NCBI GenBank assembly: GCA_963704145.1
Contig: CAVPHB010000002.1
Coordinates: forward strand, 259,878-323,877
DNA length: 64,000 nt
Source of the DNA: an uncultured Chloroflexia bacterium
GTDB taxonomy: Bacteria > Chloroflexota > Limnocylindria > Limnocylindrales > CSP1-4
Reading direction: 5' to 3'
The notes under the pieces are model-generated. The model searched no databases and was not told the DNA's origin. It saw nothing but the letters and a program-made list of their open reading frames with translations. Below, one piece after another: positions 1 through 64,000 of the stretch (the stretch's first letter is position 1; the number at the start of each line of letters is the position of its first letter). The position numbers and the translations under genes are program-made.

Positions 1-3000
1 TGACCATGCCCGCATCGTCATAGCCATAGGTGGTCGTGTTGCCGTTGGGTGCGCTGATGGATGAGGGTTGGCCGTCGGCTCGGTAGGTCCAGTCAAAGCT
101 CGTGCTGCCATGCACCGGATCGGTCAGTGTGACCTGGCGGTCGAAGGCATCGAGCGTCGCGCTGTAGCTGCCCGACGGGTCGGTCCACGTCGGCGAGGTC
201 AGGTCGTAGGTGTAGCTCGTCGTGGCAGCGGTATCGCCGGTCACGCTGACCGTCAAGGGCCGGTTGAGCCGGTCGTAGGTCGTGCTGATCGTGCTCGTCG
301 AGCTCGAGGCCTGGGTGCGGCTGCCGGCGACGTCGTAGCTGTAGGTCGTCGTGTCGGCGTCGGTGATCCGTTGGTGCACGCGCCCGGCGGCGTCGTAGGT
401 CCAGGCGACGAGAGTAGGCATGGTGCCCGTACCGCGCTCGCTCTGGCTGATGCGCCGGCCCAGAGCGTCGTACTCGTAGGTGGTCGAGTTGCCCAGAGCG
501 TCGGTGATCGTCGACATCCGCCCGCTCGCATCGTAGCCGTAGTCGGTGGTGCTGCCGCGGCCGTCGGTCATGGTGACCATGTTGCCCAGGGCGTTGTAGG
601 TATAGGTGGTCCAGACGTTGGCTGTCGTGCTGCTGCTGCCAGGGTCTACGCACGGGTTGGGCGACGCGAGCGCGACCGTCGCGTTCTCAAGTACGCCGCA
701 CAGGCGGTTCTGATCGTCAAAGGCGTAGCGCGTGGTGACGGTGGCGGTCGATGTGCCGCTGGTCGCCGACGGATCGGCGGCGACGAGCGCCACCCGGTTG
801 CCGCGCGTGTCGTACTCGTACCTGGTCACAAGGTTGGTCTGTGCGTCGATCGTCCCGCCGCCGGCACACTCCGCCCACGCCTCCGCATCGACGCAGTTAC
901 GGATCTCCGCTTCGAGATGGCCATCTTCGTCATATAGGTAGGCGGTGACAGCAAAGGTGTCGCGGTCGACTGTCGGCGCACGGACTGCGCTCTGGCGACC
1001 GGCATCGTCGTAGGCGTAGAAGGTCGATAGGTCCTCATCGTCCAGCGGCGTGCCGGCGACATCATTGTCGATACGCTCGACGAGCCGGTCGGCGGCATCA
1101 TAGACGTAGGTCGTCACACGGCCGTTGGGCGCGGTCTCTGTTGCCACGTTGCCATGACTGTCATAGGTGCGGCTGGTGGTCACGTTCCAGGTGCCGTCGT
1201 CGAGCGTGCTGCCGTCGCAGTCCCACCAGCTGCCTGTCGGCGGTGCGGGGCTTGACGTGTCCTCGGTGCAGTTGACGATGGTGGTGATCACCCGGCCATC
1301 AGAGTCGTAGAGGGTTCGCGTGACCGTGCCGCGCGCGTCGCGCAGCGCCTGACGCCGGCCGGCGATGTCATAGGCGTAGTCGTAGCTGGCTTCTGCACTG
1401 GTGCCCACCGCAGTCGCGACGCCTATCGCCGCGCCAGAGCCGTCGTACTCGGTGACGGTCGTGATGTTGGTCGTCGCGTCGGCCGTGCCGCCGGTGCATT
1501 CGTCTGGTGCGGCGCCCTGCTCAACGCAGTTGGCGATCGATGTGACCACCAGGCCGCGCATGTTGTAGATCGAGCGGCTGCTGATGCCTTCGTTGTCGGT
1601 GAACGCGACGGTGCGCCCGGCGGCGTCATACCAGGTCGTGGTGGTCACGTCCTCGGTCGGCAGCGTCGGTGTGGCCACATCATTGGCAACGACAACCGTG
1701 ACCCTATTGAGCGCGTCGTATTGGGTCGTAGTCACGACACTGTCGGGATCGGTCGTCGAGACCTGGTTGCCGGCGTGGTCGTAGGCGTAGCTCGTGGTGG
1801 CGCCAGCGACAGTCGTGCTGACCACCCGTCCGAGACGGTCATAGGTGGTGGTCGTGACGATGCCATCGGGGGTGGTCGAGCTCGTCTCGCGTCCGAGCAG
1901 ATCGTAGGTGTAGGTGGTCTCGAGCTCGGCGCCTTCCGGGGCGAGAATCTCGCTCATCGGCCGTCCGCCGATGTCGTAAGTGGCTGTGTTGGTCACATCG
2001 GTCGGGTCGCTCGCCGCGACGGTCAAGCCGCGTCCGTCGAAGGACATCACGCTCGTGCTCGAGGCGACCGACAATTCGATCGCGCGGCCCAGACCGTCGA
2101 AGTCCTGCGCGGTCGTCACGCCGCCCGATGTGGTCTCGATGACGTTGCCCGCCTCGTCGTATGTCGTGCTGGACTCGACGCCGGCCGGGTCGGTGACTTC
2201 GATCTGGCGATTGCGATTGTCGTACACATAGGTCGTGGTGCGCGTGGTGCCCGTCCACGAGTCGGCCTCGGTCAGCACGTTGCCATACGAGTCGTAGGTC
2301 ATTGTCCGCGTCAGCGCCTCGATTGACGCGTCACCGGGCAGGGCCTCAGTCAGCTGCCGCCCGAGCGCGTCGTAGGTGTAGCTCGTGGTGGCGCCCACCG
2401 GATCGGTCGAGCTCGCCAGCAGCCCGGCAGTGGTGTAGGTGAAGGTTGTCTCTACGTTCTGGTCCGCTGTCTGCGCACCCTGGTCGACGAAGTTGGCGAC
2501 CAGGCTGATCTCATTGCCGTGGGTGTCATAGGCATGCTTGGTCACCCGCCCGAGCGGATCGGTCTCGGTCTCGAGCTCGTCGTCGGCGGTGTAGGTGTAG
2601 CTGCTGACGATGTTGGTGGAGGCGTTCTGAGTGCCAGCGCCCGTGCAGGTACTCGCGTCGCCGGGCGGTATCGTGCCGCTCGAGGTGCAGTTCTCGGTCA
2701 CGCCCGTGAGGTGGCCAGAGCCGTCGTACACATAGAGGGTGACTAGCTTCAGATCTGAGTCGTTGTCTGCTTCCGAGCGGGTCACCAGATCGTTGGTCGC
2801 GTTGTAGCTCATCAAGGTGGCCACCGACGTGCTGTCGGTCAGCTGGGTCGACTGGGAGAGCACGTTGCCGCGCGCGTCATAGGTGTAGCTGATCGTCTGG
2901 TCGACCACCGGCGGGCCGGTGTCGATGGGCAGCGAGAGTTCGGTCAGGTTCGAGTCGGCGTCGTACTCGTAGGCTGTCGTATAGCCCTCCGGGTCAAGCG

Positions 3001-3341
3001 CCTCGGTGACGCGCCCGAGAGCATCGAGCGTGTACGTCCAGGTGTCATGGACCGGCCCATCAAAATCCCTGAGCAGGTCGACGGTCGTCTCCAGACCGTC
3101 GTAGGTGAAGGTGTTGTTGGGAACCACTGGCACGACTTGCAGACCGGGCAAGCGCACCTCGCTGACCTTGTCATCGGTGTAAGTGACCCACCAGAGCCGC
3201 CAGTAGTGGAAGCTACCGATCTTCCAGCCAACCGCGGTCGCCCCGCTCGTGTCATACGCGAGCGTGAATTCGACGTCCTCGGGGTCGGTGATCGAAGCCA
3301 GCTGACCCGAGGTGTAGACGAATTGCCACTCGCGTCCTGCC
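1..3341 (-). CDS. RHS/YD-repeat shell of a giant secreted polymorphic-toxin-type protein. Partial: the 3' end lies beyond the left edge. Same gene as 3252..4802, after a frameshift.
   Basis: The minus frame with codon starts at coordinates = 1 mod 3 has no stop anywhere in this interval, which is why it is absent from the ORF track. Hand translation gives canonical YD repeats: AGREWQFVYTSGQLASITDPEDVEFTLAYD from 3340 downward, TISYTYDARGNVLSQ further on, and NGNTTTYGYDDAGMV at 58..2. Confidence 0.85.
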
Positions 3342-4802
3342 GAAATCCGTGGCCGACGTGATAAGCCCCCCGCTGATGACGAAATCGGTCTCGCGCCCAG
3401 ATGCGTCGGTCGCTGTCGCATCGTTGGCGTTCCAGTCGAGCGTGAGCGCGTTGCCGAAGCAATTCTCGATCCGCTCCAGACGTCCGGCACTGGCATCCTC
3501 AAAGACGTAACGCATCTGGTCCTTGGTGATGATCGTGTAGGTGCTGCCGCTCGTCGCGCTCAGCGTCTCGAAATGACCGGCGGGCGGCGTCCAGGTGCTG
3601 CCGTCGAGGGTGAAGGTGACCAGACCGCCATCGGGCCGGTGCCAGCCGACGAGACCAGTGTCGAAGGTCAGGTGTTGGGTCAGGTTGCTGCTCCAGCCGG
3701 TACCGAAGTAGGCGCTGTCGGGGTTCTGCGAGCTGTAGCTGAGCGAGAGGGCCTGGGGTGGTCCGTATGAGGGGATGTCGAAGAGGTGCTTGTCGATCGT
3801 CAGCTCGCCGTTGTGCACCCCGACCGCCATCCGCCAACCGGCACCGAGATCGAAGGGCACCCGTGTGTAGAAGGCCTCCTCGCCACGCATCGGGTCGGCC
3901 ACGACCTGAGCGGTATAGACGAACGAGGCGGGGGCCGACCACTCCGATTGGCCGACGCCGTCCTTGACCTTGACGCGCCACCAGTAGGTGTTGCCGTAGG
4001 TCATGGTGGGCCCGCTGGTCGGGAAGGTCCACGACGCGTCGTTACCGGCGGCCCACTTGCCGCTCGCGCCATCGGTCGTCTCGCGCACTATCGTCGCGAA
4101 AGTGTTGGAAGTCGCCACCTGGACCCAGTAGTCGCTCTGCGGGGTGCCGTATGTCGCGTCACCGTTGTCATACGTCCAGGCGAGTGTCTCGCTACCCGGC
4201 GCACCACCGACCGGAGTGGTCGGCGTCGCGGTCGGTCGGTGCCAGCTGACCACCAGATGCGGGCGCAGGGAAAGATAGGGCGAGGTCTGGTTGCCCGACA
4301 CGATGCGCTTCCAGTTGCCCTGGCCGTTGGGGTTGGCATGGATCATGAAGCCGTTGTTGTTCTGGGCGATGTTGATCACGTCCTGGACGTAATCGGTGAC
4401 ATCGGCCTCGTCGGACCACTGGCCCTGGGTCGTATAGAACTCGGAGTAGTCGCTCGAGGCGACGGTCGGGCGGTTGTTCCAGGTCACCTGACCGACGGTC
4501 CAGTCCTGCGTCACGAGGCGCAGGTAGCTCTTGCGTGGCGTGGAGTGGTAGTACTGCCAGTAGGGGTAGAACTGGAGTGCCGCGCCGTCGACATGGACGT
4601 AGTCGCCGATCGTCGTGCGGATGTCCTTGAAGCGCATGTAGACCTCGTTGTAGTACGAGGTCCCGGGCTCGTTGCCATGCCACATCTCGTAGTAGTAGGG
4701 CGAGTCCGGTCGCTGGTAGGTGTTGAAGTTGCTCGTTGGGTACTTGCTCGACGCGAATGTGTCCTGCGCGGTGGTGCTCGTGCCATACGGGAAATCGGTC
4801 AC
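3252..4802 (-). CDS. Middle part of the same giant protein: DNRLRE-type domain, a beta-sandwich region and the first YD repeats.
   Basis: 516-aa ORF. It carries VTWNNRPTV and GFMIHANPNG motifs typical of DNRLRE-domain proteins, then GTGWSSNL...YVFEDASAGRLERIEN RHS-type repeats. The last ~25 aa are out of frame, and the true frame continues at 3340. Confidence 0.85.
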   Translation of the reverse strand: MTDFPYGTSTTAQDTFASSKYPTSNFNTYQRPDSPYYYEMWHGNEPGTSYYNEVYMRFKDIRTTIGDYVHVDGAALQFYPYWQYYHSTPRKSYLRLVTQDWTVGQVTWNNRPTVASSDYSEFYTTQGQWSDEADVTDYVQDVINIAQNNNGFMIHANPNGQGNWKRIVSGNQTSPYLSLRPHLVVSWHRPTATPTTPVGGAPGSETLAWTYDNGDATYGTPQSDYWVQVATSNTFATIVRETTDGASGKWAAGNDASWTFPTSGPTMTYGNTYWWRVKVKDGVGQSEWSAPASFVYTAQVVADPMRGEEAFYTRVPFDLGAGWRMAVGVHNGELTIDKHLFDIPSYGPPQALSLSYSSQNPDSAYFGTGWSSNLTQHLTFDTGLVGWHRPDGGLVTFTLDGSTWTPPAGHFETLSATSGSTYTIITKDQMRYVFEDASAGRLERIENCFGNALTLDWNANDATATDASGRETDFVISGGLITSATDFGRTRVAIRLHLGSAGFDHRPRGRRIHARV

Positions 4803-4898
4803 GGTCGGATCGACATAGACCGGGTAGACCGCCGCAGCGAGGAACTCGGGCCCGATCGTCAGGGTCAGCAGCGTCGCGGTGCGCGTCTGGGTGACTAC

Positions 4899-5735
4899 CT
4901 AGGTCACTGCCTCCGCGTACAGCCCACCGCCGCGCCCTTCAACATCTGATGAATCCATCAGGAACGGCCGCGGCAAGCGTCCTACGATCGCGCCCTTCTC
5001 GTCGCGGATCTCGATTGAGCCGTCGTCTTGCGCGACGAACGTCAGCCCGGGCGCGTCGATGGCCAGACTAAAGGTGCTCGTTGCAGGCTTGGAGGGCAGG
5101 ACGAGGAACGTCTTCACCCCGTCGGCGCTCGGGAAGACGCGCAATCCGATGCCGCCGGGCAGAAAGTCGGCGTAGTCGGCGAACAGGCCGTCCTCCATGA
5201 CCACCGGTGCGCTCGCTGCGCGGCCGGCGGCGGTGCCCGCGGGCAGGCCGAAGCTGATCGTGCGGCCAGCGCCAGTGATTGACACGAACCCGCCGGCATC
5301 GTCGCCAAGGTTGAGGGACAGGCGCGCGGGCGCCTTGTCGACCCGAGCCTTCTCGTCGCTGCCAGCGACTGCTTCGAGGCGGGTGTCGATTGGCTGCCAG
5401 TCGGTGCGGCCCTCGGGCTGGTAGTAGATGGCATCGGTGTACAGCTCGGTCACGAAGCTGCCGTCGAACTTCTCATAGGTCCTTGTATCCGCGGTGCGCA
5501 GGTCGATGCGCTCGACGCCAGGAGGCTCGTCCGCCGCGGTAGGTGGCGCTACGGGCAAAGGGCTTGGAGCGGCCGGCTCATCAGCCGGCGGCGGAGTGAC
5601 CTCCGGTTGCTCGGCTGGTGGCGGCGAAGGCTCGTCGCCCAAAACAAAAGCCGGTGACGTCGCACCGGCTCCAAACAAAATCGCGCTGGTCACCATCATG
5701 GCCAGCCAACGGCTCGCGGCTGCGGAGTGCATCAA
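4899..5735 (-). CDS. N-terminal part of the same giant protein: signal peptide plus a shared N-domain. It ends at an in-frame TAG.
   Basis: 278-aa ORF with signal-like MMHSAAASRWLAMMVTSAILFGAGATSPAFV. It is in the same frame as 3252..4802, and the 32 intervening codons are open and protein-like. Confidence 0.75.
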   Translation of the reverse strand: MMHSAAASRWLAMMVTSAILFGAGATSPAFVLGDEPSPPPAEQPEVTPPPADEPAAPSPLPVAPPTAADEPPGVERIDLRTADTRTYEKFDGSFVTELYTDAIYYQPEGRTDWQPIDTRLEAVAGSDEKARVDKAPARLSLNLGDDAGGFVSITGAGRTISFGLPAGTAAGRAASAPVVMEDGLFADYADFLPGGIGLRVFPSADGVKTFLVLPSKPATSTFSLAIDAPGLTFVAQDDGSIEIRDEKGAIVGRLPRPFLMDSSDVEGRGGGLYAEAVT

Positions 5736-5856
5736 ACCCCTCGCACACTCACGGCTGCCGCTTCACCGCCGGGCAGGACGGTCGATCAGCTGCCGTTCGC
5801 CACGGTAGGCGCGCCATCGCCGGCGGTCAAGTGACGGGTTGCCGAGGGTGGGTTGC

Positions 5857-6078
5857 CTATCGCAGGTCGAACGCAGCAGCGATATGCGGTTGCCGCGCCA
5901 AGATGAGTTCGAGGTGGCTGTTCGCCCACATCTCGATACGCGGCCGCTCACCGCCTTCGTTGTGGCTTTCAATCCAGTCGACCGCTATCGGGCATCTTGC
6001 GAGCGCCAAGCCGCGGATAACGCTGCGGCTTAATCGGGAGTCGATAAATCCAGCTCGCGCGACCTCTTGACTGACCAT
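5857..6078 (-). CDS. Small hypothetical ORF (73 aa) in the divergent spacer between the two RHS-type genes.
   Basis: ORF track only. The sequence is protein-like (IAVDWIESHNEGGERPRIEMWANSHLELILA) with A/T-richer codons than the surroundings. I recognise no family. Confidence 0.25.
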   Translation of the reverse strand: MVSQEVARAGFIDSRLSRSVIRGLALARCPIAVDWIESHNEGGERPRIEMWANSHLELILARQPHIAAAFDLR

Positions 6079-6080
6079 AT

Positions 6081-8801
6081 ATGGTCGGCGAGCGACCGCT
6101 AACCGACGGACATTCTGCCCGCCGACGGAAGACGGCCGCGAGGGGAGAGCGATCAGTGCGTCGCCTTGTCGTCACACGGTGGCTGGTCGCGGTCATCACG
6201 GCTACTCTGCTGTTCCAAGCTGGCGCTGTCGCGCCAGCTTTTGTCACAGCCACCGGTCAAATCGGCTCCACGATCGATTCTGATCCTGCTGCACCCGAGC
6301 GGCTCAACTCAGTGCCGCTCGCGCGCCGCCAGCCTGTTGCGCCGGTAATCGTCGAGGGCACATCGGGTGGCGTCACGCCGCCGCTCGGCGTAACGGTTCG
6401 TGCTGCGCCCATCGCCTATCAGCCTCCCGAGAAACCTGACGAGGTCGAGGCGCTGCGCTCCGAATTCGGTCGCGTCGTTGCCCAACCCGATGGCTCCTTT
6501 ACGGCCGAATACTTCATGGGCCGCGTCAACTTCCTCGACGCCGACGGCGAGTTCCAACCAATCGACCTCAACCTCATACCTGATGCCGACACTCGCTATG
6601 GCCTACGAACGACCGCGAACAGTTTTGATTTACGCATAAGCGCCCGCGGCGACAGCGCGGAGCTGGCCGAACTCAGTCTCGGAGACCGGGTCATCCGCCT
6701 GCGCCACGCCAGCCAGCCATTCGGTGATCCGGCTCGCTCGCCCGATGGCGTTACATACCCGTCGGCAGCAGACCGTGGCCAGGTCTCGCTCCTCCCAACA
6801 CCAGAAGGACTCGAGTTCACCGTCACGTTGGCTGACAAGACGCAAGGAGGCACGTACCAATTCATCCTCGATACAGGCGGGCTGAAGGCCGAGCCCGGGC
6901 CAGAGGGCCGTGGGGTGCTGCTGCGCGATGCCACGGGGGCTGTCGTTGCCTCTGTCAGCCCGCCGACGATCTTCGACGCAACCGAGCGACCCGCGCCGCG
7001 GAACGCGATAACCACGTTGGTCAGCGGCCCGGCCTCAGTTCCGGCTCCCGACGCGCCCGCCACGGCGCTGCCGTCTCCCTCGCCTTCATCGCCAGATGAA
7101 GCAACTACCCCATCCGAGAGCCAAACGGCTCCTCCAGAGTTACCCCAGCCGCCCGTTATTGCCGAGTTGCAATCACCTTTGCCTTCGGCCGACCCCGAGA
7201 CTTCGCCGACCCCGACGTCATCTCCGCCGACGCCTGGCCTCGATCTTGACCTAGCACCAACCGAGGTCCTGCTTACCTACACGATCGACCCGACCTGGCT
7301 GGCCCAGCCTGAAGTCGCCTTTCCGGTCGTCCTCGATCCCACCATCTGCGTTCAAAAGGGCCAGACAGTCGCCGCGGACGGCTGCGACTCGCTTGCGAGC
7401 AGCACCGGGTATCTCGACCACTTCATCTTGGGCGGGCTACCGAACTACTACCCGTACAACTGGACCTACGTCCGCGTTGGTAAGGACGCGCAGGGCGACG
7501 GCTACGGCAACATGCGCGCCCTCTTCTACTTCCCGGACGTGGCGCTGCCTGACGGCGGCCAGCTCACCAACGCCACCTTGCGTCTGCGCGAGAACGCCAA
7601 CTTCGGCAGTAATCAGCAAATCTACTTCAGCCTGATCACGAAGGGCTGGCACGCCCAGACGACGTGGAACTCGCAGCCAACCTATGGCGCAACCACGTCA
7701 CCGATCTCAGTTCTCAACAGCGGTTCGCTGCCGGACTTCCTAAATGCCGACGTGACCGATCTGGCGCGCACCTGGTACACGCGCAACGCGAACGATTGGC
7801 AGGCAAATCTCGGACTCATGGCGCGCCTCGTGACCGAGACCCAGAGCGAGGTCAACTTTCGCAACAAGGCCTTCAATACGGTCGACTATCGGCCACGCCT
7901 GGCGATCACCTATGTCGTGCCCAAGGTCTCGATCGATTTCGACACGGCGACTCTCGGCGCAGACTTCGTGCCGACCACCATGCCGGCCGGCTTGACCCTC
8001 GGTCTGCCGGTCAAAGTCACCAATGACAACTCTGGTTTCGCCTTCAACCACTCGGGCAGCGATCGCTTCGCGCTGGGCTACCGCTGGTTTGACGCTGCGG
8101 GCAAGCCGGTCGTCCAGTCAGGCTTCCAGAACTGGGGCGTATCGGCGCTGCCGGCGACGATCAACAACAACGCCACCAGTGCGGTGATCAACGTTCCGGT
8201 CAGCGCACCGCCGCAAGTTGGCCAATACGCGCTGCGATTCGACCTCGTGCACGTGGTCGGCGCGGCCAATGTGTGGGGGTCGGACTTCGCCAGTCCGAGC
8301 CTGTATTACAGCGGCGCGCGAGCCTCGGCCGAGACCTCGAACACACGCGTCGTAGGTAGTTCGGTCGTCGAGCGGGCCGACTTCACGGTCGCCGTCGTCG
8401 GCGGCGGAGGCACGGCAGTCGGCGAGATGGAGTCGGTCGGACTAGCAGATGGCTCGACGCTGGGCGTGAACCTGTGGTCGCGCAACCTGCACTTCGATGG
8501 ACATAGCATTTCTGAGCTGCGAGAGGTGGTCGGCAGCTGGGATCGCGGCACTTTCCGGAGTCGAGCCGATTCGATTAGATACCATCACCCGAAGCACGCC
8601 CCTGGTCAGTCCGTACTGGAATACACGCGAGAAGCGCGGTCGTTCTTCACGGCAAATCGGTCTCAGTTCCGCCCGGTGACTCCAACGAAACCCGGATGGA
8701 AGCCCGCACTCCGTCTCAAGACGGCGACCAAGACCGGCTGGTTCACGCCGCACGGGCGCATCCTCACGTACTGGAGGAAAGAGGCGACCGGTGCATTTTG
8801 A
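6081..8801 (+). CDS. Secreted DNRLRE-domain protein, a paralogue of the N-terminal third of the giant RHS gene. It lacks the RHS shell and ends in a foreign ~98-aa C-terminal module.
   Basis: 906-aa ORF. The likely start is GTG 6156, after GGGGAG, giving VRRLVVTRWLVAVITATLLFQAGAVAPAFV. It has a PT-rich linker and the DNRLRE signature (ATLRLRENANFG...TTWNSQPTYG). Homology to the paralogue stops at GVNLWSRNLHFDGH (~8504). Confidence 0.85.
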   Translation: MVGERPLTDGHSARRRKTAARGERSVRRLVVTRWLVAVITATLLFQAGAVAPAFVTATGQIGSTIDSDPAAPERLNSVPLARRQPVAPVIVEGTSGGVTPPLGVTVRAAPIAYQPPEKPDEVEALRSEFGRVVAQPDGSFTAEYFMGRVNFLDADGEFQPIDLNLIPDADTRYGLRTTANSFDLRISARGDSAELAELSLGDRVIRLRHASQPFGDPARSPDGVTYPSAADRGQVSLLPTPEGLEFTVTLADKTQGGTYQFILDTGGLKAEPGPEGRGVLLRDATGAVVASVSPPTIFDATERPAPRNAITTLVSGPASVPAPDAPATALPSPSPSSPDEATTPSESQTAPPELPQPPVIAELQSPLPSADPETSPTPTSSPPTPGLDLDLAPTEVLLTYTIDPTWLAQPEVAFPVVLDPTICVQKGQTVAADGCDSLASSTGYLDHFILGGLPNYYPYNWTYVRVGKDAQGDGYGNMRALFYFPDVALPDGGQLTNATLRLRENANFGSNQQIYFSLITKGWHAQTTWNSQPTYGATTSPISVLNSGSLPDFLNADVTDLARTWYTRNANDWQANLGLMARLVTETQSEVNFRNKAFNTVDYRPRLAITYVVPKVSIDFDTATLGADFVPTTMPAGLTLGLPVKVTNDNSGFAFNHSGSDRFALGYRWFDAAGKPVVQSGFQNWGVSALPATINNNATSAVINVPVSAPPQVGQYALRFDLVHVVGAANVWGSDFASPSLYYSGARASAETSNTRVVGSSVVERADFTVAVVGGGGTAVGEMESVGLADGSTLGVNLWSRNLHFDGHSISELREVVGSWDRGTFRSRADSIRYHHPKHAPGQSVLEYTREARSFFTANRSQFRPVTPTKPGWKPALRLKTATKTGWFTPHGRILTYWRKEATGAF

Positions 8802-8848
8802 GAGATTTAGTGACGCCGTCAACGTGACATTTGTGGATCGCACCATGG

Positions 8849-9169
8849 ATGCTGGTACCTGAGTTGCGTGACTTACTGTCTCGGCTCTTTCAGCATCATC
8901 GAGATAAACCTGTGCCCGATCAGATTCTGTCAAGCCCTGCGGATCTGGTGCTCACGGACGAAATCGTGGCCGGAATTGCCAGCCACTATCTCCTAAATCA
9001 CAGGCCGGTCTCGCAGGAGCATCGAGACGTATTAGCTCACGCTAGCTCAGAGATCATGACCGCAATGTCGTGGCCCGATCTACACCAAGACGCCCTCGAA
9101 TATCTGCAAGAGCTCCAAGCGATATGCATCGAGCTGTCCAAGCCCGTCGACGGACGGATGACCGGCTGA
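8849..9169 (+). CDS. Small helical protein, a candidate immunity partner of the C-terminal module upstream.
   Basis: The track ORF is 8831..9169, with the first ATG at 8849 (MLVPELRDLLSRLF...). It sits 47 nt after the stop of 6081..8801, shares its low-GC3 codon usage, and has acidic, helical composition. I recognise no family. Confidence 0.5.
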   Translation: MLVPELRDLLSRLFQHHRDKPVPDQILSSPADLVLTDEIVAGIASHYLLNHRPVSQEHRDVLAHASSEIMTAMSWPDLHQDALEYLQELQAICIELSKPVDGRMTG

Positions 9170-9876
9170 CCCTGCCCACCTCCCGGCTGTCGGTCCGCCA
9201 TCCGGAACAAGCTCCTTTGGAAGATGGGATCGGACGTATGAACACGGATGAGCGATCGAATTCCTTCGAGCGCATCAACCTATGCCGGCCGACCCTGAAC
9301 TGTCCGAGGATCTGCTAACGACTTATGCCGTGAAGTACCCGCCCGCGGGAGTCTCCGCCTGTCTACGCGGCGATCCAGCCGATGAGTGGCGCCGATGCTG
9401 GCGACGAGTTCACCACACCACCCGGACAGCTGACCAGTTGCTTACGAGCTCGCGCCGGCGGACATTGCCCCTCCGCCGGAGCTCCTCGATCCCGGGGCTA
9501 GAAACGGAATACGGTCGGCGCCACTGTTGTCACGGGCTTCGACATCGACTCGCAGTCAAGTCTCGTCGCGGGACGTCTTCCATTCAGCGCACGGCTCGCC
9601 GACACAAGGACCATAGCTCGCAGCCAGTTCCCCGGATCGAGCGCCTACGACGGGGCGAGTTCGGTGTTCTGGGCCGGGAAGCCGTCAATTGGTGGGGTCG
9701 CGGGTTGACGAGCCACGCGGGGAAAGGCTCCGGGAGATCTGCCCTGTTGACGTGCCCACGTTCACGCAATCGAAGAGCGCGAGATTGGCCCGCAGGTAAT
9801 GGCGCGTACAGCCGATAACTGTACCTATTTCGCTCGCGCTCCCACGCAGAGAGCCACAGCGCATAGCCCGGCAGGC

Positions 9877-9913
9877 TCAAAAGTCCCCTGCTCTGCCGCT
9901 GAGCTACCGGCCC
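9877..9913 (-). other. tRNA-like 5' half: acceptor 5' strand, D arm and 5' anticodon stem/loop. Not a complete tRNA.
   Basis: The minus strand reads GGGCCGG TA GCTC AGCGGCA GAGC A GGGGA CTTTTGA. The D arm is textbook. The next bases (GCCTG...) do not pair with GGGGA, and no T arm or 3' acceptor strand follows. Confidence 0.3.
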
Positions 9914-10010
9914 GCGGCCCTATCTTCCCACGCTGTCGGCGAGACGATGGCCGCGCCGTGTCCTAAGGACCGATTGACGCCGGTCGAGGTAGTCGGGCTC
10001 GCGCCCTGAC

Positions 10011-12095
10011 TCAGTACCCCAGGGTGACGTACACCGTCGGGTTCGGATTGGCATCCTGGTTGAAAGACCAACCCGCTGTGGTCATGCACAGAGCGGCCCG
10101 GGGCAGGGTGGGGCCGAAATACGGGTACGAGTCCTGGATCGTTGCGATGATCGCGTCCCAGCCGGACACGAAGAACGTCTGCGTCCGGGTCGTCGGATCG
10201 GTCGAGCGGAGCGGGATGTTGCGCAGGATCGTCACATTGGGACACGATGCCAGTGACGGGCCGGTGGGGTCATCGAGGTAGGTGATCGTCAGCGTCACGG
10301 ACTTTCCGTCGGCGGCAATCTCGCCCGCCAGATCCTTGATCCGCGTTTCGGACGGCTGCTTCCCGAAGGTGCGCGGGCCCGTCGCCTGGACCTTCAGGTC
10401 GGCGAGATGCGTGTCGCGCACGAACGAGCCGGCGATATCCATCCGCACGGCGACGCCGACCGGCCCGCTCGGTCCGGCCGTCAGGCTCGGCGAGGCGGCC
10501 GCGACGAGATTCACCTTCAGCCGCACGAAGTTGAGATACGCCCAGACGTCGCCCGTCCGCCCATAGACGAGCACGCCGAGCGCGTTCTCGCCATCCTGGA
10601 GCTCAATCCTCTGCGAGCTCCCCCATGGGCCGAGCGGCGTCGCCGACGTTCCGCGATAGATCTGCATGGTTCGGTATGAGCTCATCATGAGTTGTACCGT
10701 CAACGTCTTCTCCGCCGTCCGATAGCCATCGACAAGCGTATCCAAAGAGTTATCGGCGGTGAGCGCGTCGAGTTCATACGGCGGGAAGACTGCGTCGCCC
10801 GCCGCTCCGGCCTTGAACTCTTCCCAGTGGGCCGCGATCCCCTCCTCCGAAGTCCTGGACCGCCATGGGAGGTACGTGAAGCGGGTGTAAAGTTTGCCTC
10901 CGTTGGCCAGGATCTCGGCCGCGTTCTCGCCCGAGCTATAGGGTCCGAGCTTCCCGGTCGCGGGGTCATAAGGGATCGTGCGCAGCCTGGCTGGATAGTT
11001 CGGGTCGGCTACGAAGAGCTGATCCTTCTCGACCCGATAGACGACCATCGCGTGCGCTACGTGCCTTGCGTCGTTCCCGATCCAGACCAGTTGGGGTTCG
11101 GCGCTCGTCGATATCGCAGCCCGGAACGTCTCATAGGTGGCCCTGTCGTTCGGCTCGTGCAGGAAGTTGCGGAAGTATTGGGAGCTGAAAGGGTTGGCGA
11201 CCGGGTCGACTTGCACGGCTGAGGCGAAGCGGTAGCCGTACGAGTCGTCAGGCCAGAAGTCCGGCGTCTTCGTGCCCTGACCGTTGTTGTCGTAGACGCC
11301 ATAAAGCCGATGCGCGGCCGCCTTTCGATACTGATTCACGTAGTACCAGATCGCGGTGCTGCTCTGCCCATTGCAGTGGCCGCCCGGTGCGACGTAGGAG
11401 CCGAAGTTGGTGAACTCCCAGTCGTCCTTGCCGGGCCGGAAACCGGAGTCGGCGGTGGTGGGCAAGACCGTCGAGTCGACCAGAGCGCCGAAAAGCGACG
11501 AGAAATGAGTGGCGCCGACGGTCAGGCTCGAACCGTCCTGGGATATCGGGATGAGCGGCGTGATCGTGCCGGCGGTGTCGTCGTACGAGAAGCCCATCGC
11601 CAACGCGCCGGCAGGGATCGCGGCCGACATGGTGAGGGTGACCAGCGCACTGAGCGCCGCCTCGCCGTCGTTGACGAGGTAGAGCGGCGTGATGGGCGTG
11701 ACGAGGCCGCCAAAGTCCGCGCCTGTGATGGTGGCCTGCTGGACGTGGAACGCGGTGTCGCCCGAGAGCGCGCCGTCGGGGATCGAGATACTGAGCCCGC
11801 TCGCCTCGAGGATGCCGCCGCCGGCGCCAATCGTCTGGCTGACGAGGTCTGTCGGTGACCCGAGCGTGAGGTGGCCCAGGGCCGGCACCGTCTCTTCATC
11901 AGCCGGGATGTCGCCCACCTCCTCCGGGACCGGAGGCGTGAGGTCGCCGGGGTCGCCGGCCGCGGGCGGCGTGGCGCCGACCGCCGTGCTCTCGGTCGGC
12001 GACCCGCCCGGCACAGGCGACACGGTGATGCAACCGCTGACGAGCATCACGACAAGCGCCACCGCGGCGGTTAGGGGGGCTTGACGCCGTTGCAT
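10011..12095 (-). CDS. Lipoprotein with a papain-like (C39/transglutaminase-like) Cys-His-Asp core and C-terminal beta-rich domains.
   Basis: 733-aa ORF. The probable start is ATG 12095 (MQRRQAPLTAAVALVVMLVSGC, with a lipobox). The candidate catalytic residues are GGHCNGQSSTAIWYY, VAHAMVVYRV and FVADPNYP, in papain-fold order. Confidence 0.8.
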   Translation of the reverse strand: MQRRQAPLTAAVALVVMLVSGCITVSPVPGGSPTESTAVGATPPAAGDPGDLTPPVPEEVGDIPADEETVPALGHLTLGSPTDLVSQTIGAGGGILEASGLSISIPDGALSGDTAFHVQQATITGADFGGLVTPITPLYLVNDGEAALSALVTLTMSAAIPAGALAMGFSYDDTAGTITPLIPISQDGSSLTVGATHFSSLFGALVDSTVLPTTADSGFRPGKDDWEFTNFGSYVAPGGHCNGQSSTAIWYYVNQYRKAAAHRLYGVYDNNGQGTKTPDFWPDDSYGYRFASAVQVDPVANPFSSQYFRNFLHEPNDRATYETFRAAISTSAEPQLVWIGNDARHVAHAMVVYRVEKDQLFVADPNYPARLRTIPYDPATGKLGPYSSGENAAEILANGGKLYTRFTYLPWRSRTSEEGIAAHWEEFKAGAAGDAVFPPYELDALTADNSLDTLVDGYRTAEKTLTVQLMMSSYRTMQIYRGTSATPLGPWGSSQRIELQDGENALGVLVYGRTGDVWAYLNFVRLKVNLVAAASPSLTAGPSGPVGVAVRMDIAGSFVRDTHLADLKVQATGPRTFGKQPSETRIKDLAGEIAADGKSVTLTITYLDDPTGPSLASCPNVTILRNIPLRSTDPTTRTQTFFVSGWDAIIATIQDSYPYFGPTLPRAALCMTTAGWSFNQDANPNPTVYVTLGY

Positions 12096-12205
12096 CGCGC
12101 CCGACGGTCGGCGCAATCCCGGTTCGCCGCAAGTGCCGTTCGGCTCGTTCGGCTCGTTCGGGCCGGCCGTCCCGAGCGGACACCCCTCCGCTCGCTCACC
12201 GTGGC

Positions 12206-12345
12206 TTACCACCCGTCGTTGAGCTGGATCGTCGGCACGCTGCTCCAGGGGCCGAGCGGCGTCGATGACGTACCCGGAAAGACCTTTGTCGCCACGTCGT
12301 TGCCCTGCGACGGGACGTAGGCGAACCCCATGTAGACGGTCGCAG
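12206..12345 (-). pseudogene. Relic copy of an internal segment of the neighbouring lipoprotein.
   Basis: The tail of the 122-aa ORF (ATVYMGFAYVPSQGNDVATKVFPGTSSTPLGPWSSVPTIQLNDGW) aligns with LTVQLMMSSYRTMQIYRGTSATPLGPWGSSQRIELQDGE of 10011..12095. The upstream part of that ORF is antisense to a PT linker. Confidence 0.35.
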
Positions 12346-12347
12346 CA

Positions 12348-12851
12348 TTGGCAGCGATGTCAGTCGCGTTCTCACCGCAGCTACGGCCCGCGCCGACCGC
12401 GACCGCGCTGTCCAGCGCGTCGCCAAGCCCCACGAATACGCCGTCGCCAAGCCCCACGAATACGCCGTCGCCAACCAACTCACCCGGTGCGTCGAGTACT
12501 CCGACGCCAACCGCGACCGCTTCGCTTCCAGCACAGCCACAGGCGCTCGCCATCGCCACGGGCGATGCGCACACCTGCGCCCTGCTGGGCGGCGGCGACG
12601 TCGCTTGCTGGGGCGATAACTTCTCCGGTCAGCTGGGCGACGGCTCGACGAATGACAGCTGGACGGCGGTCGAGGTGGCCGGTCTGAGCAATGCCACAGC
12701 CGTCAGCGCGGGTGGGTCGCACACCTGTGCCCTCTTGGCCGACGGCCGGATCAATTGCTGGGGCCAGAACTACCAAGGTCAGCTGGGCGACGGCTCGACC
12801 GATGACAGCGCGACGCCGGTCGAGGTGGTCGGCCTCGGCGGCGAGCCGTAA
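12348..12851 (+). CDS. RCC1-repeat fragment: a PT-rich linker plus about 2 blades. Probably a 5'-truncated relic.
   Basis: 167-aa ORF with two clear RCC1 blades: HTCALLGGGDVACWGDNFSGQLGDGSTNDSWTAVEV and HTCALLADGRINCWGQNYQGQLGDGSTDDSATPVEV. It has no signal peptide and too few blades for a full propeller. Confidence 0.55.
   Translation: MAAMSVAFSPQLRPAPTATALSSASPSPTNTPSPSPTNTPSPTNSPGASSTPTPTATASLPAQPQALAIATGDAHTCALLGGGDVACWGDNFSGQLGDGSTNDSWTAVEVAGLSNATAVSAGGSHTCALLADGRINCWGQNYQGQLGDGSTDDSATPVEVVGLGGEP
12421..12474 (+). repeat. Perfect 24-bp tandem repeat (2.25 copies) encoding the SPSPTNTP linker.
   Basis: cgccaagccccacgaatacgccgt occurs at 12421-12444 and again at 12445-12468, followed by cgccaa. 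Confidence 0.9.
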
Positions 12852-12879
12852 CCCGCACGGACCTGAGGCCCGACGCCAC

Positions 12880-15800
12880 CTAGCGACGGGCGGCTGCAGT
12901 GACCGTGGCTGCCGAGTCCGGCGAGCGCGCCAGGGCGGCGTCGAGGCGAGCGACGAACGGCGCGGCCTCGAGGCGCACGAGTATCTCGCGCGCGGCATCG
13001 GCCGCAGCACGCACATCCGGGTCCGCCGGATCGAGGAGGGTGGCCATGTCCACGCCACACAGGGCCTCGTCCCAAGCGAGGCCGAGATCACGCCATGCCC
13101 GCAGCGCTTCGCGGTAGAGCGGGAGCGCCTCGGCCGGCCGTCCCTCCAGCGCCGCGATGCCGGCGCGAAGGGTGACCCGGTCGGCCTCGATCGCCGGGCC
13201 GTGCAGCCCAGAGGCGTCAACGCCGGCGAGATCGGTCCGCGCTGCTGTGGCATCGCCGAGCCACAGGGCCGCGCGAGCACTCCGGGTGAGCGAGACCGGC
13301 CGGTACTCGGTGAGCAGCTCCGCCGTCCGCTGCCATGCCTCCCGGGCATCGGTGAGCCGGCCATCCCCGAAGGCGTATGCCGCGTTGGCCATCGCCAGCG
13401 CTCCCAGCAGGTTGGGGTCCGTGCCGGCGCCGACGAGGGCAGCCATCTCCTTGGTGACTGCATCCGCCGGCTCGCCGCGCAGGCCCTTGGGCAGCGCCGT
13501 CACCTGGAGCAAGGAGATCCTCTCCGACGTCTCGTGGTCCTCGGCGAGCGCAACGTCCAGCTCGGCAAGTGCCCAGGCCCAGTCGCCGATCCGGACCGCT
13601 GCCTCGACGCCGTTGGCCAGTGCGACCGCGGCCAGGCTGCGATGGCCGAGGCGGCGCGCCAGGGGAAGGCAGGCTCGGACGAGCTCGAGCGCGACGCGCG
13701 GATCGCGGCTGCCCTCGATGCTGGAGCGGTTGAGGGAGGCCCGCACGGCGGTGCGGCCCAAGCCATGCGATTCGGCGACGGCCTGGCCGGCGGCGATGGC
13801 CCCGAGGCCCTCGATCTGCCGGCCGATGCTGGCGAGCGACGAGCCCTTGGTGATGAGCAGGTCGGCCACGATCGCTGCGAGGTTGGCGTGCTCGGCGGCC
13901 GCCAATGCCCGGTCGGCCGTGGTGATTGCGCGCGGATGGTCGTCGGCCAGGAAATACGCCCGGGCGAGCTGGCCGCCCAGGGCGATGACGGCCGGTTCGG
14001 CGGGCAGATCGGCGAACTCCGCTGCGGCCGACTCGAGCAAGGCGACCGCGTCCATGGTCTGGCGCGACGTGTTCAGAGCGCGCCCAAGGGCCATCGTCGC
14101 GCGGGCGATGCCGGGACGATCGCCGAGCGCCCGCTGCGCCTCCACCGCAGCTCTGAGGTGCCGCTGTGCGGCGTCATGACGGCCCGTCTCCCAGGCCGCC
14201 TCCCCCGCCAACTCGAGCAGCTCGGCGCGATCTGCCGGTTCGGTCGTGACGCCCAGCGCCTGCTCGTGGAGCGCCATGGCCTGCTCATGGGAACCCAATG
14301 CGGAGGCTCGGTCCGCGGCGGCCCGGAGCGAGACGCGAGCCTGCGCACCGAGCGCGTCCGCCTCCGGACCGTCGGCCGCGTTCTCGCGCGCGGCGAGGTA
14401 GTGGCCGGCGAGAGCGGCAGCGATCTCGTCGGTGCCGAGCGATTCGAAGTAGCGCGCCGCGGCGAGATGGAGCTTCTTGCGGTCACGCTTGGCCAGCGTG
14501 TTGTAGGCGACCTCGCGGATCAGTGCCTGCACAAAGACGTACTGGCCCCTCTCCGGGCTGCGCGGATCTGTTTCGCGGGCGAACAGCTCGCCGCGTACCA
14601 GCCCCTTCAGACGGGCTTCCAGGGTGGACTCGTCGACGCCCGATATCTCCGACAGGGCCGCCGACGTGAAACTCTGGCCGAGGACCGCGGCGTGGAGCAC
14701 CAGCGCCCGGTCGCCGGGATCGAGGCCGTCGAGGCGGGCGGCGATGAGGGCGGTCAGCGTCTCGGGCACGGCCAGCGCGGATAGGTCTCCCGTCGGCGTG
14801 TAGGTCCCGTCGCCGGCAGCCTGCAGCCGCCCTTCGGCCACCAGCATGCGCACCGTCTCGACCGCATAGAGCGGGATCCCCTCCGCCCGGGCGACCACGG
14901 CGCCGACGGCGGCTGCCGGCAGGCCCGGAATGAGCCCGGCCAGCAGCTCGCGCATTGCCGGCTCGGGCAACGGCTCGAGATAAAGGCTGGTGAAGTTGCG
15001 CCGGCCCGCGCCCCAGTCGGTTCGTCGGTCGATGAGTTCTGGCCGGGCGAGGGTGACGACGTAGAGCGGTATGGCGCTGCTCCACTCGAGCAGGTGGTCG
15101 ATGAAGTCGAGCGTGCCCGTGTCCGCCCAGTGGAGGTCCTCGAAGACGAGCACGACCGGCTGGATCGCGGCGAGGCGTTCGAAGACGGTCCGCCACGCGC
15201 CGAAGAGCTGCTCGGAGCCGATCCCCGCCTGGATGCCCAACAGGACCAGCATCGCCGGCTCGACCCAGCGTCGCTCCGCCTCGCTGATCGCGAGCGTGTC
15301 GAGCAGCGTGCCGACTGCGGCGCGGGTCGTCCGCTCGTCGTCGCCCTCGGCCAGCCCGGCCCGGGCGCGCATCATCTCGGCGAGCGCCCAGAAGGTGACG
15401 CCCTCGCCGTAGGCGGGCGAGCGGCCGCGGTGCCACCACACGCCGCCGACGATCCCGTCGATGTACTTCTCGAACTCCCAGACCAGGCGGCTCTTGCCGA
15501 TGCCGCCGATGCCGGTGACCGAGACGAGGCGCGTGCGACCTTCGCGCACGGTGGCATGGAAGAGGTCCTTGATCAGCCGTAGCTCGTCATCGCGCCCGAC
15601 GAACGGCGCCTCGAGCGTGTCCGATCGCCCGCGGCTGCCAACCTCGGCCACTACGCGCACGGCGCGCCACGCCGACACGGGGGCGACCTTGCCCTTGAGA
15701 ACCTGCTCGCCCGCCGGCTCGAAGATGATCGCGCTCGAGGCAGCCCGTTGGGTTGCCTCGCCGACCAGCACGGTGCCCGGCAGCGCAACCGACTGGAGCC

Positions 15801-16398
15801 GGGCGGCGGTGTTCACGATGTCGCCCGCGACCATGCCCTGGTTCGTCGCCCCCAGCGTCACCGCCGCTTCGCCGGTCAGCACGCCCGCCCGCGCGCTGAT
15901 GCCGGGACCCACGCTGCGCACGGCGTCGACTAGGTCAAGCGCCGCCCGGACGCTGCGCTCGGCATCGTCCTCGCGCGCGATCGGCGCGCCCCACACGGCC
16001 ATGACCGCATCGCCGATGAACTTCTCGACGGTCCCGCCGTAGCGGCGGACCACCTCCGTGGCAAGGTCGAAATAGCGCGTCAGCGTCTCCCGGACCTCCT
16101 CGCTGTCGCGCTCCTCGGCGAAGGGTGTGAAGCCGACCAGGTCCGCGAACAAGACCGAAACGAGCCGGCGCTCAGCCACGGCGCCGCCGAGCGATGCCGC
16201 GGCCACCGGCCGCGAGGCCGGCCCGGGGGAAGCGGTCGCGGCCGTGTCAGTCAGCGGTGTGGCGCATTCGCCGCAGAATTTCTCGCCCGGCTGGTTCGCG
16301 GCGCCACACGAGGGGCAAGCGGCGGCCAGGGGCGAGGCGCACTCGGAGCAGAACTTGCGGCCCGGCCGATTCTCAGTGCCGCAGTTCGGACAGATCAC
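12880..16398 (-). CDS. Double zinc-ribbon + class III adenylate/guanylate cyclase + AAA/STAND-type ATPase + TPR-like regulator.
   Basis: Intact 1172-aa ORF. It has CPNCG...CSEC/CPSCG...CGEC zinc ribbons, a cyclase core (VLFADLVGFT...KFIGDAVMAVWGAP...GDIVNTAARL), a P-loop (GIGGIGKSRL) and a long helical-repeat C-terminus. Confidence 0.95.
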   Translation of the reverse strand: MICPNCGTENRPGRKFCSECASPLAAACPSCGAANQPGEKFCGECATPLTDTAATASPGPASRPVAAASLGGAVAERRLVSVLFADLVGFTPFAEERDSEEVRETLTRYFDLATEVVRRYGGTVEKFIGDAVMAVWGAPIAREDDAERSVRAALDLVDAVRSVGPGISARAGVLTGEAAVTLGATNQGMVAGDIVNTAARLQSVALPGTVLVGEATQRAASSAIIFEPAGEQVLKGKVAPVSAWRAVRVVAEVGSRGRSDTLEAPFVGRDDELRLIKDLFHATVREGRTRLVSVTGIGGIGKSRLVWEFEKYIDGIVGGVWWHRGRSPAYGEGVTFWALAEMMRARAGLAEGDDERTTRAAVGTLLDTLAISEAERRWVEPAMLVLLGIQAGIGSEQLFGAWRTVFERLAAIQPVVLVFEDLHWADTGTLDFIDHLLEWSSAIPLYVVTLARPELIDRRTDWGAGRRNFTSLYLEPLPEPAMRELLAGLIPGLPAAAVGAVVARAEGIPLYAVETVRMLVAEGRLQAAGDGTYTPTGDLSALAVPETLTALIAARLDGLDPGDRALVLHAAVLGQSFTSAALSEISGVDESTLEARLKGLVRGELFARETDPRSPERGQYVFVQALIREVAYNTLAKRDRKKLHLAAARYFESLGTDEIAAALAGHYLAARENAADGPEADALGAQARVSLRAAADRASALGSHEQAMALHEQALGVTTEPADRAELLELAGEAAWETGRHDAAQRHLRAAVEAQRALGDRPGIARATMALGRALNTSRQTMDAVALLESAAAEFADLPAEPAVIALGGQLARAYFLADDHPRAITTADRALAAAEHANLAAIVADLLITKGSSLASIGRQIEGLGAIAAGQAVAESHGLGRTAVRASLNRSSIEGSRDPRVALELVRACLPLARRLGHRSLAAVALANGVEAAVRIGDWAWALAELDVALAEDHETSERISLLQVTALPKGLRGEPADAVTKEMAALVGAGTDPNLLGALAMANAAYAFGDGRLTDAREAWQRTAELLTEYRPVSLTRSARAALWLGDATAARTDLAGVDASGLHGPAIEADRVTLRAGIAALEGRPAEALPLYREALRAWRDLGLAWDEALCGVDMATLLDPADPDVRAAADAAREILVRLEAAPFVARLDAALARSPDSAATVTAAARR

Positions 16399-16711
16399 GC
16401 GTGAGCCTCAGGCGATGGGATTGGCGGAGAGTAGCAGCAGGTGGGCATGGTTCTGATATGCGCAGGGTCATCGCGCCAGACTGTCGAGCGTTGGCGTGCC
16501 AGCTCGAGCCCGGCGCCAACGGCCTCTGTCAGCGAGGCCGCGAGGGCCTGCGGGGCGCGACGACGGTCACCGTCAAGGACCGCGTCGTAACAGCCGATAA
16601 CCGTGCCCGTTTCGCTCCAGTCGCCACACTGCGTGCCACAGCGTTCACGCCGGGCACTCGCTTGAGCTTCGATCGTTTGTGCCATCCGACCCATCAAGTC
16701 GAGCCGGCTCA
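16395..16711 (-). CDS. Small hypothetical protein upstream of the cyclase gene.
   Basis: The ATG at 16711 (MSRLDLMGRMAQTIEAQ...) lies inside the 135-aa track ORF. Its stop overlaps the cyclase ATG by 4 nt. No family recognised, and the codon bias is only moderate. Confidence 0.3.
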
Positions 16712-16746
16712 TTCTGGGCCCGGCGCCTGCCTCCTTCGCGCAAGCG

Positions 16747-17418
16747 CTAGACCGGGTGACGCGGCATGGCAGCGCTCGCCACGAGCGCGGCGTAGGCGCC
16801 ATCTCGATCGTCGGCCGAGGCGAAGCTGAGGGTCAGGTCGCCGGCAGCCACCCGCAGGACGAGCGCCGGTTCGGAACCGGACAATCGATGGAGTCGGCCG
16901 ACTTCGACACTCGACTTGGCCGAGTGCAGGCGAAGGGGTCGCGCTTCGCCACCTGAGAAACGCAGTCGAACCGGCGCTCCAGGATCGAGTTCGAGAGTGC
17001 CCGGCGTGCCATCGCGGGCAGGCGGCCAATCCTCCCGAACACCGACGCTAAGCCGTCTGGGCGGAGACGCAATGGGCCGCGGCTCATCACTGAATAAGAC
17101 CGGATAGGAGGCGTGCGCGAACAGAACGACCAGGACGACGCAAGTCGCGAGGGTTATGGCAATCCAGGGTGGACTCTGCTCGCTCGCCAATACCGGATCG
17201 GCGCGCAATTGGCCCACCCAGCCGAAATCGTCGCGCGCCCGGCCGGCGCCACCAGTCAGGGTGCCACTGACCGTCGTCTCGCCCTCCGGGAGTTCGACCG
17301 GACTCAATATGTGTGGTAACGCAATCGGGACGGCGGGGTCGGTCAGGACGTACTGGCGGCCAGCGGCCGCAGACGACTCGGCGCGAACGTCGCCGCTCAC
17401 GATGATCCAGGTCTGCAT
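16747..17418 (-). CDS. Hypothetical single-pass membrane protein.
   Basis: 223-aa ORF with one central TM helix (PPWIAITLATCVVLVVLFAHA). An in-frame TGA lies 27 codons upstream of the ATG, with no start codon between them. It is on the same strand as the cyclase gene and directly upstream of it. Confidence 0.55.
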   Translation of the reverse strand: MQTWIIVSGDVRAESSAAAGRQYVLTDPAVPIALPHILSPVELPEGETTVSGTLTGGAGRARDDFGWVGQLRADPVLASEQSPPWIAITLATCVVLVVLFAHASYPVLFSDEPRPIASPPRRLSVGVREDWPPARDGTPGTLELDPGAPVRLRFSGGEARPLRLHSAKSSVEVGRLHRLSGSEPALVLRVAAGDLTLSFASADDRDGAYAALVASAAMPRHPV

Positions 17419-17631
17419 CGGTGCGAGCCCGCCGGCAGCGAGCTCAGCCCTGGTGACGCGCGTCCCGTCAAGCCGACGCGGCGCAGGGCTGCCGATCGAT
17501 CACGCCCTGCGCTCCGAACGGACCTGCCTGCTCTGCCACGACATCCTGTATTCCGGCACATCACCGACGGCCACGCCGGGGGCGCAGTCGGTGACGCCGG
17601 TCACGCGCTGGCCGCTTGAGTTGCGCGGCTC

Positions 17632-18978
17632 CTAGCTCGACGCGGCGCCGGCCGGCCGGCGGGCCTTGGCGACCAGCGGCTCGAGCAGCTCGGCCAGTGG
17701 CGTGCCGCCGACCTGCTTGAGCTCGTAGCGCACGCGCGTGACCGGCTTGTTGAGCTGCAGCACGCGGGTGATGTCGATCGGCGTCGCCGACAGCACCAGG
17801 TCGGCGTCGGCGGCGTTGAGCGTGGCCTCCAGCTCGTGCATCTGGTCGGTGCCGTAGCCCATCGCCGGAACCAGCGGCTCGAGCGCCGGGTAGCGCTCGA
17901 GCACCTCGCGGATGGTGCCCACCGCGCCCGGCCGCGGATCGACCATTCCGGCCGCGCCGAAGCGCCGCGCGGCCACAACACCCGCCCCGTAGGTCATCTC
18001 ACCGTGGGTCAGCGTTGGGCCGTCCTCGACGACGATGACGCGCTTGCCCTCGATCGGCTCGCCGTGGAGCGTCAGCTCGGACTCTGCCTTGACGATCTGG
18101 GCGCGTGGGTTCAGCTCGCACAGGCTCGCCTCCACCTCGGCCAGCGTTTTGGGCTCGGCCGAGTCGACCTTGTTGATGATCAGCACGTCGGCCATGCGCA
18201 CGTTGGTCTCGCCCGGGTGGTAGCTGCGCTCGGTGCCCGGCCGAAGTGGGTCGGCGACGACCACGAACAGGTCGGGCCGGTAGAACGGGAAGTCGTTGTT
18301 GCCGCCGTCCCACAGGATGACGTCGGCCTCCTCCTGCGCGTCGCGCAGGATGTCGCCGTAGTCGACCCCGGCATAGACGATGCGCCCGGCATCGAGATGC
18401 GGTTCGTACTCCTCGCGCTCCTCGATCGTGGTCTCGTAGCGCGCCAGGTCGTCGTGTGTCGCGTAGCGCTGGACGCGCTGGGCGACCAGGTCGCCGTACG
18501 GCATCGGGTGGCGGATGACGACCGGCTCGAGCCCCTGCTCGGCGAGCACGTGGGCCAGGTAGCGCGTGGTCTGGCTCTTGCCCGCACCGGTGCGCGTGGC
18601 ACCCACGGCCAGCACCGGGCGTGAGCTCGGGAGCATCGTCCGGCGCGGGCCGAGCAGCTCGAAGTTCGCTCCGGCGGCCATGGCGCGCGACGCGGCGTGC
18701 ATCACCGTTGCGTGGCTGACGTCGCTGTAGGCGAAGACGACCAGGTCGACCGCCTCGACCCGGACGAGCCGTTCCAGCTCGGCCTCGGGCACGATCGGAA
18801 TGCCGTCCGAATAGAGCGGTCCGGCAAGCTCGGGCGGATACAGGCGGCCGGCGATGCCCGGGATCTGGGTGGCAGTGAAACAGACCACCTCGAAGGCCGG
18901 GTCGTCGCGGTAGACGACGTTGAAGTTGTGGAAGTCGCGCCCGGCGGCGCCCATGATCACGACACGGGTGCGATCCAT
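17632..18978 (-). CDS. Cyclic 2,3-diphosphoglycerate synthetase-like P-loop protein.
   Basis: Intact 448-aa ORF with a Walker A motif (GATRTGAGKSQTT). The overall layout matches the cPGS-like family as I remember it. The start ATG abuts the stop of the upstream gene (TAGATG). Confidence 0.85.
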   Translation of the reverse strand: MDRTRVVIMGAAGRDFHNFNVVYRDDPAFEVVCFTATQIPGIAGRLYPPELAGPLYSDGIPIVPEAELERLVRVEAVDLVVFAYSDVSHATVMHAASRAMAAGANFELLGPRRTMLPSSRPVLAVGATRTGAGKSQTTRYLAHVLAEQGLEPVVIRHPMPYGDLVAQRVQRYATHDDLARYETTIEEREEYEPHLDAGRIVYAGVDYGDILRDAQEEADVILWDGGNNDFPFYRPDLFVVVADPLRPGTERSYHPGETNVRMADVLIINKVDSAEPKTLAEVEASLCELNPRAQIVKAESELTLHGEPIEGKRVIVVEDGPTLTHGEMTYGAGVVAARRFGAAGMVDPRPGAVGTIREVLERYPALEPLVPAMGYGTDQMHELEATLNAADADLVLSATPIDITRVLQLNKPVTRVRYELKQVGGTPLAELLEPLVAKARRPAGAASS

Positions 18979-19545
18979 CTAAGTCTCCTCGTCGATCTCT
19001 TCGATGAGCGTCCTGGACTCCAGGCGCTCCTGGTGCGCGGGCCGGCGGACGACCGGGCGGCGGCGGGCGATCGGTTTGCGCGGCGGCTCCGCGCCGATCT
19101 CGGTGCGCAGGCGAGCGATCAGCTGCGGCACGGTCAACGGGCGCGATGCCCGGCACGCGACGGCGCGCGTGGCATGGCGGTGGGTATCGAACTCGACGAC
19201 ATGGCGCTCGAGGTGGTCACGCACCGTGCCCGGGCCGATGATCAGCAGGTCGTCGTCGGCCGGAAGGTGGCCGGCGACGGTGGTCACGAAACGGGCCAGG
19301 TGCTCGAGTCGGTGGCCCTCCACGGCGGGCAGTGGGGCTCCCCCGCCACCCTGCCGGCCGGGATCGTGGCGCACGTGGCCGCTTGTCCGCGTATGAGCCG
19401 GGACGTCCGACTCGAACCGCTCGACCTTGCCCTCGCCGTCGAGCCAGCGCACGACGAAGGCCTCGCGTGAGTCGATCCAGACCAGCGTTGCCGAACGCTG
19501 CGCGGAGTTGCGCCGCGGCTGTTCCGTTGCGCTGCCAGTGGTCAT
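18979..19545 (-). CDS. eRF1/Pelota-like (Host_attach / baeRF-type) small protein.
   Basis: The ATG at 19545 is preceded by GGAGGA. The pattern ATLVWIDSREAFVVRW...HLARFVTTVAGHL...DDLLIIGPGTVRDHLERHV...RPLTVPQLIARL matches the Host_attach layout as I remember it. This is a recollection, not a search result. Confidence 0.6.
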   Translation of the reverse strand: MTTGSATEQPRRNSAQRSATLVWIDSREAFVVRWLDGEGKVERFESDVPAHTRTSGHVRHDPGRQGGGGAPLPAVEGHRLEHLARFVTTVAGHLPADDDLLIIGPGTVRDHLERHVVEFDTHRHATRAVACRASRPLTVPQLIARLRTEIGAEPPRKPIARRRPVVRRPAHQERLESRTLIEEIDEET

Positions 19546-19677
19546 GGGACCAGGTCCTCCCGGTGTGGGTAGAGAGCGTCGCTTCGATCGGCCTGCCGCG
19601 CATCGGCCGTTCGACGCCCGCTGTGGGGCCAAACGGCCCTAGCGGGCGATGCCAGCCGGACGCGAAATTGAGGGGCG

Positions 19678-21411
19678 ATGGTCGACACCCTCGTCCCGCC
19701 GGCCGACTCGGCAACCGATCTCGAGGCCCCGCGCGAACGCATGGTCGTGCGCCAGCGTGGTCGGGCCCTGATCTGCCACCGGCTGCTCAACAAGGACACC
19801 GGCTTCAGCGACGAGGAGCGCGACACGCTCGGCCTGCGCGGCTTGCTGCCGGCCCGGGTCACGACAATCGACGAGCAGGTGGCGCTCGAGCTGGAGCACG
19901 TCCGGCGCAAGGAGGACGAGCTCGAGCGCTACATCGGCCTGGCGGCGCTGCAGGATCGCAACGAGACCCTCTTCTACCGGCTGCTGTGCGACAACCTCGA
20001 GGAGTTCGTGCCGACCGTCTACACCCCGACGGTCGGCCGGGCCTGCCAGCAGTTCAGCCATATCCTGCGTCGGCCACGCGGTGTCTGGCTGACGCCGGAC
20101 GACGTGGGCCGGATGGACCGCATCCTGCGCAATGCGGCCGACGGCGACGTGCGCCTGATCGTCGTGACCGACAACGAGCGCATCCTGGGCCTGGGCGACC
20201 AGGGCGCGGGCGGGATGCCCATCCCGATCGGCAAGCTGGCCCTGTATACGGCGGCCGCCGGGCTCTATCCGGCCTGGACGCTGCCGGTTTCGCTCGACGT
20301 GGGCACTGATCGCCAGGAACTGCTCGACGATCCGCTGTACCTAGGCTATCGCTCGCCACGCCTGCGCGGTCAGGCCTACGACGATGTGGTCGAGGCGTTC
20401 GTGGAGGCCGTCCAGCGCGTCTTCCCGGCCGCGCTCCTGCAGTGGGAGGACTTCAAGCAGCACAACGCGCTGCGCATCCTCGACCGCTACCGCCACCGCC
20501 TGGCCAGCTTCAACGACGACGTGCAGGGCACGGGCGCCGTCGTGCTGGGCGGCCTGCTTGCCGCGCGGCAGGCTGCCGGCGGTCTGGCCGGCGAACGCTT
20601 CCTGTTCATGGGCTCCGGCGCAGCGGGCATCGGCATCGCCCGGACCGTCACCCGCCAACTGCTGGCCGAAGGTGTCTCGCTCGACGACGCGCGCGAGTCG
20701 ATGGCCCTCATCGACAGCCAGGGCCTGGTCTATCGCGGCCGACCCGGCCTGGATGACGACAAGCAGCCCCACGCGGTCGATCCACGGCCCTACTTCGACA
20801 GCGGCCTGACCACCGGGCAGCTGGCCGATGTCCTGGCTGTCGCGCGCGTGTTGCGCCCGACCGTGCTGATCGGCACGACCGGCACTCGGGGTGCCTTCCC
20901 CGAGGCGCTCATCCGCCAGATTGCCGAGTACCACGAGCGTCCCATCGTGCTGCCGCTGTCCAACCCCGACGACCGGGCCGAGGCACGCGCCTCGGACGTG
21001 ATCGAATGGAGCGGCGGGCGGGCCATCGTGGCCACCGGCAGCCCGAGCAAGAACGTCGAGTACGAAGGCCACATGCGCACCATCGGGCAGGCCAACAACG
21101 TGTTCATCTTCCCCGGCGTCGGATTGGCCGCGGCCGTCGCCGAGGCACGCGCGCTGACCGACGACGCGTTCGTGGTTGCCGCCCGCACGCTTGCCGGGCT
21201 GATCGATCCGGCCGGCCTGGCGGCAGGCACGATCTACCCGCCCATCAGCGCGCTGCGCCCGGTTGCGCGCGCGATCGCCGAGGCAGTCGTGCGCTACCTG
21301 CGCGATGCCGGGTACGGCCGCCAGATCCGCGACGATCAGATCCCGGACGCCGTCGACCGGGCGATGTGGCGACCCGAGTACCTGCCCTACCTGCCCTACC
21401 GCCCGGACTGA
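19678..21411 (+). CDS. NAD(P)-dependent malic enzyme.
   Basis: Intact 577-aa ORF with FNDDVQGTGAVVLGGLL, VVTDNERILGLGDQGAGGMPIPIGKLALYTA and GSGAAGIGIA motifs. Confidence 0.95.
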   Translation: MVDTLVPPADSATDLEAPRERMVVRQRGRALICHRLLNKDTGFSDEERDTLGLRGLLPARVTTIDEQVALELEHVRRKEDELERYIGLAALQDRNETLFYRLLCDNLEEFVPTVYTPTVGRACQQFSHILRRPRGVWLTPDDVGRMDRILRNAADGDVRLIVVTDNERILGLGDQGAGGMPIPIGKLALYTAAAGLYPAWTLPVSLDVGTDRQELLDDPLYLGYRSPRLRGQAYDDVVEAFVEAVQRVFPAALLQWEDFKQHNALRILDRYRHRLASFNDDVQGTGAVVLGGLLAARQAAGGLAGERFLFMGSGAAGIGIARTVTRQLLAEGVSLDDARESMALIDSQGLVYRGRPGLDDDKQPHAVDPRPYFDSGLTTGQLADVLAVARVLRPTVLIGTTGTRGAFPEALIRQIAEYHERPIVLPLSNPDDRAEARASDVIEWSGGRAIVATGSPSKNVEYEGHMRTIGQANNVFIFPGVGLAAAVAEARALTDDAFVVAARTLAGLIDPAGLAAGTIYPPISALRPVARAIAEAVVRYLRDAGYGRQIRDDQIPDAVDRAMWRPEYLPYLPYRPD

Positions 21412-21501
21412 TCGCCCGGCGCCAGGGCACCACGCGGCGCCCCTCGGCGGCGCTACCATCCGGCAGTTAGAGACCGTTAGTGCTGCAGCTGCGAGGTTCC
21501 C

Positions 21502-22008
21502 GTGCCTGATCTAGCGCCCTTCCATGGGTTGTTCGTCTTTGTCCACGTGCTCGGCGTGTTCCTGTTCCTGCTCGCCCACGGGGTATCGGCGGCGGTCATG
21601 CTCCGGATCCGCGGCGAGAGTGACGTGGTCGCGCTGCGCACGCTGCTCGACCTGTCGCGGCGGACCTTCGCGGCCATGGCTGCCGGCTTCCTGATCTGGT
21701 TCTTCAGCGGCGTGCTGGCCGGCTTCAGCGGCAACTTCTGGACCACCGGCCGCTACTGGATCTGGGCGGCGCTCGCGATCGGGGTGCTGGTCGTCGGGAT
21801 CATGACGCCGCTCGGCCGGTCCTATTTCGAGCGCCTGCGCGCGGCACTGGGGATCGACGCAAAGACGGGCGTTGTTGACCCTAATGCGAGCGTGGACCCG
21901 GCCGCGGTTGAGGCGCTGGTCGCGTCCGGCCGCCCGATGCTGCTGGCGGCAATCGGCGTGGGCGGGGTGGTGGTGCTGTCCTGGCTGATGATGTTCAAGC
22001 CGTTCTAG
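21502..22008 (+). CDS. Polytopic membrane protein (DUF2269-like).
   Basis: 168-aa ORF with four hydrophobic helices. The family call is from memory only. Confidence 0.75.
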   Translation: MPDLAPFHGLFVFVHVLGVFLFLLAHGVSAAVMLRIRGESDVVALRTLLDLSRRTFAAMAAGFLIWFFSGVLAGFSGNFWTTGRYWIWAALAIGVLVVGIMTPLGRSYFERLRAALGIDAKTGVVDPNASVDPAAVEALVASGRPMLLAAIGVGGVVVLSWLMMFKPF

Positions 22009-22292
22009 GGTTGGCAAACGGACGCCCGTGTGCAACACTTCGGGAGTTCCGCCGCGAGAGGCTCGGCGGGGCCTAGAAACCCAGGCCGCCGTCAGGAAAG
22101 ACGACAGCGCGGGCAGAGGAGGGATGTCCCCAGACATCCGCAGCCCGTAGGTCCAACAGCCGCCCGATTGCGCCCCAGCGTTCGGTCGACTTGGTCGCTT
22201 ATGACAGGACCGTCTGCCGTGCCCTGACCCGTGGGGAGGCCGCCAGCGATTGAGAGTGCACCCCAGCGCACTGCCCATCGAGGAGAAGTCAA

Positions 22293-22847
22293 TTGACATA
22301 CGCAGTACCGGGCGCACAGATCGCCCGACTCCCAAGTTCGCCGTGGACCGGTCAACTGCGCCGCCTGGCGCTCGTGCTGATCGCTCTTGCACTCGCCGTG
22401 ACCCTCGTCGCCATTGAGGCGCCCGCCGCCGCCCAGGCCAGGGCGTCGGGCCGCACCGAGGCTCAGCAAATCGTCAACATCACCATGAGCCGCCTTGGTG
22501 CCCGATTCCAAATGGGAGCGGAGGGCCCGCGCCGCTTCGACTGCTCTGGCCTGATCTACAGCGTCTACAAGCAGGCCGGGCTGCTCAGCCGCGTCGGCGG
22601 GCAGCGCAAGCTCGCGGCCGGTTACTACCACTGGTTCAAGCAGCGCGGGCTGGCCAGCCGCAACAACCCTAGGGTGGGCGACCTCGTCATCTGGACGCAC
22701 AAGGGCCGCATTTCCCACTCGGGCATCTTTGTCGGCAACGGCCGCGTCATCAGCGCCTTGATCAACCCGTGGGGCGTCAAGCGAACCCACATCAATACGA
22801 TCCACGCCAAGTTCCTGGCCTTCCTGCACGTGCGCCTGGCACGCTGA
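22293..22847 (+). CDS. NlpC/P60 (C40) cell-wall peptidase.
   Basis: 184-aa ORF with an N-terminal TM/signal segment, the catalytic Cys in FDCSGLIYSVY and the His in ISHSGIFVG. Confidence 0.9.
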   Translation: MTYAVPGAQIARLPSSPWTGQLRRLALVLIALALAVTLVAIEAPAAAQARASGRTEAQQIVNITMSRLGARFQMGAEGPRRFDCSGLIYSVYKQAGLLSRVGGQRKLAAGYYHWFKQRGLASRNNPRVGDLVIWTHKGRISHSGIFVGNGRVISALINPWGVKRTHINTIHAKFLAFLHVRLAR

Positions 22848-22876
22848 CAGGCGCGCGCAGCACTTGCCGCAAGAGG

Positions 22877-22909
22877 AGAGACGCGGCCGGCACAGCCGGC
22901 CGCGTCTCT
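22877..22909. terminator. Bidirectional hairpin between convergent genes.
   Basis: Perfect 15-bp inverted repeat: agagacgcggccggc, loop aca, gccggccgcgtctct. It is followed by gtgtgtct. Confidence 0.6.
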
Positions 22910-22937
22910 GTGTGTCTGGCCGGCAGGGAGGAGCTGG

Positions 22938-25088
22938 CTACTCGATCACGATCATCGAGTTGAGGATGCGGTAGGGCTCCTGGCTGTCGAACCACTCGTA
23001 CGGCCCGTAGGCCATGCCCAGCAAGGCTGCGCCGTCGCTGGTCAGACCGGCGCCGATGCGCACGTAGCCTGAGCCGTAGTCGTACCAGCGCCACGCCGTG
23101 CCAGACAGGCCCATGAAGTAGTCGGCCTGGGTGCCCGTCTCCTCGACGTAGGTCGGTGGCGCGGGGAACAGGTCGGTGAACGACTCGAGCGTGACCTCCG
23201 CGACCGATACGGCCAGGTCGGGCAGCGCGCGCAGGCTGCCCAGGAGCGGGAAGCGCGCGGCATAGGCACCGTACTGCCCATCGCTGCTCTGGAAGCCGTC
23301 GATTAGGCCGGGCAGGCGATCCTCGAGCCGCTGCCACTCCGGCGGCCGGCAGAAGGCGATGGTCATGTCGCGCGCGAAGAACGACTCGTAGGCCGGGAAG
23401 TCGGCGGCGCCGCTCGCCTCCGCGGCCAGCCGGCCGTTGACGAACAGCTCGACCCGGTAGTTGCCCGGCGGCAGACAGGCCGGCGGGAGGACCCGGCTCA
23501 TGTATGGCGACAGCTGGAACAAGCGACCGTCGGAGCCGATGCTCGGCGCCTCTGTCTGCGACACCTCGGGCATGACCGCCCAGCCCAGGCCGGTGGGATC
23601 CTGGTGGTACCACTGGGCCGAGATCGTGTCCCGGGTTGGGTCGTAGGTCGGGACACTGCCCTGCCACTGCAGCTCGGCCGGGAAGATGTCCAGCTGGATG
23701 TCGGCAAAGACCGCCGGGGATGACGGCGGCGCGTCAAGCGACTGGGCGGTTACGCGGCCCACGATGTGCTCCTTGAATCCGCGGATGCTCTGATCGAGGT
23801 CGGGTCGGTAGCGGCGGACCATCTCGAGATCGGTCAGGGCGCCGGCCAGCCAGCGCTCCTCCCCATACGGCTCCTGGCGCAGTTCGGTGATCGCGTCATC
23901 GACGTACAGCGTCCGTGCGACCGCGTCCTGGTAGGCCGAGCGAGCCTCGTCCAGCCGGTCTGCGGCGACCAGGGCAACGGCCAGGTTGTAGCGGTAGACG
24001 GGCTCGCCCGGATCGAGCGCGATTGCTCGACGGGTGAGCTCCGCGCTCTGGTTGAGGAGGGCCAGGTCGCCCTCCTGGACTCCCTGCGCGAAGCCGTAGA
24101 AGGCGAGCGAGCCGAAGGTCGAGGCGTTCGCCAGCCCGAGCGCGTGAGCGGCCTGGAGATCCGCCCTCGCCCGCTCGAGCGCCTCGGGCGGGACGATGCT
24201 CACGAAACCGCTGTACTGCGGGCTGTCGCGCAGGAAGATGGCGCCCGATCGGTCGGCGTATGCCCGGGCGAAGGTCGGGCGGAGCTCGATCGCGCGGTCG
24301 TAGTGGGCCAGCGCTGCGTCGTAGTCGGCGCTGTCGACGGCGGTGATCAGCGCCACCCGCCCCCGGGCGTACTCGGCGGCCGCCTCATCGTTCGTTTCGT
24401 GGGCCGGCAGGGCCGATGTCTGGACCAGCCACAGCAGCCCGGCACCGAGCAGGCTGAGGCCGACGCCCAGGAAACCCAGGCGCTGCCAGCGGCCGACGAC
24501 CGCGAGCGTCAGGCCGAACAGGTACAGGCTCACCGCGAGCATGGCCAGGATCGCCGTGTAGCTCGCAGCGCGCCCGTCGAGGCCGGCCGCCTCCTCGTTG
24601 GCTGCGTCCTGCAGCGCGTTGAGACGGAGGCTCTCCTCCGTTGCCGCCGCGAAGTAGCGCGTCGGGAAGGCGGGATCCTGATCGGGCCCGAACTCCGACA
24701 GCGGGTCAACCCCCGACAGCTCGAGGGTTCCGGCCGCGAGCGTTTCCCAGCGCTGCTGCTCGAGCGTCAAGACGTTGGCGCGAACGGCATCAGATTCCGC
24801 ATACATGCTGGCCACCAGCGCGTTGCCGGCCCGGGTGCGCTGCTCGACCCACAGGGCGAACGTCTCCAGCTCGACCTGCGCGGTCTGCTGGGCGGCCTGC
24901 GAGCTGGCCAGTGCCTGGAGCGAGAGCTCCTCCGCCTGGTCGCGCCGGTCATGGGCCTGGTTGGCGGTATCAGCCTGCAGGAAACCGGCCAGGGCCGCGA
25001 GGAGCGTGGTGAAAGCGATGATGATCGCCACGACGCCCGAGAGGCGCTCGTCGCTGGACTGGGCCTGGATGGCCGGGCTCGCGGTCAC
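22938..25088 (-). CDS. Membrane protein: an N-terminal TM/coiled-coil/TM module, TPR-like repeats and a C-terminal globular domain.
   Basis: Intact 716-aa ORF with hydrophobic helices at the N-terminus and around residues 175-230, and helical-repeat sequence (YDRAIELRPTFARAYADRS...). Confidence 0.85.
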   Translation of the reverse strand: MTASPAIQAQSSDERLSGVVAIIIAFTTLLAALAGFLQADTANQAHDRRDQAEELSLQALASSQAAQQTAQVELETFALWVEQRTRAGNALVASMYAESDAVRANVLTLEQQRWETLAAGTLELSGVDPLSEFGPDQDPAFPTRYFAAATEESLRLNALQDAANEEAAGLDGRAASYTAILAMLAVSLYLFGLTLAVVGRWQRLGFLGVGLSLLGAGLLWLVQTSALPAHETNDEAAAEYARGRVALITAVDSADYDAALAHYDRAIELRPTFARAYADRSGAIFLRDSPQYSGFVSIVPPEALERARADLQAAHALGLANASTFGSLAFYGFAQGVQEGDLALLNQSAELTRRAIALDPGEPVYRYNLAVALVAADRLDEARSAYQDAVARTLYVDDAITELRQEPYGEERWLAGALTDLEMVRRYRPDLDQSIRGFKEHIVGRVTAQSLDAPPSSPAVFADIQLDIFPAELQWQGSVPTYDPTRDTISAQWYHQDPTGLGWAVMPEVSQTEAPSIGSDGRLFQLSPYMSRVLPPACLPPGNYRVELFVNGRLAAEASGAADFPAYESFFARDMTIAFCRPPEWQRLEDRLPGLIDGFQSSDGQYGAYAARFPLLGSLRALPDLAVSVAEVTLESFTDLFPAPPTYVEETGTQADYFMGLSGTAWRWYDYGSGYVRIGAGLTSDGAALLGMAYGPYEWFDSQEPYRILNSMIVIE

Positions 25089-25831
25089 GTGAACACCTCG
25101 ACGAACACGATACCGAGCGCACCGATGAGGACGAACACGCCGCCCGCGACGAAGAAGGCCTGGTGCACACGCCTGCGCGTGCGACTGACCTGCGCCACGG
25201 TCAGCAGGAACAGAGCGGCGATGACTATTGCGGCGAGCGCGATCAGGTTGAGAGAGCGGCTGTCAGCGCGCTCGGCAAGCTCGACCGTGCCCTGCGTGCG
25301 CAACTCGCGCAGCTCCGTGTCGCCAGCGCGCAGGTTGCGCAGGACATAGGCTCGGTCGTAGGCGACCGTGCCGTCGTCGTCCAGGTAGATGCCGCTCGCG
25401 CCGAGGAAGAAGGGCTGCGTTGCACGGGCCAGGGCGCGATGGGCCTGGGCGTCCAGGTCGAGGATGTCGGCCGTCGCCGAATCGCTCTCGCGCAGCGCGT
25501 CGGCCTGGGCCTGGAACTCGCGCGCGGCGAGCGCGTGCTCCTGGAAGAACAGCACGAAGCGCTCGTCCTGGGCAACGACGCCCTCCGACAGCCTTTCCAG
25601 CTGATTCCGCCGGGCGGACTCCTGCACGGCCAGGCTCTGATAGCGCGAGGCGTCGATCGAGGCGAGCGATGCCCGCCAGGCGAGGACGGCCGAGAAGACC
25701 GAGGCGAAGGCGATGAGGACGGCCAACAAAGCCGCCGAGCCCTGTGGGTGACGCAGCGCGCTCATCACGCGCGACTGCCGCGCGGGCGGAGGCTGCGGAC
25801 CGAAGGCGTTGCCGGGCGCGTAGGACACCAC
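25085..25831 (-). CDS. Membrane protein with the same TM/coiled-coil/TM architecture as the N-terminus of the downstream gene.
   Basis: 248-aa ORF, possibly starting at the internal MSALRHP. Its stop overlaps the start of 22938..25088 by 4 nt. Confidence 0.7.
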   Translation of the reverse strand: MVSYAPGNAFGPQPPPARQSRVMSALRHPQGSAALLAVLIAFASVFSAVLAWRASLASIDASRYQSLAVQESARRNQLERLSEGVVAQDERFVLFFQEHALAAREFQAQADALRESDSATADILDLDAQAHRALARATQPFFLGASGIYLDDDGTVAYDRAYVLRNLRAGDTELRELRTQGTVELAERADSRSLNLIALAAIVIAALFLLTVAQVSRTRRRVHQAFFVAGGVFVLIGALGIVFVEVFT

Positions 25832-26202
25832 GGCGGCCAGAATACCGGACGGCAGTGCCGGTCCAGCCGAGGTGGCCGACGCGGGCCGCCGGGGGCCGAC
25901 GGGGGCCTGGCGGGGTCAGGTGGGGCCCGGCGAGAGGCTATGCACCAGCTGACTCAACGGATCGCCGAGCAGCCTGGCCCAGCCGCCGCCCTGCTCGCGG
26001 CCGGCTCTCAGGTGGCAATTCAGTCAGCCCGTGCATGACAGCGCGTCCGGGATGGTGCCCGGAGCGCCGCCACGAGCGATTCCGCCTGGCCGAGCGACCG
26101 TTCAGGCACACGCTGACTAAGCCGTTGGCGGGCGGATGGGAGGCGCGGTTCGGCTGTCCGCGACGCGGGCATGTGCTCCGCGCGTGTAGCATCGCGGGTG
26201 AG

Positions 26203-28606
26203 ATGGTGACGCACATGAAGACGCCTGCTGTCGACGCGCTGTACCGCACCGCCGAGCGTGACTTCGCTCGCTGGGAGATCCTCAAGGACCTGATCGACGA
26301 GTCGATCGACCTCGCCCTGAACTACCGCCAGAGCGGCCACCCGGGCGGCTCGCGCTCCAAGGTCCACGCGCTGCTGGCGCTGCTCTTCTCGGGCGCGATG
26401 CGCTGGGACCTGCGCCGCCCGTGGCGGCCGTTCCAGGATCGTTTCGTGCTCTCGGCCGGCCACACCGTGCCGCTCGTCTACGCCACGCTGGCCGTGCTCA
26501 ACGAGGGTCTGCGTGCGCGCCACGAACGCGACGGCGACGACCGCTTCGCGTTCCCCGACGACGGGCAGTGGGCGCTCACCTGGGAGCATCTGCTCAGGCT
26601 GCGCCGCCGCGGCGGGCTGCCAGGACACGCCGAGATGGAGGGCAAGACGCTCTTCCTCAAGTTCAACACCGGACCGTCCGGCCATGGCATGCCGCCCGCC
26701 GCAGGCGAGGCACTGGCGCTCAAGCTGGCCGGCGCCGAAGAGGTCAAGGTCTTCGTGGTCGAGGGCGAGGGCGGCCTGACGCCGGGCGCAAGCCACGAGA
26801 CGCGCCACACGGCCTGGGGCCTGGGGCTGTCCAACCTCGTCTTCCTGGTCGACTGGAACGACTTCGGCATCGACGAGCGCCCCCTCTCGTCGGTCGTGTA
26901 TGGCACGCCCGAGGACTGGTTCGAGCGCTACGGCTGGCGCGTCACCGGCACCGAAGAAGGCTCGGAGTGGGCACCTGTGACGCGCGCCGTGCTCGAGGCC
27001 GCGCGGGGCGACAACCCGCAGCGCGTGCCGTCGGTCGCCTGGTTCAAGACGCGCAAGGGCCGCGGCTACGGCAAGTACGACGCCAAGAGCCACGGCACGC
27101 CCGCACCCCATGAACGCGCCCGAGTTCTGGACGGTGCGCAAGGCGTTCATGGACAAGTACGGCGTCGCCTACGAGGGCGTGGACGAGCCGGCACCCACGG
27201 ACCCGACCGCGCGCGAAGCGCAGGCGCGCGTCAACTTCACGGTGGCGATGAGCGTGCTGCGGCGCGATCCGGAGCTGACCGATTGGCTCTCTGATCGGCT
27301 GCTCGAGATTGCGGCGACGGTCCCGGATTCGGTCGACGGGTTCAACCTCGATCAGCCCGCCGCAGTCGAAGGCGCAACGGCGGCCCACCGCGGCCGCGAC
27401 CTGTTCAGCGACCCGCGCCTGCTGGACGCGCGCGCCTATCCGCCCGAGATGTGGAGGCAACCGGGCGACAAGCAGCCCAACCGCGCCGCGCTCGGCGCCT
27501 GGGGCGCGTGGGTCAATGCATTTGCGCGCCGCGAATACGGGCGCCCACTGTTCATCGGCGCCTCGGCGGACCTCGCCGAATTCGACCAACCTGTCCGGCT
27601 TCGCCAAGGACTTCGGCGACATGCCCGGCTGGGGCTGGTACGAGCGCGACGGCAACCCGCGCGGCACCGTGTTGCCGACCGAGATCACCGAGTTCACCAA
27701 CGCCGGGATGATGGTCGGCCTGGCCACGGTCAACCTGGCCGATGACCCGTTCACCAACTTCAACGGCTTCTGGGGCACGTGCTCGACCTACGGCTCGTTC
27801 TCGTACCTGAAGTACGGCCCGATGCGCCTCTTTTCCCAGCTCGCCCAGGACTGCGAGCTCAAGCTGGGCAAGGTGCTCTGGATCGCCGGCCACGCCGGCC
27901 CCGAGACGGCCGAGGACTCGCGCACCCACTTCGGCATCTTCGCCACCGGCGTCACCCAGCTCTTCCCCGAAGGCCACGTGATCGACCTCCACCCGTGGGA
28001 ATACAACGAGGTACCGGTGCTCCTGGCAGCGGCGCTGTCAACGGACGTGCCCATCGTCGCCCTGCACCTGACCCGGCCGGCGATCGAGCTGCCCGACCGC
28101 GCGGCGCTGGGCATGCCGTCGCACTTCGAGGCGGCGCGGGCGCCTATGTCATGCGCGATTTCCACCCCGGGTCGGCGCGCGGCGGCACGGTCTTCGTGCA
28201 GGGCACGACCAGCACGGCGAATGTCGTCAAGGTCCTGCCACGGCTGGATGAGCGCGGCCTGAACGTCAAGATCGTGGCCTGCATCAGCCCACAGCTGTTC
28301 CGCATGCAAGAGGCCGCCTATCGCTCGGCGACGATCTCGGACGCCGACCGCTGGGACGGCATGGCGATCACCAACCGCGCCTTCAAGCTGATGTCCGACT
28401 GGGTCGAGGGGCCCCTCGCACAGGAGTATTCGCTCTCGTCCGACTGGGACAACCGCTGGCGAACGGGTGGCACGGTCGAGGAAGTGATCGAGGAGGCGCA
28501 CCTGTCGCCCGACTACATCGTCGAGGGGATCGAACGCTTCGTGCGCGAGCGCGACGAGCGCATCGAACGCCTGCGCGAGATGGTCGAGGCCGCCGCGAGC
28601 CGCTGA
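26203..28606 (+). CDS. tkt: Transketolase-family TPP enzyme, broken by three frame switches in this assembly.
   Basis: Assembled from track ORFs 25744..27294, 27110..27745, 27309..28262 and 27779..28606. Motifs include RQSGHPGGS, GPSGHGMP and VEGEGGLTPG. The frame switches are at about 27105 (C run), 27585 and 28140 (G run). The Arg/Pro-rich sequence before ATG 26203 is rejected. Confidence 0.85.
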
Positions 28607-28628
28607 ACCCGACCGCAATCCGGCGCCG

Positions 28629-29453
28629 CTAGCCGGCGACCACCAGCGCGACCCCGAGCGCGACGACGACCGAGCCGGCGATCCGCGCCGGGCCGACGCG
28701 CTCCTTGAGCACCAATCCGCCGAGCAGCGTGGCGATGACGACACCAACCTCGCGCACGGCGGCGACGCTCGCCGCAGCGGCCGTGGTCAGCGCGATCAAC
28801 ACCAAAGCGTAAGTGGCGAACGTCGCCACGCCGCCAGCGACGCTGAGCGGGGAGATGGCCGCGCGCAGGCGCGCGACACCGCCGCGCGACACGACGAAGG
28901 CCAGCGACGCAACCGCCGGCAGGACCATGATCAGCGCCAGGTAGGCGACCGGGTCGGCGTAGCGGACACCCTCCTTGTCGACCAGCGTGTAGGTGGCGAT
29001 GGTGGCCGCCACCGCGAGCGCCACGGCGACGTCGGACAGGCGCGCGCCGCCGCGCAGGCCGCGCACCAGAACGACCCCCAGGCCGACCAGCGTCACGCCC
29101 GCCGCCTGGGCGAGCGAGCTGCCCGCTCCGAGCATGAACACCGACACGACCAGCACGATGACCGGCGCCGAGCCGCGCGCGACGGGATAGACCAGGCTCA
29201 TCTCGGCCCGCCGGTAGGCCGTCGTCAGCAGCCAGAAATAGAGCACCTCGATCACCGCCGAGAGGGCGATGTACGGCCACGCCGCGGGCTGGACGTTCCA
29301 GCGTGCGATGGCTAACGGGGTACCGACCACGACACCAACCGTGAGTGCCACAGCGGTTGCCGCCAGCGTGTCCGGTGCGCGGGCAATGACCAGGTTCCAG
29401 AAGGCGTGCAACAGCGCCGCGGCCAGGACGATGGCGAGCGTCGTCAGCGCCAC
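28629..29453 (-). CDS. EamA/DMT-family transporter.
   Basis: Intact 274-aa ORF with about 10 hydrophobic helices and a duplicated EamA-like organisation. Confidence 0.85.
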   Translation of the reverse strand: MALTTLAIVLAAALLHAFWNLVIARAPDTLAATAVALTVGVVVGTPLAIARWNVQPAAWPYIALSAVIEVLYFWLLTTAYRRAEMSLVYPVARGSAPVIVLVVSVFMLGAGSSLAQAAGVTLVGLGVVLVRGLRGGARLSDVAVALAVAATIATYTLVDKEGVRYADPVAYLALIMVLPAVASLAFVVSRGGVARLRAAISPLSVAGGVATFATYALVLIALTTAAAASVAAVREVGVVIATLLGGLVLKERVGPARIAGSVVVALGVALVVAG

Positions 29454-29495
29454 GTGCCGCTCCCCGGCGCCGCGCGCGGGGCGCGGTGTTGCTGA

Positions 29496-30689
29496 CTAGG
29501 CCGAGGCGGCGGCCGGGGCCTTCGCGACGACCTCGGCGATGCGCTCCAAGGCGAGCGCCAGGTTCTCGCGCGAGTTGGCGTAGCTGATCCGGATGTGGTC
29601 GGCGCCGACCTTGCCGAAGGCGGTGCCGGAGAGGACGCACACGCCGCCCTCGTAGAGCAGCTTGTCGGCCAGCTGCGAGCCGTTCATGCCCGTGCCGGCC
29701 ACGTTGGGGAAGACGTAGAACGCGCCGTGCGGCATGCGGCAGCGGATGCCCGGGATGCTTGTTCAGCCCGTCGACGATCAGGCCGCGCCGGGCGCGGAAC
29801 TCCTCGACCATCGCCGTGACCGCGTCCTGCGGACCGGTCAGCGCCTCGACCGCGGCCATCTGCTCGAAGCTGCTGGTGCACGAGACGCTGTTGATGATCA
29901 GCTTGCTGAACGGCTCGACCAGGCCGGGCGGCAGGATCGCGAAGCCGAGCCGCCAGCCGGTCATCGCCCAGGCCTTGCTGAAGCCGTCGAGGACGATCGT
30001 CCGCTCGGCCATGCCGGGCAGCGTCGCGATCGAGAAGTGCTCGCCCTCGAACACGCCGCGGCCGTAGATCTCGTCGGCCAGCACGGTGATGTCGTGCTCG
30101 CGCGCGACGTCGGCGATCGCCTCGATGTCCTCGCGCGTGAGCACGCCGCCGGTTGGGTTGTGGGGCGAGTTGAAGATGATCAGCTTGGTCTTGGGCGTCA
30201 CGAGCGCGCGCAGCTCGTCGGGATCGAAGCGGAAGTCGTTCTCCTCGCGCAGCGCGTAGGGCACCGGCGTGCCGCCCGTGAAGCGGGTCATCGACTCGTA
30301 GATCGGGAAGCCCGGGTCGGGGTAGATGACCTCGTCGCCCGGCTCGATCAGGGCCAGGATGGCGTAGTACATGATCGGCTTGGCGCCGGGCGTCACGACC
30401 ACGTTGGCCGGATCGGCCTCGAAGCCGCGCGAGCGCTTGGACTCCTCGGCGATGGCCTCGCGCAGCTTGGGCTGGCCGAGCGGCGGACCGTAGTGCGTCC
30501 AGCCCTCGTCGAGGGCGCGCTTGGCCGCCTCGCGGATGTTGGCCGGCGTGTCGAAGTCGGGCTCGCCGATCTCGAGGTGGACGACGTGCTTGCCCTGGTC
30601 GCCTCGAGCGCCCGCGCCCGCGCGGCAGCCTCGAAGGCGGTCTCAGTACCGATACCCACCATGCGCTGTGCAAGTTTCATAGCCGGCAT
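29496..30689 (-). CDS. Class I/II pyridoxal-phosphate aminotransferase (aspartate aminotransferase-like), with two frame switches.
   Basis: The pieces are 30393..30689 (MKLAQRMVGIGTETAFE), the first part of 28513..30402 (NSPHNPTGG, SKAWAMTGWRLGF) and 29496..29735 (MPHGAFYVFPNV...ISYANS). The switches are at about 30596 and 29752. Confidence 0.85.
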
Positions 30690-30734
30690 GCTAGCAAAGG
30701 CCGACTCGCCCGCAGAAGTGCCGATCGGCCCCGA

Positions 30735-32741
30735 TCAGAACGTCACGCCGCGCCAGTTCGGCGAGGTCCGGCAAACGTTGGTCTCATCCGCGACTGCTGC
30801 TGCCTTGTCCTTCGGGTCCGTCCCGTCGAGGATCTTGAAGACGTACATGTTGATTGCCGCGCCAGCGCTGTGGTGCTTGAGGACAAGATCGTACGTCGCC
30901 TTGAAAGCATCGACCTCCTGCTGGGTGGGCGGGCTGCAGAATTCCACGATGAGCTCATCGGGGGCATAGTCCGCACTCGGCCTCGGGACCAGAAGGTCGC
31001 AAACCGTTGCGCTGTAGAAGCCCGGATACCAGAGAGTCCGCCCGCCAGAGATCGGGAACGGATCGAGACTGACGAGCGCGAGTACGCCGTCGACCAGCCT
31101 GACGATGTACCACGGCTTGGGCCGCCCTTCGTATGCCTCGATCGCGCCGAACGCTCGCGCCGCGCCGAGCCAGTCGCCCTTATACCAACCTCCGGCTATC
31201 AGCCCCTCGCCGTCAGTCTGCCCAGCCATAGCCTCAAGCTCCGCCTGGGTGGGCACGTAGCGGTCGTAGATCGACGTCCTGCAGGGTGAAGGGCCGACCA
31301 GTGCCTGGAATCGCCCGTGGGCCAGAGCATCGACGTGGCCAGATGAAAGCGCGAGGAAACCTGCGCTCCGCTCAATGACCACCGGGCCCGCGTCGCCGTC
31401 GATCAGCGTGCGATTGCCAAGCGGCTCCGTGAGCGTGACGGTGACCGGCGCCCCAGGCGCTGACGGGCAGTCCTGGTCTCCTGGGCGAGGTCGTACCTCG
31501 AACGTGATCGCAACTTCTGTCGCGCCATATTCGATCGTTGGCCCCTCAATGCGGCCCTCTGGGCTCACGCCACTGGCGCACGAGTATTCGTAGACAACCA
31601 ACCTGAGCTCGGTCGAAGAGTCCGTGGGCCGCTCATCTGGCGCTAACTCCCACCAAGCCGAGCCCGTGCCCGAGCCGAGTCGACGGCCGTCCAAAGTTGC
31701 CTTGATGGTGGCGCCCGGCACCTCCCGAGAGAGGCGGATTTCGACCGCAACCAGGACGCCAACCCCAGAGCAGCCCTCGACGATGATGTCGCCCTCGACG
31801 ATTTCGAGTTGGTAGGCACGCCCACTTTGCCCAAAGTCGATCGTGATCGATCGCATACATGACCAGTGCGTCCAGGTCAGCGTGATTGCCGACAGGTTCT
31901 CGCTCTGCACGACACCTTCGCCGGAGCTCGGAGGATCGACCGGCGTGCAGGACTCCACGATCCCCACCCAATCAACCAGCCGCGCCAGTGTGCTGCACGG
32001 CTGGGGCTTGGGGCTCGCAGAGGGACTGGAGTTCGGTGTGGGGCTCTTCACGGGTTCGGACGGCTGGACCCGGATGACGATCGAAGCCGACATTTCCAGC
32101 TCCGAGCCGCAGCCCTGCTGGCCAAACTGCGCAACAGCGAAGATTCGCCATGTGCCGGCCGGTAGCCTCAGGATCGGGTCATTGAAGTAGGCACGCCAGA
32201 ACTCGGCGTCAGGGCCGCTGTTCGAGAATCCGCCGCTCTTGCTGAATTCAGTCACGAGCGGTACTCCGGCGCTCAATTCGTAGAGACGACACGCCTCGTC
32301 CCATGCTGGTCCGTTGCGGATGTCGCCATCCTGTTGCTCGATGCCAAAACCGATCAACTCGGTGGCTCCCGTGACAGTGATCACCGGCGTCGCACCGCCG
32401 TAGGCGAAGGTAGCTACCACATGGATGGGCTCGCCGGCTGAGTAGTCGGAGCGCGCCGAGCTGATCGTCAATGTGAAGTCCCCCGAGCGCTCGGTAGACG
32501 AAATCGCACTGGTGCTCACGGACGGGCCAGGACCGTCCGGCCCATATCGCGGAAGCGCCACGACGAGGAGGATCAGTGCTGCGGCGATGCCGACGAGGCC
32601 CGCCAGGGGCGCCAGGCGCGAGGCGCGGACCGGGATCGGCCGCGTGTCGATCGCATCGCGCACGGCGGCGGCAAACCCGGGACCCGGATCGGCGATGTTG
32701 GCGCGGCGCTCGAGTTGGGCGCGCAGCTCGTCGTCGTTCAT
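30735..32741 (-). CDS. Putative anti-sigma factor: a single-pass membrane protein with a large extracytoplasmic region.
   Basis: The ATG at 32741 (MNDDELRAQLERRAN) overlaps the sigma-factor stop (ATGA). It has one TM helix (LAGLVGIAAALILLVVAL). The C-terminal ~70 aa (DELIVEF...EVDAFKATYDLVL...YVFKI) resemble a subtilisin-propeptide/I9-type fold. Confidence 0.7.
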   Translation of the reverse strand: MNDDELRAQLERRANIADPGPGFAAAVRDAIDTRPIPVRASRLAPLAGLVGIAAALILLVVALPRYGPDGPGPSVSTSAISSTERSGDFTLTISSARSDYSAGEPIHVVATFAYGGATPVITVTGATELIGFGIEQQDGDIRNGPAWDEACRLYELSAGVPLVTEFSKSGGFSNSGPDAEFWRAYFNDPILRLPAGTWRIFAVAQFGQQGCGSELEMSASIVIRVQPSEPVKSPTPNSSPSASPKPQPCSTLARLVDWVGIVESCTPVDPPSSGEGVVQSENLSAITLTWTHWSCMRSITIDFGQSGRAYQLEIVEGDIIVEGCSGVGVLVAVEIRLSREVPGATIKATLDGRRLGSGTGSAWWELAPDERPTDSSTELRLVVYEYSCASGVSPEGRIEGPTIEYGATEVAITFEVRPRPGDQDCPSAPGAPVTVTLTEPLGNRTLIDGDAGPVVIERSAGFLALSSGHVDALAHGRFQALVGPSPCRTSIYDRYVPTQAELEAMAGQTDGEGLIAGGWYKGDWLGAARAFGAIEAYEGRPKPWYIVRLVDGVLALVSLDPFPISGGRTLWYPGFYSATVCDLLVPRPSADYAPDELIVEFCSPPTQQEVDAFKATYDLVLKHHSAGAAINMYVFKILDGTDPKDKAAAVADETNVCRTSPNWRGVTF

Positions 32742-33247
32742 GACTCGCGCAGTTCCCCGGCGAGCGCCTTGCGTGCCCGCGAGAGTCGCCACTTGACCGT
32801 TCCGCTCGGAATGCCAAGCCACGCGGCGATCTCGCGCACGCCGTAGCCGTGGACGTGGTGGAGGACCAGGATCGCGCGCTGGTCGACTGGCAGTCGGTTG
32901 AATGCCTCGTCGAAGTCGGTCGAATTGGTGGGCTTGCTGTCGAAATCGGCCAAATCGGGCGAATCGGAAACCGATACCTCGCGCACCCGCCCGCGGTGGC
33001 GCAGCGCCATGCGGCACTGGTTGATCAGGATGCGCCCCAGCCAGGCGTCGAACCGGTCAAGGTCGCGCAGCCCGGCAAACCCCCGCCAGGCGCTGATGAA
33101 CGTCTCCTGCGTTGCGTCGCGCGCGTCCGCCTCATTGCCCACGATCGCCAGCGCCGTGCGGAACAGCGGTTCGCCCTTGGCCAACACGATCGACTCAAAC
33201 GCCTCCCGATCTCCGGCACGTGCTCGAACCAGGAGCTCGCGATCCAT
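32738..33247 (-). CDS. ECF-type RNA polymerase sigma-70 factor.
   Basis: The start is ATG 33247 (MDRELLVRARAGDREAFE). Region 2 is ATQETFISAWRG and region 4 is VREIAAWLGIPSGTVKWRLSRARKAL. Confidence 0.9.
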   Translation of the reverse strand: MDRELLVRARAGDREAFESIVLAKGEPLFRTALAIVGNEADARDATQETFISAWRGFAGLRDLDRFDAWLGRILINQCRMALRHRGRVREVSVSDSPDLADFDSKPTNSTDFDEAFNRLPVDQRAILVLHHVHGYGVREIAAWLGIPSGTVKWRLSRARKALAGELRES

Positions 33248-33339
33248 CCACTCCCTCGATGCGCTGGCCGGTTCCGATGAATAGATGCCGGCGACGGCGA
33301 TTCGGTTGGCTATTGGCAGCGTAGTGCGAGAATCGGTCC

Positions 33340-33483
33340 ATGGCGCGCTACTTCGGGATCGATCAGGCAAACACCCTGCTGGCCGAGGTGCGGCCGCTGC
33401 TGGAGGGCTTGCGTTCCGACCGCGACCGGGTGACAGAAGTGCCCTTCGGCACTGGTGCAACGGGGCGGCCCGGGCAAACATGA
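33340..33483 (+). pseudogene. Truncated 5' copy of the DUF2203 gene found at 34971..35372.
   Basis: MARYFGIDQANTLLAEVRPLLEGLRSDRDRV matches MASYFGIDQANARLADVRPLLEQLRSDRDRV. I counted 46 of the first 60 nt as identical. The sequence then degenerates and stops. Confidence 0.45.
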
Positions 33484-33611
33484 CGAGCGGAGCGGAAACG
33501 CGACCGCGGTAGCGGCGCGGTCAGCGCCGAGCCGCTGCGCGTCCCGCATGGCTGGTCAGGCGGGGCGGGCGGGGAGTGTCCGGGTCCGCCGCTTGCTGGA
33601 GGCCTTGCGCA

Positions 33612-34943
33612 ATGTCTGCCCGTCGCGTGAGATCGGCCCTCGGCGCCTGTCTCGTCGTTGTCGTCGTGTCATCCACCCTCGTCTCGTGCACGTCCATCCC
33701 GTCGCCTCAGTTGGGCTCGCCAATTCCGTCTGGCCCGCCTGCCGTGGGCCCATCCCCGAGCGGCGAGATAGTCGCTCCAGCGCCGAGCGGCCAACTCGAC
33801 CAACCGATCCAGGGCGCTTCGACTTACCGAGCTCCCGACTGGGTGCAGCCCGGCACGCGGATGACCTACTACGGCGCTGCCGCGTCGGTCGTCCAGAGCT
33901 ACTACACGTACGTGGAGGACGAGCGCGGCGAGTGGGAGGACCCGAAGACCGGCAAGCGCTATCACCGCACGGACGAGGGCCGCGAGCCGCAGGACATGCC
34001 GACCGCCGCCGGCGAGGCGTACACCCAGACCGACGTCCTCGCGCTCGAGGGCAACACCGTGGCGATGACGACGACGCTCTACAGCATCGACCTTCTGTCA
34101 CGGCAGTTCGTGATCAACCCGATCGGGGGCTACAGCGGGCCGTGCGCCGCGGTCGACGGCGCCTGGGTGCATCCATCGCTCCTGCAGGATCTGCTTACGA
34201 CCGGGTACGGCGACCAGATGATCCTGCGCGGCCCGTATGCCCTCAACGGCACGACGTACGATGGGGTGAGCTTCCTGAGCCGGGCACCCGGCGCATACCA
34301 GGATTCGACGTTCGACGCCTCGTCCGGCGCCCTGCTGGCCACGAATACGAGCGTGGAGGGCCAGGGTGCGCCCGTCCACGGGCCGATCGACGAACCGCAA
34401 GGCAACGTTCAGCTCTCCTACACGCGCCTCGTCGGCGTACGCCAGCTGGATGTGCCCGGGATCGGCGCACCGGTGCCCGAGTGGGTGAGCCGATCGAGCA
34501 CGCTCACGTATGGCGGGACCGTCACGATTGTCAACCCGATGGACCCTTCGGGGGTGTTTTCGTACCCAATGCAGGCGACGGTGACGTTCGGTGATGTCGG
34601 GCAGACATGGGCGAAGTTCACCAGCCACTCGGTGGTCGATTACGGCCTGTACCAGCAGCCGGCCGATGCCAGCGGAACTACCGGTGCGACAGGTGTGTAC
34701 TGGTACGACCCGTTCAGCCTGTCCACGTTCCAACCTGGCCAGGTTCTCGATGAAGATCCCATTACCGGCGCGCGCGTGACCGTCGAATCGTCCGACCCCG
34801 GCGGCCTCGTCTCGCTCCTGACCGAGATGAACGGCGCCAGCGTTCGACTGGGCTACGACGCCGCCAGCGGCGTGCTGGTGTCGATGGAGACGACCAACGC
34901 CACGACCGGCATCACTGTTCAGCTGCAGCTGACGCAGGGCTGA
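33612..34943 (+). CDS. Secreted lipoprotein, function unknown.
   Basis: The ATG at 33612 gives MSARRVRSALGACLVVVVVSSTLVSC, with a lipobox. The frame is intact to 34943. No family recognised. Confidence 0.8.
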   Translation: MSARRVRSALGACLVVVVVSSTLVSCTSIPSPQLGSPIPSGPPAVGPSPSGEIVAPAPSGQLDQPIQGASTYRAPDWVQPGTRMTYYGAAASVVQSYYTYVEDERGEWEDPKTGKRYHRTDEGREPQDMPTAAGEAYTQTDVLALEGNTVAMTTTLYSIDLLSRQFVINPIGGYSGPCAAVDGAWVHPSLLQDLLTTGYGDQMILRGPYALNGTTYDGVSFLSRAPGAYQDSTFDASSGALLATNTSVEGQGAPVHGPIDEPQGNVQLSYTRLVGVRQLDVPGIGAPVPEWVSRSSTLTYGGTVTIVNPMDPSGVFSYPMQATVTFGDVGQTWAKFTSHSVVDYGLYQQPADASGTTGATGVYWYDPFSLSTFQPGQVLDEDPITGARVTVESSDPGGLVSLLTEMNGASVRLGYDAASGVLVSMETTNATTGITVQLQLTQG

Positions 34944-34970
34944 CCCACCGGGTGGTGTCGGAATTCGCAG

Positions 34971-35372
34971 GTGGCGAGCTATTTCGGAATCGACCAAGCC
35001 AACGCCAGACTTGCCGACGTTCGGCCGCTGCTCGAGCAGCTGCGGTCCGACCGCGACCGGGTAGCCGAGCTGCAGCCCGAGATCCAGCGCGGGCGTGAGA
35101 CGAACGGGTCCGCGGAGCATGCCGAGCAACAGGCGCGCAACGAGCAGGAGTTGCGCCAGACTGTCCGACGGATGCAGAGGGCCGTGACCCAGATCGACGA
35201 GTGGGGCGTGACCCTGCGCGACATCGGCTCGGGCTTGATCGACTTCCCGGCGCTCGCCAGCGGGCGGCCGATCTGGCTGTGCTGGCGCCTGGGCGAGGGT
35301 GACGCGATCGGCTGGTGGCACGAGATCAACGCCGGCTTTGACTCGCGCCAGCCATTATCCGAGCTGACCTAA
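34971..35372 (+). CDS. DUF2203-family protein.
   Basis: 133-aa ORF with the YFGIDQAN N-terminus and GLIDFPALASGRPIWLCWRLGEGDAIGWWHE, which match my recollection of DUF2203. Confidence 0.75.
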   Translation: MASYFGIDQANARLADVRPLLEQLRSDRDRVAELQPEIQRGRETNGSAEHAEQQARNEQELRQTVRRMQRAVTQIDEWGVTLRDIGSGLIDFPALASGRPIWLCWRLGEGDAIGWWHEINAGFDSRQPLSELT

Positions 35373-35753
35373 GGCGCCCACCACCGAGCTGGCCTAGACG
35401 CCCACTACCGAATCGGCCCGACGTACTTGGGCAAGCGCGCGACTAGCGAGCACTAACCGGCATCTGGCCAGACCTTCCACCCTGTGGGGCCGCGCCTGGC
35501 AGCGGGCCAAGCGTGACTTCGGCAGACGCTGCGGCGCGAACCTGGTCAACTGCCCTTCGGCCGGACACTATGTCGATTGGTTGTGCCGGTACCTCGCCTG
35601 GCGGTCCCGGGCCGCGCACTAGGCCATGAATCGGAGGCATTTCGCAGTCTTGTGCCTCCCCCGGGCGCATATGGCCAAGTGGTCACGCGAAGGCGCGAGA
35701 TAACGCTCGCCATCAGTTCATATGGGGCAATCCGGTGTCCCGAGGCAGCGCGA

Positions 35754-37243
35754 CTAGGACTGGTACTCGTCCTCAGGTGGCGGGCGGAAGCGGCCGCGCG
35801 TGATCCACCTGAAGAAGCGGAACGTCTCGGGCCGATGGGAGAACATCCAGCCCACGACGACGAGCAGGACAAAGTCGCCCAGGGCGGCCGTGCCGGCGAC
35901 GAGGTAGCCCAGCTGCTGACCGATCTCGCCCTTGATCGACAGGGCCGGGATTGTCAGCCCGAACAGGCCCACGCGGAAGTACGGCGTGCGCGGCGCCAGA
36001 TCGGCTCGATTGGTGGTCGCGAGCTGCTCCGTGCCGGTCGACCCGCCGGAGATGTAGACGTACTGGCCGACGACCGCCGCAGCGGCGCCGGCGCGCGGCT
36101 CGGGCAGGTCGGTCGCGTCGAGACGCAGCCATTCCTTGATCGTTCCGTCGGTCGCCGCGGGCACCGTCCAGTAGTTGGTCGCGGCGATCGAGCCATCAAC
36201 CGCCTGTCCGCCGAGGACGTACAGCGCGCCAGAGTTGACGAACGTGGTGTGCCCGGTACGGGGCTCAGGCAACGCCGCCGAAGCGGATTGGGCAACGGAC
36301 ACGCCCCAGCCATACGGACGGCCGGTGGCGCTGTTGACCGACGGCTGGCCGTGCGTGTCCAGGCCAAGATAGAAGACTGAGTTCGTGACGCCGCTCGGGC
36401 CGGTGCCGCCGATGACGAACACCGCTGTGCCGGTGGTCGCCGCGCTGGCGTCGGCACGCGGCTCGGGCAGCCGCAGCTCGGTCAGATCGACCCACTTCTG
36501 CAGTTTGGCCTGGCCGGTGGTCGTGAGCGTGGAGTGGTAGGTCGCCGCCGACAGGCCGTTGGCAGTACGACCGCCAAAGATGTACATGCCGGTCCCGGTT
36601 GACACGCCGCTCAGGTCGGCCAGCGCGACGGGCAGGGCCAGGTCGGCAACGGCCTCCCAGCCGGTCAGCATGCCCTGCGCGACGACGCCGCGGAAGGTCG
36701 TGCTGGTGGGCATACCAGCAGCGTCATAGCCGCCCACGACATAAGGCACGCCGTTGAGGGTGAGGACCGCGGCGCCGGCGCGCGGCTCGGGCAAGGCTGG
36801 CCCTTCCTGCCAGGCGGAGAGGTTGCCCCCGGTGGCCCTGGTCAAGAGGACACTGGCGGTGGCGCCGGAGCCGTTCTGGCCGCCGACGAGGTAGAGCGTC
36901 TCGCCCGAGGTGAAAGCGCCGGCTGGACTGCGGCCGCCCGGCAGCGCCAGCTCGGGCGGGCTGGGCTCCCACGGGATGACTGCGCCGGCCGGCGCGGGAC
37001 AGGGCAACGTCGTTGTTCTCGGCCGGACACAGGTTGATCGGGCTGATCGCGTTGTAGCCGACGTCGACCGTCGGCGACACGGTGAGGTAGTAGGCCCGGT
37101 CGGGCAGGTAGCCGAGCAGGAAGATGATCAGCAGGAACCAGAAGGTGGCCTTGATCGACGGCCCACGTCCAGCCGTCGGCGTCGAACAGACCGAAGACAG
37201 CGCGGCGGCGTACGGCCCCCGGCGGAAGCGCCTGCAGGGCCAT
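35754..37243 (-). CDS. Kelch-repeat protein with an N-terminal TM helix and a C-terminal membrane anchor. Two frame switches near the 5' end.
   Basis: The 417-aa ORF 35754..37007 has repeated LPEPR...GG...Y..GG blades. The N-terminus is recovered from two other frames (MALQALPPG..., then IKATFWFLLIIFLLGYLPDRAYYLTV). The switches are at about 37165 and 37008. The ATG abuts the upstream stop (TAGATG). Confidence 0.8.
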
Positions 37244-38380
37244 CTAGGGCGCGGCCGCCGGGGCGACGAGGAAGTCCCCGTGCATCGTCTGGTAGTGACC
37301 CAGCACGGTGCACGCGAACTGCAGGCTGGTCGGGCACGTTGTCGAACGTGTAGGTGAACGTCTTGGTCGCCGCAGTGAACGTGTCGACGCCGGGCAGATC
37401 GGTCTGCTCGGGCGCACTCGACAGCTCGGTCGGCGCTGCCGATGTGGAAGTTGTGCGGGATCGGCGTCTCGTTGATGACGCGGAACTCGACTGTCTCGCC
37501 GGCGACGACGCGATGGTGGTCGACCCGGTCACCACTCACCGGATCGACCCACTGGATGTTCTCGGCGGCGCGAATCTCGATCACGCGCGGGCTGTCGACA
37601 GTGCCCGGGTTGGCGACCGGTGTCGGGGTGCCGCTCGGGGCGGCGCTGGCCGGCGCACGCCAGCACGCGGGCACCGGCGTGGCGTCCGGCGCGGGTGAGT
37701 AGGCGGGATCGCGCCAGCCCTCGACGGCGACTGGCGGCGGAATCGTCGCGGGCGGCCTCCACGTGTTCCGGCTGATAGACGAACTGGGTGTCCTTGCTGG
37801 CGGTGATGAACTTGATGATGTCCTCTACTTCGCGGTAGTTGAGCGGCACCGTCCGGCTCTAGCCAGGCAGGCATGACGCTCTTGGGGTCGCCGCACACGT
37901 AGCGGCCGCCCTCGCTCAGGACCGCGCGCAGGTAGTCCGGGTTGAGATGGCCCGGGCCGGGCAGGCCGCGCGCGGTCAAGGCCGTCGAACAGCTTGGCCT
38001 GGTCGTTGAGCGCCGGGCCGACACCGCCCTGGCCGGTGTCGCCGTGACAACGGGCGCAGTTGGCCAGGTAGAGCGCGTAGCCACGCGACACGTCGGTGAC
38101 GTACTGCTGCTCGCGCCTCGGCCTCGAGCCGACCCTGGACGCCGAGCACGGGCAGGCCGATGTCGTACAGCCAGTAGAGCGGAATGAAGAGCACCAGCAC
38201 CAGCGCGCCGAGGAAGGCGACCATCCGCGCGTTGCCGCTCTGGCGCACGATCTGCGCCGCGCGCTCCTCGGTCAGCCCGACCGTGTGGGCCTGCTGCGCC
38301 GGCGGTGAAGCGCTCGCCGGCTGGCGGGTGCCGGCTGGGGCAGGGATGCCTCGCGCGGGTGACCGCGCCTGCCGGCTCAT
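37244..38380 (-). CDS. Membrane-anchored c-type cytochrome that appears fused to a cupredoxin domain. Heavily frame-switched.
   Basis: The start is MSRQARSP at 38380. It has a TM helix (MVAFLGALVLVLFIPLYWL) and a haem site (YLANCARCHGDTGQG). After a PA-rich linker comes a cupredoxin (VEFRVINETPIPHNFHIG ... LQFACTVLGHYQTMHGDFLV, stop TAG 37244-37246). It is pieced together from three frames by hand. Confidence 0.65.
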
Positions 38381-39096
38381 CCGGCCGCGGCGTCAACTCG
38401 CGGTCTGCGGTACGTCGATCCGCTCACACGCAGCCCTGCGGCGATCGGGCCGGGATCAGACCGGGCTGACCGAGCGGCGACAGGCAGCGGCCCAAGCGTG
38501 ATGCGTGACGTGTCCACGGTCAGCACGCCGTCGTCGATCGTGTGCGCGAAGCGGTCCAGGCTGCGCGGTGCCGGCCCGAGCTCGCGCACCTTGATCCCCA
38601 GCCGGTCGTAGCGCGAGCCATGGCAGGCGCACTCGAACCAGTAGTTGGTGGTGCAGAAGTTGGGCTTGCAGCCGAGGTGCGGGCAGCGCTGATAGAGCGT
38701 CCGAACGTTGGTGTTGAGCCCCTCTCCGTCTGTGCTCGCGCCATCGGAGAAGCCGCGCGTCGGGTCGACCAGCTGGATGTACGCCCGGGCGAGCGGAAAA
38801 TAGGCCGGTGCTCCGTCGGGCAGGCTCGCGCCCTGCACGGCCGGGTTGCCGACGACGAGCGTCGAAGTCGCCCAGCTCGATCGTGCCGCCGAAACCGCGC
38901 GAGAGGTTGGGCCACAGGAAGCCGAGCAGCCCGCCGGTGACCTCGAGCAGCCACAGACCCGACGCCGGCGCCGATCGAGCGCCGGATCAGCGTCCGCCGC
39001 GACAGCCCGGCGGGACGGCCGTGGCGCATCTCGCGCTAGCACGTCGCGCGTCAGCGTCTGCGGCTCCTGCCAGCGGGCGAGCTTCCAGTTACCCAT
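38377..39096 (-). CDS. Rieske 2Fe-2S subunit of a cytochrome bc-type complex, frame-switched.
   Basis: It has CPHLGC...CACHGSRYD boxes. The N-terminal Tat-like segment [13 protein letters not shown] and the TM helix [16 protein letters not shown] lie in other frames, so there are at least 3 switches. Confidence 0.8.
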
Positions 39097-39126
39097 TTCG
39101 GATCACGCGCGGCTGCCAATCGGTCA

Positions 39127-40518
39127 TCACAGGGCGAACCACAGGCCGTTCTCCCAGGGCACGGTGAAGGCGTAGCCCGGGCCGCGGAAGAAGGCGCCCA
39201 GGAAGGTGATGACCAGGCCCGCGGCGGCGAACAGCGTGAAGAGCACGATGCCCAGCTTGCGGTCGGCCGGGCCGCGACGAGCCGCCGTCGCCGCGCGGAC
39301 CGCGGTCGATGTACGGGATGGCGCCGATGGCAATGAAGATGGTCAGGATCGGAATGGCCCCGGCGACGGTCGGGTGGAAGTAGGCCAGCAGCTCCTGGAT
39401 ACCGACCAGGTACCACGGCGCCTTGGCCGCCGCGGGCGTGACGATCGGGTTGGCCAGCTCCTCGAGCGGGGCGTTGACGAAGAAGCCCATCAGCAGCAGG
39501 AAGACGCTCATCATCGCCGCCGCGAAGAACTCGATCGAGAGCAGGTGCGGCCAGGTCATGACCGTGTCGTCGGGTTCCTTCTGGACGCGCACGACGGCGT
39601 CCTGCTTGACCAGCGCCAGCAGTCGGTACGGCTTGGCGGCCATCGGCACGCGCTGCTTGTCGATCTCCGTCGTGCGCCGCTCGGGCGGGGCGGCGGGCAG
39701 CGCCGTGCCGGCGCGGCGCGGCCGCGGCGTGGCTAGGTCGTAGGCGCCGGCAGGTTGGACTTCTCGTCGGTCATCGGCTGTGCTCGTGCTCACAGCGGGC
39801 CCGGAGATGCCGCCGTCCTTGCGGATGCGCCAGAAGTGGACGGCCAGGAAGATGGCGGCGGCCAGCGGCAGCAGGATGACGTGCAGCATGTAGAAGCGGA
39901 GCAGGGTGTTCTGGCTGACCTCGATGCCGCCGAAGATGAGCAGCTGCGAGGGCCGCGACAGGAGCGGCACGTACGAGGCGATGTTGTTGCCGATGGTGAT
40001 CGCCCAGAACGCGATCTGGTCCCACGGCAGCAGGTAGCCGGTGAAGGAAAGGGCGATCGTCAGGAAGAGCAGCAGCGCGCCGACCACCCAGTTGAACTCG
40101 CGCGGCGGCTTGTAGGCGCCGTGGTAGAAGACGCGCATCATGTGCAGGAAGACGAAGAAGACCATCAGGTGCGCGGCCCAGCGATGGATGTTGCGCGTCA
40201 GCAGGCCGAAGGGCACCTCGGCCTGGATGCGCAGGATGTCGTCGTAGGCACGCGTGGCCGAGGGCACGTAGAAGAACATCAGGAACACGCCGGTCACGGT
40301 CAGCACCAGGAAGAAGAAGAACGAGAGACCGCCCAGGCAGAACGTGTAGGCGAACTTGACTGCGTGCGGCGGACGCGGACCGGGTGGAGGTGCAGGAAGA
40401 CGTTGTTCATGACCGCGTAGGCGCGCGATCGCTCGTCCGACGGATACGGCTGACGGAAGAGCGAGCGGAACAGGGCGCTCCGGCGCAGGGCCGTGTCTAC
40501 GCGCTCAAGAAAACTCAA
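39127..40518 (-). CDS. Cytochrome b (fused b6/subunit IV type), frame-switched.
   Basis: The pieces are 40300..40518 (TTG start after GGGAGGA), 39089..40306 ([35 protein letters not shown]) and 39127..39333 (C-terminal helix). Confidence 0.9.
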
Positions 40519-42454
40519 CGAACGTATCCTCCCGCCTCGGCGCGGTTACCGATACCGACCAAACCCAGCTGCGTGTCGCGGTAGCTCTCCTTGTAGAGCC
40601 GCCCGTCGCTGCTGATCTCCTGGAGCTCGAACCGCTCCATGGTAATGGCGTCATACGGACATCGCTTGACGCACAGCGCGCAGCGGATGCAGCGCTCCTC
40701 GTCGAGCACCATCGCCGCGCCGTCGGACCAGCCGTAGGCGTCGACCAGCTCGGGCAGCGGACCCTCCGACTTCATCTGGTTGATGTCGATCATGTGGATG
40801 ACGCCCTCGGGGCAGACGTCGGCGCACGCGCCGCACAGCACGCAGCGGAAGGGGTCGAACCAGATGTTGTAGTTGCACATCAGGCAGCGCGTGCTCTCGG
40901 TGACCGCCTGGCTGGCGCTGTAGCCGCGCTCGACCGGCGTGTTGACGTTGACGTGCGGGTCGGCCGATGGACATGCGCGCCGCGACCGACACCATGGGCA
41001 CGTGGACACGCGGCAGGACGTCGTAGAACTCGGGCATCTCGTGGCTGCGCGAGCTGAGACGATGCGCACGTTGGCCTCGACGTCGACTTCGCGCCGGCCG
41101 GACAGGTAGCGGTCGATCGCGTAGGCGCACTTCTTGCCGTGACCGGCGGCTTCGATCAGCGTCGTCGGACCGGTCACGAAGTCGCCGCAGGCGAAGACGC
41201 CGCGGACGTTCGTCGCGTAGGTGGCCGGGTCGACCGGACCCGGCCGCGGTCGATCTCGAAGTTCGACTCGACCGACAGGAAGGTGTTGTCGGTCGCCTGG
41301 CTGACGCCGGGATGACGGTGTCGGCCTTGATGTCGAACTCGCTGCCCTCGATCGGGCACGGGCGCGCGGCGGCCGGTCGCGTCCGGCTCGCCCAGCCGGT
41401 TGCGGATGAACCTGCACGGCGCGTACGTGGCCGTTCTCGTCGCCCAGGATCTCGACCGGGCTGACGAGGAACTCCATGCGCACGCCTTCGCGCTCGGTCT
41501 CGCCCAGCTCCTCCTCGTCGACGACCAGTTCTGAGCGTGTCCGCCGGTAGGCGATGGTCACGTTCTGGGCGCCGTGGCGCAGGCTGGTGCGCGAGCAGTC
41601 CATGGCGGTGTAGCCGCCGCCGATGACGACCACGTCGGTGCCCACGGACAGCGGCTCGCCCAGGTTGGCGCTCTTCATGAAGTCGACGCCGTACTGGATG
41701 CCGTCGAGGTCGCCCCCGGGATGTCGAGTCGCGATCGGCGTTCATCGCGCCGGCGCAGATCGCGATGCACGTCGAAGTCGCGCTGGAGCTGGTCGAACGA
41801 TGATGTCGACCCCGATCGTGACGCCGTAGATGAACCGCACGCCCAGCCGCTCGACGAGCCGCACGTCCATCTCGATCGCCCGCGCGGCAGGCGGAAGGCC
41901 GGCACGCCGATGAGCATCGTGCCGCCGCCGTACGGGCAGCTCGTCGAAGACGGTCACCTGGTGGCCGGCGACGGCCAGCTCGTGCGCAACGGCGAGGCCG
42001 GCCGGGCCGGCGCCGATGACGCGACCCGCTTGGTATCGCGCGGCGTGATGGCGGCATGTCGTCGGGGATGCCCGATGCCTGGTGCCATTCGACCAGGAAG
42101 CGCTTCATGGCGCGAATCGCGAGCGGCCGATCGATGTCGCCGCGGCGACAGGCGCGCTCGCACGGGCGCCGAGCAGACGTACGCACACATCGCCGCGACC
42201 GGATTCGGCTCGCGCGACAGGATGTAGCCCTCTTCGAAGCGGCCCTCGGCGGCCAGATTCAGGTAGCCGCGACAGTTGGTGCCGACAGGGCACGCTTCCT
42301 GACACTCGATGTTGCACTGCAGCCAGGAGGCATCGACAGGCTGAACCAGGAATTCCTGGTTGGGATCGATGGCCAAGGGATCAGTCCTCGTGGGGCAGGC
42401 TGTGCTCGGTTGCCACCGCGCAGCGATCGTACCATCGCCCTCTCCTGCCGGCAT
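40515..42454 (-). CDS. GltD-like NAD(P)H/FAD oxidoreductase with N-terminal Fe-S cysteines and C-terminal 2x[4Fe-4S] ferredoxin domains. Heavily frame-switched.
   Basis: The fragments carry FEEGYILSREPNPVAAMCAYVCSAPCERACRRGDIDRPLAIRAMKRF, GGGYTAMDCSRT, VFACGDFVTGPTTLIEAAGHGKKCAYAID and CIRCALCVKRCPYDAI. The stop overlaps the cytochrome b start (TTGA). Confidence 0.8.
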
Positions 42455-42558
42455 GGGCGACGTGACCGGCGGTACCGCGTCGGCCCTCCAACCGGTCCCG
42501 TAGACGCCGGCCGGCCACGCGGCCTAGGCTGGCCGCGTGATGGCGACCTACCCCCGGC

Positions 42559-43748
42559 ATGCCCGCCAGCGCGCCATCGGCTGCTGCCCAGGGTCCCTGT
42601 GGCGCGGCCCGCGCCGAGGTCGATAGCCTCTGCGCTGAGGCCGAACGACTGGCCCAGGCCGCCAGCACCCGGCTGAAGCGAGCTGCGCGACGCCAGAGCG
42701 CCAGGCGGCCGAGGTCGTCGAGCCGCGCGACGCCGACGCCCGCGTGCGTGACAGACGCCGGCTGAGCGAGGCAAAGGAGGAGGCGCGGCGCGCCTATCAC
42801 GAGGCGCTCGGCCAGGCCGACGACCAGGGTGCCGTTCAGGACGCGGCGGCCGCCTGGTTGCAGCGAGATCGATCGGCTCAATCGCCAGCTCCAGATCGCC
42901 GATCAGCGCGCCGGAGAGGTGACCGCCCGGGCGGCTGAACTCGAGCGGGTGCTGCCGGGCATCGAGCTCGCCGCTGACGCCGCGCGCATCGCGCCGAGGC
43001 TGCGCAGGTTGCCTGCCTCGAGGCGCGCCGAACGCTGGCCGCGTGCGAGGAAGAGGCCCAGCGGCGGGCCCCGCGGTCGAGCGGCGTTGTCCCGCCGGGC
43101 TCCGTGCAGCTCGCGGTCGGCGCGCAGCCGAACCCCTTCGCCCGCGCTGGGGCCGGCCAAGCACAGGCTGCTACCGCGCTACCCTCGTCGGCCGCCGGCC
43201 AGGTGGCGCCCATTTCGCTGGTGCTGCGCGGCGACCGCCAGACGTTGCTCGGCCTGGCCCTGCGCCTAGCCGACGAAACCGGCGTCGAGGCCGGTCGGCT
43301 GCAGCTGCTGCTGCTCGAGCTGCGCGAGGCAGATCGCCGCTCGCGCGCTGGAAGAGCACGCTCTGAGCTTCGCCGCGGCTCACCCCTTCTGGAGCCAGTT
43401 CATGGCCGACGAGGCGCGCAGGTGGCGGCCAGCCTAGCGTCGATGGGCTATCCGCTTCGACGGCCGGACGGCTGGGTCGACGGCCGCGCGCCAGCGGTCC
43501 GCGATCTGGCCCTGGCCCTGTCGCACTGCGGGCTACGATCCGCGCACGTTGCGCCGGCCGGCCGGACAGGCGGCGATCGACGGGCTGTGGCAGGGCACGC
43601 CGTGCTGGTCGAGGACTACCTAGTTCAGCGCGCGCCCGATCTGTCGCTGGCCCAGTTGATCGACCTGCCTGGGCGCGGGCGCGGCGCGGCTGGGCGAGCT
43701 GTGGGATATGTGGGGCCGGCTGCGGCCCCTGCTCCTGCCGGCCGGCTA
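42559..43748 (+). CDS. Hypothetical coiled-coil protein, frame-switched.
   Basis: It was stitched by eye from 42559..42765, 42744..42938, 42829..43269, 43104..43952 and unlisted frames (…EIDRLNRQLQIADQRAGEV…LGELWDMWGRLRPLLLPAG, then stop). No family recognised. Confidence 0.45.
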
Positions 43749-44498
43749 GCCCAGGCTCACCACTGCGGAAGGACTCAGCGGCCTCGCTGCCGATGCGCCG
43801 GCCATCCTCGCGCCGCCCAGCCGCGCAGCATCTCCTCGAGCTCGTCCGGCTTTCGCAGCTGGCTGACGTGCTCGCGCAGCGCGGCCAGCTTGATCTCCAT
43901 CGTGTCGGTGACGTCGACCCACGCAGTGGGCTTGTCGGTGAAGAAGAGATAGACGACTGCTGGACGCTCCACGGCGCGAGACCCTCGTCGATCACCAGGC
44001 CGCGGAAAGGCCATCGCGTTGCGCGCCGCTGGATAGACGGCATCGATCGCCGCCAGGCCGGCCTGGCGGTGGTCGACGTGCTGCACGAAACCGTCGCCGT
44101 GGATGATGACGGTCGGATCCATGGCCATCGACGGCGTCGGGCGTGAATGCGCCGAATGATGCGCACCAGCTGTTCGCGCAGGGCAAGGTCGTTCTCCAGC
44201 GCCCCGTCGGGCCGATGCAGGAAGTCGACGCCCTCGTAGCCCACCACGGCGGCGGCCGCACGTTGCTCTGTCTCACGGGTGCGGGCCAACTCGAGCGGAT
44301 CGGCATGCGCGTCGTCCGACGCCGGCGTCGCCACTGGTGCAGCACACCAGCGTGCCACCGTGCCGGCCTGCGATCCAGCGATGCGATGCGTGCCGGCGAC
44401 ACCGAAGTCGCCGTCGTCGGGATGGGCCACGATCACCAGGGCGCGCTCCGGCCGCTCGTCGTGTGGCTGTCGGTTATGTCGCGCGGGATGTCGCTCAC
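43746..44498 (-). CDS. PIG-L/LmbE-family deacetylase, frame-switched.
   Basis: It has ALVIVAHPDDGDFG, then DAVMAMDPTVIIHGDGFVQHVDHRQAG and TMEIKLAALREHVSQL, spread over several frames. The stop shares the GCTAGC with the convergent gene. Confidence 0.7.
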
Positions 44499-44617
44499 GG
44501 CCTGCCCAACTACGTTTCAATCTCAAGATCGACGCGGTCCGTGGGCAATTGCGCAGATAACGACTATGTGATGCTTCGCGGCCGAGGCATCGCTCGTCTC
44601 CCCCCACGGGCGATGCC

Positions 44618-45212
44618 TCATGTTGTCTGGCCGCCAGGCGCGCACGCCTGCCGGCGATCGAGTGCCTCGATCACTTCGCCGGCGTGGCCGGCCGGCTTGA
44701 CCCGGGCCAGACGCGGCGATGCGGCCCTCCGGATCGATCAGGAATGTGGCCCGCTGGACACCCATGTAGACCTCTGCCGTAGTTCGGTCTTCTCGACCCA
44801 CGTTCCGTACGTCTCGGCGGCCGCATGATCCTCGTCGGCGAGGAGCACGAAGGGCAGGCCGAACTTGCGCTTGAAGGCGGCCTTGCTGTCACTGCCCGAG
44901 CACGCTCACGCCCCAGACCTCCGCGTCGCGGCCGCGGATGTTCTGGGTGGCGTCCCGGAATTCGCACGCCTCGGTGGTGCAGCCCGGCGTGTCGTCCTTG
45001 GGATAGAAGTAGAGCACCGTCCATGGCCACGTCGCTCGCTCAGGCGCCGCTCGGCGCCGCATCGTCGAACAGTGCGATCTCGGGTGCGACGTGGCCGACT
45101 GCGGCAGCGCCGGCTCGACTCGTCCTGGGGCTGGCTCTCCGCTGGTCGTCGCTTCGATCGCGACGCCCTCGACGATAGGGAACCATACGGCGCTGCGCCC
45201 GCCAGGGGCCAC
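44618..45212 (-). CDS. bcp: Thiol peroxidase Bcp (peroxiredoxin), frame-switched.
   Basis: It has [22 protein letters not shown], then [21 protein letters not shown] (hand translation of an unlisted frame) and [14 protein letters not shown] in other frames. Confidence 0.75.
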
Positions 45213-46262
45213 CTACGGCGCCGGCTCGGGCAGCACCATGATCCCGGCCGGAGCCACGCGCAGGCGGAGGCGCTGCCCAACGGTGGGCGCTGCCGGCTGA
45301 CCGACATGCATCTCGAGCGACGGCGCGTCGCGCCCGATCGCGCGCAGGCGCAGGACCTGGTGTGGTCGCCCCGGAAGGTGCACGCCTCGACCTGGGCCTC
45401 GATCGGTCCGGCCGGGTCTAGTTCGATGGCCTCCGGTCGGATGAGCAGCCGTCAACGCCGGCGGGCAGCGCCGCCGGCAACTCCAGGCTGCCCCACGGGG
45501 TGACCGCTCGGTGCCGTCGACGATCGGCGAGCTGCAGATGTTGGTCAGGCCCAGGAAGCGCGCCACGAACTCGTTCGGCGGCGAGTGCCACAGCTCGTGC
45601 GGCGGCATGACCGCCTCAAGCCGGCCCGCGCGCAGAACCGCCACCCGGTCGCCCACGGCGAGCGCCTCCTCCTGGTCGTGGGTCACGTAGATGATCGGCA
45701 GGCGCAGACGCGGCGAACAGGCCGGCCAGCTCGTCCGAGCAGCCGCGTCGCGCAGCGCCGCGATCCAGCGCACCCGAGCGGCTCGTCGAGCATCAGCAAG
45801 CGCGGGGTTGGCGCCAGCGCGCGAGCCAGGGCGACGCGCTGCTGCTCGCCGCCCGACAGCTGCGCCGACTGAGCGCCGCGTCGTAGCCGGGCAGCCCGAC
45901 GAGCTCGAGCACCTCGGCCACCCGCGCGTCCGACCGCCGCCGGCGCGTCAGGCCGCGCATCTGGAGCCCGAACGCCACGTTGCCATGCACGTCGCGCTGC
46001 GGAAAGAGGACGTAGTCCTGGAACATCAGCCCGAAGCCGCGCCGTGAGCGGGCACGCTCGACCAGGTCCGGCGCCGTCCCAGCTGATGCGGCCCGCGCGG
46101 CCAGCGGCTCGAGCCCGGCAATCGCGCGCAGCAGCGTCGACTTGCCCGATCCGCTCGGCCCCAGGACCGCCAGGCGCTCGCGCGGCGCGCACCTCCAGGC
46201 TGACCCGTCGAGGGCCGATCTGGCGGTCCGTAGTGGACGCTCACTCCGGCCAGGCTGAGCAT
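45213..46262 (-). CDS. thiQ: ABC transporter ATP-binding subunit (thiamine/iron-type importer), frame-switched.
   Basis: Walker A ([15 protein letters not shown]) by hand translation, [33 protein letters not shown] and [11 protein letters not shown], spread over three frames. Confidence 0.8.
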
Positions 46263-47930
46263 CAGGCTGCCCCGCGCTGGTCGGTCGCAGCCGGTCGAAG
46301 AGCGAGCGCCGCGCTGGCGGTCACGAGCATCAGTAGCGTGGCCATCGCCATCGCCTGGCCGAACGCGAGCGCGCCCGGCTGGCTGAGCAGGCGAAAGATG
46401 GCGATCGGGCATGGTCGGCGCGTCGGGCCGGACGATGAACAGCGTGGCCCCGAACTCGCCCAACGACACGGCAAAAGCGAAGCGGCGCCGACCAGCGCCG
46501 CCCGCCTGACGATGGGTAGGTCGATCTGCGCGCCACGTCCGCGCGGGCGACGCACCGAGCACCGCGGCGGCGTCGCGCAGGCGCTGGTCGACGGAACGCA
46601 TCAGCGGCACCGTCGCGCGTACCACGAATGGCAGCGCGACGAGCGCGTGGGCGATCGGGATGAGCAACGGCGAGACGCGCAGATGCGATCGGCAGCTGGC
46701 CGAGCGAGAGCAGGAAGCCAAAGCCGACGATCACCGCCGAAGTGCCCAGCGGCAGCATCAGCAGCGCGTCGAAAGCGTGGGCCAGGGCGTCCCGGCGGTA
46801 GGCGATGACCGCCGCCGCGAGCAGGCCGAGCGGCAGGCTGATGGCCGTCGCCGCGGCGGCGAAGACGAGCGAGTTGCGCGATGGCCTCGATCGGTGGCAC
46901 GAACAGAGCGCCGCGCGGGCGCTGTCGCCGAACAGCGCCAGGAAGTTGTCGAGCCCGTAGCCGCGTCGGCCCGACCAGCGCTCGCTCGACCAGCACGCGC
47001 CAGCGGCAGGCCGAGCAGCAGCGAGCATCAGCGCGCCAGGTTGGCGCCCACGAAGCGCCGACTCGCGCGCGGCCGCGCGGCCGTCGCGCGGCACTGCGCC
47101 CGCCGGTCGCAAGGCGCTGGCTGCGTTCGCCGTCTTCTGCTGATAGCGGCGCGTAGCACGACCAGCAGCGCGCCGAGCGCGACCATCTGGAGCAGCGCCA
47201 GAGTGGCCGCGACGCGGCAGGTCGAGCAGCTGCGCCGTCTGGCGATAGATCTCGACCTCGAGCGTGGCGAAGTGCGGCCCGCCGAGCAGCAGGACGACGC
47301 CGAACGAGGTGAACGTGAACAGGAAGACGATCGATGCCGCCGAGGCGATGGCCGGCCGGAGCAAGCGGCAGCGTCACCCGGCGGAACGCCTGCCAGCGGC
47401 GTCGCGCCCAGCATCGCGCGCCGCCTCCTCGAGGCGCGGATCGAGCTGCGCCCACACGCCGCCCACGACGCGCAGCACGACCGCGTAGTTGTAGAAGACG
47501 TGCGCGAGCAGGATCGCCCAGATGGTGTGCTCGAGGCGCATGCCGAGCGGGCTGCGCGGGCCGAGCAGGGCCAGAAAGGCGGCCGCCACGACGACCGTGG
47601 GCAGCACGAAGGGCACGATCGTCAGGGCGCTCGAGCAGGCGCCGGCCGGGGAACTCGAAGCGCGCGAAGACATAGGCGCCGGGCAGTGCCACGAGGACGG
47701 TCAGCAGCGGTCGAGAGGGCCGCCTGCCAGAGGGTGAACCAGACACGTTTCGAGCACGAACGAGCGGCCCAGGATCGCGGCTATCGCGGCCGGCTCGAAC
47801 GTGCCGCCCGGGGCCAGGCCGGCGACCAGGATCGCGCCGAGCGGATAGACGAAGAAGAGCAGCGCGAAAGCGAGCGGCGCGGAGGCCAACGCAAGGGTCA
47901 GCAGGCCGCGCCGGGCGAGTGGCGTCCGGC
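46262..47930 (-). CDS. thiP: Double-domain ABC permease, frame-switched. The 5' end is approximate.
   Basis: Hydrophobic fragments in many frames, e.g. [44 protein letters not shown] and [20 protein letters not shown]. The stop overlaps the ATPase ATG. Confidence 0.7.
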
Positions 47931-47932
47931 GG

Positions 47933-49000
47933 CTAGCGGAGAACGACGTCGGTCCACTCCTCGATCCAACGCTCGCGCTGGACCGCCGATGACGGCCGGG
48001 TCCATCACGAGTGGCTGGCTGACCTGCGACGGCGTGCTCAGCGAAGAGCGGCGGCAGCTGGACCGTGGTGCTGGCCGGGAAGACGAACATGCTGAGCGGG
48101 ATGTCCTGCTGGAAAGCGGCGGACAGCATGAAGGTCGATGAACGCCTCGGCCGCCTCGGGCTGCCTGGGCGCCGGCCAGCACGCCGGCGAACTCGACCTG
48201 GCGGAAGCAGCCGTCGTCGACTACTCCGGTCGGGGCCTGGGCTGGCTGAGGATCGGCGAAGTAGACCTCGGCGGCCGGACTGGTGGCGTACGAAACGACG
48301 ATCGGCCGATCGCCCTCGCCCGAGCCGCCCGAGAACGAACCGTAGTAGGCCTCTTCCCAGCCAGCCGCGACAAGCACGTCGTTGTCGCGCAGCTCGCGCC
48401 AGTAGTCACGCCACGTGTAGTCGCACCGTCCGTCGCCAAAGCGGACGATCGTCGCGAGCAGGAAGGCCAAGGCCGGGCGAGGAGGTGGCCGGGTTCTCGA
48501 CGACGAGCATGCCCCGGTAGGCCGGCGCGGTCGAGGTCCTCCAGCCGGGCAGGTGGGGCAGTGGCGTGGCCAAATACGGCGCGGTCGTAGTTGACACAGA
48601 CGTCGCCGAAGTCGATCGGTGCGACCCTATCCCGGCCCGTGGCCGGGCGCAGCGCGTCGGGCACGGCCTCGAGCGCCGGCGGAGCTGATAGGGCGCAAAG
48701 ATGCCGGCCTCGAGCGCGCGCGACAGGAACGTGTTGTCGACGCCATAGAGGACGTCGGCGAGCGGGTTGTCGCGGGTCAGGATGGCCTGGTTGACGATCG
48801 ATCCGGCGTCCCCGTTCTTGAGCACCTCGACGCTCACCCCCTTCTGCGCCTCGAAACGGTCCATCAGCGACTCGGCGATGGCGAACGAGTCGTGCGTCAT
48901 CAGCGACCAGCCGGGTGGGCTGTGAGGTTGGTCCGCCACACGCGGCCAGGATCACGGCCAGGACGACGGCCACGGCGCATGTGCTGCGCAGCGCGGTCAC
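47933..49000 (-). CDS. thiB: Thiamine-type ABC substrate-binding lipoprotein, frame-switched.
   Basis: Lipoprotein signal MTALRSTCAVAVVLAVILAAC, then LMTHDSFAI...VLKNGDAGSIVNQAILTRDNPLADVLYGVDNTF, IDFGDVCVNYD and IVVSYATSPAAEVYF, in several frames. Confidence 0.7.
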
Positions 49001-49688
49001 CTGCCGCGGAGCTCGCCCGTCTTGCGCGTGTGGACCACGGCCAGCCGTCCGCTGCGCCGAGCGACGGTGGCCCGCGCGCCGGTCGAGTCTCGTTGGACAG
49101 GCCGCGGGTCGGGCCCATCAGCAGCGCCTCGTCGTGCAGTGGGTAGGCCAGGCCGGTCGTGGTCACGCCTTCGACACGCTTGCTCAGCGCCAGCAGCGAG
49201 ACGTAGTCGCCGGCCGCCCCGTTCAGTGCGAGGCTCGCCGGTCCACCGTCACCGATCACGCGGACCACGCTGGCTGAGTCGGCAAGGCAGATGTCGCAGG
49301 CCGGCCAGCTCGGGCAGACGCGAGCAGCAGCAGGTTGGCGAGCGTGTGCTCGAGGCGCTTCCCGCCGAATGCGCCGACGATGACGAATGCGGTTCGCCCC
49401 GCGCTGCGATCGCCTCACGCAGCGGCGAGCTCGGTGTCGCTCTCGTCCTTGGTCGGCTGATGGACGATCACCTCGGCGCCCGCCGCGCGCAGCCGCAGCG
49501 ACGTCGGGCGCCGAGCGAATCGCCGTCTCCGACGACCACGTCGGGCTGCAGCCCGATCGTCTGCGCCTTGCGCGCACCACCGTCGGCGGCGACGACCAGA
49601 ACCCGCTCGTCCGGCTCACGGCCGAGCAGGCGCTCGACCATCGCCACGCGCGGGACACGTCTCCGTCGGCGATGATCAGGGCCTTCAA
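48997..49688 (-). CDS. thiN: Thiamine diphosphokinase, frame-switched.
   Basis: TTG start at 49688 after GGAGG. It has KALIIADGDV, VVGDGDS, TKDESDTELA (hand translation) and GDYVSLLALSKRVEGVTTTGLAYPL. The stop overlaps the thiB GTG (GTGA). Confidence 0.7.
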
Positions 49689-49696
49689 CGAACGAA

Positions 49697-49820
49697 CCTC
49701 CGTGCTGGCGGGACGGAGGCGCAATGCTCGAGGACTCCCTTCGCTGGTCCGAACCAGATCAGGTTCCTAGGGTCTGCGGGTTGGTCCCGCACTCTCAGCG
49801 CCGCGTCGGCGCTCCCCTGT
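49697..49820 (-). promoter_or_regulatory. TPP (THI-box) riboswitch with a Shine-Dalgarno-sequestering helix.
   Basis: The minus strand reads GGGGAGCGCC...GGCGCTGAGAGTGCGGGACCAACCCGCAGACCCTAGGAACCTGATCTGGTTCGGACCAGCGAAGGGA, which matches the THI-box consensus. Downstream, CCTCCGT...ACGGAGG pairs over the thiN ribosome-binding site. Confidence 0.85.
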
Positions 49821-49861
49821 CCCGTGTTCAGTTGAGCGCCAATTCTACGCCCGGGGACCTA

Positions 49862-50476
49862 ATGCGGCCGGTGCTAGACTCGGCGGCGTGCCCGGGATCC
49901 CCGCTGCGACTCAACGGGTGTCGACGCTGCCGCGCGCAAGGGCGTCCAAATCGAGGTGACCGTCTTCGAGCAGTCGACGCATACCGCCGAGGAGGCGGCC
50001 GCAGGCCGTCGGCGCCGAGGTGGGCCAGATCGTCAAGAGCCTGGTCTTCGTCTCCGGCGAGCGCCGACGACCTCCATCCGTGCCTGGTCCTGGCGAGCGG
50101 CGCCAACACGGTCGACCTCGCGCTCCTGTCGGCCTCGCTGACCGACCCGCGCCTGCGCCGTGCGACGGCCGAAGAGGCGCGCGAGCTGACCGGCTTCAGC
50201 ATCGGCGGCATCCCGCCTTTCGGCCACGTACGCCCGATCCGGACGGTGATGGATCCCGACCTCGGCCGCTTCGAAGTGGTGTGGGCAGCAGCGGGCACAC
50301 CCAACGCCGTCTTCCCCCTCACGCCGGCGACGCTGCGCGTGCTGGCCAACGCGGTCGTTACTCCGATCGCCGCCACGTCGAGCGCCGCGCAGCAGGAGGC
50401 GGCCGGAGCCCCGACAGCGCGTGACAGCCGCGCGGCACCCCGCGCCGCAGGCCGAGGCGGATGGCACTGCCGGTAG
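49862..50476 (+). CDS. YbaK/EbsC-type aminoacyl-tRNA deacylase, frame-switched. The start is approximate.
   Basis: It has VTVFEQSTHTAEEAA, VGQIVKSLVFV and LVLASGANTVDL...TGFSIGGIPPFGH...VVWAAAGTPNAVFPL, across three frames. Confidence 0.6.
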   Translation: MRPVLDSAACPGSPLRLNGCRRCRAQGRPNRGDRLRAVDAYRRGGGRRPSAPRWARSSRAWSSSPASADDLHPCLVLASGANTVDLALLSASLTDPRLRRATAEEARELTGFSIGGIPPFGHVRPIRTVMDPDLGRFEVVWAAAGTPNAVFPLTPATLRVLANAVVTPIAATSSAAQQEAAGAPTARDSRAAPRAAGRGGWHCR

Positions 50477-51045
50477 CGCACGAGGTGGAACGGCTATCGA
50501 TCCAGTATCCCGGCGGGATCGCCGCGCGTTATCCGCTGGGCGGGGAGCGCCCACGCGGCTGACGTCTTCGGCGTCTCCGAAGCGGCGGGCGAGCTGACCG
50601 ACCACGGGCCCCCGCTCGGCGCCCATGCGGGCCGGCTGTGCCGGCTCGAGCTACACGTCGAGGCCCGGCGGGCAGCATGGACCGCGCGCTTGCGTCGCCC
50701 GTCTTCGACGAGCCGCAGGGCGTGCTGTGGGACAGCGCCGGCCTGTTGCTGGTCAAGTACGGCTTCGTGCTGTACGCATTGGTCGCCCGAACCGGCGAGC
50801 TGTCAATGGAGTCACGCGCAGCGGCACACCTGCGCTGGCCGTGCTGGCCTCGTCGCGCCTGGACCACGTCCTGATGCAGACCGAGGTCGAGACGATCGCG
50901 CTGCGCGGCGACGGCTCGGTCGCCTGGCGAGCGGCCCACGTCGGACGTGATCGTCGGACGCGCAGCTGATCGCCGGTCGGCTGGACCTGACGACCTACGC
51001 CGGCGCGGCACGTCTATCTCGATGCGCGCAGCGGCCAGCAGGCCT
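50461..51045 (+). CDS. Hypothetical protein, frame-switched, with poorly defined limits.
   Basis: Protein-like stretches occur in alternating plus frames, e.g. PVFDEPQGVLWDSAGLLLVKYGFVLYALVARTGEL and LMQTEVETIALRGDGSVAWRAAHV. No family recognised. Confidence 0.3.
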
Positions 51046-51301
51046 GAGCAATTGGCCCGGCGTTGTGCGGACACCGGCGGCTCGCGCGGATTGTGGAGAA
51101 AGAGTGGATAGCTGCGGGCCGAGCGTTCGAAACGGTGGACAACGTTGCTTGACGGCCGCGTCGGGCGGTCGCTACCGTTGGCGACCAGCCCGGAGGGGCC
51201 AGAAGCGAAGCTAGCGACTGCGATCACATCAAGGTCCACGCCTCGTGAAGGTTCCTCCGGGTTTTCGCTTGCCCCGGGCCGATTGAGCGAGGGACTGACC
51301 G

Positions 51302-52024
51302 ATGGCCATTGCCCCGCTGCTCGCTCTGCTCGGATTGGTCAGCCTGGCCGCGACCGCGCTGCTGCTGCGCTCGGTCGGACCACGCTACCGGCTTGGACGG
51401 TTGCTGGCCGGCACGCCCGAGGTCTCGATCGAGGAGGCGATCGAGCTGGCCGGCGCGGCCGGGCACGTATACGTGCGCGTGACCGGCCGGATCAGCAGCG
51501 AAGAGGAGTTCCCCGACGAGCACGACCGGCCGCTGGTCTTCCGCCGCACGCGCATCGAGCTGAGCGGACCGCGGGCGGTGGCGGACCGTGCTCGACGAGC
51601 GCGAGGCTGTGCCGTTCAGCGTCGAGGCGCGCTCTGCGCTCATAGCCATCGACGACGCGGCGCTGGCCGACGGGCTGGTGGCATCCCGCGCGAAGCGGCC
51701 GGGCGGGCGCAGGACCTGGGCGCTGACATGGCCCAGGCGCTGCCCCGCGAGTACGATCCGCAGGCCCCCGCCCGGCTGGTGATCGAGCAGCTCTCGGCCG
51801 TTGAACATGCCACCGTCTGTGGACGGCCGGTGCTGCACGACGGGCGGGCGACGCTAACCGAGGGCAGCGGCCGGCCGCTGATCGTGACCACGCTCGAGGC
51901 GCCGGCCGCCATGCGCCTGCTCGCCCGCGGGCATCGGACACGAGTGGTGGCGGCGGCGCTGCTGCTCTTCGCCGGCCTGGGCATGCTCGGGGCGGCCGCC
52001 GTGGCGCGCCTGCTGGGCGTCTGA
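51302..52024 (+). CDS. Two-TM membrane protein, possibly GIDE-like. The ORF is intact but an internal ~130-nt stretch is out of frame.
   Basis: 240-aa ORF with an N-terminal and a C-terminal TM helix. The alternative frame 51588..51782 gives a far more protein-like middle (LDEREAVPFSVEARSALIAIDDAALADGLV). Confidence 0.6.
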   Translation: MAIAPLLALLGLVSLAATALLLRSVGPRYRLGRLLAGTPEVSIEEAIELAGAAGHVYVRVTGRISSEEEFPDEHDRPLVFRRTRIELSGPRAVADRARRARGCAVQRRGALCAHSHRRRGAGRRAGGIPREAAGRAQDLGADMAQALPREYDPQAPARLVIEQLSAVEHATVCGRPVLHDGRATLTEGSGRPLIVTTLEAPAAMRLLARGHRTRVVAAALLLFAGLGMLGAAAVARLLGV

Positions 52025-52047
52025 TCGCCGCCACCAAACGCCGCACG

Positions 52048-52401
52048 ATGTATCGCGGGCCGCGATCACCGGCGACGTGGGCGCCGGCCGCTCGGCGGCG
52101 TGCTAGGCTCGGCGCGGTGTTCCGCGCGCGCCAATCCGGCACCACCCGATCAATCTCCCGTCGACTGGCGCTGGCCGCCGTCCTGGCCGCGATCTGTTTC
52201 GCCGCGCTGGCCGCCCCCGTCTGGGCCGTCGATCCGAGCCTCGTTCCGACGCCGGTGCTGATCGATCCGCTCGACCCACGCGCCGGCGCCGGCGCCAGCC
52301 TGGTCGGCTCGCCGCTCCTTGCCGCGCTGATCGCCATCGGCCTCGGCGTGCTGGCTGCCGGCGCGGCATTCACCTACGTCCGGCTGACCTCTCGGCGATG
52401 A
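52048..52401 (+). CDS. Small secreted/anchored protein with a signal peptide and a C-terminal TM helix.
   Basis: 117-aa ORF with RRLALAAVLAAICFAALAAPVWA and a C-terminal LLAALIAIGLGVLAAGAAF. Its stop overlaps the next start (ATGA). The true start is probably internal. Confidence 0.5.
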   Translation: MYRGPRSPATWAPAARRRARLGAVFRARQSGTTRSISRRLALAAVLAAICFAALAAPVWAVDPSLVPTPVLIDPLDPRAGAGASLVGSPLLAALIAIGLGVLAAGAAFTYVRLTSRR

Positions 52402-53378
52402 GCGCGCCGGCGGCGGGCGGCCCCGGTCGTCCGACCCGAGCCGCGACCCGGCGGCGGGCGATGGCGCGCCGAGTGGGCGGCGCCGTTCCCGCGACGGGCG
52501 GCTCGACCGTCGGGCGCCGGTTGGTGGCACTCGGGCTGCTCGGGGCGGCCCTCTTGATCGTCGTCGGCGGCGCCGGGATGCTCGTCGGGCGGGCACCGTC
52601 CGCGTCGGGCAGTCCGCCTGCGACAGGCAGTGCGTCCGCGCCGCCCAGCAGCCATCCCGGCGCGGGATCGGTCACACCGTCCGGCGTGGCCCCGACGGCA
52701 TCTGGCCGGCCATCACCCACCCACGCGCCACCCACAGGCACGCCGTCGCCCGAGCCGACGCCGGGCCCGGCGGAAACGCCTGGGCCGACGGCAAGTGCAG
52801 ATCCGCACGGCGCGCCCCAGGCGGCCGCCGACTTCAACCTGCAGAACCAGCCGATCGAGATGGTCTTTCCACTGCGGCCCGAGACGAGCTACCACTACCG
52901 CGACAACTTCGGCGGCGTCCGTGCGGGTCCGCCCGACGAGTACAACCACGCGCGGCTGCGGGCCGACGGCACGCTCGTGCGGCTGCACGACGGGGTCGAC
53001 ATCTACGCCCGCGCCGGCGAGCCGGTCGTCGCCCCGTTCAGCGGGCTGGTGCTCGACCCCGCACAGCGTTGGGCGCCATGGGAGCAGACGCGCTACGGCC
53101 GGACCGTGGTGGTGATCAGCGATGAGCCAGCCAGCCTCGGCTACGCCGCGTTGATGGTCCACCTGGAGCAAGTGTGGGTCGATTTCGGCCAGCATGTCAG
53201 CCGCGGCCAGGTACTCGGCGTGCTGGGTGAGACGGGCAACGCCGATGGCGTTGAGCCGCAGCTCCACTTCGAGTTGCGCGCGCCGTTCCTGCTCGACTGG
53301 ACCGAGCTCGGCGAGGAGCGCCTGGTCGACGCCTTCAACCCCTACCCATCGCTCGTGCGGGCCGACCCACACGGCTAG
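52398..53378 (+). CDS. M23-family metallopeptidase with an N-terminal TM helix and a PT-rich linker.
   Basis: Intact 326-aa ORF with the HDGVDI and QLHFELR zinc-ligand motifs. Confidence 0.9.
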   Translation: MSAPAAGGPGRPTRAATRRRAMARRVGGAVPATGGSTVGRRLVALGLLGAALLIVVGGAGMLVGRAPSASGSPPATGSASAPPSSHPGAGSVTPSGVAPTASGRPSPTHAPPTGTPSPEPTPGPAETPGPTASADPHGAPQAAADFNLQNQPIEMVFPLRPETSYHYRDNFGGVRAGPPDEYNHARLRADGTLVRLHDGVDIYARAGEPVVAPFSGLVLDPAQRWAPWEQTRYGRTVVVISDEPASLGYAALMVHLEQVWVDFGQHVSRGQVLGVLGETGNADGVEPQLHFELRAPFLLDWTELGEERLVDAFNPYPSLVRADPHG

Positions 53379-53570
53379 ATCGCCGCGTGCGGCTGTCGCA
53401 CGCCGGCCGCAGCGGGCATAAGGACCGGCACTCGTGGGACCTTTGCGTCAGGTGCTCAGCGGGGTGCACCTGTCTACGCTCACGCCGAGCTCTGATCGGG
53501 GGACCGATCTGACATTTCCTCCAGTGGGAGACAGGTCACGAACGCCACGACCACCGGCAGTTTCCTCACA

Positions 53571-56280
53571 GTGCGCGACGCCGCGCAGTTGCTCGGAGTC
53601 CACGCCAATACCGTCCGCTCGTGGACGGACCAGGGCCGGCTCGGCTGTCTGCGCATCAATCGGCGCGGCGATCGGCGCTACCCGCGGGCAGAGATCGAGC
53701 GCTTTCTGGCCGGCGCCGGCGAGCCGTCGCTGCGTCGTGACGCCGACATGCCGGACGGTGACTCCGTGGCGCGCCTGCTGGCGCGAACCGGCGAGCTGGC
53801 GGCAGAGGCCGTCGACTTGCCCACGGCGCTGCGCGAAATCGGTGTGCTTTTGTGCAGCACGGGCGGCTACCAGGCGGCGACCATCATCGATGAGGACGGC
53901 GCGGCGTTCCGGCTTGTCGGCCGGCTGATCGGCGACCGCCGGCTGTGGCAGCGGGTCCGCCACGCCGGAATCCCCCAGCTTGGCCGCCCGCGCGGCGCCG
54001 CCGGTCGCTATCGCGCGGCGCTTCCGATCCGGGCCGGGCAACGTCACCTCGCTGTGTTGATGCTCGAGGGCACGTGGGACACGCGCACGGGCGACGAGCC
54101 ACGCCTGTTGACCGCGATCGCCGACCAGCTCGAGATGTCGCTGCGCCTGGCCGAGCGAAGTGCCGCGGTGCTCGAGGCTGGCCGGCGTGCCCAGCTGCTG
54201 CTGTCGATCGGCGCGGAGATGGGGGCGCAACTGGACCCACGACAGGTGCTCAGCCAGCTCATCGACCGCGCGGCCGAGCTGTTCCACGCCGATCACGCCG
54301 CGGTCTTCCGGCACACGTCCGACGGCCTCCTGCACGCGGAGGTCACGCGCAATCTCTCGCCCGAGTACTGCCAGGTAGTAGAGCACGCGCCGTCACATCC
54401 AATGGCCGCGCGCGCATTCGACGAGGGGCGCGTCATCAGCGCCACGAACCACGCCGATGATCCGCGCGCCATCAGCCTGCGCCCGGCCTTGCTGCGCGAG
54501 GGGATCAATACCGTGACCGTTGCGCCGCTGCTGGCCGATGGTCTGCGACTGGGCGTGCTGGACCTGTATCACGACACGCCCTACCACTGGAGCGCAACCG
54601 ATCTGGATCTCCTGGAGCGCCTCGCCCGGCAGGCGGCGACCGTGCTCCGTGGCGCGCAGAACTACGTCCAGATGGCAAGCTGGGCGGCTCAACTGCAGTC
54701 GATCCAGCAGCTCGGCGCGCGGCTCACCCGGCTGCGAACGATCACCGAGATCGGCCAGGCCATCTGTACCGAACTCACCCAGCTGATCGACAGCCACAAC
54801 GTGCGCGTCTATCGGATCGAGGGCGACGAGTGCCTGCCGATCGCCTGGCGCGGCGAGGTGGGCGAGTACGAGGCGGAGCACGGCGAGCAACTGCAAGCTC
54901 GAAGGTAGGCGAGGGCATCACCGGCTGGGTGGCGCGCCACGGCCTGGCACAGAACGTGGGCGATGCGGCCCACGACCGGCGCGCCAAGACGATCCCCGGC
55001 ACAGAAGACGACCTCGACGAGTCGCTGCTGCTGGCGCCGATGCTGTACGAGGACGAGACGATCGGCGTGATCGTGCTGGCCAAGCTGGGGCTCGAGCAGT
55101 TCGGCGCCGACGATCTGCGCCTGCTCGAGATCTACGCCTCGATCGCCGCCCAGGCGATGGCCAACGCGGACGCCACTGAACGCCTGCACGACCAGTCCGA
55201 GACGCTGGCCCGCCAGGTGCACAGCCAGCGCGAGCTGTTGCGGGTGACCGAATCAATCCTGAGCACGCTGGACACGCAGGCGCTGCTCGAAGAGATCGCC
55301 GTCAAGCCTCGAGTCGCTGGTCGAGGTCGATAACATCTGCGTCAGCCTGCACGACCAGGCCGCGCGAATGGTGCGCCCTATCTTCGCCCGCGGCGTGCAC
55401 GCCGCCAATTACCTGGCCCAGTCGCTGCCCGACGATCAGGGCGAGGCCAGCCATGTCATCCGGACCGGCGAGCCGCTGCTCATCCTCGACGAGCTGCGCG
55501 ATCCGCGCGTGGCGCACTTCGACGCCACCGGCCCACTGGCCGGGGCCCTGATCGTGGCGCCATTGCGTGCCGGGGAGGTAATCCAGGGCGTGCTGACTAT
55601 CGAACGGCTGGGCGAGCAGGCACGCTTCAGCCAGGGCGAGTTCGAGCTCGTCAAGCTGTTCGCCGCGCACGTCTCGATCGCGCTGCGCAACGCCGCCACG
55701 CACCGCGCGGTCGAGTTGCGAGCCGAGACCGACCGGCTGACCGGACTGTGGAATCACGGCGCCCTGATCGAGCGCATCGACCAATTGACTGCGGAGCGCA
55801 GCCGGTTCGCGATGCTGATGGTCGATCTCGACTTCTTCAAGCGCCACAACGACCGCTTCGGTCACCTGGCGGGCAACGTGATGCTTCAGCGGGTGGCCGG
55901 GCTGCTCCGCGGCTGCAGGACGCGATTCGGACCACGCGTTCCGTTTCGGGGGCGATGAGTTCGCGCTGCTGCTGCCCAACACCGGCCTGGCCGGCGCGCG
56001 CATCGTGGCCGAGCGAGTCCGCGTCGCAGTCGCCCAGGTCAACGACGACCGAACCGCGAACACGCCGCTGTCCTGCTCGATCGGCATTGCCGTGTACCCC
56101 AAGGACGGCCGCGACGGGGCGAGCATCATCCTCGCCGCGGACCGGGCGTGCTACGCCGCCAAGCGTGCCGGACGCGATCGCATCGCCAGTGCTGCCGAGG
56201 GTCTGACGCTGGCCGCAGAGTTTAGACCAACGGAGCCCACGCCGCTCGAATCGAGCCCGGCGACCTATCCCGTGGCCTGA
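53571..56280 (+). CDS. Excisionase/MerR-type HTH + multiple GAF domains + GGDEF diguanylate cyclase. Three frame switches.
   Basis: HTH: VRDAAQLLGVHANTVRSWTDQGRL. GAF-like blocks: VGEGITGWVARHG and others. GGDEF core: TGLWNHGAL...FAMLMVDLDFFKRHND..GHLAGN...FRFGGDEFALLLP. The switches are at about 54890, 55306 and 55910. Confidence 0.85.
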
Positions 56281-57174
56281 CTCCCGCGGTCGCGTGCGAC
56301 GCGGACCAGCGTGCCCTCGTCAAGTGCCAGCGACTCGGCCGCGTTGCCCCGGTTCTGAGCGATGCACAGTCGGCCGTATGAGTCCTCGTAGAGCAGAAAG
56401 CCAGCCGTGTCGACCTGGCCAAAGGTCGGCGCCCAGGGCATCGGCACGCGCCGCGCGCGGGTGCCCCGGCCCAGTCGCACGATGAGCGGCTCCCCGTAGG
56501 CGAGCTCGGCCAGCGTCCGGCGCAGGTCGTCTGCCAGCGCGCCAAGCTTGAGGTTGCCGAAGGTGTCGCGGTAGATGACGGCGGTCTCGAGCTCGCCGTC
56601 ACGCACGACGACGGGCGGCCAGTCGACGTCCATCAGCTCGACCCGGGTCGATCGGCGGCCCGATTGACCCGAGCGGCAGGCCCAGGGCGAGGTGCGCCGC
56701 CGCCGGCGCGAACAGGTCGCGCCCGTGGAAGGTCGGGCTGAGCAGCGGCAGACGATACTGCACGTTCTCGACCAGGTGGGCGCGCACGATACCGCCCAGC
56801 CGTTGGGCGCCGGGCAGCAGCAGGCCGTTGTCAGGCCCGACCAGGTAGTCGCCGCGCGCAGTTTCGAGCACCACCGGCCGGCGCGCGGTGCCGACTCCCG
56901 GATCGATCACGGCCATGTGCGCGCCGATGGGCAGGAAGGGCAGGGCGCACCACAGCATCAGGGCGCCGTGGTGGATGTTGTACTTCTCGACATCGTGGGT
57001 GATGTCGACGACCAGCGCGTCGGGCGCGATGCCCAGCACGACCCCGCGACAGATGGCCGCCGATGGGTCGCGCGCGCCCCAGTCTGACAGCAGGCTGACG
57101 AACGGCCGGCTACCCTCGCGCGCAGAGCGCGCCGCGGCAGGGGTGGTGATGACCCGAGTCAGCCGGCGAGCCAT
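56265..57174 (-). CDS. SAM hydroxide adenosyltransferase / chlorinase-fluorinase family (DUF62). One frame switch.
   Basis: It has VSLLSDWGARDPSAAICRGV, MAVIDPGVGT, GPDNGLL and SPTFHGRDLFAPAAAHL, with the C-terminal domain in 56265..56633. The switch is at about 56645, in a G run. Confidence 0.8.
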
Positions 57175-57260
57175 GATCGCCTGATGGTAGGCGCAATGTC
57201 CTGAGCGACGGGCCTGCTTCGGCCCACCCCGGCAGCTCGGCGAGGCGCTACCGTGAGCTC

Positions 57261-58259
57261 GTGACAAACGCCGCGCACGACCGGGGTGGCGCGAAGTGGG
57301 ATCGCGCCGCGCGCTACCTCAAGATCGCGATGCTGCTGCGCGACCACCCCGACGGCATGTCGGCCCAGGGGCTGGCCGATCGCATCGGCGTTTCCAAGCG
57401 CACGATCTACCGCGACGTGCAGTCGATGGACGTCGACGCCGACCTGCCGATCTGGCAGGAGGGCGGCCGGTTCGGTCTCGAGCGCGAGGCTTTCCTGCCG
57501 CCGCTGGCGTTGACACTGCACGAGGCCACCACGCTCTTCCTCGCCGCGCGCATGCTGGCCAAGGCCAGCGACGAGCACGACACCGAGCTGATCGGCGCCT
57601 TCGTCAAGCTCGCCCAGATCCTGCCGCCGGTGCTCGCCGAGCACATCGAGGCGACCGTCGACGCCTACGTCGCGACGCCCAAGAACGAGCGCTTCACGCG
57701 TGTCTTCCGCGTGCTGGCCGAGGCGTGGGCGCAGCGGCGCATCGTCGAGATCGAATACGACGCGGCCGTCTACGACCCGACCCGCACGCCGCGCAGGACG
57801 CGTGTCCAGCCGCTGGCCATCGAGCCGTCGGCGCTGACCCACGCGCTGTACCTGATCGGCTATGACGAGTCGCGCGGCGCGCGGCGCACCTTCAAGGTCG
57901 AGCGCATCATCCGGGCGACGCTGACCCCGGAGACGTTCGAGCCACCTGCCGGCAGCGCGCCGGCGAGCGAGCTGCTGCGTGCCTGGGACGTCATCGCCGA
58001 CGAAGAGCCGGTGCGCGTCGTGATCCGCTTCTCGGTCGCCGTCGCCCGCCGGGCGGCCGAGACGCGCTGGCATCCGAGCCAGGAGCTCGAGCCGCAGGCG
58101 GACGGCAGCCTGATCTGGCGCGGGCTTGTATCGGGCATGCGCGAGATCCGCATCTGGATCCTGGGCTGGGGAGCCGAGGCCGAGGTGCTCGAGCCGGCCG
58201 AGCTGCGCGACGATGTCGCTGCCGAGCTGCGCCGCGCGGCGGCGCTCTACGAGGCCTGA
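57261..58259 (+). CDS. WYL-domain transcriptional regulator (YafY/PafBC/BrxR-like).
   Basis: Intact 332-aa ORF with an HTH (MSAQGLADRIGVSKRTIYRDVQSM), a WYL core (ALYLIGYDESRGARRTFKVERI) and a C-terminal WCX-like region. Confidence 0.9.
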   Translation: MTNAAHDRGGAKWDRAARYLKIAMLLRDHPDGMSAQGLADRIGVSKRTIYRDVQSMDVDADLPIWQEGGRFGLEREAFLPPLALTLHEATTLFLAARMLAKASDEHDTELIGAFVKLAQILPPVLAEHIEATVDAYVATPKNERFTRVFRVLAEAWAQRRIVEIEYDAAVYDPTRTPRRTRVQPLAIEPSALTHALYLIGYDESRGARRTFKVERIIRATLTPETFEPPAGSAPASELLRAWDVIADEEPVRVVIRFSVAVARRAAETRWHPSQELEPQADGSLIWRGLVSGMREIRIWILGWGAEAEVLEPAELRDDVAAELRRAAALYEA

Positions 58260-58276
58260 GCACTGCCGCCGCCGTG

Positions 58277-58451
58277 GACACTCCCAGTGTCACGAATCGG
58301 CCTTGCTGCCTCGGCAGGAGGTAATCCGCGGCTCCCTGGCACCCGTGCCGTGATCGGTTGGGCGTGGATTCCGGCCGAATCGGCACTCAACGGCACGGTG
58401 GAGGTTCTGGCAGTCGCAGATAGTTGCCTTGATGACACTCCCAGTGTCACG
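58277..58451. repeat. Twin 18-nt palindromic motifs bounding a ~140-bp structured non-coding segment.
   Basis: gacactcccagtgtcacg occurs at 58277-58294 and again at 58434-58451. Each copy contains GACACT ccc AGTGTC. Between them lie further inverted repeats (ctgcc tc ggcag; gtgccg...cggcac). Confidence 0.6.
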
Positions 58452-58541
58452 CCACTTCGCAGAGCGGGCGGGCGGTACGCCTAGCAGGCGTTCAGCCAGC
58501 GGATGCGTACGGACGCACTCGTATCACCGTTCAGCCCGCTT

Positions 58542-59505
58542 TCATTGTTGGAAGCGTGCTCGCCAGTCATAGTCCGTGTTAGCCAGAGACGAAACGGTCC
58601 GGCTCCAGTTGCCAGCGCTGTTGGTGGTCACGGTAGTGTAAGTATTGAAGTTGCTTTGACCATGCGGCGCCCGCTCGATGACTACCGTTCTCGATCCCAG
58701 GTCGTTACTTCCGAGCATTCCGTATCCGCTCAGGTCTTGGACACTGAGGTTTCCCGAAAGTGTGGCCGATTCGCCTAGACAGAGGATCGTAGCGGTAGTC
58801 GCGAATATTGCCGTTGTCTTCAGGCCGTTCGCGCCAGCGTTAGGCAGGCCATCCAAGCAGCTAGCGTATGTAATCGATGTGCTCGTCAGGTCGTACAGCA
58901 GTTGGAGCCGTGCCTGATCGCAACTCTTGTAGACGTGGATCTGCCAACCGTCTCCGTTCTTGGAGTGGACCACTTGGTACATAATTGTCATGGCCGTGTT
59001 ATCGACGGGATTGTGGCCAAGTCCGGCAACGTGGCCCACCTCATGGAGCGCGACACGTTCAACGTCCCAGCACGTTCCGTTGTTCACATTGTCACACCAT
59101 CGAACCGTGAAGTCATCGAACACCCTCCCATGTTCGATGAACCTGATTTCCCATGTGTCGTGATTGACGTTCTTGTCAGCGCATGCCAAAGCGGGGCCGC
59201 CACACCCCCCATTGACGTAGTAGATGGTCCCCTCGCCTGAGGAACTGTACGAAAGTTGGGGAGCGCGAGAAGCGCGCGTTGCATTGGAGTCCGCAAGTGC
59301 GTCCAGAATTGGATCCTGCATCCATCCGCTAGGCGGCGGGTTCGTTGGTCGACCAGCGCGCATGAAGGGTGACGCTCGGATCCCAGTATCCGGTGCCGCT
59401 CGTTGGATCCGGCCCTATAGCCGCTGCCTCGCTTGGCGATGCCGTGAAGAGCACGAAGATGAACAGCCAGATACTCGTCAGCTTGCTTACCCTCACGACA
59501 CTCAT
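58542..59505 (-). CDS. Secreted metzincin-type zinc metalloprotease with a C-terminal beta-rich domain. One frame switch.
   Basis: Zinc site HEVGHVAGLGH, followed by a Met-containing turn (AMTIMY). The signal peptide MSVVRVSKLTSIWLFIFVLFTASPSEA starts from ATG 59505. The switch is at about 59340. G+C is markedly lower than in the flanks. Confidence 0.8.
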
Positions 59506-59507
59506 GG

Positions 59508-59553
59508 CCCTCACAACCCTCACAACCCTCACCAACCCTCACCATCCTCACCC
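59508..59553 (-). repeat. Imperfect 9-10-nt tandem repeat (about 4.5 units) abutting the metalloprotease start codon.
   Basis: The plus strand reads ccctcacaa ccctcacaa ccctcaccaa ccctcaccat cctcaccc. On the coding strand this is (TTGTGAGGG)n, ending 2 nt before the ATG. Confidence 0.8.
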
Positions 59554-59598
59554 ACCCCAGTTACCTCACGAGCCTCACGACTCCCGTACCCCCGATCA

Positions 59599-60888
59599 TC
59601 ACCGGGTCAGGTCAAAGGCAGGGACATCAATCATCTCGCCATCGGAAATGCGGACCAAAACCCGACCATTGACTCCGCCTTCGTCCTGAGATGACCGAGG
59701 TATTGGCCGGCCGCCCGGAAACACCGCTATCCAACCAGGTGGTGCGGCCACATTGTCGGTGGTCATTGGCAGGACCATCGAAGTTGGCGCGTCGTACCAT
59801 GGCGCACCCCCGACAAATATGGTCCGGTCGTCGCCCTCGCCAGTTGACGCATTTATAGCGTACCGATCATCCCCTTCGTGACCATCAAACAACAGCACCG
59901 GTGTTCCATCCTGTGCAGCTACAATCGCCGCCGACCGTCCCTCACTAGAAACGAACGTTTGGGCAGACCAGTCCTCGATGTCCAGCGCTAGCAGAGGGAA
60001 TTCAAGTACCTGCCCATATGCGCCCTGCTCGTAGACAATCAGCCGATTGTCCAAGAAGCCGATCGGGGGCCCGAAACTTGTATCGAGCAACTGCCCAACC
60101 GGTTCAAGATTGGCGTTGAAGAGACGATAGCTGTAACCGTCCGATCGCTCGCTCCAATTGGAGAACACCATAATGCTGCCGTCGATGGAGAAAACTAGAT
60201 TGGGCCCTGGCCCATCCCATCCATCAAGGACCTTTTCCGATTCCAGTCCCGAGGTTGGTTGACGCCAGACTCCTGATACGGACCCGTCGTCATCCAGAGT
60301 CGTCCACAGCAGGCTCGCGCCGTCAGGTGTGATCGCACCGGAGGCGAGGCGCTGGTGGGATCGCACCATTTCACGGGTACTCCCGTCCACCGTGTCGATG
60401 AGACTCAGCACACTTTCGTCGGCGTCGAGCCAGAGAGAGAGATACTCGCCGTTTACTGGACCAGCGCGGTTGCCCGGCGCGGTGACCGGCTGCCCAGAGT
60501 CGATGGCTTCGAACGCGCGCCCATCGAGCCTACCGGTGTACAGGCTCCAAAAGTCGCTGCCTTCGTTGGGCAGCCACTGAAGCCACGGGGAAGATGCGAG
60601 GTCGACTAAGCCCGCTGATTCGGTTGGAAACGGGGTCGGTGAGTCCTGAGCATCTCCGGACGGCGTTGGCGCTGGGCTGATGGTCGGCGGGTCCGGGCTG
60701 CCAGGCGGACTGGTCGGCTGCGGAGTCTGGCCTATGGACGAGGATGGGGAGGGACTGGCGCCGATTGGTAGCCAAGCGCATGACGTCAAGCTTGCCGCGG
60801 CGAGCGCAAGTAACGCTAGCCGGCGCACCAATAGCCTTCCAGACGACCGATGGCGGAATCGATACCCGTGAATACATGACCCGATCAT
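59599..60888 (-). CDS. Lipoprotein with a probable beta-propeller (TolB-like) domain.
   Basis: The ATG at 60888 is one start option, and GTG 60828 is another. Lipobox: RRLALLALAAASLTSC. A PS-rich linker is followed by repeated D-G/W-rich strands. Codon usage is low-GC. The upstream 218 aa of the 647-aa track ORF are rejected. Confidence 0.75.
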   Translation of the reverse strand: MIGSCIHGYRFRHRSSGRLLVRRLALLALAAASLTSCAWLPIGASPSPSSSIGQTPQPTSPPGSPDPPTISPAPTPSGDAQDSPTPFPTESAGLVDLASSPWLQWLPNEGSDFWSLYTGRLDGRAFEAIDSGQPVTAPGNRAGPVNGEYLSLWLDADESVLSLIDTVDGSTREMVRSHQRLASGAITPDGASLLWTTLDDDGSVSGVWRQPTSGLESEKVLDGWDGPGPNLVFSIDGSIMVFSNWSERSDGYSYRLFNANLEPVGQLLDTSFGPPIGFLDNRLIVYEQGAYGQVLEFPLLALDIEDWSAQTFVSSEGRSAAIVAAQDGTPVLLFDGHEGDDRYAINASTGEGDDRTIFVGGAPWYDAPTSMVLPMTTDNVAAPPGWIAVFPGGRPIPRSSQDEGGVNGRVLVRISDGEMIDVPAFDLTR

Positions 60889-61023
60889 TAGCCACACACC
60901 ATCTGACCTGGTATCACGCCGATGCTGGGCGCCCCACAGGACGTCATGTTGGCATGGTTTGGACGTGCATCGATGAAGTTGCGTGACGCGCCGAATGAAT
61001 TGGCCCGGAGCAAGCTGCCGCAT

Positions 61024-61134
61024 CAAGGCTGCCGACGGGTCGTTTCGACTTTCTCGAGCAGGGAGCGCGTGGCGGCCTCGAACCGTTCGAGCCAGTGGCG
61101 CCACATCTCGGTGTGCAGCTCGACCTGGGCGGCC
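61024..61134 (-). pseudogene. Relic duplicate of the 3' end of the SRPBCC/AHSA1-like gene immediately upstream.
   Basis: SAAAQVELHTEMWRHWLERFEAATRSLLEKVETTRRQP, bounded by stops, aligns with HAEAELHTEMWRHWLARFEAATRALAHATEET at the end of 61160..61576. The two copies share a 22-nt identical core, gccacatctcggtgtgcagctc. Confidence 0.55.
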
Positions 61135-61159
61135 GCGCTCTACGGCGGGTGACGGCGAG

Positions 61160-61576
61160 CTAGGTCTCCTCCGTGGCGTGGGCCAACGCCCGCGTTGCCG
61201 CTTCGAAGCGGGCCAGCCAATGACGCCACATCTCGGTGTGCAGCTCCGCCTCGGCGTGCGTTGGCAGACCGACGTGGCGCAGCGTGACGAGCGTCCGGCC
61301 GCCGTGCTCGATGGCGTCGAAGGCAACAACGCTCGGCGCGCCGACCGGTTCACTCGACCAGCGCCAGGTGAAGCTGATATGCGTTGGCGGGTCGTACGCG
61401 AGCACCTCGCCGACCGCCTGCCCGTCGAGCATCTGGACGCGCAGCGATCCACCGACGCGCGCCTCGACCTCGGCCGCGTCGAGCCACTGGCGCAGGCCGT
61501 CGGTGGTGGCCAGGAGCGAGAAGACGGCGGCGCGCGGGGCATCGACCACGACCTGCAGCTCGGCCCGCTCGCTCAT
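61160..61576 (-). CDS. SRPBCC / AHSA1 (Aha1-like) family protein.
   Basis: The ATG at 61576 (MSERAELQVVVDAPRAAVFSLL...) overlaps the upstream stop (ATGA). The layout is typical of the family (PP..ISFTW.W, LTLRH.G). Confidence 0.8.
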   Translation of the reverse strand: MSERAELQVVVDAPRAAVFSLLATTDGLRQWLDAAEVEARVGGSLRVQMLDGQAVGEVLAYDPPTHISFTWRWSSEPVGAPSVVAFDAIEHGGRTLVTLRHVGLPTHAEAELHTEMWRHWLARFEAATRALAHATEET

Positions 61577-63552
61577 CCGGCGACCGCCCGCTTGGGCCGG
61601 AAGCGGAACCATGCCCAGAAGAGCACCGACGCGAGGCCGAATCCGAGCAGCAGCGCGACCATGGTCAAGAACGAGGTGCGCGTGTTGTCGGCCAGGTAGC
61701 CGGCGGTCGGGTTGAGCAGCACGTGGGCGAAACCGAAGACGCCGAGACCGAGCAGCACGATCCACACCCGCCTGTTCCAGTCGAACACGGCCGAGCCGGG
61801 CAGGAAGCGCAGCGGCAGCATGGCGAAGACGGCGTTTTCGAGTCCGGCAACGACCACGGTGACCATCGCCGCCCCGAGCAACGCGCCGACGAGCTCATCG
61901 CCCGGGCCGTTGCCCGCGCGCAGGAAGGCCAGGGCGATCCAGGCCGCGAACGCCGTCAGCAGTGACACCGCCGAGGCGATCGCCTCGGCGCGGCCTTCCT
62001 CGCGCCGGTCGACGGTGTGCGCGAAGAAGAAGCCGATGATCAGGCCGTACAGGTAGCCCGGCTGGAAGTCGGCCACGCGACTGACGATGACGCACAGCGC
62101 GGCCACGAAGATTGTTGCCGGCAGCGCGCGCGCGCTGAGCACGATGCGCCGCCGCTGCGCAACCAGGAAGAGCGGCAGCCCGTAAGCGAGGAGCACGACG
62201 AACAGGCCGAGCGTCAGGCCGGCGACCGTGGCAAGCGAGACGAGGCTGATGCCGAAGGTCGGGTCGAGAAAGGCGTAGAGCAGGGCGCTGAGCAGGACGA
62301 AGATGGCCATCCCCTGCGGCGACCGCCACAGGTCCGGCGCGGCCGGCACGGCCGGCGCGGCTGGCGGGCCAGGCGCCACTTGCGGGCCGGCGGGGGTCGC
62401 GGCGGCGGGCGGCGTGACCGCTCCCGGCGGCTGCGCGAGAGCCACGGGCGGCGGCCCGCCGGGCGGCGACGCGGGTGATGTGCGACGCGCGGCAAGCTGG
62501 CGGCGGATCCAGGCCTTGAACGCTGCCCAGGCGCGCGACAAGCGGCCCCGAACCCTGGCCACGCCGGCCATGACTTCCTCGTAGTTCTCCTCGAGCGCGC
62601 TGTTGAACAGCGCCGCCGGGAAGGGCACCAGCAGGATCACCCCGGCGGCGATGGCGACGCTCTGGGCGACGACGATCGGGTCGAGCGAGATGCTCGTCGG
62701 GTCGGGCACCGAGTCTCGGTACGACTGCTGGGCGAGTGCGCGACCGACCGGCGAAAAGAACGTCTCGTGTGAGACCGTCAGCGTCTGTCCCGCGGCGAGG
62801 CTGACCGGCCAGCTCAGGCCGGCGCCGTTGTCGAGCGCGACGTCACAGGTGCAGGTGTCCGGGAACTGCTGCTGGGCGTCGACAGCGGCAAAGACGTCGA
62901 TGTAGCCGGCCTCGATGTAGTGGCTGCCGGCGGTGATGGGCAGCCACTGCTCGATGCGCGAATCGGCTGCGTCCGACACCACGCACGCCGGCGCGCCACC
63001 ATCGACGCGTCCGAAGCCCACGTCGGACTCCTGCAGGTAGCAGTCACCCGCGCGATACAGGATGCCGTTCAGGGCGACCGAGCCCTGGTTGGTGATGCGC
63101 ATGTCGGTCCGATACGACTGGCTGCCGACAACGTAGCTATCGGTCTGCTCGAGCCGCAGGTTGGCCCCCGTGGCCTCGACCGTGGTCACCGTGCGGAACG
63201 GATCGCCCTGGCTGCCACTACCGGCGACCGGCGCCTGGCTGACGAGCATCCACGGCGTCAGCGCGCTGAAGAAGCCCGACGGCAGGGATGCCGGCCCGTA
63301 CAGCGTGCCGCCCACGGCAAAGAAGGTGCCGCACGAGCCCGGCGTCGAACCTGATGGGTAGAACTCGAACGCGTCGTCTTCGCGGTGCGCGACCTGGCAG
63401 TTGAGATCGCCGCTGATGATCACTCGCGTCAGCGGACCGGTCGAGGTGATCTCGACCTCGGCCGCAAGAACGGCCGGGGCGCCCAGCAGCGCCACGAAGC
63501 CCAGCAGTGAGGCCAGCCCAACGAGCCGTCTGGCCAAGAGGCGAATCCGCAT
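61573..63552 (-). CDS. Large membrane protein: a signal peptide, an extracytoplasmic beta-rich domain, a Pro-rich linker and a polytopic C-terminal domain.
   Basis: The ATG at 63552 gives MRIRLLARRLVGLASLLGFVALLGAPAVLA. The frame is intact to 61573, with at least 8 hydrophobic helices in the C-terminal half. No family recognised. Confidence 0.8.
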   Translation of the reverse strand: MRIRLLARRLVGLASLLGFVALLGAPAVLAAEVEITSTGPLTRVIISGDLNCQVAHREDDAFEFYPSGSTPGSCGTFFAVGGTLYGPASLPSGFFSALTPWMLVSQAPVAGSGSQGDPFRTVTTVEATGANLRLEQTDSYVVGSQSYRTDMRITNQGSVALNGILYRAGDCYLQESDVGFGRVDGGAPACVVSDAADSRIEQWLPITAGSHYIEAGYIDVFAAVDAQQQFPDTCTCDVALDNGAGLSWPVSLAAGQTLTVSHETFFSPVGRALAQQSYRDSVPDPTSISLDPIVVAQSVAIAAGVILLVPFPAALFNSALEENYEEVMAGVARVRGRLSRAWAAFKAWIRRQLAARRTSPASPPGGPPPVALAQPPGAVTPPAAATPAGPQVAPGPPAAPAVPAAPDLWRSPQGMAIFVLLSALLYAFLDPTFGISLVSLATVAGLTLGLFVVLLAYGLPLFLVAQRRRIVLSARALPATIFVAALCVIVSRVADFQPGYLYGLIIGFFFAHTVDRREEGRAEAIASAVSLLTAFAAWIALAFLRAGNGPGDELVGALLGAAMVTVVVAGLENAVFAMLPLRFLPGSAVFDWNRRVWIVLLGLGVFGFAHVLLNPTAGYLADNTRTSFLTMVALLLGFGLASVLFWAWFRFRPKRAVAG

Positions 63553-63604
63553 GGCCAACAGGATACGAGCAGCCCGGGGCGCCCGGGGCGTGCAGGGCAC
63601 TAGG

Positions 63605-64000
63605 TCAGACCTGCTTGACCGCGGCGACCAGAGCCGTCAACCCCTCTCGAGCGTCGGCGAAGAGCATGCCTGTCTTTGGGTTGGCGTACAGCTCGTTGTC
63701 GATGCCCGCGTAGCCCGGACGCATCGAGCGCTTGATGACCAGGATGCTGCGGGCGTGGTCGACGTCGAGAATGGGCATGCCGTAGATCGGGCTCTGCGGG
63801 TTGCTGCGTGCGGCCGGGTTGGTGACGTCGTTGGCACCCACCACGAGGGCAACGTCACAGCGGTCGAACTCGGGGTTGATCTCGTCCATCTCGCGCAGTT
63901 GGGGATAGGGCACGTTGGCCTCGGCAAGGAGCACATTCATGTGCCCCGGCATACGGCCGGCAACGGGATGGATGGCGTACGCCACGTCGATGCCGCGGCT
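63605..64000 (-). CDS. pntB: NAD(P) transhydrogenase beta subunit, C-terminal part. The 5' end lies beyond the right edge.
   Basis: AIHPVAGRMPGHMNVLLAEANVPY...VALVVGANDVTNPAA...SPIYGMPILDV is the conserved dIII NADP(H)-binding domain. Confidence 0.9.
   Translation of the reverse strand, partial: SRGIDVAYAIHPVAGRMPGHMNVLLAEANVPYPQLREMDEINPEFDRCDVALVVGANDVTNPAARSNPQSPIYGMPILDVDHARSILVIKRSMRPGYAGIDNELYANPKTGMLFADAREGLTALVAAVKQV

Follow-up and report, generated by a model that had tools for sequence, protein, structure and literature searches.

The WapA protein of Bacillus subtilis is a Gram-positive-type Rhs toxin. Rhs/CdiA orphans normally retain a piece of the 3' RHS core, without start and signal, and type II toxin-antitoxin (TA) systems pair a cytoplasmic toxin with an autoregulating, DNA-binding antitoxin that is usually encoded upstream. 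'Orphan' toxin-immunity modules of Rhs and CdiA were reportedly treated by Poole et al. in 2011. WapA-CT1 of Streptococcus suis is a further WapA or Gram-positive-type Rhs toxin, and 'truncated duplications' have also been described (PMC12704120). The colicin-like BECR group is characterized by a helices-then-sheet topology, with a conserved histidine on the helix before the core helix (bioRxiv 10.64898/2026.08.28.747851).

The window considered here, the whole 64-kb stretch of DNA that was analysed, contains a locus that resembles WapA in combining an export signal and DNRLRE N-terminal surface region with a polymorphic C-terminal toxin and an immunity gene directly downstream (layout as in PMC12704120). 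Judged by homology, the cassette at 8502-9169 belongs to a widespread toxin-immunity family that has no Pfam-A, NCBIfam or PDB entry, and we think it probable that it represents an RNase-type toxin-immunity pair carried on a deletion derivative of a ~3,700-aa delivery protein. The features involved are the following.

2..5762, minus strand: divergent RHS/WapA-type paralogue with signal, CBM96/DNRLRE, Ig and DUF6531 domains and 13 RHS-repeat matches; runs off the window.
6081..8801, plus strand: 906-aa ORF, an N-terminal delivery/anchoring region followed by the toxin module.
6081..8501, plus strand: first 807 aa, with homology to the N-terminal ~815 aa of giant RHS/WapA-type proteins.
6159..6251, plus strand: putative export signal, an Arg-rich n-region and then a hydrophobic stretch (RRLVVTRWLVAVITATLLFQAGAVAPAFVTA), read by eye.
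7455..7910, plus strand: DNRLRE / CBM96 domain, aa 459-610 (NCBIfam NF033679, E 6.9e-16; CBM96 by Pfam).
8466..8501, plus strand: 'GVNLWSRNLHFD G', the first ~11 residues of a stretch aligning with the paralogue's DUF6531-type plug; intact relatives are homologous only up to nt 8501.
8502..8798, plus strand: C-terminal toxin module, aa 808-906, with a predicted colicin-like BECR fold (conserved core 8505-8774; stop codon 8799-8801).
8583..8597, plus strand: H835-H-P-K-H839, with the proposed catalytic histidines H835 and H839 on helix 2 (alignment and AF2 model).
8849..9169, plus strand: all-helical ORF of 106 aa that belongs to the cognate downstream (putative immunity) family and begins 47 nt after the toxin stop.

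The two ORFs are as the earlier note had described them from the sequence alone; the small one starts at the ATG at 8849 and ends at 9169. A gene-caller version of the 906-aa ORF (P0002, 881 aa) starts 25 codons further downstream. The DNRLRE domain and the putative signal together make up a WapA-type N-terminus, which resembles the N-termini of P0003 and of the RHS paralogue. Unlike WapA, the protein lacks a YD-repeat shell, a pre-toxin segment and any site for autoproteolytic release, and retains only ~11 residues of the plug. A Pfam scan of the 906 residues returned CBM96 as its sole match, with no YD repeats; the DUF6531 plug is reduced to GVNLWSRNLHFDG, whose aligned counterpart is the opening ~11 residues of the DUF6531 match in the paralogue; there is no DPxG motif anywhere and no PT-HINT domain, both of which occur in module-bearing relatives; and the module follows codon 807 directly, with no linker. 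The fusion thus lacks cage, release motif and pre-toxin linker alike, and the earlier observation that it has neither an RHS cage nor a DPxGL-type junction stands. The full WapA-type layout, with RHS repeats and DUF6531 or PT-HINT, is present in L059, in the P0003 locus and in the minus-strand paralogue. A locus search of GTDB genomes with the 906-aa protein found no relative.

The minus-strand paralogue, which lies outside the cassette and is context, had served in the earlier note as the reference for the 906-aa protein. Its RHS/WapA-type layout is evident, but it is itself interrupted by an in-frame TAG at 4899-4901 and by a frameshift near 3325-3345. The N-terminal likeness between the two proteins exists but is weak, at 25% identity, and is BLAST-detectable only to about aa 617. 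Nor does the break occur where the paralogue enters its YD repeats, as had been proposed; it falls instead ~11 residues into the stretch aligned with the paralogue's DUF6531 plug.

Intact relatives place the breakpoint to the codon, at 8501|8502. A 3696-aa protein on L059 aligns through '...GINLWSRNLRFDG', the end of which corresponds to window residue G807 (nt 8501), and diverges thereafter; the alignment of P0003 ends at nt 8495; and matches to the C-terminal module begin at 8499-8538. The two relatives are independent and run thousands of residues beyond nt 8501, which bears out the claim of a homology break at about 8500. The claimed shift in composition is equally apparent: G+C over 8505-9169 is down to 0.573, where the window averages 0.687 (sd 0.039, z = -2.9), with only one other island of equally low G+C in the 64 kb, and GC3 falls from 0.78-0.80 upstream of the junction to 0.62-0.69 downstream. 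The surroundings of the cassette showed no flanking repeats, no terminator and no sign of a mobile element. Read-through of non-coding DNA was considered as a source of the 98 codons after the junction and rejected, the frame matching a protein family with E down to 2e-21; the chance of an open run of 98 codons is ~2.7%. An in-frame join at an exact domain boundary, with 805 intact codons upstream, is also what would be expected under selection for function.

The module is a complete domain of ~95 aa. It was recovered by exhaustive search only: phmmer against 1.84 billion cluster representatives yielded homologues in 208 clusters at E<=1e-3, of which 27 reach E<=1e-10. P0005 (2.2e-21) and P0006 (1.7e-18) are the strongest non-self matches to the full module. 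A word-indexed homology search returned nothing. Consistent matches to Pfam (E<=1) or NCBIfam (E<=0.1) models were lacking for all of the 43 members searched; the family profile had no match among PDB sequences, curated BECR families (Colicin_D, Ntox, DUF4258 models and similar) had no sequence match to the module, and tblastn of a family member against plasmids was likewise negative. Homologues sit C-terminally in proteins of 83-3445 aa from many bacterial phyla, and 140 of 144 representatives have 10 or fewer residues after the module. The search that the earlier note had proposed, for the module at the C-termini of full-length Rhs proteins, is positive: the module occupies the extreme C-terminus not only of Rhs proteins (SpvB+RHS, DUF6531+RHS and DUF6443+RHS) but also of PT-HINT proteins, small signal-peptide proteins and CdiA-type proteins that combine DUF637 or Fil_haemagg_2 with PT-VENN. 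In Rhs-borne homologues it lies 65-270 aa after the DPxG motif. Cage-less forms are common elsewhere, some carriers having nothing in front of the module but a signal peptide and a linker of low complexity (P0007, P0023, P0034, P0038, P0040), and ORFs of 83-102 aa that comprise just the module and are followed by the same partner adjoin housekeeping genes, as in L004 beside an FtsH-like gene. A family that crosses Rhs, CdiA and PT-HINT delivery systems and many phyla has thus gone without a Pfam-A, NCBIfam or PDB entry, and the window offers a compact handle on it, with a toxin of ~95 aa and a partner of ~105 aa.

An AlphaFold (AF2) model of the module is confident (pLDDT 93.1, pTM 0.84) and has the order H-H-H-E-E-E-E, with helices at 5-14, 23-34 and 40-53 and strands at 59-61, 71-75, 79-83 and 89-94; residue 1 of this numbering is taken from segment 8496-8798, and the first helix, from residue 5, has pLDDT >90. 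This is the topology of the colicin-like BECR group, in which a pre-alpha helix and a core alpha helix precede a sheet of four antiparallel strands. Structural matches in the PDB are weak (best E 0.013), but the top three are all BECR toxins (E 0.013-0.33, TM 0.40-0.45), of which the best is CdiA-CT 8ey4_A (probability 0.98, with weak E and TM; a literature search found no paper on 8ey4); further matches include the colicin D tRNase (1tfo, 1v74, 5znm), RelE, YafQ and CdiA-CT NC101. Comparison with a viral structure library gave weak matches. The earlier view that the module could not be placed in any toxin family holds for sequence, where no family matches, but not for structure, as the model assigns it weakly to the colicin-like BECR RNases.

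Like the colicin-like BECR RNases, among them the colicin D tRNase and CdiA-CT of E. coli NC101 and of E. coli O32:H37 (PDB 8ey4), the module is a small alpha+beta domain with helices before a four-stranded sheet; it carries a conserved His and Lys on the helix preceding the core helix, and it is found at CdiA/Rhs tips paired with a small, dedicated putative inhibitor. Unlike them, it shows no detectable sequence similarity and TM of only 0.41-0.45; it possesses an additional helix at the N-terminus and, in its motif YHxxKH, two invariant histidines. These, H30 and H34 in alignment numbering (His835 and His839), lie within helix 23-34 and, with the equally invariant G81, are all kept in the window copy. 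Because the structural matches are weak and no characterised enzyme shows detectable homology in sequence, the predicted RNase activity has its footing in the fold class and the two histidines; on that footing the module is most likely a colicin-D-like ribonuclease that would use His835 and His839 as its candidate catalytic residues. The family may coincide with one of the BECR-Tox1-5 of the preprint cited above (bioRxiv 10.64898/2026.08.28.747851). A confident model with two invariant histidines opens it to mutagenesis and RNA-cleavage assays.

The gene downstream of the module is similarly conserved. An ORF of 91-151 aa (433 aa in one case) directly follows the module in 49 of the 51 module-bearing genome loci, and 40 of 57 such downstream ORFs fall into a single BLASTP cluster, to which the window's ORF belongs. 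The 39 other members of this cluster give a profile that detects the window's 106-aa ORF at E = 5.3e-8 over profile positions 7-102 of 107, ranking it first among 891 window ORFs (runner-up E = 2.6); an earlier immunity profile from 7 sequences had given a suggestive E = 0.082, which became significant once 39 were used. The start at ATG 8849 retains a family-conserved N-terminal helix and Pro23, which the gene-caller version (P0001, 85 aa, start at 8912) cuts off, and GC1/2/3 of 0.68/0.36/0.62 is of coding type. A word-indexed homology search returned only the window's own protein, sequence searches against PDB, Pfam and NCBIfam found no match, and no DNA-binding domain was hit in Pfam. The single-sequence structure model is poor (pLDDT 59) and was therefore left out of the fold search. 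The partner gene is thus syntenic with the module, a positive outcome of the check proposed in the earlier note, and, with the module C-terminal elsewhere and a partner family conserved downstream, the reading of a C-terminal toxin plus immunity cassette is supported. The 106-aa protein would be expected to neutralise the toxin.

How the module came to be joined to this N-terminal region can be considered in light of the intact relatives. The closest is the L059 protein (47% identity over 798 aa), which has RHS repeats, CBM_4_9, Laminin_G_3 and PT-HINT; it shares the N-terminal ~810 aa of the delivery scaffold, with a different tip and downstream ORF, both unrelated to the window's. P0003 is 35% identical to the N-terminal region, and its locus continues past the break. 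No flanking synteny was detected between the window and L059 or L060, and the missing middle part was not found elsewhere in the 64-kb window. The intact relatives have this N-terminal region of ~810 residues (export signal, DNRLRE/CBM96 and Ig-like surface domains) and then nearly 2,900 residues containing the plug, the YD-repeat shell, lectin-type inserts, a PT-HINT self-cleaving domain and finally a toxin tip. In the reading that we prefer, the window's gene has lost such a middle of roughly 2,900 residues: a single in-frame event, most simply an internal deletion, would have joined codon 807 to the first residue of a ~95-residue toxin domain of three helices and a four-stranded sheet, putatively a BECR-type ribonuclease, with the 106-aa helical protein as its cognate inhibitor. 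As no close relative has the presumed parental arrangement, in which this N-terminus is followed by RHS and then by this module, we infer the deletion solely from architecture, as the simplest origin of the fusion. The direct weld of module to delivery domain that was noticed earlier is confirmed as a join, but is best read as a deletion derivative and not as a designed architecture. In our estimate the immunity gene remains of use and the toxin domain enzymatically competent. Delivery of the toxin into a competitor is probably impaired, since no part is left that would encapsulate, release or translocate it; short secreted, cage-less forms of the module do exist, however, so that loss of the cage is no proof of loss of delivery. 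The same N-terminal scaffold with a shell (L059) and without one (window) amounts to a natural experiment on the contribution of the Rhs shell.

It is also conceivable, if rather doubtful, that the 906-aa protein is a functional effector in which the export signal and DNRLRE/Ig surface region show or free an RNase domain directly, and this domain enters targets without RHS encapsulation, as may be presumed of the module's small signal-peptide forms. The join is in frame at the N-terminal fold boundary (the first model helix begins at residue 5 of 8496-8798), the family-invariant residues, the immunity gene and all 805 codons upstream are intact, and there are homologues that carry just a signal peptide and low-complexity linker. 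Nevertheless, the fusion has no release site (DPxG or PT-HINT) and lacks the pre-toxin segment of 65-270 aa typical of Rhs-borne homologues, its combination of N-terminal region and module is unique among 152 retrieved proteins and 51 genome loci, and the stop and frameshift in the neighbouring RHS gene suggest a decaying locus; in Streptococcus suis, moreover, a truncated WapA without signal peptide and complete Rhs core is undelivered (PMC12704120). If such an effector were real, a DNRLRE/Ig surface scaffold would present a toxin that has neither an Rhs shell nor a release site nor an entry domain. The further-reaching proposal, that a new RNase toxin-immunity family with a YHxxKH motif, and possibly a new RNA target, is here combined with functional cage-less delivery by the 906-aa protein, we regard as unlikely.

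A free-standing, TA-like toxin-partner cassette might instead have inserted into a giant gene, the remainder of which was lost later. The module-only ORFs with the same partner beside housekeeping genes, such as that of L004, and a G+C below the surroundings fit such a history, and the fold class takes in RelE, YafQ and ParE, so that the module shares with RelE/ParE type II toxins both a broad fold class and the existence of free-standing two-gene versions. Two events would be required rather than one deletion, however, there is no gene remnant downstream, and the cassette has no flanking repeats or mobile-element signature. Unlike type II antitoxins, the partner is helical, gives no hit to a DNA-binding domain and is encoded after the toxin, most members of the module family are tips of secreted multidomain proteins, and the fusion of the window's toxin to an export-type N-terminus argues against type II TA membership; we consider this origin very unlikely. 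An assembly artefact joining two unrelated places of a repeat-rich RHS locus at 8501|8502 is likewise very unlikely. RHS loci are prone to misassembly, the window's own proteins are recorded on a 394-kb contig, so that the window apparently comes from a large one, the neighbouring gene has apparent lesions and a wobble-tolerant search of JGI metagenome contigs found no match to the junction. But that null only shows that the window's genome is absent from the collection, and the join keeps the frame, coincides exactly with a domain boundary and lies outside repeats, with otherwise coherent sequence on either side.

As a probable deletion derivative, the locus is comparable to Rhs/CdiA orphans, in which a toxin tip and its immunity gene are likewise kept without a complete delivery gene after rearrangement of an rhs locus. 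It differs from them in that the 807 codons of the 5' end are retained, start and export signal included, while the core is missing. A textbook orphan array is present after the module-bearing Rhs gene in L001.

Sequence comparison supports reading the low-G+C end of the 906-aa protein, together with the small ORF behind it, as a polymorphic-toxin tip and its immunity partner, as the earlier note had proposed: the tip is a recurrent C-terminal module, and the small ORF belongs to a family found downstream of it. The pair's family is widespread, has no match in Pfam, NCBIfam or the PDB, and on its predicted fold is probably one of colicin-like BECR RNases; here it is carried on a truncated WapA/Rhs-type scaffold. 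The pair is useful as a compact experimental target.

Features of the cassette, its neighbor and its closest full-length relative
906-aa ORF, 6081-8801 (+): delivery-type N-terminal region joined to the module; gene-caller version P0002, 881 aa
DNRLRE and CBM96 match, residues 459-610 of the 906-aa protein (+): NCBIfam NF033679, E 6.9e-16
Small ORF, ATG at 8849, 47 nt past the 906-aa stop codon (+): 106 aa, coding-type codon-position G+C
RHS paralogue, 5762 to beyond nt 1 (-): CBM96, Ig domain, DUF6531 and 13 RHS-repeat matches
3696-aa ORF of locus L059, 8834-20561 of that locus, on a 230-kb metagenome contig: intact relative of the 906-aa protein

The 906-aa protein opens with an export-signal-type N-terminus (an Arg-rich and then a hydrophobic stretch, judged by eye), and three lines of sequence evidence place its junction with the module at 8501|8502. 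The sole relative from a word-indexed search, P0003 (1446 aa, 35% identity), aligns as far as F805 (nt 8495) and itself runs on past there; the next gene, which overlaps it and encodes 1386 aa, extends to the end of the contig. The L059 protein, from a metagenome scan, is closer (47% identical over 798 aa); its alignment extends through 'GINLWSRNLRFDG', equivalent to window G807 (nt 8501), past which it reads 'AGGVGFSDRGGLLSLAYYYDS...', with P0003 similar at the same position. Matches to the module family, the third line, start at window 8499-8538. With G+C at 0.573 in 8505-9169 versus a window mean of 0.687 (z = -2.9), and GC3 falling across the junction from about 0.79 to 0.62-0.69, the joint break in homology, G+C and codon usage noticed earlier near 8500 holds. 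The earlier comparison with the divergent RHS paralogue needs correcting, as the likeness is weak (25% identity, detectable to about residue 617). Nor does the break coincide with the paralogue's entry into YD repeats, since the equivalent motif there, 'GVHNGELTIDKHLFD', is the first residue of its Pfam DUF6531 match, so that the 906-aa protein ends its homology about 11 residues into the plug-aligned stretch. The paralogue (2-5762, minus strand) is not one open frame: there is an in-frame TAG at 4899-4901, inside the conserved stretch '...AEAVT*VVTQTRTATLL...', and a frameshift near 3325-3345, the one-base shift falling between '...SATDF' and 'REWQFVY...'. Either it is a pseudogene or these lesions are sequence errors.

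Searches of the module against Pfam, NCBIfam, PDB sequences and the word index gave no match. An exhaustive phmmer search of 1.84 billion cluster representatives returned 208 clusters at E<=1e-3 (27 at E<=1e-10), nearly all matches extending to the final residues of the carrier protein; in 140 of 144 homologues at most 10 residues lie beyond the module. Judged by these alignments, the module is a genuine C-terminal domain that recurs in many proteins. When one genome per species was scanned with a degenerate motif, 51 loci in many phyla were found, every one confirmed by the module profile. Full-length Rhs proteins, where the earlier note had suggested looking, do bear it at their C-termini (SpvB+RHS in the 2014-aa P0006, DUF6531+RHS, DUF6443+RHS), and so do CdiA-type proteins (DUF637 or Fil_haemagg_2 with PT-VENN) and PT-HINT proteins, including an RHS+PT-HINT carrier in a Microbacterium MAG. 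In small carriers all that precedes the module is a signal peptide plus a low-complexity linker. Free-standing module-only ORFs of 83-102 aa (P0008, P0013, P0017, P0032, P0037, P0044; L004 1281-1813) are found with a cognate downstream ORF away from any delivery gene, the L004 pair adjoining an FtsH-like gene, which hints that such pairs are used as toxin-antitoxin-like pairs. In a 43-sequence alignment H30, H34 and G81 are invariant and W15, T19, G37, Y43, T44, A47, F50, T84 and G87 nearly so; the window module retains all of them (H30 and H34 being H835 and H839), and none of the 43 members is matched consistently by a Pfam or NCBIfam model. One long, repetitive protein (P0004, 3445 aa) has 13 stretches matched to module residues 74-95, the last beta-hairpin 'GWFTPHGRILTYW'; these repeated matches inflate its score and may be chance likeness to YD-type repeats.

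The small ORF has codon-position G+C typical of coding sequence (GC1/2/3 = 0.68/0.36/0.62), no Pfam match and no close homologue found. A small ORF follows the module in all seven fetched homologue loci (L001-L007), as it does at 49 of the 51 loci from the genome scan, the synteny that the earlier note had asked about, and 40 of 57 downstream ORFs, that of the window included, fall in one BLASTP cluster (E<1e-3; best pairs of the window ORF, 3.5e-5 and 4.3e-5). When a profile was made from the other 39 members alone, it ranked the window ORF first of 891 six-frame window ORFs, with E = 5.3e-8 (28.9 bits, aligned over positions 7-102 of the profile's 107) against E = 2.6 for the runner-up. By this homology and synteny it is the module's cognate partner. 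The partner alignment conserves an N-terminal helix, a proline (P23) and a glycine (G42); ATG 8849 is a better start than the gene caller's 8912 (P0001, 85 aa, GTG read as Met) because the shorter version loses the helix and Pro23. A single-sequence AF2 model has five helices at low confidence (pLDDT 59). A second downstream family (129-151 aa), unrelated to the first, occurs at seven loci (L013, L020, L023, L030, L032, L034, L046); the modules there, in the L032 and L046 sequences, end '...SYGR' or '...SFGKQ'.

Structure prediction, also suggested earlier, gave a confident AlphaFold2 model of the module from the 43-sequence alignment (pLDDT 93.1, pTM 0.84), with three helices (5-14, 23-34, 40-53) and four strands (59-61, 71-75, 79-83, 89-94); as the first helix starts at residue 5, only a few residues lie between the junction and the start of the predicted fold. 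Foldseek found no strong match in the PDB, and its three best, weakly scoring, are all BECR RNase toxins: 8ey4_A, the CdiA-CT of E. coli O32:H37 (E 0.013, probability 0.98, TM 0.41/0.45), and 1tfo and 1v74, both colicin D tRNase. RelE, YafQ, ParE and CdiA-CT NC101 come lower in the list, and a viral structure library gave weak matches, phage 'colicin D' and minor-capsid (MuF-type) proteins among them. According to a 2026 preprint, the 'Colicin-like' BECR group is defined by a pre-alpha helix ahead of the core alpha-beta1-4 unit, with conserved His and Lys/Arg on that helix and beta4, and its substrates are mostly tRNAs (10.64898/2026.08.28.747851). The YHxxKH motif of the module lies on predicted helix 23-34, in keeping with that definition. 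Given this position and the Foldseek matches, we think it reasonably likely that the module acts by a colicin-like BECR RNase mechanism, an assignment made from fold class and not from demonstrated homology.

In Rhs-borne homologues a DPxG[LWFMIH] motif lies 65-270 residues upstream of the module, and in PT-HINT carriers the module lies within about 16-30 residues after the HINT 'HN' end. The 906-aa protein has no HINT domain and no DPxG motif, in agreement with the lack of a DPxGL-type junction remarked on earlier. Beyond the shared N-terminus the L059 protein continues with RHS repeats, CBM_4_9, Laminin_G_3, PT-HINT and a different, uncharacterized tip of ~115 aa; an unrelated 206-aa ORF without Pfam match comes next, and this ORF and the tip may be another unannotated toxin/immunity pair. 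Within the window, L059 residues 816-3696 match only YD repeats in the RHS paralogue. A single in-frame deletion in a ~3,700-aa L059-type protein ending in the module would produce the present fusion, and would explain where the breakpoint lies, why ~2,900 codons are missing, why no remnant turns up elsewhere in the window and why the tip, which would have been horizontally exchanged, is lower in G+C. We favor, with some reserve, the reading that the fusion is a remnant of such a deletion and that its immunity gene is still live. It is possible, if rather doubtful, that the protein is instead a functional, selected cage-less toxin: the join is in frame at a domain boundary, the sequence is intact on both sides, and signal-peptide-only forms of the module occur elsewhere. 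However, it lacks a release site and a pre-toxin segment, its combination of N-terminus and module is unique among retrieved proteins, the neighboring RHS gene looks decayed, and a truncated copy of WapA in S. suis showed no delivery (PMC12704120). That a free-standing cassette was inserted is improbable, and the flanks contain no repeats or mobile-element signs. Slightly less probable still is an assembly artefact at 8501|8502; searching metagenome contigs for the junction gave no match, which shows only that the source is outside that collection.

Past the immunity gene, codon-position G+C bias is absent for ~840 nt (9170-10010), where ORF 9282-9818, unmatched in Pfam and NCBIfam, shows GC1/2/3 = 0.65/0.63/0.65; this stretch may be a decayed leftover of the original locus. 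Convergent on the cassette is a 733-aa ORF (10011-12212, minus strand) that looks strongly coding (GC3 0.83) and in which Pfam finds no domain. The only other island of cassette-like low G+C in the window (58400-60450; 0.555-0.578 in 600-nt windows) overlaps minus-strand ORFs 58542-59363 and 59599-61542. At L001, the locus of P0006, the module-bearing Rhs gene and its 126-aa partner are followed (10032-11863) by a 267-aa ORF of the classic orphan type, which starts within the RHS core end ('...NLVDPSGL...') and has the hydrophobic pre-toxin segment of P0006 with a different tip, and then by a 139-aa ORF.

What the first reader, a model, noticed from the sequence alone, without database searches (positions are those of the whole stretch)
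37000..51700. A ~14.7-kb block with dozens of frame switches, whose edges fall inside genes
From about 37.0 kb (inside the Kelch gene) to about 51.7 kb (inside the two-TM gene), essentially every gene must be read in two or three alternating frames, often switching every 100-300 nt. The affected genes are the cytochrome c/cupredoxin, Rieske, cytochrome b, GltD-like, LmbE, Bcp, thiQ, thiP, thiB, thiN and YbaK genes. Between switches the translation still shows textbook motifs: [37 protein letters not shown] and KDESDTE. Outside the block, multi-kb genes are intact or carry a single lesion, including the 3.5-kb cyclase, malic enzyme and the 2.1-kb TPR protein. The block includes respiratory and cofactor-salvage genes, and its boundaries ignore operon structure. 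A locally unpolished or low-coverage assembly segment is the simplest explanation. A recently inactivated region, or a strain-mixture consensus, are the alternatives. The count of switches is a by-eye estimate, not a computation.
Basis: partly seen in the sequence, partly recalled or inferred. Interest (0 to 1): 0.6.

Follow-up and report, generated by a model that had tools for sequence, protein, structure and literature searches.

The report
Patch of assembly indel errors
The 14.7-kb stretch really is riddled with about a hundred one- or two-base frame-breaking insertions and deletions, but they look like consensus errors of an error-prone genome assembly rather than biology.

Summary
I aligned orthologous proteins from 7 same-genus genomes to the window with a frameshift-aware method.

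- **Density.** There are 97 reproducible frameshift sites in 37,009-51,682 (7.2 per kb) against 9 in 16.9 kb of covered flank (0.53 per kb). The best-fitting edges are 37,000 and 51,700, both inside genes.
- **Type of lesion.** DNA alignments give 117 window-only indels that are not multiples of 3 (93 insertions, 24 deletions) in the block, against 10 in the flanks. There are no extra substitutions and almost no in-frame stops. There is no homopolymer context and no motif.
- **Not unique to the block.**
  - A sample of 64 orthologues elsewhere in the genome carries 157 frameshifts.
  - Two other patches are as dense.
  - The essential rpoB gene has 11 single-base insertions.
  - The 2.6-Mb, 8-contig genome scores only 51% complete.

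This is an assembly artefact, most likely a poorly supported or unpolished long-read consensus. It is not a pseudogene block. No public run holds the sequence, so read depth could not be checked.

The parts
37000..51700 (.). Indel-dense block. It holds 97 robust frameshift sites, or 117 window-unique indels that are not multiples of 3 by DNA alignment. About 0.85% of positions are affected.
35757..37243 (-). Kelch-repeat gene that holds the left edge. It has 2 frameshifts (37009, 37156) in its 5' 240 nt and none in the remaining 1.24 kb.
37259..38698 (-). Cytochrome c domain protein. It has 10-13 frameshifts, depending on the reference.
38427..39102 (-). Rieske [2Fe-2S] protein with 4 frameshifts (38473, 38863, 38957, 39033).
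39130..39780 (-). Conserved protein of about 216 aa with no Pfam match. It has 2 frameshifts (39268, 39734).
39797..40545 (-). Cytochrome b with 1 frameshift (40367, a missing base). Identity to the orthologues is 86-94% aa.
40518..42437 (-). GltD-like oxidoreductase (Pyr_redox_2, Fer4_20, Fer4). It has 14-16 frameshifts and is 87-90% aa identical to the orthologues once the shifts are bridged.
42548..43743 (+). Protein of about 400 aa with no Pfam match. It has 10-11 frameshifts, but only 2 good references.
43749..44487 (-). PIG-L/LmbE-family deacetylase with 7-10 frameshifts.
44627..45144 (-). AhpC/TSA (Bcp-type) peroxiredoxin with 7-8 frameshifts.
45231..46566 (-). ABC transporter ATPase (ABC_tran, TOBE_2) with 11-15 frameshifts.
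46258..48004 (-). ABC permease (BPD_transp_1) with 17-21 frameshifts. This is the most lesions of any gene in the block.
47936..49173 (-). Solute-binding protein (SBP_bac_6) with 7-9 frameshifts.
49018..49777 (-). Thiamin pyrophosphokinase (TPK_catalytic, TPK_B1_binding) with about 8 frameshifts.
49849..50416 (+). YbaK / aminoacyl-tRNA editing domain protein with 3 frameshifts (49922, 50004, 50071).
50482..51044 (+). ORF of about 200 aa with a weak PQQ_2 match. It has 7 frameshifts, seen with one reference only (G004).
51178..52021 (+). Protein of about 279 aa with no Pfam match that holds the right edge. It has 3 frameshifts (51304, 51566, 51682) and none in its last 340 nt.
26137..28600 (+). 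Flank gene, transketolase-like, with 3 frameshifts (27103, 27584, 28138). The flanks are not error-free.
53535..56262 (+). Flank gene, HTH-GAF-GGDEF protein, with 3 frameshifts (54904, 55310, 55914).

Best explanation
The block is a stretch of poor consensus in an error-prone, most likely long-read, metagenome-assembled genome. About 0.85% of its positions carry a spurious 1-2 nt insertion or, less often, a deletion. That breaks every gene into short alternating frames. The rest of the assembly has the same kind of error at lower and variable density.

Shown: the indels are private to this assembly, they are insertion-biased, they come without substitutions, and they occur genome-wide, including in rpoB.

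Inferred: the cause is a local drop in read support, or a missed polishing step, over roughly one long-read length (about 15 kb). This is why the edges are sharp and ignore gene and operon boundaries. The organism most likely has intact genes here for the cytochrome bc-type complex, the ABC transporter, thiamin pyrophosphokinase, Bcp and YbaK.
For: 1. Private to this assembly. The 97 robust sites are absent from every covering relative (2-7 references per site). Per-reference counts of unique indels not a multiple of 3 in the same alignments are mostly 0. In soil-metagenome contigs of related organisms, the rows shown at 40367, 40971, 41056, 41729/41739 and 41880 carry the opposite state to the window (12 rows shown, 103 not shown).

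2. Error-like spectrum.
- There are 93 insertions against 24 deletions. Of the insertions, 78 are single bases and 13 are two bases (the other two are 4 and 5 bases).
- The inserted single bases are G29, C28, A12, T9, which matches the composition of the block.
- Of the 78 single-base insertions, 60 do not touch an identical base.
- No motif surrounds the sites (at most 0.11 bits per position).

3. No decay signal.
- At columns conserved among the references, the window differs at 6.4% in the block and 6.9% in the flanks. It is no more divergent than each relative taken as the odd one out.
- In-frame stops are 0-1 per gene.
- Bridged identity to the orthologues stays at 86-94% aa for cytochrome b and the GltD-like gene.

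4. Genome-wide occurrence.
- Of 64 orthologue alignments elsewhere (76.7 kb), 41 carry at least one frameshift. The total is 157 (2.0 per kb): 104 +1, 22 +2, 25 -1 and 6 -2.
- Two other patches are as dense. G000:C1:33750-48600 has genes with 7-27 frameshifts and 26 robust sites in 4.57 kb. G000:C2:367500-382650 has 6-13 frameshifts per gene of about 0.9 kb.
- rpoB (C7:94247-97617) has 11 frameshifts, all +1, no stops, and is 91% aa identical to the single 1162-aa open frame in G009.

5. The genome is 2.6 Mb in 8 contigs but only 51% complete, whereas genus relatives of 2.4-2.7 Mb score about 90%.

6. A reference-free codon-phase GC amplitude is 0.165 in the block against a genome median of 0.255. 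It correlates with measured frameshift density (Spearman -0.61). Nine separate stretches are as low or lower.
Against: - No reads were available. No public run holds more than 6% of the sampled words, so low depth or lack of polishing is inferred, not shown.
- The sequencing platform and assembler are unknown.
- Only 23% of the single-base insertions sit next to an identical base, against 52% expected for random placement. I cannot explain this, and it does not match the homopolymer-length errors usually described for polished nanopore data.
- By the amplitude measure the block is in the worst 1.7% of 14.7-kb windows, so it is an extreme patch, not a typical one.
- The genome-wide sample used one reference genome, so some of its events may be reference-side or alignment artefacts.
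Confidence: 0.92

Rival explanations
1. Strain-mixture consensus. Several co-occurring strains were collapsed in this stretch, and the consensus step produced spurious indels where their reads disagreed. This is still an artefact, but caused by heterogeneity rather than low depth.
For: The assembly is a metagenome bin, as shown by the 51% completeness and 8 contigs. Patchy quality with sharp edges could follow strain-variable segments.
Against: Collapsed strains should also give mosaic substitutions. The window shows no excess of differences at conserved columns in the block (6.4% against 6.9%). The same lesion type hits highly conserved genes such as rpoB. This explanation cannot be separated from low depth without reads.
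Confidence: 0.06
2. A genuine, recently inactivated block: the organism really carries about 100 frameshift mutations in these 16 genes.
For: The lesions are sharply confined and no second intact copy of the block exists in the assembly (only the self-match and weak paralogue matches in G000).
Against: - There is no excess of substitutions and almost no nonsense codons beside about 117 indels.
- Insertions outnumber deletions 4 to 1, and all but four of the 117 indels are 1-2 nt. This is opposite to the deletion bias I recall for bacterial pseudogenes (recalled, not from a call).
- The same lesions occur in 41 of 64 sampled genes elsewhere, and 11 times in essential rpoB.
- The edges cut through genes.
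- The block includes a respiratory complex that is conserved in all 31 genomes searched, G000 included.
Confidence: 0.015
3. Recoding: the indels are real and are bypassed by programmed ribosomal frameshifting, or by insertion/deletion editing of the transcript.
For: After the shifts are bridged, the encoded proteins are highly conserved (86-94% aa for cytochrome b and the GltD-like gene).
Against: There is no shared sequence motif at the sites (at most 0.11 bits). The sites are not conserved in any relative. Both +1, +2, -1 and -2 shifts occur. Density varies by place in the genome and not by gene.
Confidence: 0.005

Closest known systems
Frameshift-causing indel errors in long-read (meta)genome assemblies. 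This is the problem addressed by proovframe (10.1101/2021.08.23.457338) and Kastor (PMC12007338), and discussed for nanopore MAGs in PMC9262707. I saw only the search listing and the start of each abstract.
   Same: Small indels fragment genes into alternating frames. They are detectable by comparison with intact orthologues, and they lower apparent genome completeness.
   Different: Here the errors are concentrated tenfold in a sharply bounded 14.7-kb patch. They are insertion-biased and avoid homopolymers, whereas the nanopore abstract in PMC9262707 speaks of indels derived from homopolymer regions.
Bacterial pseudogene clusters, or genome decay in host-restricted bacteria (recalled knowledge, no call).
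   Same: Many neighbouring genes are interrupted by frameshifts.
   Different: Real decay brings substitutions, stop codons and larger deletions, and it spares essential genes. None of that is seen here.

Membership tests
Assembly/consensus indel-error patch (artefact) | The indels are private to this assembly and absent from all close relatives at the same sites. | tested here: met
   97 robust sites are each supported by at least half of the 2-7 covering references. Unique indels per reference in the same alignments are mostly 0.
Assembly/consensus indel-error patch (artefact) | The same lesion type occurs in essential single-copy genes and across the genome. | tested here: met
   rpoB has 11 +1 insertions. 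41 of 64 sampled orthologues carry frameshifts. Two other dense patches exist. Completeness is 51%.
Assembly/consensus indel-error patch (artefact) | Indels occur without accompanying substitutions or nonsense codons. | tested here: met
   Differences at conserved columns are 6.4% in the block against 6.9% in the flanks. There are 0-1 in-frame stops per gene.
Assembly/consensus indel-error patch (artefact) | Low read depth, or poor read support for the indels, in the block. | not testable with these tools
   No public run holds the stretch (best share 0.06). The contigs that were laid come from related organisms, not from the source.
Genuine pseudogene block | Relaxed selection: excess substitutions and nonsense codons, larger deletions and a deletion bias. 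| tested here: not met
   There is no substitution excess. Insertions outnumber deletions 93 to 24. 111 of the 117 indels are 1-2 nt; four deletions (4, 4, 14, 16 nt) and two insertions (4, 5 nt) are longer.
Programmed frameshifting / recoding | A shared slippery or signal motif at the shift sites, and conservation of the sites in relatives. | tested here: not met
   Relative entropy is at most 0.11 bits at any of 11 positions around the 78 insertions. No relative shares a site.

The most novel reading that the evidence does not exclude
The roughly 100 small indels are real. In that case this bacterium would carry a sharply bounded segment that has been struck by an insertion-biased local mutational process, or that is expressed through mass frameshift bypass or editing. 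Patches like it would exist elsewhere in the genome, including in rpoB.
Probability: 0.01. Interest if true: 0.85.

Novelty: not a real feature. Interest (0 to 1): 0.06.

Why it matters
The practical consequence concerns the quality of this genome record.

- Gene calls in the window's 37.0-51.7 kb, and in about a third of the assembly by the codon-phase proxy, are unreliable.
- The completeness score is an underestimate.
- Any claim of pseudogenes or of a lost respiratory or thiamin-salvage function in this organism would be false.

The frameshift-bridged reading shows an ordinary, conserved gene set that the same-genus genomes share.

Tried and rejected
- **Crude methods superseded.** A first GC3 phase string and chaining of blastx matches only hinted at the pattern. 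They undercounted shifts because the segments between shifts are short. I replaced them with a frameshift-aware protein-to-DNA alignment, which I validated on a test case with one deleted and one added base.
- **Noisy reference ORF set.** ORFs of G002 picked by GC3 alone were noisy, and G002 has frame changes of its own. I therefore used seven references and required agreement between them.
- **Public reads.** Laying runs X1-X4 gave only short contigs of related organisms. Their depth and coverage say nothing about the source assembly or its habitat.
- **GC content as the driver of the patches.** I rejected this. Window 12-21 kb is equally GC-rich (0.70-0.73) but has a high codon-phase amplitude (0.317).
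- **Earlier notes of this scan.** The look-up returned nothing for this genome under 'frameshift'.
- **Platform attribution.** I searched the literature for error profiles and saw listings only. I did not read the papers and draw no platform conclusion from them.
Full report
**What the window is.** The window is G000:C2:259878-323877, from a 2.6-Mb assembly of 8 contigs with 69% GC. A search of 30 relatives plus G000 itself showed that the assembly scores only 51% complete. Same-genus genomes of 2.4-2.7 Mb score about 90%. Window 20-64 kb is syntenic with the same-genus genomes, apart from about 30.7-35.0 kb and 58.25-61.18 kb. Window 1-20 kb has no syntenic reference and was not tested with references.

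**Checking the observation.** A simple codon-phase GC string and chained blastx matches suggested frame changes both inside and outside the block, but they were too coarse. I therefore wrote a protein-to-DNA aligner that allows shifts of 1 or 2 nt. I tested it on an ORF with one base removed and one added. I then aligned the orthologue ORFs of seven relatives (G002, G004, G009, G011, G013, G014, G017) to the window.

- Events were clustered within 20 nt, which gave 144 clusters.
- I kept the 106 clusters seen with at least 2 references and at least half of the covering references. The 38 dropped clusters are listed.
- Of the 106, 97 lie between 37,009 and 51,682 and 9 lie outside.
- Per sequence covered by at least 2 references, this is 7.2 per kb (13.4 kb) against 0.53 per kb (16.9 kb).
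- A two-changepoint likelihood scan returns 37,000 and 51,700 as the best edges. The support intervals are 36,700-37,150 and 50,100-52,000, and the lnL gain is 53.
- Median spacing of sites in the block is 104 nt.

The left edge falls inside the Kelch gene: it has two shifts in its first 240 nt and none in the remaining 1.24 kb. The right edge falls inside a 279-aa gene with no Pfam match. One detail needs correcting: three flank genes carry 2-3 frameshifts each, so the flanks are not clean.

**Nature of the lesions.** I made DNA multiple alignments of 14 block genes and 7 flank genes with their orthologues. The counts of window-unique indels that are not multiples of 3 are as follows.

| Region | Aligned length | Insertions | Deletions | Total | Per kb |
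|---|---|---|---|---|---|
| Block | 13.7 kb | 93 | 24 | 117 | 8.5 |
| Flanks | 11.55 kb | 8 | 2 | 10 | 0.87 |

The difference has a binomial p of 1.4e-20. Further properties:

- Of the block insertions, 78 are single bases (G29, C28, A12, T9, like the local composition) and 13 are two bases (the other two are 4 and 5 bases).
- Of the 78 single-base insertions, 60 touch no identical base, 16 make a run of 2 and 2 make a run of 3.
- There is no sequence motif around them (at most 0.11 bits per position).
- The share next to an identical base (23%) is below the 52% expected for random placement. I cannot explain this.
- At columns where all references agree, the window differs at 6.4% in the block and 6.9% in the flanks. 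It is no more divergent than any relative taken as the odd one out.
- In-frame stops are 0-1 per gene.
- After the shifts are bridged, cytochrome b and the GltD-like gene are 86-94% identical in amino acids to their orthologues.

**Is the block unique in the genome?** It is not.

- I fetched up to 20 kb from each of 20 contigs of G009. That yielded 184 reference ORFs, 75 alignments and 64 orthologue-like alignments (at least 55% identity and at least 100 aa) covering 76.7 kb of G000. They carry 157 frameshifts (2.0 per kb): 104 +1, 22 +2, 25 -1 and 6 -2. 41 of the 64 genes are hit, and density ranges from 0 to 16 per kb.
- A reference-free measure is the amplitude of GC across the three codon phases in 600-nt windows. 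It is 0.165 in the block against a genome median of 0.255. It correlates with measured frameshift density (Spearman -0.61).
- By that measure the block is in the lowest 1.7% of 14.7-kb windows. Nine separate stretches, including the block itself, are as low or lower.
- I checked two of the other stretches with references. G000:C1:33750-48600 has genes with 7-27 frameshifts and 26 robust sites in 4.57 kb, mostly +1. G000:C2:367500-382650 has 6-13 frameshifts per gene of about 0.9 kb.
- rpoB, an essential single-copy gene, is one 1162-aa open frame in G009 but is split into many pieces in G000. My aligner finds 11 frameshifts there, all +1, no stops, at 91% amino-acid identity.

**Reads.** Laying four soil-metagenome runs gave only short contigs of related organisms. 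In the 12 indel rows shown (103 more were not shown), the rows at 40367, 40971, 41056, 41729/41739 and 41880 coincide with my sites. At those sites the contigs carry the state of the relatives, not of the window. This agrees with the reference comparison, but it is not evidence about the source sample.

**Interpretation.** Several results together show that the lesions are consensus errors and not mutations.

- The indels are private to this assembly.
- They have an insertion-biased 1-2 nt spectrum.
- They come without substitutions or stop codons.
- They occur throughout the genome, including in rpoB.
- The genome scores half-complete at full genome size.

The tenfold local excess has sharp edges about 15 kb apart that ignore genes. 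It is best explained by a step change in read support or polishing over roughly one long-read length. This last step is inference, and I cannot name the platform or assembler.

The problem class is well known. I saw the search listings and abstract starts of 10.1101/2021.08.23.457338, PMC12007338 and PMC9262707.

I rate the other readings low.

- Genuine gene decay would need substitutions, nonsense codons, larger deletions and sparing of essential genes. The deletion bias of bacterial pseudogenes is recalled knowledge, not from a call.
- Recoding would need a motif and conserved sites.
- A strain-mixture consensus remains possible as the trigger of the poor consensus. It is still an artefact.

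**Verdict.** The block is not a real biological feature, and interest is low.

Noticed in passing
window 58250-61184: A stretch of about 2.9 kb with lower GC (about 0.60 against 0.70) has no counterpart in any of the 7 relatives, although both sides are syntenic. It holds a 273-aa ORF with a matrixin/Peptidase_M10 match (58545-59363, minus strand) and a 647-aa ORF with no Pfam match. It may be a strain-specific insertion.
   Followed up: partly
window 30700-35000: This is a second stretch without synteny to the relatives. The 760-aa and 455-aa ORFs there have no Pfam match.
   Followed up: partly
window 2-3502 (-): A long RHS-repeat ORF of at least 1166 aa runs off the window's start and is intact over 3.5 kb. 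The intact 1172-aa cyclase/AAA_16/TPR protein is at 12883-16398 (-).
   Followed up: partly
G002 (L009-L013), syntenic 40 kb: The single-contig relative G002 shows 9 frame changes of its own against the window's frames. It is probably error-prone too and is a poor sole reference.
   Followed up: partly
G000:C7:94247-97617: rpoB of this assembly carries 11 single-base insertions. Contig C7 also has the longest low-amplitude stretches (C7:247350-312600) and a lower GC (0.668) than the other contigs.
   Followed up: partly
relatives G019-G030: Genomes of the same order but a different family are only 1.0-1.4 Mb at 87-93% completeness. That is less than half the size of this genus, yet they retain the cytochrome b / GltD-like segment.
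   Followed up: no
window 37000-51700: The spurious single-base insertions avoid positions next to an identical base (23% observed against 52% expected). This is an unusual error signature. It might reflect a consensus made in run-length-compressed space, or polishing that fixed run lengths only. This is speculation.
   Followed up: partly
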